The notes under the pieces: generated by a model
What the model was told of the DNA's origin: nothing
The model's database searches: none
The model's input: the letters and a program-made list of their open reading frames with translations, nothing else
DNA from: Eledone cirrhosa
Lineage: Eukaryota
Direction of reading: 5' to 3'
Assembly: GCA_964016885.1 (NCBI GenBank)
Contig: OZ024741.1
Coordinates: 235,290,001 to 235,354,000, forward strand
Length of the DNA stretch: 64,000 nucleotides
In this document: positions 1 through 64,000 of the stretch, one piece after another
Layout of the letters: the number at the start of each line of letters is the position of its first letter
How positions within the stretch are numbered: the stretch's first letter is position 1
Position numbers and translations under genes: made by a program

Positions 1-15339: not shown

Positions 15340-17920
15340 GAGAAGTTGTCATGTCTTTTGACGCAAACCGAAGGGTACTCCCAACCTCTTGTTTGGCAAG
15401 CTTTCTACAGTTGGATGCTCTTCCTAACACCAATCATTTTACACTATGTACTGGGGGCTTTTATTGTGTAGATTACCATCTCTAGGGAGTTTGTCATGTT
15501 CTTAACATCAGGGCTCTGTTCTTAGCCCCCTACTATTTATTATTGCCCTTCAGGCTATAACAGAGGAGTTCAAGACCGGCTGCCCATGGGAACTCCTATA
15601 CGCAGATGATCTAACGCTCATAGCTGAATCAATGACCGAACTAGAGAAGAAATTCCAAACATGGAAGCACGGCCTAGAATCAAAAGGCCTTAAAATTAAC
15701 CTGGCTAAGACTAAAGTTCTAGTTTGTAGGAAAGAAAATAAGGCGGCAGTCCCATCTGGGAAATGGCCATGCTCAGTGTGTAGGAAAGTCGTAGGTAGAA
15801 ACTCCATTTTATGTCCCAAATGCAAAGTATGGGTGCATAAAAGATGTAGTGGGATCACAGGTAAGCTAACTAAGAACATAGATTTTACATGTGGCCGGTG
15901 CTCTGGTGCAATAAGTAGCAGCAAGTGCCCACAAAATACTAGCTCCTTCAACTGCGCAGAGGGTTCTATAGAAATAGTGGACAGCTTCCGTTACCTGGGT
16001 GACAAAATCAGCAGTGGGGGAGGGTGCTCTGAAAGTACAGTAGCTAGAGTCAGAACTGGATGGAAAAAGTTCAGAGAGCTTATACCACTATTAGCCGCTA
16101 GAGGGTTCTCCCTAAAAATGAAAGGCAGGTTATATGATGCCTGCATACGAACAGCAATGCTGCATGGTAGTGAGACCTGGGCATTGTGTGCAGAGGATAT
16201 ACGCAGACTAGAGAGGAACGAAGCTTGCATGCTCCGCTGGATGTGCAATAGTAATATACATGAACGGCAAAGCATAAACGAACTAAGGAAAAAATTAGAA
16301 ATAAGAGGGATCAGATGTTGTTTACTCGAGAGAAGGCTACGCTGGTACGGTCACGTGATGCGCATGAAAGACGACAGCTGTATAACAAAGTGCAGGGCAA
16401 TAAAGATAGACGGTAGCCACGGAGTAGGCAGACCCAGAAAAACATGGGACGAGCTGATAAATTCCGACCTCACACGCTTACACCTCTCCAAGACAATGTC
16501 ACTGGACCGAGACCTTTGGCGGTACTCAGTAATAGAGAAGACCCGCCTTACCTAAATACAAAGTAAAAACCTACTACAGTCAGTAGGCATCTCTATCAAA
16601 ACACCCCCCCCCCGTCCCACCACCTCCGCCCCTTTCAATGTACAGTTATGTTGGTCCCACAACATCCAGGCCGAAACAAATGAGATCGTGTCACGACAAA
16701 AAACACACAGTCCACGCTGTAATGTGGCCGTGTAGGCAACACGGTAAGAACCTCCCAGTTCCACACTGTAAATGTGGTTGGTGTTAGGAAGGGCATCCAG
16801 CTGTAGAAAACCCGCCAGACAGTCCTATGCGAGCAAGACAACCACTCTTGCCTCAAGTGGGAAAACCCCACGTCCAAACCCATGCAAGCGTGGAACACGG
16901 ACGCTAAACCTGATGATGATGATGATGATGATTAACACAACTAAAGGGTCCTCCCAACACTTTGTTTGGCAAGCTTTCTACGGCTGGATGCCCTTCCTAA
17001 CACCAACCACTTTACAGCATGTACTGGGTGCGTTTCTTGTTTAGATTACCAATACTAGAGAGGTTGTATCTTTGACACAACTAAAGGGTCCTCTCAATCC
17101 TTTGCAGCATGATTTCTACAGCAAGGTGTCCTTCCTGTCACCAACCACCCTTACAGAGTGTACCGGGTGAATTTTCGTGACACCATCACAGTTGGTCATA
17201 TACTCAACTGTAGAGCCCACTCTGCTCTGGGGAGAGAGATAGGTATGAAATTATAGTAAGGGGTAGGGTTGGCTGATTAGTGTATGGGGAAAGGAGATGT
17301 AGGGGCGTGGTGGATGCGGTCAATAGAATGGGAGGGCATGGGGGAGAAATAAGTAAAGGGGTAAGGGCTGGTAGTGGGGGAGGGGATGAACAAGGGGTAA
17401 AGAGAATAGCTACAAGGGTGCAATGATGAGGATATCTAAGGGCTTTAGAGTGGGGTAATCATCTTACAGCTGTTTTCTTAGCTGGCTTCTTTGGCCAAGT
17501 TGTTACAAACCAAGTCAAAACTTAATTGGAACTATATCCTAGGCACACCAGAAGCCATAACTTGCTTGCAAACGTTAAGGTTCAGGTATGGTTTCTGCAG
17601 TTGAATACATTTCTTAATACCAATCACTTTACACAGTGTATTGGATGCATATTATCATGGCACCAGCACAAAAGGTCGTCTCATCCTTGACATTACTGAA
17701 GAGTTCTCTCAACCCTTTTTAGCATTGTTCTATGACTGAATGCCTTTCCCAACACCAACCACTTTACACTGTGTACTGAGTGCATTTTATCATGACACCA
17801 GCACTAAAGAGATTGTGAGGTCTTTGACTTCACAGAAAAGCTTCCTAACTCTATGTTGTTACCAGTTGAATATCAACCACTTCACAGAGTGTACTGCATT
17901 CAATTTATAGAGACACTAAC
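15340..17920. repeat. Decayed tandem array of about 125-135 bp units, interrupted by an RTE insertion
   Basis: Recurrent tttgacacaactaaagggtcctc...ggatgcccttcctaacaccaaccactttacag at about 15355, 16935, 17070, 17685 and 17822. Confidence 0.55.
15508..16931 (+). mobile_element. Young 5'-truncated RTE LINE with open RT C-terminal frame, PHD-like insert, (GAT)n tail and candidate 6-bp TSD
   Basis: HQGSVLSPLLF and YADDL motifs, with the frame open to the stop at 16555. TTAACA occurs at 15502-15507 and 16932-16937. Confidence 0.92.
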
Positions 17921-17959
17921 ACTAAGGAGATGAATGGTACATTGTTCTGTCTTTCTGCA

Positions 17960-18228
17960 GTCTTATTTCAAATTCCTCTGGGGTCAACTTTGCTTTTCAT
18001 CCTTTTGAAGTCGATAAATAAAGTACGAGTCAAGGGTGGGTGGATTTACAATGTTGTCAAAGGAAAAGCAAATGCCAATACAGCTTCATTTTGGCTAGCT
18101 GAGTGAACTGGACAATATGAAATAAAGTGTCTTGCTCAAGAACATAATGTGCAGCCTGGTTCAAAAATCAAACTCATGACCTTATGATCATGAGCCCAGC
18201 ATTTTAACCACTAAACCACATTCCTTCA
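17960..18228. mobile_element. Two tRNA-derived SINE fragments in opposite orientation
   Basis: A + strand piece (ttcaaattcc...gcttttcatcctt...gtcgataaataaagtac) resembles 36460-36633. A - strand piece at about 18095-18228 has A/B-box remnants. Confidence 0.55.
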
Positions 18229-18339
18229 CATGTATGAGTGTTTGTATATTAGTTTATCTCTTCTCTCCCCTTTGCATTTGACATTGCAAACAGTGAGATT
18301 TGTTTATGCTTTACACAGAGATTCCACTGCTTAGAAGTT

Positions 18340-20405
18340 AGGCATGCAAAGATCCATAGCTGACTGGCAACTTCAATGGACATGTTGGGCAGCATCAGCA
18401 TGACTATTTTGGAGTGTCTGGTGGCTATGGATATAACTCAAGGTATGAAGGGGGATCAAGGCTCCCAGAATTCTACAATGACCAAGCAACTTGCAACTCT
18501 AACTTTAGAAAACTGGCCAGCTATTTGCTCACCTACCAATCAAGTGATCTCACAAACCAGAGTGACTTCATGCTCATTAGAAAATTAGATAGACAGATAG
18601 TTATAGAATTCAATGTCTTTTCTTTGAGAAGAAGGCATAGACTAGTTATTAGCAATGTCAGAATAAGAACTAGATGGAAGCATAAATTTAGGACAATCTG
18701 GAGTATGAAAGCTAAAAGACTTTTCTGTTAAATACAGGTCCAGAAAAGCTCTACATGATGCATGTAACATGTGGGAGGAGGAGATATATGTGACATAAAG
18801 GATAACTAGAAGTTTCTACACGACAACATAACTAGAAGCTACTGTTCAAATCTGGAGCTGGAGGAAAGTACCAGCCAGATAACTGGTGACCTGGTGTGGT
18901 ACAGCATTGTAGATAGTCATTAAAGCTAAGAGACAGACATCATAGAAAGACTGAAAAAAAAAATAGGGGCAACAAAGAACTACATCAAATAGCTAAAAGA
19001 GAAGCTAGACAATAGGTTTACATAGCATGTAGAGAAGCTGAAAGCAGCAATGTGTCAGTGTAAATCAAGATATTGAAGAGAAGTGTGTTTGAAATGACAC
19101 TGATGCACTTAATCACACCAACACCCAGAAGAAAGGGACCTGGAAATGTTAAGAGTTTGATGAATGTGGAGCATGAATGGAAAGAAGAAAGACTACTCTC
19201 AGTAGACTCAACAGAACAACTGGTTATTGAAATTGACAGTTACAAGGTCAAAGAAGCAACCAGAGAGATGAAAAATTGAAAAGTAGTTGGACCAGAGATA
19301 GTCACTGAGTTGTTGAAATCTATTCAGGAAGTAGGAGTCAACTTAGTCAATAAGATAATACATGGTGTCATACCCAATGACTGGTGTAGTAATTATCAAT
19401 TCTTACAAGAAATGAAGCAACTACAGAGATATAAAACTGATGAATCAAGTTATAAACATGACAGAAAGACTTCTAGCACAACTAATTAGGAAGAGTCAAA
19501 TTAGTTTTGTGTCAAGGAGTACCACAGATGCACACTTAATGAGACAACTACAAGAGAAGTTCCTAGTTAGTTATAAGACAATATTTAGCTTTTGTTGATC
19601 TGGAACAGAGTATTCCAATTTGTCAACTGGTAGTTCTTCAGGAATCTGGATATAGATGAATGGCTTATGAAAGCAGAGCAAGCTATGTACAGAGGAGCTT
19701 TCAATACATTTAGAGTAGGTGATGGCTTTAGTGAGGAATTCAATGTGTAGATAGGTGTTCATCAGGTCTCAGTTCATTTCTGTTTATTATAGTTCTCCAG
19801 ACCATAACAGAGGAGTTTAACACTGGTTGTCTATGAGAACTTCAGTATGCTGGTTCTTATTGCTATATCTATGGAAGAGCTACAAAAGAGATTTGTATCG
19901 TGGGAACAGAAGTTAGAATCAAAAAGGCTTAGAGTAAATTTAACAAAGATGAAAGTTTTAGTAAGTAGGAAAGAAGACGAGACTTCGATTCCAACAATAA
20001 AATGGTGTTGCGTGATATGTAGAAAAGGAATAGGTAGGAACTCTATATAATATACAAAATGTAGAATATGGGTATAAAAGAGATGTAGTGGGATAGCAAG
20101 CAGGCTAATAGAAAAGGTGGACTTTGTATATGGCAGGTGCACAGAGATAGTTGGTAATAAGAGCACCAATTTTTTCAGTTCCTAGAAGGCTCTATAGAAG
20201 TAGTTGATAGCTTCTGCAACCTATGTAACCAAATTAGCAATGGAGGCAATTATTCTGAAAGCATAGTAGTTACAAAAAAACAGGATGGAAAAAGTTCAGG
20301 GAACTACTGCTTCTGTTGACAAAGAATAGATTTTATGATGCCTGCACGAGAAGTGCAATGTCACATGACAGAGAAATGAAGTTAGCATGCTCCTCCGGAT
20401 TGTGT
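18340..20405 (+). mobile_element. Old, heavily mutated RTE LINE (APE endonuclease C-terminus through RT)
   Basis: GNFNGHVG, GGYGYNSR, CNSNFRK and DFMLIR (APE), then GVHQ, ESKRLRVNLTKMKVL and CRKGIGRNSI. Many stops. Confidence 0.8.
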
Positions 20406-20452
20406 GATAATGATGCCTATGGGTGATGATTATTGGACTTGTCCAACCTATG

Positions 20453-20498
<46 letters not shown>

Positions 20499-23345
20499 CA
20501 AAAGAATGGAGAATAACATGGTCGGCTGTACAATAGGGTTTATTTACAGTATTAACAATATATATATATATATTGTTCAATTGACATATTATAGAAACAA
20601 AGATCATTGGAGACATTAAGGAGGGATCATTTTCCATCACAAGTAATACAACTCCCTTAACAGGAACAGTATGAAAGTTAGACACAGCTGCATGACCAAC
20701 ATAGGAATTATCATACAAAGCCACAACCATAAATTAATCAATGAATCCCTGATGAAAGGTATTTCATATAGTTTCAAAATATCAGTAAGTAAAGGTAAGT
20801 ATGACCAGCTTCATTAAATTATGAAAAGAAGCTTATTGAAAAACAACCAAAACTTACAATATAGCAATAGCTTGTGCAATTTAAAATGTAGAACACAACA
20901 ACTCTATCCAAATGTAATTGGACACAAAGGGGGATAGATAAGCATATTCTGGTAAATTATGGAATCTGAATATATAAACAATGCTTGACGGAAAAAACAA
21001 TCAAATATTAGGAAAAATAAGAGACCTTCCATAAAAGAAAGGAACTGGTTACCAAATGCATATACAAAAATCAATGTGTGTATATATGCACACACACATA
21101 GACAAGTACGCCCATACACACACAGACAGACGCACGCACACACACACATACACACAGTTGGATGCGGTATTCTGAACTGTAGTCATAACATACCTACAGT
21201 ATATTTAATAATCAGCCTTATATCGAGCTATCGTCATAATTATTTAATGTGGTGGAGACAAATAGAAAAGGGACGAGATTTCTTTCTTTAATTTTTCCAT
21301 GTATCTCTATATCAAAATAACGGCAATAAAAAGTGAAAGTAAAATTCTGTTGGAACAGAAAGCAAGGAGATAGGTATAGTATAACGATATTAGGAATGAA
21401 GTGCATGTAAAATAAATATAATACATGCAGCATATATATAAGTGTACTGATGTGAAATATATAAAAATTTACATACAAGTAGTTAACTGCATATTGGCGT
21501 TTGAAATAAAATTTGCGAATACTATTTGACAGCCTTAAAATATATTTCTCCACATATGAGCCCCATAGACATATAGTTCGTTTGTAACTAAGTAAAGGAT
21601 CTTATATACTAGTATAGTACCCATGAAAAATGACAAGGTACAAAGTGAAAAGTATTTAATTTAATAATTCCTTGATTAGAACATTCTATGTAAAGCTGTT
21701 TGAATCCTCAATTTTCCTTGACTGTCGACCTGATAATTGTCGTATTTCAATTTACATTCATCTAAATCAATTAAATAAATACTTTTCTTCGATATTTTCT
21801 TTAATCATTATTGATCATATACCTCCACTAAATTACGATAACTTCGTTCTATCTATCTATCTGTATGTATGTATGAGCTAACCTTATACTGCCTATTGGA
21901 TAAGTGGAGTGTTACACACTCCTGATCCTCTCCCTTATATACTGTATGTATGTATGTACATCCGTCCGTCTGCCAGTTTGTCTATCTATCTATGGACGGC
22001 TGTGGGAATTTCTGATTTGTTGTCGTTTTTGTTATTGTCCAAAGATAGATCCGTTGGTAAATATACATAAACAAGTAACAATAGATTGATAACCAGACAG
22101 ACAGATAGCTAACTAGCTAGATAGATAATGTAGGTAGGCTCATGATTTTACTCACGAATCATGAAAACACGTGTGGAGTTAGTCAGCTGAACTGTAGTTT
22201 AAAAAGTGCTGGTCAGAAAAGGACTCATATATTAAAGAATTACAAGAGGGGAGATAAGCATCGTGGAATTAGAATTTCTGTGTGTGTGTGTGTGTTAGTT
22301 TGTAACGGCTGTGAAAGTATAAAAGTCGTGATGTGCATAGACTATGACATAAGTGAAAGGCTGTTGCCTATGTAATGTCCAGCAGAGTGTGTGACAGAAG
22401 CTGACCTGTTATGTATGCGCACGCACATATGTGAGCTCTGTCAACTGTATATACATACTTATGTGTACGCTACAAACACACACAAGTAGAAACGATCATT
22501 TTGTGGTACATTTCATATGCTCCCCATATACGTCTCTATTCTGAATAATGCTGTATTAGTATCACTGCTAATATGAGCCCGTCAAGCACGCACTATATGC
22601 AAATTAGCATCCCCATAAATGTATTGTTGGCAAAACATTATATATCAGCTATCAGCTGAGTGAATAAACGTCACTGATAATGGATAAAAACCATGAAACA
22701 CTGGTATTTGGTGTTCTCATACAGTTATTAAGGCAGCAGTGACGTGACCACAGCTTCATATATCCACAGTGAGACTTATGTATGTTTATTATGCATAAAC
22801 ATTGTATATACTTCCATATACGCCTCTATTCTGAATTACGCTGTGTTAATGACTTTGCTCGATACGTAGAAAAGGAGTAGGTAGAAACTCTATGTGATGA
22901 GCATAATATAAATCGTGTTAGTCTACCTGCTTCCTACTACACCTCAGGTAGACTAACAGTAAAGGTTGATTTGTAAGTAGTAAATGTAAAGGGATAGTTG
23001 GTAGCAGTGGCGGACTGGGTCTAAAAATATTGGTTGCCAGGAGATGAAGGGGGCCCACCTACATATAGAATGCTATCATTTAATTTCTATAATGAATAAA
23101 TAACATTTTCAAAAAATACATAAGTGGAAACAAAACAGTGCAATCAAATTTTTGCGGGAAAATATCTTACCTTCTCCAATAAAAAATATTATGTATTTTG
23201 CGAAATCCAGAGACTTTCAATAATGACCAGAAGTCGACCCGAAATATTACTTATAGGTCTAGGAAAGCCATGAGCGGCACCACATGTTTTTAACTTTGAT
23301 TTTGAAAGTAGGTTTATAATTATCAATTTTCATTATACTTTCGTA

Positions 23346-23451
23346 GCTGTCTCGTTGGCCTAGTTGGGGGAATCATAGACGATGGTGATCCTGGTCTGAA
23401 GTTCGATCCTGGTCGGGAGTAGGGTTTCCGATAAACCTTTTCAGTTTTTTT
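23346..23451 (+). promoter_or_regulatory. tRNA-like Pol III unit (A box, B box, T-run) inside the hAT element
   Basis: A box TGGCCTAGTTGG at 23356-23367, B box GTTCGATCC at 23401-23409, T-runs at 23438-23451. Confidence 0.55.
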
Positions 23452-23462
23452 CTATTGGTTGT

Positions 23463-23566
23463 AAAATAAAAACTGAAAAAGTTTACATGTACCTCGTGAC
23501 CAGGATTGAACCCAAGGCTAAGATCTCCACCGTCTCTAGCACCTACCGCTAGCCCACAGAGACAAC
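23463..23566 (-). promoter_or_regulatory. Second, convergent tRNA-like Pol III unit inside the hAT element
   Basis: Minus-strand A box TGGGCTAGCGG (23546-23556), B box GGTTCAATCC (23503-23512), then T-runs. Confidence 0.55.
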
Positions 23567-24834
23567 TACGAAAAAAATCTAATGAAAATTCATACTTATA
23601 AACCTACTTTCAAAATTTTCAAAACAAAGTGTTGTGGTGTCGTTCATGTCTTTCTTAATGTTATTGCTCCTACTTAAGGTCGACTTCTAAATTATTTGGG
23701 TGTTCCATAAACTACATCCTCGTTTTGTTTCATTTGCATGAATGAATACACTAAGCTTTAGATTTAGTAGAATGTACAACCACTTATTCCAGCTATTTGC
23801 ACTATCATATATTTTGGTTTCTAGTGATTCCCTGGTAAATTGGTTGACCAAATGCTTTGCTTAATTATTTTTATTTTATTTTATTCTTTCTCTTAGCTTT
23901 CAGGTATTTTTTGAAAGCAAAGCATTGGCCCCTAAAATACTACAGTGGGCCCTGCAATGCTACTGTGAGCTCTTGCAATGCTACCGTGGGCCCCCTGGGG
24001 CCCACTTGCCATTGGGCAACCTGGCAACCTGGCAACCTTGCCAGTCCGCCACTGGTTGGTAGTAAGAACATCACTAAAATAAACTTTTCCCAGTCCGGTA
24101 AAGATCCATAGAAGTTGTTGATAGCTTCCTGCTACCCATGTGATCAAATTAACAGTGGGGGAGGTTGTTCTGAGGGCATAGTAGATAGAATAAGAATAGA
24201 ATAGGGAATAGAAAAAGTTCAGGGAGCTACTACCTCGATTGACAAGAAAACATTTCTGCGAACGAAAGGCCAGCTATATGATGCCTACGTGCAATGTGCG
24301 ATGTGACATGGTAGTGAGATATGGGCAGTAAATGCAGAGGATATGCAAAGGTTGAAGAGAAATGAAGTGCGAATGCTTCGATAAAGGTGCAATGTTAATA
24401 TGCGTGAAGGACAAAGCATGGATGAGCTGAGAGAAAAACAGGCTTTGGGAGAAATCAGATGTAGCGTGTAAGAGAGAAGAATGCGCTAGTATGCATATGT
24501 GATGCATATGGATGATGATCATTGGGTGAAGAGGTGTCAAGAAATCCCAGTGAAATGATGCCACAGTAGAGGGAGACCAAGGAAGACCTGGGTGGAGGTG
24601 GGTACAACTGATCTCAAATTGTTGAAGTTCCCGGAGAAGATGACGAAGGACCGTAACGAGTGGAGAGATGCTGTACTGGAAAAGACCCTTGCAGCATGAG
24701 AAAGTGGAAGTAAAACAATGATTATGTATGTATATGTGTATGTATGTATGCACGTATGTATGTATGTTAGTATAAATGTGAGTGCATATATATATACATA
24801 TATGTGTGTGTGTGTGTGTGTGTGTATATATTTA

Positions 24835-25710
24835 TATCAGATTGGAGGCGGTAAAAACCAGTTAGACCATTACTCACCAGAGTACTTGATACTTGGGATA
24901 GTAGAGTGGATAATATGAAAAAATTCAGACAATGGCTGTAACATCTTTCTTTTCCCCACTTGCCGGACAAGATAGGGGAAACCCCAGCTTACATAGGTAG
25001 ATGTAATACTTTTCTTTTTTTCTTTTATTTCTTCGTCTCACTTCCTTCCACCCCCTCTCCTCTTCCTTTTCCTTTTTCCTCTTTCGCTTACCCTGAGGCA
25101 GCCCATCGAGTTTTTGTAGCCTCAGTACCCCTACCCCCGTGAAATCTATGTAGCATTGGCTGAAAACACAACACCAGCTAAAAATATAGCAGTTGTTTCC
25201 TTTTTTAGGGGGGTGCATCGTTAGTGATATTTTACCGTTATGAGAAGAAGCCCCGGGGTACTGAATTAGATGTATTTTATTATTCCTGGTTTTCTTGTTT
25301 TAGACTCTTATTCTTTAATTTTATAATTTCCCATCTTTCAGATTCCTGTATAATTCTATTTTCACTTGCTGTTTAGCTAGCCTACTTTATCCACACTCTT
25401 TAGAAATAGCTGTATAGAATTTACTTTTAACGCTTGACCGGCTTCACCCACTCCCTCTTTGTTCTACAGGCAAGTTCAGCCACCCCACCGCTACCCGTCG
25501 CCATGAAAGATTTAACTGTGTTTACAAAGAACTTTGACCACTCCTTTTGATAACTACAACCTTCAGAAATGCCTGACTATCGCATACCCATATATGGAAT
25601 TACTCCTTGAAGAGATCTGTTATATCAACACCACACTAAAAATTTAATTTAGTCCAGAAATAGCTGTCGAAACGGCTTGAACTCTGCCGTCGGGATTCTG
25701 ACTATTTCCC
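24835..25710. mobile_element. Non-coding PLE-terminus-like element with a degenerate HHR 3' half
   Basis: Termini shared with 8972-9154. Contains GAAAU-AGCU-GUC at about 25657-25668 and is flanked by TA repeats. Confidence 0.45.
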
Positions 25711-25845
25711 TATATATATATAGAGAGAGAGATTCTTTATCTGAAAACGTGTGTTGAAACCGATATTGTTATACTTTGGGAGGGTCATGTTGCCAATAAG
25801 AAACACACGCACCAGTTGCTTTCACTTCATATATATATATATATT

Positions 25846-26429
25846 TGAATAAAAATAGACAAGGGTTAAAATGTCCTCTTCAGTAGTCTTCTGATTTATC
25901 GTTGGTATTTCGACGCATTAAAGACTAGATACCTAAAATCAGTGCGAGCGATAACTCAATTAAGTTATCGGGACAGGGGGAAAACGGAGGGAAGAAAACA
26001 AACACATGGTGGTATGCAACGAAAAGAGAGGAAAAATAGAGACAAGTCAATGAATCACGTGGGCATAAGCCCGACATCTCAAATTGACGAGGAGAAATAG
26101 ACACGTCCGAGCTGCGAGAAGATTGAGAGAGGAAAGAAATTCAAGCAGGTCAGACGGGAGGAAGTGAGAGGGGGGAGAAGCAGAGAGGGAGTGAGTGAAA
26201 GTGGGAGGAAGGACGAGCCGAGAGTGAGTGACCAGCAGCAGGAGTTGAGGAAGGCAAGAGGTGAAGGGGAGAGAAGGGGTGATAGCAAAAGGTTCAGAAA
26301 ATATACGAACCACGGCGAAGGGAAGAATTATGTGAATGAAAAATGGCGTGCTGCGTTGTTGCGAACATGAATATATGAATAAAAATAGATAAGGGTTAAA
26401 ATGTCCTCTTCAGTAGTCTTCTGATTTAT
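25846..26429. repeat. Partial tandem unit: 54-bp direct repeats 530 bp apart, between (TA)n tracts
   Basis: tgaataaaaatagaYaagggttaaaatgtcctcttcagtagtcttctgatttat at 25846 and 26376. Confidence 0.8.
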
Positions 26430-26471
26430 ATATATATATATTTATATATATACGTATATATATATATATAC

Positions 26472-26524
<53 letters not shown>

Positions 26525-26680
26525 AATATACACGGGTGTGTATGGTTGCGTATAGAAGATTATATTAATAAAAGGAATTCCAACTTTGTCTGATTTACTC
26601 GTTTTATTCACAATTCTTTGAAATTTATAATGGTATTAGAATGAAATAGTATGGCAGAATATTAAATGTTAAGTGTTAAT

Positions 26681-26719
26681 TGAACAAGTACTTTCATGCT
26701 TTCGCAATCTTCAGGTTCA
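26681..26719 (-). ncRNA. Minimal type I hammerhead ribozyme motif
   Basis: UGAAC-CUGAAGA-uugc(gaaa)gcau-GAAAG-UA-CUU-GUUCA, with palindromic AAGUACUU. Confidence 0.7.
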
Positions 26720-26814
26720 TAATGTGTGGTGACAGTCAAGTTTGCAATTTTCAACAGTTGAAAATTGCAAATTTGACTGTCACCATTAATTATAAAATTA
26801 ACTTACTTACTAAA

Positions 26815-27505
26815 ATATTTTAGTAAGTAAGTTAATTTTATAATTTTCTTATCTTACGTCTCTTATATTATTGTTCTGCAACCCCATGCATTGAACCACA
26901 ATGTTATTAAGACAAAGCTTATATATTTGCTAGCATCGATATGCATTTGTATGTATATATATGTTACTAGATATAAATTCTTTATTATTATCTCCAAAAT
27001 ATTTGTCGAGCAATACTGGCCATGACTGCTGCTACGGTAGTAGGCTGGCCGCTGTCTTATTAACAACCCACTTGCCACCGATTGACCTCGATGTCACGTG
27101 TTCGATTCTTTTTGAATTTGCCACAGACACAGAGGCAGTGATTTTCACAATGGCTAGGAAGTAAGTCCACGCTTTGCTATTTCCTATTCACTGATTTATT
27201 TTTTTAATAAGCTTCCAGAGTCCTCGCTTTGCCTGGAAACTTATATGAGAATAGACTTTCCTGATGACGGGATGTTTCTCAACACCTTCTTCGGAAGATG
27301 TATCTACTCCATTCCAGAAACTAATTAGTTGGAAGTGATATTTTAGTAAGTAAGTTAATTTTATAATTTTCTTATCTTACGTCTCTTATATTATTGTTCT
27401 GCAACCCCATACATTGAACCACAATGTTATTAAGACAAAGCCTATATATTTGCTAGCATCGATATGCATTTGTATGTATATATATGTTACTAGATATAAA
27501 TTCTT

Positions 27506-27511
<6 letters not shown>
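26815..27511 (+). mobile_element. Retrozyme/PLE-like non-coding unit, 523-nt period, about 1.33 copies
   Basis: 174-bp direct repeats at 26815-26988 and 27338-27511. An HHR lies immediately before the second copy. Confidence 0.7.
27255..27336 (+). ncRNA. Type I hammerhead ribozyme motif with extended stem II
   Basis: ACUUUC-CUGAUGA-cgggaug...cuuc(UUCG)gaag...cauucca-GAAAC-UAAUUA-GUU-GGAAGU. Confidence 0.75.
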
Positions 27512-27569
<58 letters not shown>

Positions 27570-28261
27570 CCCGGTATAAGGTTAGCATATCTTTGTTTAT
27601 TTTTTATATATGAATATTGATTGTTCCTTATATCTCATACTACGAGCTGTCTCACCTATGTACACTATATTTTTGTTTCTACATTGTCCTTCAGTACATC
27701 TTATGCTATACACTACATTTCTAGTTTTACAGTTAATACACACAGAAAAGATGCAATGTTTAGGCAAATTACAGAGGCAGTAAGCATAAAAGAATTACAA
27801 CCAAAATTAAATAGTAAATATGAGTGGAACAGCAACATCACAACTTACAATTAAGGACAAAATGAAAACACACACACACATAGAACAAACAACCAACCAA
27901 CAACATGTAAATAAATAAACAAATAGATAAATGAACACAAACACACACAGACACCCGGATGTGGCGCATGCGCAAACTGAGCACACAACACACACACAGA
28001 AACAAAATGGCGTAGGACAGAAGAAAGGAAAGGCACAGAAACAAAGAAAGGAATCCCCAGTCACTGAAGAGGTCACAGAGTGTGTGACGAAAGGACTATG
28101 ACTATATATAAACAACTATCTGGTTGTGGAACCAACCAACCAACCAGAAATTTAAAAGTTTGTAGATTTGTAAATTTATAAATTTATAAATATATAATAA
28201 ATTGAAGTGAAAGCAACTGGTGCGTGTGTTTCTTATTGGCAACATGACCCTCCCAAAGTAT

Positions 28262-28268
<7 letters not shown>
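27570..28268 (+). mobile_element. Penelope-like 3' fragment with an inverted GIY-YIG piece, 3' UTR, HHR and pLTR-type tail
   Basis: Minus-strand NVVYSIRCTEG...YIGETARS at about 27630-27740 and plus-strand HRKDAMFRQITEAVSI...LNSKYEWN. Related to 40292-42375. Confidence 0.8.
28059..28103 (+). ncRNA. PLE-associated minimal hammerhead motif
   Basis: AGUCA-CUGAAGA-g-GUCAC(agagugu)GUGAC-GAAAG-GA-CUA-UGACU. Confidence 0.7.
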
Positions 28269-28337
<69 letters not shown>

Positions 28338-28432
28338 GTAGAACACTGGAAGGTAATATCCGTAGTGGTAGAGCACTCAGTCCATGGGACGAGTTAGGTA
28401 GAAGTGGTTACACAACAGTTAGTTCACCATAC

Positions 28433-28470
28433 CGAGAACAATCGTTTCACCTTAGCGGATCCTCAGCTCG
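28433..28470 (-). ncRNA. Hammerhead motif (inverted copy of 29647-29684)
   Basis: CGAG-CUGAGGA-uccgcuaaggu-GAAAC-GAUU-GUU-CUCG. Confidence 0.65.
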
Positions 28471-29646
28471 TAATGGACATGGTTATACGGAACGGGAGGG
28501 ATAACCGTACGAACGCGCATGCGCAGAAACGATCACTTGACACAGGCAATACTCAATTACGTGCGAGAGGTGTAAAGGAGAGGTGTCCGGGTACCTAAAG
28601 GTCGACTGGTGGTTCAGGAAGCGTTCCTTAAATCGGCCCTCCGCCATACCCACATAGGATTTGACCTCCTGTGGTTGATTTGGTCGGTTGGAAGTGACCA
28701 CAGCTTCATAAACTACAGCGGGTGTGTTGCATTGTTGTTGAAGAGGACAAGCTTCGGGCTTACGGCAAGAGCACCCTGGTGGGGTTCTTGCTCTTAGGGC
28801 TGTTGGTGATGTGGGCCTTCATGTTTTTAGCGTAGGAGTACCCTAGTTTTACTTTGTGTCGGTTAAAGATGGAGCGGTATTTATGACCTATGGGAAAGTG
28901 TCTATCTAAGAGGGCTAGACATTTTTTGCCTACATTGGTTTTAACGTTGAGTGAGAAGGGAGGAGAGAACCAGATAGTTTGTCTATTGTTACGCTTTCTT
29001 TTCTTATTGCTGTTGTTGTTAGTGGGAGAGTAAGTGATAGGTTACGAGAAGCTTGTCCCCTTCAACAACAATGCAACACACCCGCTGTATTTTATGAAGC
29101 TGTTGTCACTTCCAACCGACCAAATCAACCACAGGAGGTCAAATCCTATGTGGGTATGGCGGAGGGCCGATTTAAAGAACGCTTCCTGAACCACCAGTCG
29201 ACCTTAGGTACCCGGACAGATGTTCATCCCCGAAACCCGCGAGCCACGTATGGTCCCTCAAGGACTCAAGTACAGACTACTCCATTCAATGGAAAACCAC
29301 CACTAAGTCCAAGTCATACGCAAGGGACAATCCGTCTTGTGGACTATGTATTGCTGAACGAATACATATTCTAAAGAGATTACGCAATAGTGATTGCCTA
29401 AACACGAGAAATGAATTCTTCACACGTTGTTCACACGTCTGGGAATACCTCTTACATAATTACAAAGCTCCAGATTGAATTACAACAACATCCTAATTTT
29501 CTTATCAACTAGAAACTTTCGGACTTTCGCAGTTATCTCCCTTACACCTCTCGCACGCAAATTAGTATTGCCTGTGTGAAGTGATCGTTTCTGCGCATGC
29601 GCGTTCGTATGGTTGTCCTTCCTGTTCCGTATAACCATGTCCATTA

Positions 29647-29684
29647 CGAGCTGAGGATCCGCTAAGGTGAAACAATTGTTCTCG
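29647..29684 (+). ncRNA. PLE-associated minimal hammerhead motif
   Basis: CGAG-CUGAGGA-uccgcuaaggu-GAAAC-AAUU-GUU-CUCG, with palindromic ACAAUUGU. Confidence 0.7.
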
Positions 29685-29713
29685 GTATGGTGAACTAACT
29701 GTTGTGTAACCAC

Positions 29714-29772
<59 letters not shown>

Positions 29773-29773
29773 A

Positions 29774-29899
<126 letters not shown>

Positions 29900-29919
29900 T
29901 AAATATAAAGAACTTTATA

Positions 29920-32397
<2,478 letters not shown>

Positions 32398-32539
32398 GAG
32401 TTTATGTTGGTTGTATACCAACACCTCAGTATGCAGGCTGGAGCACTCGACGAAGTGCGCAGGTTGGTTTGGTTACTCCGGAGTAGTGTAAAATAAAGTT
32501 AAATAAAAGTCAAATGATTAAAATTTACCTTCTTTTATT

Positions 32540-32594
32540 ACTGCTATATATATTTCAGTGACAGCCATCTTTGGCTGTGACCTCTTCAGGCAGT
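32540..32594 (-). ncRNA. Hammerhead motif (left arm)
   Basis: Reverse complement of 32821-32875. Confidence 0.75.
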
Positions 32595-32820
32595 TTGAAT
32601 TAGTATGGTATAGACAAGTACATATGTTGTTTAGGTGTATAATATTGTCAATAATATTGTCAATACTCTGATATGCCCAGTTCCTTGTTGGGTTGTTAAT
32701 TCACTGAATTAACAGTTCCTCAGTGAATTAACAACCCAACAAGGAACTGGGCATATCAGAGTATTGACAATATTATACACCTAAACAACATATGTACTTG
32801 TCTATACCATACTAATTCAA

Positions 32821-32875
32821 ACTGCCTGAAGAGGTCACAGCCAAAGATGGCTGTCACTGAAATATATATAGCAGT
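32821..32875 (+). ncRNA. Type I hammerhead ribozyme motif (right arm)
   Basis: ACUGC-CUGAAGA-ggu(c)acagcca(aaga)uggcugu(c)acu-GAAAU-AUAU-AUA-GCAGU. Confidence 0.8.
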
Positions 32876-32949
32876 AATAAACAAAGCTAAATTTTAATCA
32901 TTTGACTTTTATTTAACTTTATTTTTTATATATATATAAAGAGAGTATT

Positions 32950-35737
32950 GAAGTTTGCTTGAAGCATTGTGGAATAATAAGGTATATTTCTTTAGGTCGT
33001 TTCGGAAGCCTCAACAATGCAGATGGGTAAATCTCCGGGTAACAAGATCCGGTGGTGGAGAGAGAGATGTAAGTGAATGTAGGTTGAGGTGTGTAGTGTG
33101 TAGAAGATTGTAGGAAAGAGCGTAAAGGATAACAATAATAATAACACGAGATAGAGTTACCTTGGGAGAGATTTAATTGTCCCTATATATTTCGGATTCA
33201 CATCCATCAACTGGGGTTTTTTCGGGGGGGGGGGTCTGTCGGAAAGGTGCGAAACATGTCCTCCGCTGTTCGTTGTTTTGAATATCTGAGGTATTCAGCA
33301 GAGCGCGCGTGTGCGTGAAATGAGGTCGGTCAAGCAGAGGTCGGCGGCCGAAATAGTTCTTTCAATCGTGGGAGTGGGGTGGCGTTAGCTGTCAGTCCAT
33401 TGTATTATCTGCCCTGTTGAATAGTGTGTGGTTGTGATAGTATTCTCTGCCTGTTTGGTGAATGTTACTATGTGTGTGTGTGTGCGTGTGTTGTTGTCTC
33501 GCTTGAGTGTGTGTGGGCGTGTGTTGTTGCCTCGTTCGTCTGTATTAGCAGTGTAGTATGTTCGTATGGTGGAATGCTACTGTGCGTGTGTGTGTGCGTG
33601 TGTTGCTGTCTCGCTTGTGTGTGTGAGTGTGTTGTTGCATCGTTTGTTTACTGAAACCAACCACCTCATTTCGCTTCTCTCGGATCGGTTATTTATTGTG
33701 GCCCTAGGCGTTTGATCCAAAGTGCTTCCTTGATTCGTAATGTGCCGACGTTTCTTTCTGTCGCTAGAATTGTGACAATGGGCCTTCCGTCTTTGTTTCG
33801 GCATTTGGTTATGTGTTTCCGGAAAGACGAGGCCCTGGTGTTAATGTGCTCCTTGATCCGGATGTGTAGCGGCCGGATTGTGCTGCCTATAGAGTAGTGG
33901 TTGCACTTGCTACATTCTATCTTATACACGACGTATGTGCGTAGGCAACAGTTCGTATGGCGCATCGGGCAGTTTCTGAGGGAGCACGCGTCAGTTGATT
34001 TCCCGGGTTTCCTGGAGAGGCATCTTCGCAGGGAGGGGCCCGAGTGGGCCAGGTGGATGTCGAGCCCCCCCCCCCCCCGTATAGCCTTGCGGATAGCGTT
34101 GGTGGTATTCTCGCCCAGGTGTGGTATTTTAAGGAAGCACTTGCCTTGGGTGTTTCTCTGCCTCTTGTGTCTGGTGTCTCTTATTCTGTTTGTGAGTGAG
34201 GCAGGGTACCCGTTCGTCTCCAACACTTCGGAAGATGTGAGGATGAGGATATCGTCCACGTAAGTTGAGAAAAAGGCGACGGCGTTGGGGTGGCAGGCGT
34301 TGAGTGCCTTGCGCTCGAGGCTGTCCATGTATGAGATCGCTAGCACACCCGACAGGCTTGAGCCCATGGACAGTCCCGAGGTTTGCTGGTATGTTTGGTC
34401 AAGGAATCCGAAGTATGTGTGTCAACAACGATGGATAGGAGTTGGTGGATGTCAGTGGTGGTGAGCCCAAAGCAGTGTAGGTCGGTGGATTGGACGCGTT
34501 CCATCAGTATATTAACGGCCGGGAGTGCCGGGACCGAGGTGTGGAGAGCAACTACATCAAGGCTGAAGGCATATCTGTTAGCCTTTCTGGTGTCGGGATC
34601 CATTTGATGCAGGTGCTCCAACACCTCCTTGGAGCTGTTAACATGTCCCGGCAAGGTGTCTAAGATGGGTTTGAGTATTCTGGCAAGGAGCCATGAAATT
34701 TTGTAGAGCGGTCCTTCCACGCTCGATACAATGGGCCTGATCTTCAGGTCGGGTCCCTGTGTGTGTGTTTTCACGAGGTGGTAGAAGGCGGGTAGTCTGC
34801 TGTTCCTCGTGAGGAAGTTGTATCTCAGCTTCTTCGGGAGCTTCCGCCAGTCGCAGATGTTGGTCCAGGCGGCGTTGATGTGCTCCTCTATCTGCGCGGG
34901 AGTGATTCCCGTGACCTTGGAGTAGAGGTTGTCATCGTCAAGGTGTTGGAGGGCCAGGGTATTGTAGGCCTTTCTGCTGATGACGCAGAATTTCTTTCCC
35001 TTGTCGGAGGGTAGGTAGATGAGGTTCTTCGATTTCAGATTGGAGAGAGTGGTGAGTTAAGATTTGGTGAGGTTGTGTGTAGTGTGTGTGTGTTCGAGAA
35101 GTATATCCGAGATGGAGTGTTTTAGCCTGATGAGTTTAGTGTCGAGTTCGTGGTTGGTGGGTGGGTGGGGGTGGAGTGGGTTGTCGGGGTGGTAAGTGGG
35201 GAACTTGAGGTGGGTTGCGTGGGCGCTGTTATTTTCTGTAGCCCTGTTGATGGCGGTCACCCATTTAAGTTGGTAAGCGGCTCGACAAAAGTTGGCTTCG
35301 ATGTCGAGTTTGAGTCTGTCGTCGAGTCGTTGTAAGACGATGAACTTGGGTCCGAGGTGTAGGAGTTTCAGCTCGTCGCTCGTGAGAGTGCCGGTTAGGT
35401 CGGTGACCAGGTGCGTCGCATCGTTGTTGTTTTCCACGTGGTTCTGGTCTGTCTGTTTGTTAGTGTCGATGTTCTCGTTGTGGAGTTTAGACAAGATCCA
35501 CTCATATTTCCGCTTGAGCCGTTTTATCTCATATTGGACTCTGGAGTGGTAGCACTGGTCGATTGCTTTAGTGATTTTCAGGAGCAAGTCGCCGGGTGTT
35601 ATTGACAGTCGATGTGTCCGCTCTGAGAGTGTCCGCTTATGGATGTGTACTTGGCGGTTGAGATGTCTCAGGATCTGTTTGATACACGTGCGATGTATGC
35701 GGTTAGTGGTGTTTTGAAAAGCTGGTGTACGTAGGCT
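32950..35737 (-). mobile_element. Penelope-like element (N-terminal region, RT, GIY-YIG), frameshifted and internally deleted
   Basis: LGPKF, PSDKG, IRPIVS, FSLDVVALHTSVP, MGSSLS, YVDDIL and VVYKIECSKCNHYSIGST. The RT thumb region appears missing. More GC-rich than its flanks. Confidence 0.92.
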
Positions 35738-36459
35738 TATATATATATATATATATATACATTCCCATATATATATATACCTTATATTATATATGCATAT
35801 ACTATGTAAAAACTATCTAGTTATAATAAAATAATTTAAAAAAATGTTTTTAACTCCCTCCACACAAGTTTAAAAGATAACAATTATATAACCAATAATA
35901 TTTTATATACTCTATAAGGATTAATTTATAACATTACTACAATAATAAAACAACCCTTAATTTATCAACAACCTTAATTACCTCCCTTTGTTATTAAACC
36001 CCCTTTACAACTTCCTGTGTAAATTCATAAAATTAAGCAACCTAACGGTTTACCAACAACTTAATAACGGTTAACACAAACCCTAGAAAAGATAATTTGT
36101 AGATAAAAAATGCATAAGATAATATACCTACAATAACAACATGGCCAGTAATACGGTGGAATTTACATTTAACAAACAAACACCAATTGACTATAAACGA
36201 CTCAAAATAATCCCATGGTTAATAGCTGTGAGTTACAAATAACATATACACATACATACGAACTATAACACAAAAACGCTTGAATAAAAATCACCTATCC
36301 AACTCTATCACGTGCTTTGCATTACACCTCACATAACAAATACCTACATTATCACCACATGCCTCTCTAACAAATTGCACGCTATCTTAAACATTTCTAA
36401 TAATTATAACGTGTTAATAATTATAACACCCCACACAAAATATGTTTATTTCAACTGCT

Positions 36460-36633
36460 ATCGGTAGAGAGTCGGACACCATGCTTTGAAGCATAGAATT
36501 ACGTCCCTTTATGATCTGAGTTCAAATCCTGCCGAGGTTAATTTTGCCTTTCATCCTTACGGGGTCGATAAAATAAAGTACCAGTAATGTACTGGTGATT
36601 TGCTGTCCTTGTGCCTAAAATAGAAACAATTAT
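36460..36633 (+). mobile_element. tRNA-derived SINE (Meta-domain-like core)
   Basis: B box GAGTTCAAATCC followed by GCCTTTCATCCTTACGGGGTCGATAAAATAAAGTACC. Confidence 0.65.
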
Positions 36634-37297
36634 AACTCTTTCCTCATACATGCCTTATTGGCTGTATTGACTCCTGCATTGTACACCACTTTTCCTTGCT
36701 TATAACTTGTTTGCCTGTACTTTTCGCTGATACCTCTTACACTTTCAACCAGTGCTGCCTGTAATTGTGTTCTCTCAAGCATAACATCTTTTTAACTCCT
36801 GACTCTCCACATGATGCCCATGACACTAACAACAATTATGTACCCTAAATGTTCCGAATGACTAGGATTTTAGTCACATGTTTCGACATTCCCTATGTTC
36901 CGATGATTCCAGACTTCCCTCTGGAATAAACAATTGTCAGCAAATAAATGTTCTAAACTAAAATTTGATCGTTTTAACACTTTGTATATATATATATATA
37001 TATATGTATAAATGAAGTAATTCCGTCGGAAAGGTCCAGGAAAAAAGAGTGCTCTATGTAGGTTACAGAGCTTATTAGTTATGTAATAAACAACATAAGA
37101 TAATTATTTCATTTACCAGTGGTTTCTTGAAAGCAAACAAAATCCTGGTGTATTTATTGACAGTGGATTTTAAAAACAAAAATATAATCTATATGAGGCT
37201 GGAAAAGGAAGAAGGAAAGGAAAAAGAATAAATATAAAAGTAGATAAACACACATGCATACACACACGCACACACACACACACACACACATATACAT

Positions 37298-37366
<69 letters not shown>

Positions 37367-37370
<4 letters not shown>

Positions 37371-37865
37371 TGTATATATAATGTATTTTGCAATACACTT
37401 TATGCTTAATTAAAAGCATTTTGAAGACCGTGTGCTATTGTTTTAGAGTAGTGACAAACTCAATTACTTTAATCTCAGCAAACAAGGGGAGATAAGCCGA
37501 CAAGGCCTTGTTTCGCATTTATTGATGCTTATCAAGGCTAACTACTCCCTCCTGTCTACTGAGATCACTGATGTTATATTCTTATAGAATTCTAGTAAAT
37601 AATCAGGTACTGATTATACGGAGCGGTTGCCGGTCAGGCAGAAATTAAAAATTAGAATTGGAGCTCTGAAATAGCAATATATATATGAATGTATATATAA
37701 TGTATTTTGCAATACACTTTGTTTGCTGAGATTAAAGTAAGTGAGTTTGTCACTACTCTAAAACAATAGCATACGGTCTTCAAAATGCTTTTAATTAAGC
37801 ATAAAGTGTATTGCAAAATACATTATATATACATTCATATATATATTGCTATTTCAGAGCTCCAA

Positions 37866-37903
<38 letters not shown>

Positions 37904-37974
37904 TTGGAGCTCTGAAATAGCAATATATATATGAATGTATATATAATGTATTTTGCAATACACTTTATGCTTAA

Positions 37975-38064
<90 letters not shown>

Positions 38065-38069
38065 TATAT

Positions 38070-38122
<53 letters not shown>

Positions 38123-38425
38123 GTATTTTGCAATACACTTTGTTTGCTGAGATTAAAGTAAGTGAGTTTGTCACTACTCTAAAACAATAGCATACGGTCT
38201 TCAAAATGCTTTTAATTAACCATAAAGTGTATTGCAAAATACATTATATATACATTCATATATATATTGCTATTTCAGAGCTCCAATTCTAATTTTTAAT
38301 TTCTGCCTGACCAACAACCGCTCTGTATATTTACTAGATTATTTACTAGAATTCTATAAGAATATAACATCAGTGATCTCAGTAGACAGGAGGGAGTAGT
38401 TAGCCTTGATAAGCTTCAATAAATG
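37367..38425. mobile_element. Cluster of direct and inverted copies of a 319-nt HHR-bearing non-coding unit (retrozyme-like)
   Basis: tgaatgtatatataatgtattttgcaatacactt recurs at 37367 and 37686. Inverted copies lie at 37720-37868 and 38141-38425. Confidence 0.75.
37495..37539 (-). ncRNA. Type I hammerhead ribozyme motif, U3-A8 variant
   Basis: AGCC-UUGAUAA-GCAU(caauaa)AUGC-GAAAC-AAGGCCUU-GUC-GGCU, with palindromic ACAAGGCCUUGU. Confidence 0.8.
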
Positions 38426-38427
38426 AT

Positions 38428-39357
38428 ATATACGATATATTAACAAATGGAAACTATATTTATAAAACCATATTTATTTCATTATACATATTTCAAGGAC
38501 ACCAAGTTAAATTATGGTGTGCTTTCATCAGATAAAATATAATATAGAGCAGTTTTATAAATAAATATTGACATACCCTTAAAGAATGCGACCATTTCTG
38601 TTGGAAGCTCCCGGATAGTGGGGTTATAAATTTATTTATACTATTATGCAAATTAGTGTCGGATATTTTAATTCACAGTAGATTTAAATAAGCCGTTGGG
38701 TTATGGCGAAAGAGAGAGAGAAAAAAGAGAAAAAAGAGTAAACTCTAAGAGGAAAATAAGAAAAATAAGAAAAGGAGAAAGAGAAGAAAAAAGAAAAGAG
38801 AAAAGAGAAAGCAAAAGAGAAAGCTCTAAGTGATATGTTGTTGTATTAGCTTAACTTTTGAGATAAAGTGAAAGAATAAATAATTAATGGATGAGTAAAG
38901 AAGAGGAAATAAGCGTGAATGGAAAATACATATATAATAGGAGAATTTTAACCATTGTTTAAATATAATTAAATGTTTAGTTTATCAATTAGATTATTGA
39001 GATTTATACATTAAAAGTTGAGATCTATATATTATTAAAAAATCTATATATTATTAAGACTATATATTATTAAAAATCTATATATTATTAAAAGAATATA
39101 TTCATATATATACATATATGAATATCCGACACTAATTTGCATAATAGTATAAATAAATTTATAACCCCACTATCCGGGAGCTTCCAACAGAAATGGTCGC
39201 ATTCTTTAAGGGTATGTCAATATTTATTTATAAAACTGCTCTATATTATATTTTATCTGATGAAAGCACACCATAATTTAACTTGGTGTCCTTGAAATAT
39301 GTATAATGCAATAAATATGGTTTTATAAATATAGTTTCCATTTGTTAATATATCGTA
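38428..39357. repeat. Inverted repeat (about 240-bp arms, about 450-bp purine-rich spacer), one HHR per arm
   Basis: 38428-38667 versus 39121-39357. The minus-strand HHR copy lies at 38475-38539. Confidence 0.9.
39249..39313 (+). ncRNA. Type I hammerhead ribozyme motif
   Basis: UAUUUUAU-CUGAUGA-aag(c)acacca...uggugu(c)cuu-GAAAU-AUGU-AUA-AUGCAAUA. Confidence 0.72.
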
Positions 39358-39559
39358 TTTTTACTCCAATAATTTTTTGAGTGCTTTATATCAGTTATAA
39401 AAATATTTGCTTGTTGTATCCCAACAAATTAAATAGAACTTCTACATATATATATACGATATTAACAAATGGAAACTATATTTATATATACATATATATA
39501 TACATATATATACATATATACACATATACACAACACATACATACGCACAGAAAAAATAT

Positions 39560-39955
39560 GTATAAATAAAAAAGGTAGGTATGTAAAGGGTAAGGTAGAA
39601 AGTAGGGGGGAATAAGGAAAATAAATAACATAGGAAAAAGTTTAAATATAAGGGGAGATAAGGGAGAAAAAGAATATAAGAATACAGAAAGTGAGTTCAG
39701 AGAGTAATAAAAATCGTAGTGGATGTAAGGCGTAGAGAGCAGAGTTCAAGAAGTTCAAGGTGGTTGAGTCATCGTAGGAATGTCAATCAAGTTACAGATC
39801 AGATGTGATTTCAGGTGAGGACAACATCTGAAGATCTCAGTCTTGGAGTTCAGGCAAGTTGAAGTGGCTCTCAAGTTTTGTAGAATTCTAAATTTTTCAG
39901 TGGTACACAAAGAACAATTCTTTGTGCCCCTTTGGTATTCTCTCGAATGGTCTAA
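39560..39955 (-). mobile_element. Penelope-like extreme 3' fragment (GIY-YIG C-terminus plus UTR)
   Basis: YQRGTKNCSLCTTEKFRIL...LNSKTEIFRCCPH. Confidence 0.75.
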
Positions 39956-42369
39956 AATGTTAATGGATGGGTACAGTGATACCACATCCATGCTGCCTAT
40001 TATGCAGTTGGATATTTCCTATTTTTGTTGCACTCATTGATTCTGCTGAGGAGGTCCTCTGTACTGTCACATACATCTGGGGACATCTTGATTATGGGGC
40101 GTAGAACCATTGAGAGGAAGTAGGAGATCCTGTAGTTGCTAGCTATATTAGCTTCGCATACGGGTCTTGTTGGTGGTCCTGTTGTCGGGTCGTCGACTGT
40201 CTTGTGGTCTTTGCGGAGCCCATATAAGGGTGGTATGCCATTGTTAGACGCCTGGAAGTTGTTGGCAGTGCGTCTGCTTGGCTTTAGGATGCCATTAACA
40301 TTGATTTTGCTGTGAAAAGATGTGTGGAGATGATCATTGAGAGTGAGGTGGAGTTCTGCGACGTCGACACAGATGAACTGGGCCTCCTACTTAGACTTAC
40401 CTAGGACACTGACTATCTAGACAGCCATGACCTTAGACGTTTCTGCCCTAGTAGACCTATAAGAGGTAGACCCCCCACCATAACCTCAATGGCAAAAAAG
40501 ACTCCCATGGGAAGGTGGATTGGGTGGACCAAAGCTATACGGACCCCCCAAAACAATGATCAGGTAAGAAAAATGGTCGCACATGCAATAGGGGCTAGTA
40601 TCAAAACTACCCTAAAGGGCCACAATTTAAGTTCAACGAGAAGATCTACACCCAAAATGAGAGAGCAGCCATCGGCGTCAGCATAGCTGGTGATGTTGCC
40701 AACCTTTTCATGGTATGGCGTTATGTAGACGATATCAATATAGTTATAAGAACACCCCCACTAGAGAGCACTAACAAGTTTGATTTAGAACGTAGCACGA
40801 TGGAAAGCATCCAGCAGATAGCTAATTCCATACACCAGAGTATAACTGTAACTATCGACTTCCCTTCCAAACACCCTAACAATAGACTACCTGTATTAGA
40901 CACAGAACTCTGGATTAACACTATAGACGAGAGAGCCCAAATTCTCCACTCACACTATGCTAAACCCATGGCCTCCAAATACCTGATACTCAAAAACTCA
41001 GCAATGTCCAGTAGTGCTAAGTTTAATATTCTGATCGCAGATTTGGTACGAGTGATGAAGAATGTGTCCCGCATGTGCGACCCAACAGAAATGGAAAGAC
41101 ACATCCAACACTTCATCAACCGCATGCAGTTCTCTGACTACAACCAAAGAGACAGAGTCAGAGTATACGAAGGAGCCATGGAGAAGTATAAGACCCTCAT
41201 AGAACTGGACATGAAAGGAATTTGCCCATTATACAGGAGCAAATCATGGAATAGCTTAGATAGGGCTAGACATAAGATAGGGAAAGCCACCTCATGGTAC
41301 GACAACCAGAGATACCAGAGTGTCATGTTTGTGGACGCTACCCCTGGAGGGAAATTAGCTAACCAGTGTAGAAAGGCCCTGAGAAAGACCCACTTAAAAA
41401 TAAAGGTGGTAGAAAAGCCAGGAACCACCATAAAATCCCTGATCAGCAAAACCTACCCTTTTAAGAAAACCCACTGTACGAATAGGAAATGTATCATATG
41501 TAAGGTGAACCCCCGGATAAACTGTAAAACTAGAAACGTAGTCTATAGCATAAGATGTACAGAGGGTACTTGCAGAAACATGACAACAACATACATAGGT
41601 GAGACAGCTCGTAGCATAGTTGAAAGGATAGACCAACACTGGGGGGGGGGGGGGACTAAAAGGACGAAAAAACGGGTCAGTACTATACGAACATGCTAGA
41701 CAACAACATGACGGTAACATAGACAACATAGAAATTAGAATAATATCTAAACATAGAAATGACCCAGCAGATAGGCAAATCAGAGAGGCCAGTGAAATAG
41801 AAATTAGAAGATCAAGGCTAAACAGAAAGAATGAATGGAATAACAACAACACCCAAACAAACAACACTGACCTAAGAGAAGTATAAATAAGTAAATAAAA
41901 TAAAATAAATAAATAAATACATACACAAGCACAATAACAACAAACACATAAACACACACTAGTTACCCATCACACAGCAAACAAAACACTATACACACAC
42001 GCAAACGCATGCGCAAAGAAGACAAAATAAAATAAAATAAACAAACAAGCAAATAAATAAATAAATATATAGACAAACTGAATAAAAATGGCGTAGACAT
42101 ACAATACAACAGGAGGAAAATATAGCACCACTGACGATGTTGCAGATGTGCAACGAAAGATTTATGATAAACTATATATATGTGTTTGTGTCTATATTGT
42201 ATCTGTATTATTTTTGACCGTCGGTCAGTCAATGGCAACATTGAGGACCGAGTAAGTTAGATTACCGATATAAAAGACACAGAAGCGAGAAGCGAAACCC
42301 AACCAAACAGTGAGTGTGTTCTGTTATTAATTCTGGCAATATTACACAAATATGACCCTCCCCAAGTAT

Positions 42370-42375
<6 letters not shown>
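39956..42375 (+). mobile_element. Penelope-like element with inverted 5' segment (39956-40291) and internal deletions
   Basis: Minus strand: PPLYGLRKDHK...MDVVSLYPSIN. Plus strand: RYVDDI, LPVLD and VVYSIRC...YIGETAR. A poly-G frameshift lies at about 41641. Confidence 0.9.
42127..42168 (+). ncRNA. PLE-associated minimal hammerhead motif, weak stem I
   Basis: acCA-CUGACGA-u-GUUGCA(gaug)UGCAAC-GAAAG-AU-UUA-UGau. Confidence 0.55.
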
Positions 42376-42450
<75 letters not shown>

Positions 42451-42554
42451 TCCAGCTTTCTTCTCAACAAGAAAGATGAACAAACCTGCCTCAACACTTA
42501 ATTTTAAATCTTTAATTTTTAATTTTTTTTTTATTCCATTTAATTCTAATACTC

Positions 42555-42602
42555 AACATTTGATAAGATGGATATCACTGATACATTGAAACCGGTTATA
42601 TT
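42555..42602 (+). ncRNA. Hammerhead-like motif, U3-A8 variant
   Basis: AACAU-UUGAUAA-gaug...cauu-GAAAC-CG-GUU-AUAUU. Stem I has one mismatch. Confidence 0.5.
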
Positions 42603-42749
42603 TTGTATACATTATAAAACTTTTTTTTTTTTAAATTGTCCCTCTCATTTTTTCAATAATGTTACTTTGACGAATCAAAGAAGAAAAAAAGAAAAACATC
42701 CTTAAATATATTTTCCGTGCTATTTCCAATCCCACCTTCTCTCTCTCAT

Positions 42750-43125
42750 GATCATCATCATCATCATCATCATCATCATCGAGTAACGTCCATCTTCCAC
42801 GCTAGCATGGGTTAGACGGGTTTGTTCCATTTAGAGGCAAGTAGGGTCGGTTGACCGTGTCTCGCTCATATAGGAGAGTTTCTGGCTGGTTTTCTACGGC
42901 TGGATGCTCTTCCCAACACCAACCACATTGACAGTGTGTGCTGGGTGCTTTTTACCGTGTCTTTTACACGTCCACTTTACAGTGTGGGCTGGGTGCTTTT
43001 TGTCGTGACACCTACACGAACACTCTATAGTGTGGGTTTGGTGTTTTTTACAGTGTGGACTGGGCACCTTTATCGTGTCACCGACACAACCACTTTACAG
43101 TGGAGCCTGGGCACTTTTGTCTTCG
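42750..43125 (-). mobile_element. RTE 3' UTR fragment with (GAT)n tail and internal tandem repeats of about 48 bp
   Basis: (CAT)n, then the same UTR as 553-850, with repeated ccactttacagtgtgggctgggtgcttttt. Confidence 0.8.
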
Positions 43126-43372
43126 GACTAGGGAGGGTGATGTCAGAATAGAGTCCTGCCCCGGTCATTATGATCGTACTCTGACCTGATCGTTATTGAA
43201 ATGATTGTAATGTGCCAAGAAAGTTTATACATATGGTAAAATATTGACTTTAATCCTGCTTACTTTTATTTACACTCTGCACAACTTAACTCTGAAATAC
43301 AACCCAACACGAGAAAGACCTTTGTAATAACATCAGCGAACCGCCTATAACTGTGATTACACACTTGCCTAG

Positions 43373-43446
<74 letters not shown>

Positions 43447-43701
43447 GAAATAATCCAAACACTGCTAATTATATCACATTTTAATTTACGTGAGTTTCAT
43501 CCTTAATATCAAGAGCTTAATACTAGGACTCATCAGAATTACATAAGATATAGTTGCCTTAAACATGACATTATATAAAAAAATATAACATACCAACATA
43601 ATAAGTCAGACAACGATCTACTCGTGTATGTGTGTATGTGTGTGTATATAGTTAAATCTTAGACAGGAACAAAAACAGAGAGGCAGTACAAATATGAGTT
43701 T

Positions 43702-43766
<65 letters not shown>

Positions 43767-44034
43767 ACACACACATATGAGTATATCATTGTCTAAGTTA
43801 TTATATCTCGTGAGGAAAAGTGTAGATGGTCATAATAGGAATTCTTTTGATCATCGGTTTGATTGGTCAGGGTGTGACGTGTGACTAAACAGCTACAACA
43901 ACCTGTTAACTTCTTTGATGTTGTGGCCACTGTCCTTCCTATTTAGAACAAATGAACAAAAAACATTTATGACTATGACAGCACCCACACACACGTATAT
44001 ACATACATGTGCATTGCCCTGCATTAACTACCAA

Positions 44035-44078
<44 letters not shown>

Positions 44079-45319
44079 AATATATATATATTGCCTCGTC
44101 TGACGAACGAATGAAGACGCTTCTTTCGTATTCGCCTCATTCGGGAAACCTCTGGTAATGAGGTAATTATATTGTATTGATTTTTATACATTATATATAT
44201 ATATACTTTCACACTCTCTTTCTCACACACGCACAAAACACAGCTGCACACACTCACATACTCAGACTCACACACAATAACACAGTCTCACACATACACA
44301 GAGCCCCACAATTTCCTCTCTCACACACACAGGTTCACATACACACAGATTCTCACACACACTGAGTCAACCACACACGGAGAGAATCATCTTCTCTCTC
44401 ACACACTCAGTCATACACAGACACACAGTCTCTTTCACTCTTTCTCTCTTTCTTTCTCACAAACACAAAATGTCCCTCTCTCACGCACACAATCATACAC
44501 AGACACCCAGTGTGATCTTCTCTCTCTCCCTCCACACACATAAAGTTATTCACATACAGGGTTTCTCTCTCCCTTCTCTCACTCGTTCACACATACTGAA
44601 TCTTCTCTCTCCATCACACACATACAGTCATATACAGTTTCGTTCTCTCGCTCTTATACAGTCATACACACAAACCTATACACAGTCAACCCTCTCTCAC
44701 ATACATACATACATACATACATATTAGTCTCATTCACATACACACAAAATGTCATCATCATTTAAGCCAGTGTCTGTCATCACTACACCAACTTCCTGTC
44801 ACCGTCCTCTGCAGTGAAGAGACTGCAGCAAACATGTGCAGCATCGATTAAACCTGCCTTGTTGCATGTAATGTCACAGATTGGTGCCCTTGTTGCACTC
44901 ACTACTACTGCAGTTACCATGGTTACACTCTCTAACACATTCCCACTATTGTCCATCCATTGATGTGACGATCAGTCATGGCTGGTGCCTTCGGGCTGCT
45001 GCTGCTGCTATGGTTACAGACATCACTACAACTAGAGGAACCTTAAAGGTCATGCAACAAGCTAGAAATAGAGGTTAATCTATTTCAAATAATATCCATA
45101 TATAGCTAAAACAAAAACTGGAATGAGACTTTAGGTAACGTAGTCCTAGATATACTTTGCCAGGGAACAGGAATAACTTTAGATCTGACACCACAAATAT
45201 ACACATTGACAGGGTGTCACTGTTTATTTCACCATTGTACCACTGCCTCACTCAATATAGTACCATTGTGTCAGTGAGTACCACACCACTGACTAGTGTG
45301 TTACTGTGTATCATACCAC

Positions 45320-45600
45320 ACCCCTGTTACTGCCTACACCATTGTCTACCACCTCATTATCTAACACACCACACCAGAGTCTATCACACCACACCACGCC
45401 ACTGTCTACCACCTCATTATCTAACACACCACACCAGAGTCTATCACACCACACCACACCACTGTCTACCACCTCATTATCTAACACACCACACCAGAGT
45501 CTATCACATCACTACACCACACCACACCACACCACACCACACCACGCCACTGTCTACCACCTCAATAATCTAACATACCACACCTGAGTCTATCACATCA
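45320..45600. repeat. 60-bp minisatellite (about 4 copies)
   Basis: ctaacacaccacaccagagtctatcaca...actgtctaccacctcattat at 45361, 45421 and 45481, with a diverged copy at about 45570. Confidence 0.9.
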
Positions 45601-46808
45601 CTACACCACACCACACCACACTACACTACACCACACCACACCACACCACACCACACACCACATTACACCACACTACACTACACCACACCCCACCACATTA
45701 CACTACACCACATTACACTACACCACACCACACTACACCACACCCCACCACATTACGCTGCACTACACTACACTACACCACACCACATTACACCACACCA
45801 CACTACACTACACTAGACTATACTACACTAGACTACACTACACCACACTATACCACACCACACCCCACTACACCACACCACATTACACCACACCACACGA
45901 CACTACACTACACCACACCACACCACACTACACTACACTACGCCACACCACATTACACCACACCACACTACACCACACCACACTCCACCACACCACATTA
46001 CACCACACCACACTACACTCCACCACACGACACTACACCACATTACACCACACCCCCACCACATTACACTGCACTACACTACACCACACCACATTACACC
46101 CCACTACACTACACCACACTACACCACACCACACCAAACCATATTACACCACACTACACCACACCACACTACACCACACTATACCACACCACACCACACT
46201 ACACTACACCACACTACACTACACCACATTACACCACACTATACCACACCACACCCCACTACACCACACCACATTACACCACACCACACTACACCACACC
46301 ACACTACACCACACCACGCTACACTACACCACACCACACCAAACCACATTACACCACACTACACCACACTATACCACACCACACCACACTACACTACACC
46401 ACACCACACCACACTATACCACACCACACCCCACTACACCACACCACATTACACCACACCACACTACACTACACGACACTACACTACACCACACTACACT
46501 ACACTACACCACATAACACCACACCACACTACACCACATTACACCACACCACACTACACCACACCCCCACCACATTACACCACACTACACTACACCACAC
46601 CACACTACATTACACCACACTACACTACACCACATTACACCACACCACATTACACCACACTACATTACACTACACTACACCACACCACACTACATCACAC
46701 CACACCACACTACACCACACCACTCTACACTACACTACACTACACCACACTACAGCACCCACACCACACTACACCACACCACACCGCACCACACACACTA
46801 CACCACAC
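45600..46808. repeat. Mixed pentamer microsatellite (CACCA/CACTA/CATTA)n
   Basis: Visible directly. Confidence 0.95.
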
Positions 46809-47233
46809 AACAGTCTACCACTGCCCATCCTAGATATTTTACCGTCACCTCCACCATGCAACCATACATATGAACTCTGATCCTTTTATCCTGCCCCCCC
46901 CCCCCCCTGCATGTCTAATCTACTAACTTTACTGTCTCCCTCCCCGCCACACCTCTGCCCCCATCACCCCATCTGCTCTTCTCTCTCCCACCACTTCTAA
47001 TATGACATACTTACCACCTTCACCAAACTTATCTCTCCTCCCACTAGAACCTTCCTCTGTTGTGTACTTTACAATACATAATACGACCAGAACATAGTTT
47101 AACCTTTGACCTGTTTACAACCCTACCCCTTCCTACACTCCACCAACCCACTCCTACTCTCACAACAGGGAACCTTTAGAAATGTCTGAATAACAACGAT
47201 AGTGACAACAACAACAGCAATAGTAATAACAAC

Positions 47234-47870
47234 CTAAAAACCATTAATCTGGATATGGAATATTACGCGATGGGGCCTCCCCACAGCCCCGGCGGACAGG
47301 ATGGAGAAGGCGTTCCCACGGAGGAGGGCAAGGGAGATGCACTGGAAAAGCCACTCCAACTCGCGGGGTTTACACCTGCGGCTGGTCAGCTCAGCACTTA
47401 TGGTGGTGAGTAGGGAGGTAGCCCTAGGGCCGAGGACACCAGAAGTATCCACTGCCAGGGGTACAACCGCAAACCTGTCGGAGAGCGACCGGTATTTGAG
47501 GAGCTTGGCTCCTCAGCCCGAACCTGGGTTAGTAGCAGACTGCACCAGGTTGCGGCTGCAGAGAGTGTTGGTGCAAGTAGCATCCCAAACGAGGGGTTTG
47601 CCACTGCGGAACGGGAAGATGGTCATGCCATCTGGCCTTTTGCGGTCCCCTCGGTTCAGCCCCACCGGCTGGAGCTGGGAATGGAAGCCCGCAGTGTCCA
47701 AGCCATGCTTTATGACCTCGTTGAGGGCAGCATGGCGTGGAAGGCGGCCGGCACTGTGGCGACAGGAAAGCGGGTGGAGGCTGAAAGAGTCCACGGTGAA
47801 TCCACAACGATAGTGGTGTGACGCGCAGATCTGGAGGCTGAGCCTCAGGGAAACGCCGATGCCCAGGCGA
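47234..47870 (-). mobile_element. 5'-truncated CRE-like non-LTR retrotransposon (CCHC plus restriction-like endonuclease)
   Basis: RCG...HPLSCR...RHAALNEVIK, KRPDGMTIFPF...LVWDATC, PLAVDTSGVLG and ISLALLRGNA, with one frameshift. Candidate TSD AATAACAAC at 47225-47233 and 47871-47879. Confidence 0.8.
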
Positions 47871-50800
47871 AATAACAACTAGGACATCAACAGCCACAAC
47901 AATAGTGACAACAACAAAAGCAGCAATAGTAATAACAATAACAACTAGGACATCAACAGCCACAACAATAGTGACAACAACAACAACAGCAATAGTAATA
48001 ACAATAACAACTAGGACATCAACAGCCACAACAATAGTGACAACAACAACAACAACAGCAATAGTAATAACAATAACAACTAGGACATCAACAGCCACAA
48101 CAATAGTGACAACAACAACAACAGCAATAGTAATAACAATAACAACTAGGACATCAACAGCCACAACAATAGTGACAACAACAACAACAACAGCAATAGT
48201 AATAACAATAACAACTAGGACATCAACAGCCACAACAATAGTGACAACAACAACAACAGCAATAGTAATAACAATAACAACTAGGACATCAACAGCCACA
48301 ACAATAGTGACAACAACAACAACAACAGCAATAGTAATAACAATAACAACTAGGACATCAACAGCCACAACAATAGTGACAACAACAACAACAACAGCAA
48401 TAGTAATAACAATAACAGCTAGGACATCAACAGCCACAACAATAGTGACAACAACAACAACAGCAATAGTAATAACAATAACAACTAGGACATCAACAGC
48501 CACAACAATAGTGACAACAACAACAGCAGTAGTAATAACAATAAATACTAGGACATCAACAGCCACAACAATAGTGACAACAACAACAACAGCAATAGTA
48601 ATAACAGTAACAACTGGGATATCAACAACAACAACAGCAATAGTAATAACAGTAACAACTAGGACATCAACAGCCACAACAATAGTGACAACAACAACAG
48701 CATTAGTAATAACAATAACAACTAGGACATCAACAGCCACAACAATAGTGACAACAACAACAACAGCAATAGTAATAACAATAACAACTAGGACATCAAC
48801 AGCCACAACAATAGTGACAACAACAACAACAGCAATAGTAATAACAATAACAACTAGGACATCAACAGCCACAACAATAGTGACAACAGCAACAACAGCA
48901 ATAGTAATAACAATAACAACTAGGACATCAACAGCCACAACAATAGTGACAACAACAACAACAGCAATAGTAATAACAATAACAACTAGGACATCAACCG
49001 CCACAACAATAGTGACAACAGCAACAACAGCAATAGTAATAACAATAACAACTAGGACATCAACAGCCACAACAATAGTGACAACAACAACAACAGCAAT
49101 AGTAATAACAATAACAACTAGGACATCAACAGCCACAACAATAGTGACAACAGCAACAACAGCAATAGTAATAACAATAACAACTAGGACATCAACAGCC
49201 ACAACAATAGTGACAACAACAACAACAACAATAGTAATAACAATAACAACTAGGACATCAACCGCCACAACAATAGTGACAACAGCAACAACAGCAATAG
49301 TAATAACAATAACAACTAGGACATCAACAGCCACAACAATAGTGACAACAACAACAACAACATCAATAGTAATAACAATAACAACTCGGACATCAACAGC
49401 CACAACAATAGTGACAACAACAACAGCAATAGTAATAACAATAACAACTAGGAAATCAACAGCCACAACAATAGTGACAACAACAACAACAGCAATAGTA
49501 ATAACAATAACAACTAGGACATCAACAGCCACAACAATATTGACAACAACAACAACAGCAATAGTAATAACAATAACAACTAGCACATCAACAGCCACAA
49601 CAATAGTGACAACAACAACAACAGCAATAGTAATAACAATAACAACTAGGACATCAACAGCCACAACAATAGTGACAACAACAACAGCAGCAATAGTAAT
49701 AACAATAACAACTAGGACATCAACAGCCACAACAATAGTGACAACAACAACAGCAGCAATAGTAATAACAATAACAACTAGGACATCAACAGCCACAACA
49801 ATAGTGACAACAGCAACAACAGCAATAGTAATAACAATAACAACTAGGACATCAACAGCCACAACAATAGTGACAACAACAACAACAGCAATAGTAATAA
49901 CAAAAACAACTAGGACATCAACAGCCACAACAATAGTGACAACAACAACAACAGGAATAGTAATAACAATAACAACTAGGACATCAACAGCCACAACAAT
50001 AGTGACAACAACAACAGCAATAGTAATAACAAAAACAACTAGGACATCAACAGCCACAACAATAGTGACAACAACAACAGCAGGAATAGTAATAACAATA
50101 ACAACTAGGACATCAACAGCCACAACAATAGTGACAACAACAACAGCAATAGTAATAACAAAAACAACTAGGACATCAACAGCCACAACAATAGTGACAA
50201 CAACAACAACAGCAATAGTAATAACAATAACAACTAGGACATCAACAGCCACAACAATAGTGACAACAACAACAGCAATAGTAATAACAATAACAACTAG
50301 GACATCAACAGCCACAACAATAGTGACAACAGCAACAACAGCAATAGTAATAACAATAACAACTAGGACATCAACAGCCACAACAATAGTGACAACAACA
50401 ACAACAGCAATAGTAATAACAATAACAACTAGGACATCAACAGCCACAACAATAGTGACAACAACAACAACAGCAATAGTAATAACAATAACAACTAGGA
50501 CAACAACAGCCACAACAATAGTGACAACAACAACAACAGCAATAGTAATAACAAAAACAACTAGGACATCAACAGCCACAACAATAGTGACAACAACAAC
50601 AGCAATAGTAATAACAAAAACAACTAGGACATCAACAGCCACAACAATAGTGACAACAACAACAGCAATAGTAATAACAATAACTAGGACATCAACAGCC
50701 ACAACAATAGTGACAACAACAACAGCAATAGTAATAACAATAACTAGGACATCAACAGCCACAACAATAGTGACAACAACAACAGCAGCAATAGTAATAA

Positions 50801-53800
50801 CAATAACAACTAGGACATCAACAGCCACAACAATAGTGACAACAACAACAGCAGCAATAGTAATAACAATAACAACTAGGACATCAACAGCCACAACAAT
50901 AGTGACAACAGCAACAACAGCAATAGTAATAACAATAACAACTAGGACATCAACAGCCACAACAATAGTGACAACAACAACAACAGCAATAGTAATAACA
51001 AAAACAACTAGGACATCAACAGCCACAACAATAGTGACAACAACAACAACAGGAATAGTAATAACAATAACAACTAGGACATCAACAGCCACAACAATAG
51101 TGACAACAACAACAGCAATAGTAATAACAAAAACAACTAGGACATCAACAGCCACAACAATAGTGACAACAACAACAGCAGGAATAGTAATAACAATAAC
51201 AACTAGGACATCAACAGCCACAACAATAGTGACAACAACAACAGCAATAGTAATAACAAAAACAACTAGGACATCAACAGCCACAACAATAGTGACAACA
51301 ACAACAACAGCAATAGTAATAACAATAACAACTAGGACATCAACAGCCACAACAATAGTGACAACAACAACAGCAATAGTAATAACAATAACAACTAGGA
51401 CATCAACAGCCACAACAATAGTGACAACAACAACAACAGCAATAGTAATAACAATAACAACTAGGACATCAACAGCCACAACAATAGTGACAACAACAAC
51501 AACAACAGCAATAGTAATAACAATAACAACTAGGACATCAACAGCCACAACAATAGTGACAACAACAACAACAACAGCAATAGTAATAACAATAACAGCT
51601 AGGACATCAACAGCCACAACAATAGTGACAACAACAACAACAGCAATAGTAATAACAATAACAACTAGGACATCAACAGCCACAACAATAGTGACAACAA
51701 CAACAGCAGTAGTAATAACAATAAATACTAGGACATCAACAGCCACAACAATAGTGACAACAACAACAACAGCAATAGTAATAACAGTAACAACTGGGAT
51801 ATCAACAACAACAACAGCAATAGTAATAACAGTAACAACTAGGACATCAACAGCCACAACAATAGTGACAACAACAACAGCATTAGTAATAACAATAACA
51901 ACTAGGACATCAACAGCCACAACAATAGTGACAACAACAACAACAGCAATAGTAATAACAATAACAACTAGGACATCAACAGCCACAACAATAGTGACAA
52001 CAACAACAACAGCAATAGTAATAACAATAACAACTAGGACATCAACAGCCACAACAATAGTGACAACAGCAACAACAGCAATAGTAATAACAATAACAAC
52101 TAGGACATCAACAGCCACAACAATAGTGACAACAACAACAACAGCAATAGTAATAACAATAACAACTAGGACATCAACCGCCACAACAATAGTGACAACA
52201 GCAACAACAGCAATAGTAATAACAATAACAACTAGGACATCAACAGCCACAACAATAGTGACAACAACAACAACAGCAATAGTAATAACAATAACAACTA
52301 GGACATCAACAGCCACAACAATAGTGACAACAGCAACAACAGCAATAGTAATAACAATAACAACTAGGACATCAACAGCCACAACAATAGTGACAACAAC
52401 AACAACAGCAATAGTAATAACAATAACAACTAGGACATCAACCGCCACAACAATAGTGACAACAGCAACAACAGCAATAGTAATAACAATAACAACTAGG
52501 ACATCAACAGCCACAACAATAGTGACAACAACAACAACAACATCAATAGTAATAACAATAACAACTCGGACATCAACAGCCACAACAATAGTGACAACAA
52601 CAACAGCAATAGTAATAACAATAACAACTAGGAAATCAACAGCCACAACAATAGTGACAACAACAACAACAGCAATAGTAATAACAATAACAACTAGGAC
52701 ATCAACAGCCACAACAATATTGACAACAACAACAACAGCAATAGTAATAACAATAACAACTAGCACATCAACAGCCACAACAATAGTGACAACAACAACA
52801 ACAGCAATAGTAATAACAATAACAACTAGGACATCAACAGCCACAACAATAGTGACAACAACAACAGCAGCAATAGTAATAACAATAACAACTAGGACAT
52901 CAACAGCCACAACAATAGTGACAACAACAACAGCAGCAATAGTAATAACAATAACAACTAGGACATCAACAGCCACAACAATAGTGACAACAGCAACAAC
53001 AGCAATAGTAATAACAATAACAACTAGGACATCAACAGCCACAACAATAGTGACAACAACAACAACAGCAATAGTAATAACAAAAACAACTAGGACATCA
53101 ACAGCCACAACAATAGTGACAACAACAACAACAGGAATAGTAATAACAATAACAACTAGGACATCAACAGCCACAACAATAGTGACAACAACAACAGCAA
53201 TAGTAATAACAAAAACAACTAGGACATCAACAGCCACAACAATAGTGACAACAACAACAGCAGGAATAGTAATAACAATAACAACTAGGACATCAACAGC
53301 CACAACAATAGTGACAACAACAACAGCAATAGTAATAACAAAAACAACTAGGACATCAACAGCCACAACAATAGTGACAACAACAACAACAGCAATAGTA
53401 ATAACAATAACAACTAGGACATCAACAGCCACAACAATAGTGACAACAACAACAGCAATAGTAATAACAATAACAACTAGGACATCAACAGCCACAACAA
53501 TAGTGACAACAACAACAACAGCAATAGTAATAACAATAACAACTAGGACATCAACAGCCACAACAATAGTGACAACAACAACAACAACAGCAATAGTAAT
53601 AACAATAACAACTAGGACATCAACAGCCACAACAATAGTGACAACAACAACAACAACAGCAATAGTAATAACAATAACAGCTAGGACATCAACAGCCACA
53701 ACAATAGTGACAACAACAACAACAGCAATAGTAATAACAATAACAACTAGGACATCAACAGCCACAACAATAGTGACAACAACAACAGCAGTAGTAATAA

Positions 53801-56800
53801 CAATAAATACTAGGACATCAACAGCCACAACAATAGTGACAACAACAACAACAGCAATAGTAATAACAGTAACAACTGGGATATCAACAACAACAACAGC
53901 AATAGTAATAACAGTAACAACTAGGACATCAACAGCCACAACAATAGTGACAACAACAACAGCATTAGTAATAACAATAACAACTAGGACATCAACAGCC
54001 ACAACAATAGTGACAACAACAACAACAGCAATAGTAATAACAATAACAACTAGGACATCAACAGCCACAACAATAGTGACAACAACAACAACAGCAATAG
54101 TAATAACAATAACAACTAGGACATCAACAGCCACAACAATAGTGACAACAGCAACAACAGCAATAGTAATAACAATAACAACTAGGACATCAACAGCCAC
54201 AACAATAGTGACAACAACAACAACAGCAATAGTAATAACAATAACAACTAGGACATCAACCGCCACAACAATAGTGACAACAGCAACAACAGCAATAGTA
54301 ATAACAATAACAACTAGGACATCAACAGCCACAACAATAGTGACAACAACAACAACAGCAATAGTAATAACAATAACAACTAGGACATCAACAGCCACAA
54401 CAATAGTGACAACAGCAACAACAGCAATAGTAATAACAATAACAACTAGGACATCAACAGCCACAACAATAGTGACAACAACAACAACAGCAATAGTAAT
54501 AACAATAACAACTAGGACATCAACCGCCACAACAATAGTGACAACAGCAACAACAGCAATAGTAATAACAATAACAACTAGGACATCAACAGCCACAACA
54601 ATAGTGACAACAACAACAACAACATCAATAGTAATAACAATAACAACTCGGACATCAACAGCCACAACAATAGTGACAACAACAACAGCAATAGTAATAA
54701 CAATAACAACTAGGAAATCAACAGCCACAACAATAGTGACAACAACAACAACAGCAATAGTAATAACAATAACAACTAGGACATCAACAGCCACAACAAT
54801 ATTGACAACAACAACAACAGCAATAGTAATAACAATAACAACTAGCACATCAACAGCCACAACAATAGTGACAACAACAACAACAGCAATAGTAATAACA
54901 ATAACAACTAGGACATCAACAGCCACAACAATAGTGACAACAACAACAGCAGCAATAGTAATAACAATAACAACTAGGACATCAACAGCCACAACAATAG
55001 TGACAACAACAACAGCAGCAATAGTAATAACAATAACAACTAGGACATCAACAGCCACAACAATAGTGACAACAGCAACAACAGCAATAGTAATAACAAT
55101 AACAACTAGGACATCAACAGCCACAACAATAGTGACAACAACAACAACAGCAATAGTAATAACAAAAACAACTAGGACATCAACAGCCACAACAATAGTG
55201 ACAACAACAACAACAGGAATAGTAATAACAATAACAACTAGGACATCAACAGCCACAACAATAGTGACAACAACAACAGCAATAGTAATAACAAAAACAA
55301 CTAGGAGATCAACAGCCACAACAATAGTGACAACAACAACAGCAGGAATAGTAATAACAATAACAACTAGGACATCAACAGCCACAACAATAGTGACAAC
55401 AACAACAGCAATAGTAATAACAAAAACAACTAGGACATCAACAGCCACAACAATAGTGACAACAACAACAACAGCAATAGTAATAACAATAACAACTAGG
55501 ACATCAACAGCCACAACAATAGTGACAACAACAACAGCAATAGTAATAACAATAACAACTAGGACATCAACAGCCACAACAATAGTGACAACAACAACAA
55601 CAGCAATAGTAATAACAATAACAACTAGGACATCAACAGCCACAACAATAGTGACAACAACAACAACAACAGCAATAGTAATAACAATAACAACTAGGAC
55701 ATCAACAGCCACAACAATAGTGACAACAACAACAACAACAGCAATAGTAATAACAATAACAGCTAGGACATCAACAGCCACAACAATAGTGACAACAACA
55801 ACAACAGCAATAGTAATAACAATAACAACTAGGACATCAACAGCCACAACAATAGTGACAACAACAACAGCAGTAGTAATAACAATAAATACTAGGACAT
55901 CAACAGCCACAACAATAGTGACAACAACAACAACAGCAATAGTAATAACAGTAACAACTGGGATATCAACAACAACAACAGCAATAGTAATAACAGTAAC
56001 AACTAGGACATCAACAGCCACAACAATAGTGACAACAACAACAGCATTAGTAATAACAATAACAACTAGGACATCAACAGCCACAACAATAGTGACAACA
56101 ACAACAACAGCAATAGTAATAACAATAACAACTAGGACATCAACAGCCACAACAATAGTGACAACAACAACAACAGCAATAGTAATAACAATAACAACTA
56201 GGACATCAACAGCCACAACAATAGTGACAACAGCAACAACAGCAATAGTAATAACAATAACAACTAGGACATCAACAGCCACAACAATAGTGACAACAAC
56301 AACAACAGCAATAGTAATAACAATAACAACTAGGACATCAACCGCCACAACAATAGTGACAACAGCAACAACAGCAATAGTAATAACAATAACAACTAGG
56401 ACATCAACAGCCACAACAATAGTGACAACAACAACAACAGCAATAGTAATAACAATAACAACTAGGACATCAACAGCCACAACAATAGTGACAACAGCAA
56501 CAACAGCAATAGTAATAACAATAACAACTAGGACATCAACAGCCACAACAATAGTGACAACAACAACAACAGCAATAGTAATAACAATAACAACTAGGAC
56601 ATCAACCGCCACAACAATAGTGACAACAGCAACAACAGCAATAGTAATAACAATAACAACTAGGACATCAACAGCCACAACAATAGTGACAACAACAACA
56701 ACAACATCAATAGTAATAACAATAACAACTCGGACATCAACAGCCACAACAATAGTGACAACAACAACAGCAATAGTAATAACAATAACAACTAGGAAAT

Positions 56801-59800
56801 CAACAGCCACAACAATAGTGACAACAACAACAACAGCAATAGTAATAACAATAACAACTAGGACATCAACAGCCACAACAATATTGACAACAACAACAAC
56901 AGCAATAGTAATAACAATAACAACTAGCACATCAACAGCCACAACAATAGTGACAACAACAACAACAGCAATAGTAATAACAATAACAACTAGGACATCA
57001 ACAGCCACAACAATAGTGACAACAACAACAGCAGCAATAGTAATAACAATAACAACTAGGACATCAACAGCCACAACAATAGTGACAACAACAACAGCAG
57101 CAATAGTAATAACAATAACAACTAGGACATCAACAGCCACAACAATAGTGACAACAGCAACAACAGCAATAGTAATAACAATAACAACTAGGACATCAAC
57201 AGCCACAACAATAGTGACAACAACAACAACAGCAATAGTAATAACAAAAACAACTAGGACATCAACAGCCACAACAATAGTGACAACAACAACAACAGGA
57301 ATAGTAATAACAATAACAACTAGGACATCAACAGCCACAACAATAGTGACAACAACAACAGCAATAGTAATAACAAAAACAACTAGGACATCAACAGCCA
57401 CAACAATAGTGACAACAACAACAGCAGGAATAGTAATAACAATAACAACTAGGACATCAACAGCCACAACAATAGTGACAACAACAACAGCAATAGTAAT
57501 AACAAAAACAACTAGGACATCAACAGCCACAACAATAGTGACAACAACAACAACAGGAATAGTAATAACAATAACAACTAGGACATCAACAGCCACAACA
57601 ATAGTGACAACAACAACAGCAATAGTAATAACAATAACAACTAGGACATCAACAGCCACAACAATAGTGACAACAGCAACAACAGCAATAGTAATAACAA
57701 TAACAACTAGGACATCAACAGCCACAACAATAGTGACAACAACAACAACAGCAATAGTAATAACAATAACAACTAGGACATCAACAGCCACAACAATAGT
57801 GACAACAACAACAACAGCAATAGTAATAACAATAACAACTAGGACAACAACAGCCACAACAATAGTGACAACAACAACAACAGCAATAGTAATAACAAAA
57901 ACAACTAGGACATCAACAGCCACAACAATAGTGACAACAACAACAGCAATAGTAATAACAAAAACAACTAGGACATCAACAGCCACAACAATAGTGACAA
58001 CAACAACAGCAATAGTAATAACAATAACTAGGACATCAACAGCCACAACAATAGTGACAACAACAACAGCAATAGTAATAACAATAACTAGGACATCAAC
58101 AGCCACAACAATAGTGACAACAACAACAGCAGCAATAGTAATAACAATAACAACTAGGACATCAACAGCCACAACAATAGTGACAACAACAACAGCAGCA
58201 ATAGTAATAACAATAACAACTAGGACATCAACAGCCACAACAATAGTGACAACAGCAACAACAGCAATAGTAATAACAATAACAACTAGGACATCAACAG
58301 CCACAACAATAGTGACAACAACAACAACAGCAATAGTAATAACAAAAACAACTAGGACATCAACAGCCACAACAATAGTGACAACAACAACAACAGGAAT
58401 AGTAATAACAATAACAACTAGGACATCAACAGCCACAACAATAGTGACAACAACAACAGCAATAGTAATAACAAAAACAACTAGGACATCAACAGCCACA
58501 ACAATAGTGACAACAACAACAACAGCAGGAATAGTAATAACAATAACAACTAGGACATCAACAGCCACAACAATAGTGACAACAACAACAGCAATAGTAA
58601 TAACAAAAACAACTAGGACATCAACAGCCACAACAATAGTGACAACAACAACAACAGCAATAGTAATAACAATAACAACTAGGACATCAACAGCCACAAC
58701 AATAGTGACAACAACAACAGCAATAGTAATAACAATAACAACTAGGACATCAACAGCCACAACAATAGTGACAACAGCAACAACAGCAATAGTAATAACA
58801 ATAACAACTAGGACATCAACAGCCACAACAATAGTGACAACAACAACAACAGCAATAGTAATAACAATAACAACTAGGACATCAACAGCCACAACAATAG
58901 TGACAACAACAACAACAGCAATAGTAATAACAATAACAACTAGGACAACAACAGCCACAACAATAGTGACAACAACAACAACAGCAATAGTAATAACAAA
59001 AACAACTAGGACATCAACAGCCACAACAATAGTGACAACAACAACAGCAATAGTAATAACAAAAACAACTAGGACATCAACAGCCACAACAATAGTGACA
59101 ACAACAACAGCAATAGTAATAACAATAACTAGGACATCAACAGCCACAACAATAGTGACAACAACAACAGCAATAGTAATAACAATAACTAGGACATCAA
59201 CAGCCACAACAATAGTGACAACAACAACAGCAGGAATAGTAATAACAATAACAACTAGGACATCAACAGCCACAACAATAGTGACAACAACAACAGCAAT
59301 AGTAATAACAATAACAACTAGGACATCAACAGCCACAACAATAGTGACAACAGCAACAACAGCAATAGTAATAACAATAACAACTAGGACATCAACAGCC
59401 ACAACAATAGTGACAACAACAACAACAGCAATAGTAATAACAATAACAACTAGGACATCAACAGCCACAACAATAGTGACAACAACAACAACAGCAATAG
59501 TAATAACAATAACAACTAGGACATCAACAGCCACAACAATAGTGACAACAGCAACAACAGCAATAGTAATAACAATAACAACTAGGACATCAACAGCCAC
59601 AACAATAGTGACAACAACAACAACAGCAATAGTAATAACAATAACAACTAGGACATCAACAGCCACAACAATAGTGACAACAACAACAACAGCAATAGTA
59701 ATAACAATAACAACTAGGACATCAACAGCCACAACAATAGTGACAACAGCAACAACAGCAATAGTAATAACAAGAACAACTAGGACATCAACAGCCACAA

Positions 59801-60399
59801 CAATAGTGACAACAACAACAACAGCAATAGTAATAACAATAACAACTAGGACATCAACAGCCACAACAATAGTGACAACAACAACAACAGCAATAGTAAT
59901 AACAATAACAACTAGGACATCAACAGCCACAACAATAGTGACAACAACAACAACAGCAATAGTAATAACAATAACAACTAGCACATCAACAGCCACAACA
60001 ATAGTGACAACAACAACAACAGCAATAGTAATAACAATAACTAGGACATCAACAGCCACAACAATAGTGACAACAACAACAGCAATAGTAATAACAATAA
60101 CTAGGACATCAACAGCCACAACAATAGTGACAACAGCAACAGCAGCAATAGTAATAACAATAACAACTAGGACATCAACAGCCACAACAATAGTGACAAC
60201 AACAACAACAGCAATAGTAATAACAATAACAACTAGGACATCAACAGCCACAACAATAGTGACAACAACTACAACAGCAATAGTAATAACAAAAACAACT
60301 AGGACATCAACAGCCACAACAATAGTGACAACAACAACAGCAATAGTAATAACAATAACTAGGACATCAACAGCCACAACAATAGTGACAACAACAACA
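47871..60399. repeat. 12.5-kb satellite, about 63-bp unit (60-66 bp), about 200 copies, with higher-order structure
   Basis: Consensus ACTAGGACATCAACAGCCACAACAATAGTG(ACA)nGCAATAGTAATAACAATAACA. A marker variant recurs at 48541, 51721, 53803 and 55885. Confidence 0.97.
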
Positions 60400-60479
60400 C
60401 ACATATTACTACCACAAAAGGCTACAACCTGTACTGTTTCTGAAATTACATAATATAGAATCACTATGAAACATCTGAA

Positions 60480-63400
60480 CACCACTATCACTCCCACAGT
60501 CCTGGCACCACTACCACTCCCACCCAGTCATGCTACCACTAGAACACCACTATCACTCTCACACAGTCCTGACACCACTACCCAGTCATGCTACCACTAG
60601 AACACCACTATCACTCTCACACAGTCCTGACACCACTACCCAGTCATGCTACCACTAGAACACCACTATTACTCCCACGTAGTCCTGGTAGCACTATATC
60701 ACTATCACTCCAACACCGTCCTGGTACCACTACAATACCGCTATCACTCCCACATAGTCCTGATACCACTGCAACACCGCTATCACTCCCACATAGTCCT
60801 GATACCACTGCAACACCGCTATCACTCCCACATAGTCCTGGTACCAGTACAACACCACTATCATTCCCACACAGTCCTGATACCACTACAACACCACTAT
60901 CACTCCCACACAGTCCTGATACCACTACAACACCACTATCACTCCCACACAGTCCTGATACCACTACAACACCACTATCACTCCCACACAGTCCTGATAC
61001 CACTACAACACCACTATCATTCCCACACAGTCCTGATACCACTACAACACCACTATCACTCCCACACAGTCCTGATACCACTACAATACCCCTATCATTC
61101 CCACACAGTCCTGATAGCACTACAACACCACTATCACTCCCACACAGTCCTGGTACCACTACAACACCACTATCATTCCCACACAGTCCTGATACCACTA
61201 CAACACCACTATCACTCCCACACAGTCCTGGTACCACTACAACACCACTATCATTCCCACACAGTCCTGGTACCACTACAACACCACTATCATTCCCACA
61301 CAGTCCTGATACCACTACAACACCACTATCACTCCCACACAGTCCTGATACCACTACAACACCACTATCACTCCCACACAGTCCTGATACCACTACAACA
61401 CCACTATCATTCCCACACAGTCCTGGTACCACTACAACACCACTATCACTCCCACACAGTCCTGATACCACTACAACACCACTATCATTCCCACACAGTC
61501 CTGGTACCACTACAACACCACTATCATTCCCACACAGTCCTGGTACCACTACAACACCACTATCACTCCCACACAGTCCTGATACCACTACAACACCACT
61601 ATCATTCCCACACAGTCCTGATACCACTACAACACCACTATCACTCCCACACAGTCCTGGTACCACTACAACACCACTATAACTTCCACACAGTCCTGAT
61701 ACCACTACAACACCACTATCGCTCCCACACAGTCCTGGTACCACTACAACACCACTATCACTCCCACACAGTCCTGATACCACTACAACACCACTATCAT
61801 TCCCACACAGTCCTGATACCACTACAACACCACTATCACTCCCACACAGTCCTGGTACAACTACAACATCACTATAACTTCCACACAGTCCTGGTACCAC
61901 TACCACTCCCACACAGTCCTGGTACCACTGCAACACCACTATCACTCCCACACAGTCCTGGTACCACTACCACTCCCACACAGTCCTGGTACCACTACAA
62001 CACCACTAGTACCACTACAACACCACTATCACTCCCACACAGTCCTGATACCACTACTACTCCCACACAGCCCTGGTACCACTACAACACCACTACAATA
62101 CCACTATCACTCCCACACAGTCCTGGTACCACTGCAACACCACTATCACTCCCACACAGTCCTGGTACCACTACAACACCACTAGTACCACTACAACACC
62201 ACTATCACTCCCACACAGTCCTGATACCACTACTACTCCCACACAGTCCTGGTACCACTACAACACCACTAGTACCACTACAACACCACTATCACTCCCA
62301 CACAGTCCTGATACCACTACCACTCCCACACAGTCTTGGTACCACTACAACACCACTACAATACCACTATCACTCCCACACAGTCCTGGTACCACTACAA
62401 CACCACTACAATACCACTATCACTCCCACACAGTCTTGGTACCACTACAACACCACTACAATACCACTATCACTCCCACACAGTCCTGGTACCACAGCAA
62501 CACCACTATCACTCCCACACAGTCCTGGTACCACTACCACTCCCACACAGTCCTGGTACCACTACAACACCACTAGTACCACTACAACACCACTATCACT
62601 CCCACACAGTCCTGGTACCACTACCACTCCCACACAGTCCTGGTACCACTACAACACCACTAGTACCACTACAACACCACTATCACTCCCACACAGTCCT
62701 GGTACCACTATCACTCCCACATAGTCCTGGTACCACTACAATACCACTATCACTCCCACACAGTCCTGGTACCACTACAACACCACTATCTCTCCCACAC
62801 AGTCCTGATACCACTATCACTCCCACATAGTCCTGGTACCACTACAATACCACTATCACTCCCACACAGTCCTGGTACCACTACAACACCACTATCACTC
62901 CCACACAGTCCTGGTACCACTACAACACCACTATCACTCCCACACAGTCCTGGTACCACTACCACTCCCACACAGCCCTGGTACCACTACAACACCACTA
63001 CAATACCACTATCACTCCCACACAGTCCTGGTACCACTACAACACCACTACAATACCACTATCACTCCCACACAGTCCTGGTACCACTACCACTCCCACA
63101 TAGTCCTGGTACCACTACAACACCACTACAATACCACTATCACTCCCACACAGTCCTGGTACCACTACCACTCCCACATAGTCCTGGTACCACTACAACA
63201 CCACTACAATACCACTATCACTCCCACACAGTCCTGGTACCACTACAACACCACTACAACACCACTACAATACCACTACCACTCCCACATAGTCCTGGTA
63301 CCACTACAACACCACTACAATACCACTATCACTCCCACATGGTCCTGGTACCACTACAACACCACTACAACACCACTATCACTCCCACACAGTCCTGGTA

Positions 63401-64000
63401 CCACTACAACACCACTATCACTCCCACACAGACCTGGTACCACTACCACTCCCACACAGACCTGGTACCACTACCACTCCCACACAGACCTGGTACCACT
63501 ACCACTCCCACACAGTCCTGGTACCACTACAACACCACTATCACTCCCACACAGTCCTGGTACCACTATCACTCCCACATAGTCCAGGTACCACTACAAC
63601 ACCACTATCACTCCCACACAGTCCTGCTACCACTACAACACCACTATCACTCCCACACAGTCCTGGTACCACTGCAACACCACTATCACTCCCACACAGT
63701 CCTGGTACCACTATCACTCCCACACAGTCCTCGTACCACTACAACACCACTATCACTCCCACACAGACCTGGTACCACTACCACTCCCACATATTACTAG
63801 TACCACTACAACACCACTATCTCTCCCACACAGTCCTGGTACCACTGCAACACCACTATCACTCCCACACAGTCCTGGTACCACTACCACTCCCACACAG
63901 TCCTGGTACCACTACAACACCACTAGTACCACTACAACACCACTATCACTCCCACACAGTCCTGGTGCCACTACCACTCCCACACAGTCTTGGTACCACT
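60480..64000. repeat. 39-bp satellite degenerating into 27-51 bp variants; runs off the window end
   Basis: Unit CACCACTATCAYTCCCACACAGTCCTGRTACCACTACAA. It is regular over about 60720-61900 and modular after that. Confidence 0.95.

Follow-up and report, generated by a model that had tools for sequence, protein, structure and literature searches.

A 319-nt unit bearing a predicted hammerhead ribozyme lies in the window, the whole 64,000-nt stretch of Eledone cirrhosa DNA analysed here. The copy is inserted in TA repeats and has ends of the type made by Penelope-like elements (PLEs). Its probable identity is a non-autonomous retrozyme, the source of which would cut itself to a 319-nt circle copied by a PLE reverse transcriptase (RT). 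The family is young and has thousands of copies. The footprint of PLE integration is visible copy by copy, beside a very abundant candidate helper.

We numbered the unit from the first base past the predicted cut (position 1; window position 37498, minus strand). An arm is one unbroken run of unit sequence. The 319-nt period described in the earlier note was confirmed: 37358–37401 and 37677–37720 are identical at 44 of 44 positions. Arm A has its short 3′ end next to the target, a (TA)n tract evident from the sequence at 37304–37357. This arm (37358–37720, minus strand) is 363 nt long and runs through unit positions 98–319 then 1–141, where the short 3′ end falls. Arm B (37719–37872, plus strand) is an inverted, 5′-truncated copy of positions 14–167. 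It meets arm A head-to-head and finishes at the long 3′ end. The last 26 nt (positions 142–167; 37847–37872, plus strand) form a 'tail' that only one arm of the pair carries, as recognised from short and long pairs across the family. Fragment C (37897–37978, minus strand; positions 86–167) is a fold-back copy of arm B over a short (AT)n. Fragment D (38113–38141, minus strand; positions 98 to ~126) belongs to a duplicated 98/14 junction as its short left arm and has degraded into (AT)n. Hence, local fold-back and duplication have occurred at this locus. Arm E (38140–38425, plus strand; positions 14–302) is 95.5% identical to the unit of arm A.

Two plus-strand copies had been reported to begin at the same place, and they do: arms B and E start at 37719 and 38140, both at unit position 14. 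The A/B and D/E pairs share one inversion junction, at positions 98/14 (201 nt at 97%). Hence, a single event was duplicated locally, either genomically or during assembly, and these are not two independent starts. The longer copy, arm E, indeed stops inside helix II of the next hammerhead, at 38425 (position 302). This hammerhead is incomplete: GAAA is missing, helix II is mismatched and a different insertion abuts. The remainder of arm E is absent within the window. The abutting insertion (38426–39450) carries a hammerhead and meets arm E with its short end; other copies of that insertion show the same end before (TA)n. The stop is thus that insertion's usual short end and is uninformative about the template. 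The tandem comprises only 1.14 units and one complete hammerhead, that of arm A. Hence, this locus cannot free a monomer by two cuts. We conclude that the window copy is a product rather than a source.

The single complete hammerhead reads as the earlier note stated, on the minus strand at 37495–37539 with a GUC triplet. From 37539 to 37495, it consists of helix I (AGCC), the core UUGAUAA, helix II (GCAU/AUGC, 4 bp with a 6-nt loop), GAAA, a palindromic helix III, GUC and GGCU. This is a type I arrangement, identified from sequence and from covariation across subfamilies, with a predicted cut at 37499/37498. In the predicted fold, an extended helix I surrounds the hammerhead (37473–37564, minus strand), with an internal loop and a long distal stem. 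Its core is of the U3-A8 type rather than canonical CUGANGA, a point on which the first reading was silent. U3-A8 is a known natural covariation, reported active in vitro (PMC3088659), and occurs in hammerheads of Schistosoma PLEs (PMC4209133). The C3-G8 pair is treated in PMC3884650; a C3-G8 version of the unit's hammerhead pattern had no match genome-wide. In Rfam, the only match to the unit's hammerhead was sub-threshold (HH9; 19.5 bits, gathering score 52, E 0.67). Rfam microRNA matches at 37821–37948 were rejected: they fall short of the gathering scores and reflect hairpin and AT artefacts.

Covariation was assessed in 15 copies from different subfamilies. In this hand-picked, mutually related set, with some columns fixed by the search pattern, 96.4% of cells were paired and 6 of 26 pairs had changed on both sides. 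The covariation score was reached by none of 500 shuffles of these copies, and slid controls were 36–45% paired. The number of pairs with double changes was not a significant measure in the same 15 copies (52 of 500 shuffles). At free positions, C-G became U-A in helix I; in helix II, A-U became U-A and U-A became C-G. The palindromes of helix III were kept. Across the 15 copies, the 12 distal pairs of extended helix I were 91.6% paired, with one pair changed on both sides. We conclude that helices I, II and III covary.

Folding of the whole unit gave z = -5.0. Helix III does not fold alone; with a second copy, it is predicted to pair at -19.5 kcal/mol. Such pairing fits cutting as a dimer, the mode described for type I hammerheads of animals (PMC4209133). 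Of nine predicted Xenopus retrozyme dimers, only one cleaved in vitro (Li et al. 2026; 10.64898/2026.07.22.740005). Hence, a convincing fold does not prove that a hammerhead is active.

The exact 43-nt hammerhead is present in 125 copies genome-wide and the reversed control in none. Hence, its recurrence is not due to chance. A wider core pattern gave 2,844 matches, again with none for the reversed control. Copies of the young subfamily diverge from their majority sequence by approximately 1.5% on average (85 loci). The unit in the window is one copy of this young, dispersed subfamily inside the wider family. Our first sample of 85 loci combined 77 clusters, from 100 listed of the 125 exact places, with 8 more loci, duplicates dropped. 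The second sample of 74 loci combined 55 clusters, from the first 100 of the 2,844 places, with 19 older-subfamily loci. Dispersed and tandem copies, for which the earlier note advised a genome search, were both found; with thousands of copies, the unit is not single-copy. The period is mostly 316–319 nt in the wider family, and tandem periods were 316–324 nt in 22 monomers. At least two intact cores stand in tandem at 20 of the 85 young loci and at 13 of 55 loci. This is a feature of the family, not of the window locus, and those 20 young loci could be sources. Possible source arrays were seen at G000:C2:208895105-208908049 (~20 unit hammerheads listed in 13 kb) and at C2:207689620-207711559 (8 in 22 kb). 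The unit is non-coding and low in GC (34%), and the longest open frame on the circle has 46 codons. A 319-nt step-back was also present in contigs of three runs, of unrecorded kind, from three other organisms. Four runs of that kind were used as contigs, and they do not bear on expression.

Copies of the unit terminate at two fixed 3′ ends in (TA)n, 26 nt apart. In the first sample, 134 of 156 arms ended at positions 137–143 or 162–176; in the second, 114 of 144 did. TA-like sequence followed 119 of the 134 canonical 3′ ends at the 85 loci. Of the 85 loci in the first sample, 55 held head-to-head inverted pairs, as did 44 of the 74 in the second. Where both ends were canonical, one was short and the other long in 37 of 42 and 28 of 29 pairs, respectively (65 of 71 together); these counts exclude a further 14 and 16 pairs in which an end was non-canonical. 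The 5′ ends were scattered round the unit, with 11 of 133 at positions 1–20 in the first sample (8.3 expected, p=0.21) and 7 of 114 in the second (7.1 expected). Copy starts just 3′ of the cut were rejected as a signature of the family, there being no excess at 1–20 in either sample. What had been read at the window locus thus stands for that locus only. A post hoc window at positions 10–20 held 10 ends in the first sample (4.6 expected, p=0.017) and 2 in the second (3.9 expected). TA flanked only 23 of 100 free 5′ ends and, with 3′ ends in (TA)n, no target-site duplication was readable.

PLE insertions are described as having an inverted 5′-truncated copy, a tail on one end and a bias for microsatellites (PMC8557442, PMC3846280). 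The fixed ends, inverted arms and one-sided tail of the unit match this arrangement. The fold-back and duplication behind fragments C and D, and the long array at G000:C2:208.9 Mb, could also be produced at the DNA level. The unit would then be a satellite or an inverted-repeat element, either MITE-like or a product of slippage, and its hammerhead a relic. We regard this as very improbable. The combination of fixed 3′ and random 5′ ends is a hallmark of reverse transcription, and this polarity largely refutes a DNA-level origin. The inverted arms also vary in length and junction, and compensatory changes in three helices indicate selection on the RNA fold.

The cut site is read through. There are 136 exact copies of positions 8–50 and 125 copies of the hammerhead that spans the cut. 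Among the first 30 exact copies of positions 8–50, which were not selected for the hammerhead, 29 cross the cut. A linear cut monomer would stop arms at position 1. Hence, it was rejected as the main template. Of the 156 arms in the hammerhead-selected sample, 77 are longer than one unit. Arms of the young subfamily extend to four units with no preferred 5′ boundary. Such read-through and lengths are expected from either a circular or an uncut multimeric template.

More than 90% of rare variants were private. Tandem units of one arm shared 32 of 422 variant sites (7.6%) and opposite arms 17 of 476 (3.6%), compared with 417 of 96,433 (0.4%) between loci. This fits repeated copying of one molecule. 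It also fits homogeneous source arrays or local conversion. The same PLE-mobilised family could have been copied from linear, uncut transcripts of arrays, with no circle, and the hammerhead slow or kept for another step. Such a multimer would account for every insertion footprint no less well than a circle. Arrays of at least six units exist and, if homogeneous, would likewise predict read-through and shared variants. With helix III unfolded in the monomer, cutting may be slow. Against this, sharing within insertions is ~19-fold over background, with several variants found in three units of one insertion (L130). The four-unit arms without a preferred boundary also weigh against it, and known retrozymes that were tested form circles (PMC7229834). 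We consider the uncut multimer a serious contender, albeit an unlikely one.

The circle remains our preferred template. Briefly, tandem source loci would be transcribed and two hammerheads would pair through palindromic helix III to cleave the multimer. The cut monomer would then be ligated to a 319-nt circle, as RtcB does in vitro for other retrozymes. A PLE GIY-YIG endonuclease would nick (TA)n. The TA run of the unit (141) would serve for priming on one strand, and a point 26 nt beyond it (167) on the other. Copying would then roll round the circle to a random stop, and the two arms would be joined head-to-head.

We compared the unit with PLE open reading frames (ORFs) of the same genome, using a partial PLE library and a sample of loci. 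With tblastn, PLE frames matched 25 of the 85 loci. In the 85 and 74 loci together, only three sense joints of unit and PLE ORF were found (L006, L165 and L190), each mid-ORF, at different unit positions and in different families. These loci and L003 were rejected as autonomous parents; the joints are mid-ORF or to a decayed non-PLE element. Among the loci sampled, no ORF with RT and GIY-YIG between pseudo-LTRs (pLTRs) was found in the unit or in a cognate position. Nor did the unit form a terminal repeat at 20 PLE loci with a long ORF or at 30 loci with GIY-YIG. At one of these 30, a 78% relative lies 670 nt off as an inverted pair of its own. The possibility raised in the earlier note, that the unit occurs only as the terminal repeat of a PLE, thus finds no cognate ORF in the loci sampled.

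Near the short 3′ end, a splice-donor-like GTRAGT and an acceptor-like TATTTCAG flank it on either side (unit positions ~32–152; window 37737–37857, plus strand). GTRAGT is present in 18 of 22 tandem monomers and TATTTCAG in 21 of 22. PLEs retain introns. Hence, the splice-like motifs may be a relic of a pLTR.

These motifs, the PLE-type ends and the placing of the hammerhead, which precedes the 3′ end by ~140 nt here and in the L210 PLE described below, would all suit a pLTR of an autonomous PLE that has escaped location, with the copies being truncated 3′ ends. Places outside the sample amount to 25 of the 125 exact and ~2,740 of the 2,844 wider matches. Even so, we judge this improbable. 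The upstream neighbour of the unit is more unit, an inverted arm, (TA)n or unrelated DNA, and the bare unit is often found in perfect head-to-tail arrays. The scarce mid-ORF joints and the 20 long-ORF and 30 GIY-YIG loci argue against it too.

A separate PLE is the likely helper, and one that targets TA. The best single candidate is a family that accounts for 5 of the 20 long-ORF PLE loci (L210, L211, L214, L218 and L220) and has a U3-A8 hammerhead. L210 (G000:C1:145870000-145877000) is a full-length, autonomous PLE of ~5 kb. Its repeats are 4,979 nt apart, with a hammerhead in both, and its 938-codon frame encodes RT and GIY-YIG. EN+ Neptune-type PLEs have a CX2-5CxxC linker, and the Cx4CxxC linker of L210 is of Neptune type by motif rather than by tree (PMC8557442). 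The family is young, with 10,850 exact copies of its 34-nt hammerhead. Its 3′ ends lie in (TA)n, ~+82 or ~+150 after the predicted cut, and 15 of 18 pairs are long plus short. The hammerheads of L210 and the unit are identical at 22 of 26 core positions, both are U3-A8, and both elements have the long end at TTCTAAT. This core and the 7-nt end motif are the only matches; nothing else is alignable. The long–short offset is 26 nt for the unit and ~68 nt for the L210 PLE.

Head-to-head hybrids of unit and PLE were also found, 4 among 100 free 5′ ends at 188 loci. Two involve the L210 family (L203/L289 and L063) and two the PLE family of window positions 40299–42374 (L174 and L254). Three of the four keep the long-plus-short rule; two of the joints fall within a TA-rich stretch of the unit itself. 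Flank coverage predicts ~1.6 and ~1.0, respectively. Hybrids were not accepted as proof of the helper: two PLE families are involved and the count is not above this expectation. Hence, they are leads only.

In a wider reading, which we offer tentatively, a cephalopod family of U3-A8 circles would be loaded by Penelope-like RNPs, copied round the ligation junction and sometimes co-inserted with helper RNA as hybrids. If true, this would be direct genomic evidence of PLE machinery mobilising animal ribozyme circles, perhaps via more than one PLE family. The common U3-A8 core would then mark the main helper. The unit and the L210 PLE form a concrete pair in which the nature of the template, RNA circle or not, and the identity of the PLE that carries it can be addressed.

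The earlier note had proposed a retrozyme-like family. Copy number, dispersed and tandem arrangement, lack of coding, the type I hammerhead and PLE-type ends uphold this; starts near the cut drop out as support. Like metazoan non-LTR retrozymes (PMC7229834), the unit is non-coding, low in GC, within the range of 150–450 nt and structured as a monomer. It also shares the type I hammerhead, 4-bp helix II, palindromic helix III, tandem copies and co-occurring PLEs. Every feature that could be checked agrees, and the unit is probably a new member of this group. Circles have been demonstrated for those retrozymes and are predicted for the unit. It differs in its U3-A8 core throughout and in the fixed ends, tail and inverted arms documented here. 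The cited part of Cervera and de la Pena 2020 (PMC7229834) covers coral, mussel and axolotl retrozymes and names no cephalopod. The vertebrate retrozymes of Li, Clavereau and Pollet 2026 (10.64898/2026.07.22.740005) likewise form monomers, dimers and multimers and are linked to PLEs, being presented as non-autonomous PLE derivatives; their 35 species include no mollusc among the groups given. In Xenopus, the PLE link is co-occurrence and pLTR homology, the basis of the earlier proposal that PLEs mobilise animal retrozymes (Li et al. 2026). For the unit, it is the insertion footprint; with the partial PLE library, no pLTR homology was found beyond the hammerhead core. A review calls PLEs 'likely candidates' for retrozyme mobilisation (PMC7761336).

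The inverted 5′-truncated copy, one-ended tail and (TA)n bias are shared with EN+ PLEs and with non-autonomous ones, Chlamydomonas MRC1 among them (PMC8557442, PMC3846280), as are head-to-tail copies with the latter. Unlike EN+ PLEs, the unit has no ORF, and its tail is 26 nt compared with the 30–40 nt described. Non-autonomous units of Chlamys PLEs resemble the 3′ ends of their partners, and Chlamys mostly lack canonical hammerheads (same sources). The core covariation is that of Schistosoma Cercyon PLE hammerheads (PMC4209133) and other natural U3-A8 cores (PMC3088659). The Schistosoma motifs are heterogeneous minimal hammerheads, mostly single, whereas the unit has a conserved motif of canonical size in tandem. 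Plant LTR retrozymes differ in having type III hammerheads in LTRs round a central region; the unit is type I and a bare tandem. Our literature search found no description of a cephalopod retrozyme, and a prior listing in the PMC7229834 supplement, Repbase or Dfam is possible. The cited part of the giant squid genome paper gives 235 Rfam hammerhead hits, unaccompanied by analysis (PMC6962438). Searches fixed on CUGANGA would miss ~13,000 hammerheads in the present genome (2,844 and 10,850).

Other repeats in the window and genome carry similar motifs. A third U3-A8 hammerhead family (L230 and L250; G000:C1:35.11 Mb and 265.15 Mb) ends in (TA)n, with inverted arms that are short and a ~40-nt tail; no ORF was seen at these loci. 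The insertion at 38426–39450 is an inverted copy of another repeat, found many times in other loci. It has a minimal C3-G8 hammerhead at 38531 (minus strand), mirrored near 39257 (plus strand), a short end near 39358 and a long end near 39450. Beside it is a PLE (39600–42374), with an inverted 5′ piece at 39600–40295 (minus strand) and an RT/GIY-YIG remnant at 40299–42374 (plus strand) that ends in (TA)n. By eye, a minimal hammerhead-like motif was seen in this PLE at 42130–42170. A neighbouring PLE protein has an Octopus bimaculoides homologue (75% identical over 56%), the sole eukaryote named among 120 listed of 852 matches. Two further decayed PLE-like ORFs lie at 30156–31932 (plus strand) and 33693–35812 (minus strand; RT and GIY-YIG matches). 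An inverted pair at 32490–32925 has hammerhead-like motifs at 32589 and 32826, and a loose scan gave others at 43536 (minus strand) and 7909 (plus strand). A repeat at ~36470–36600 presumably resembles an octopus SINE. At 15506–16555, there is a LINE-type RT fragment with a PHD finger within its frame. Large tandem arrays occupy 47871–63925, with a 66/198-nt period to 60399 and a 39-nt period thereafter.
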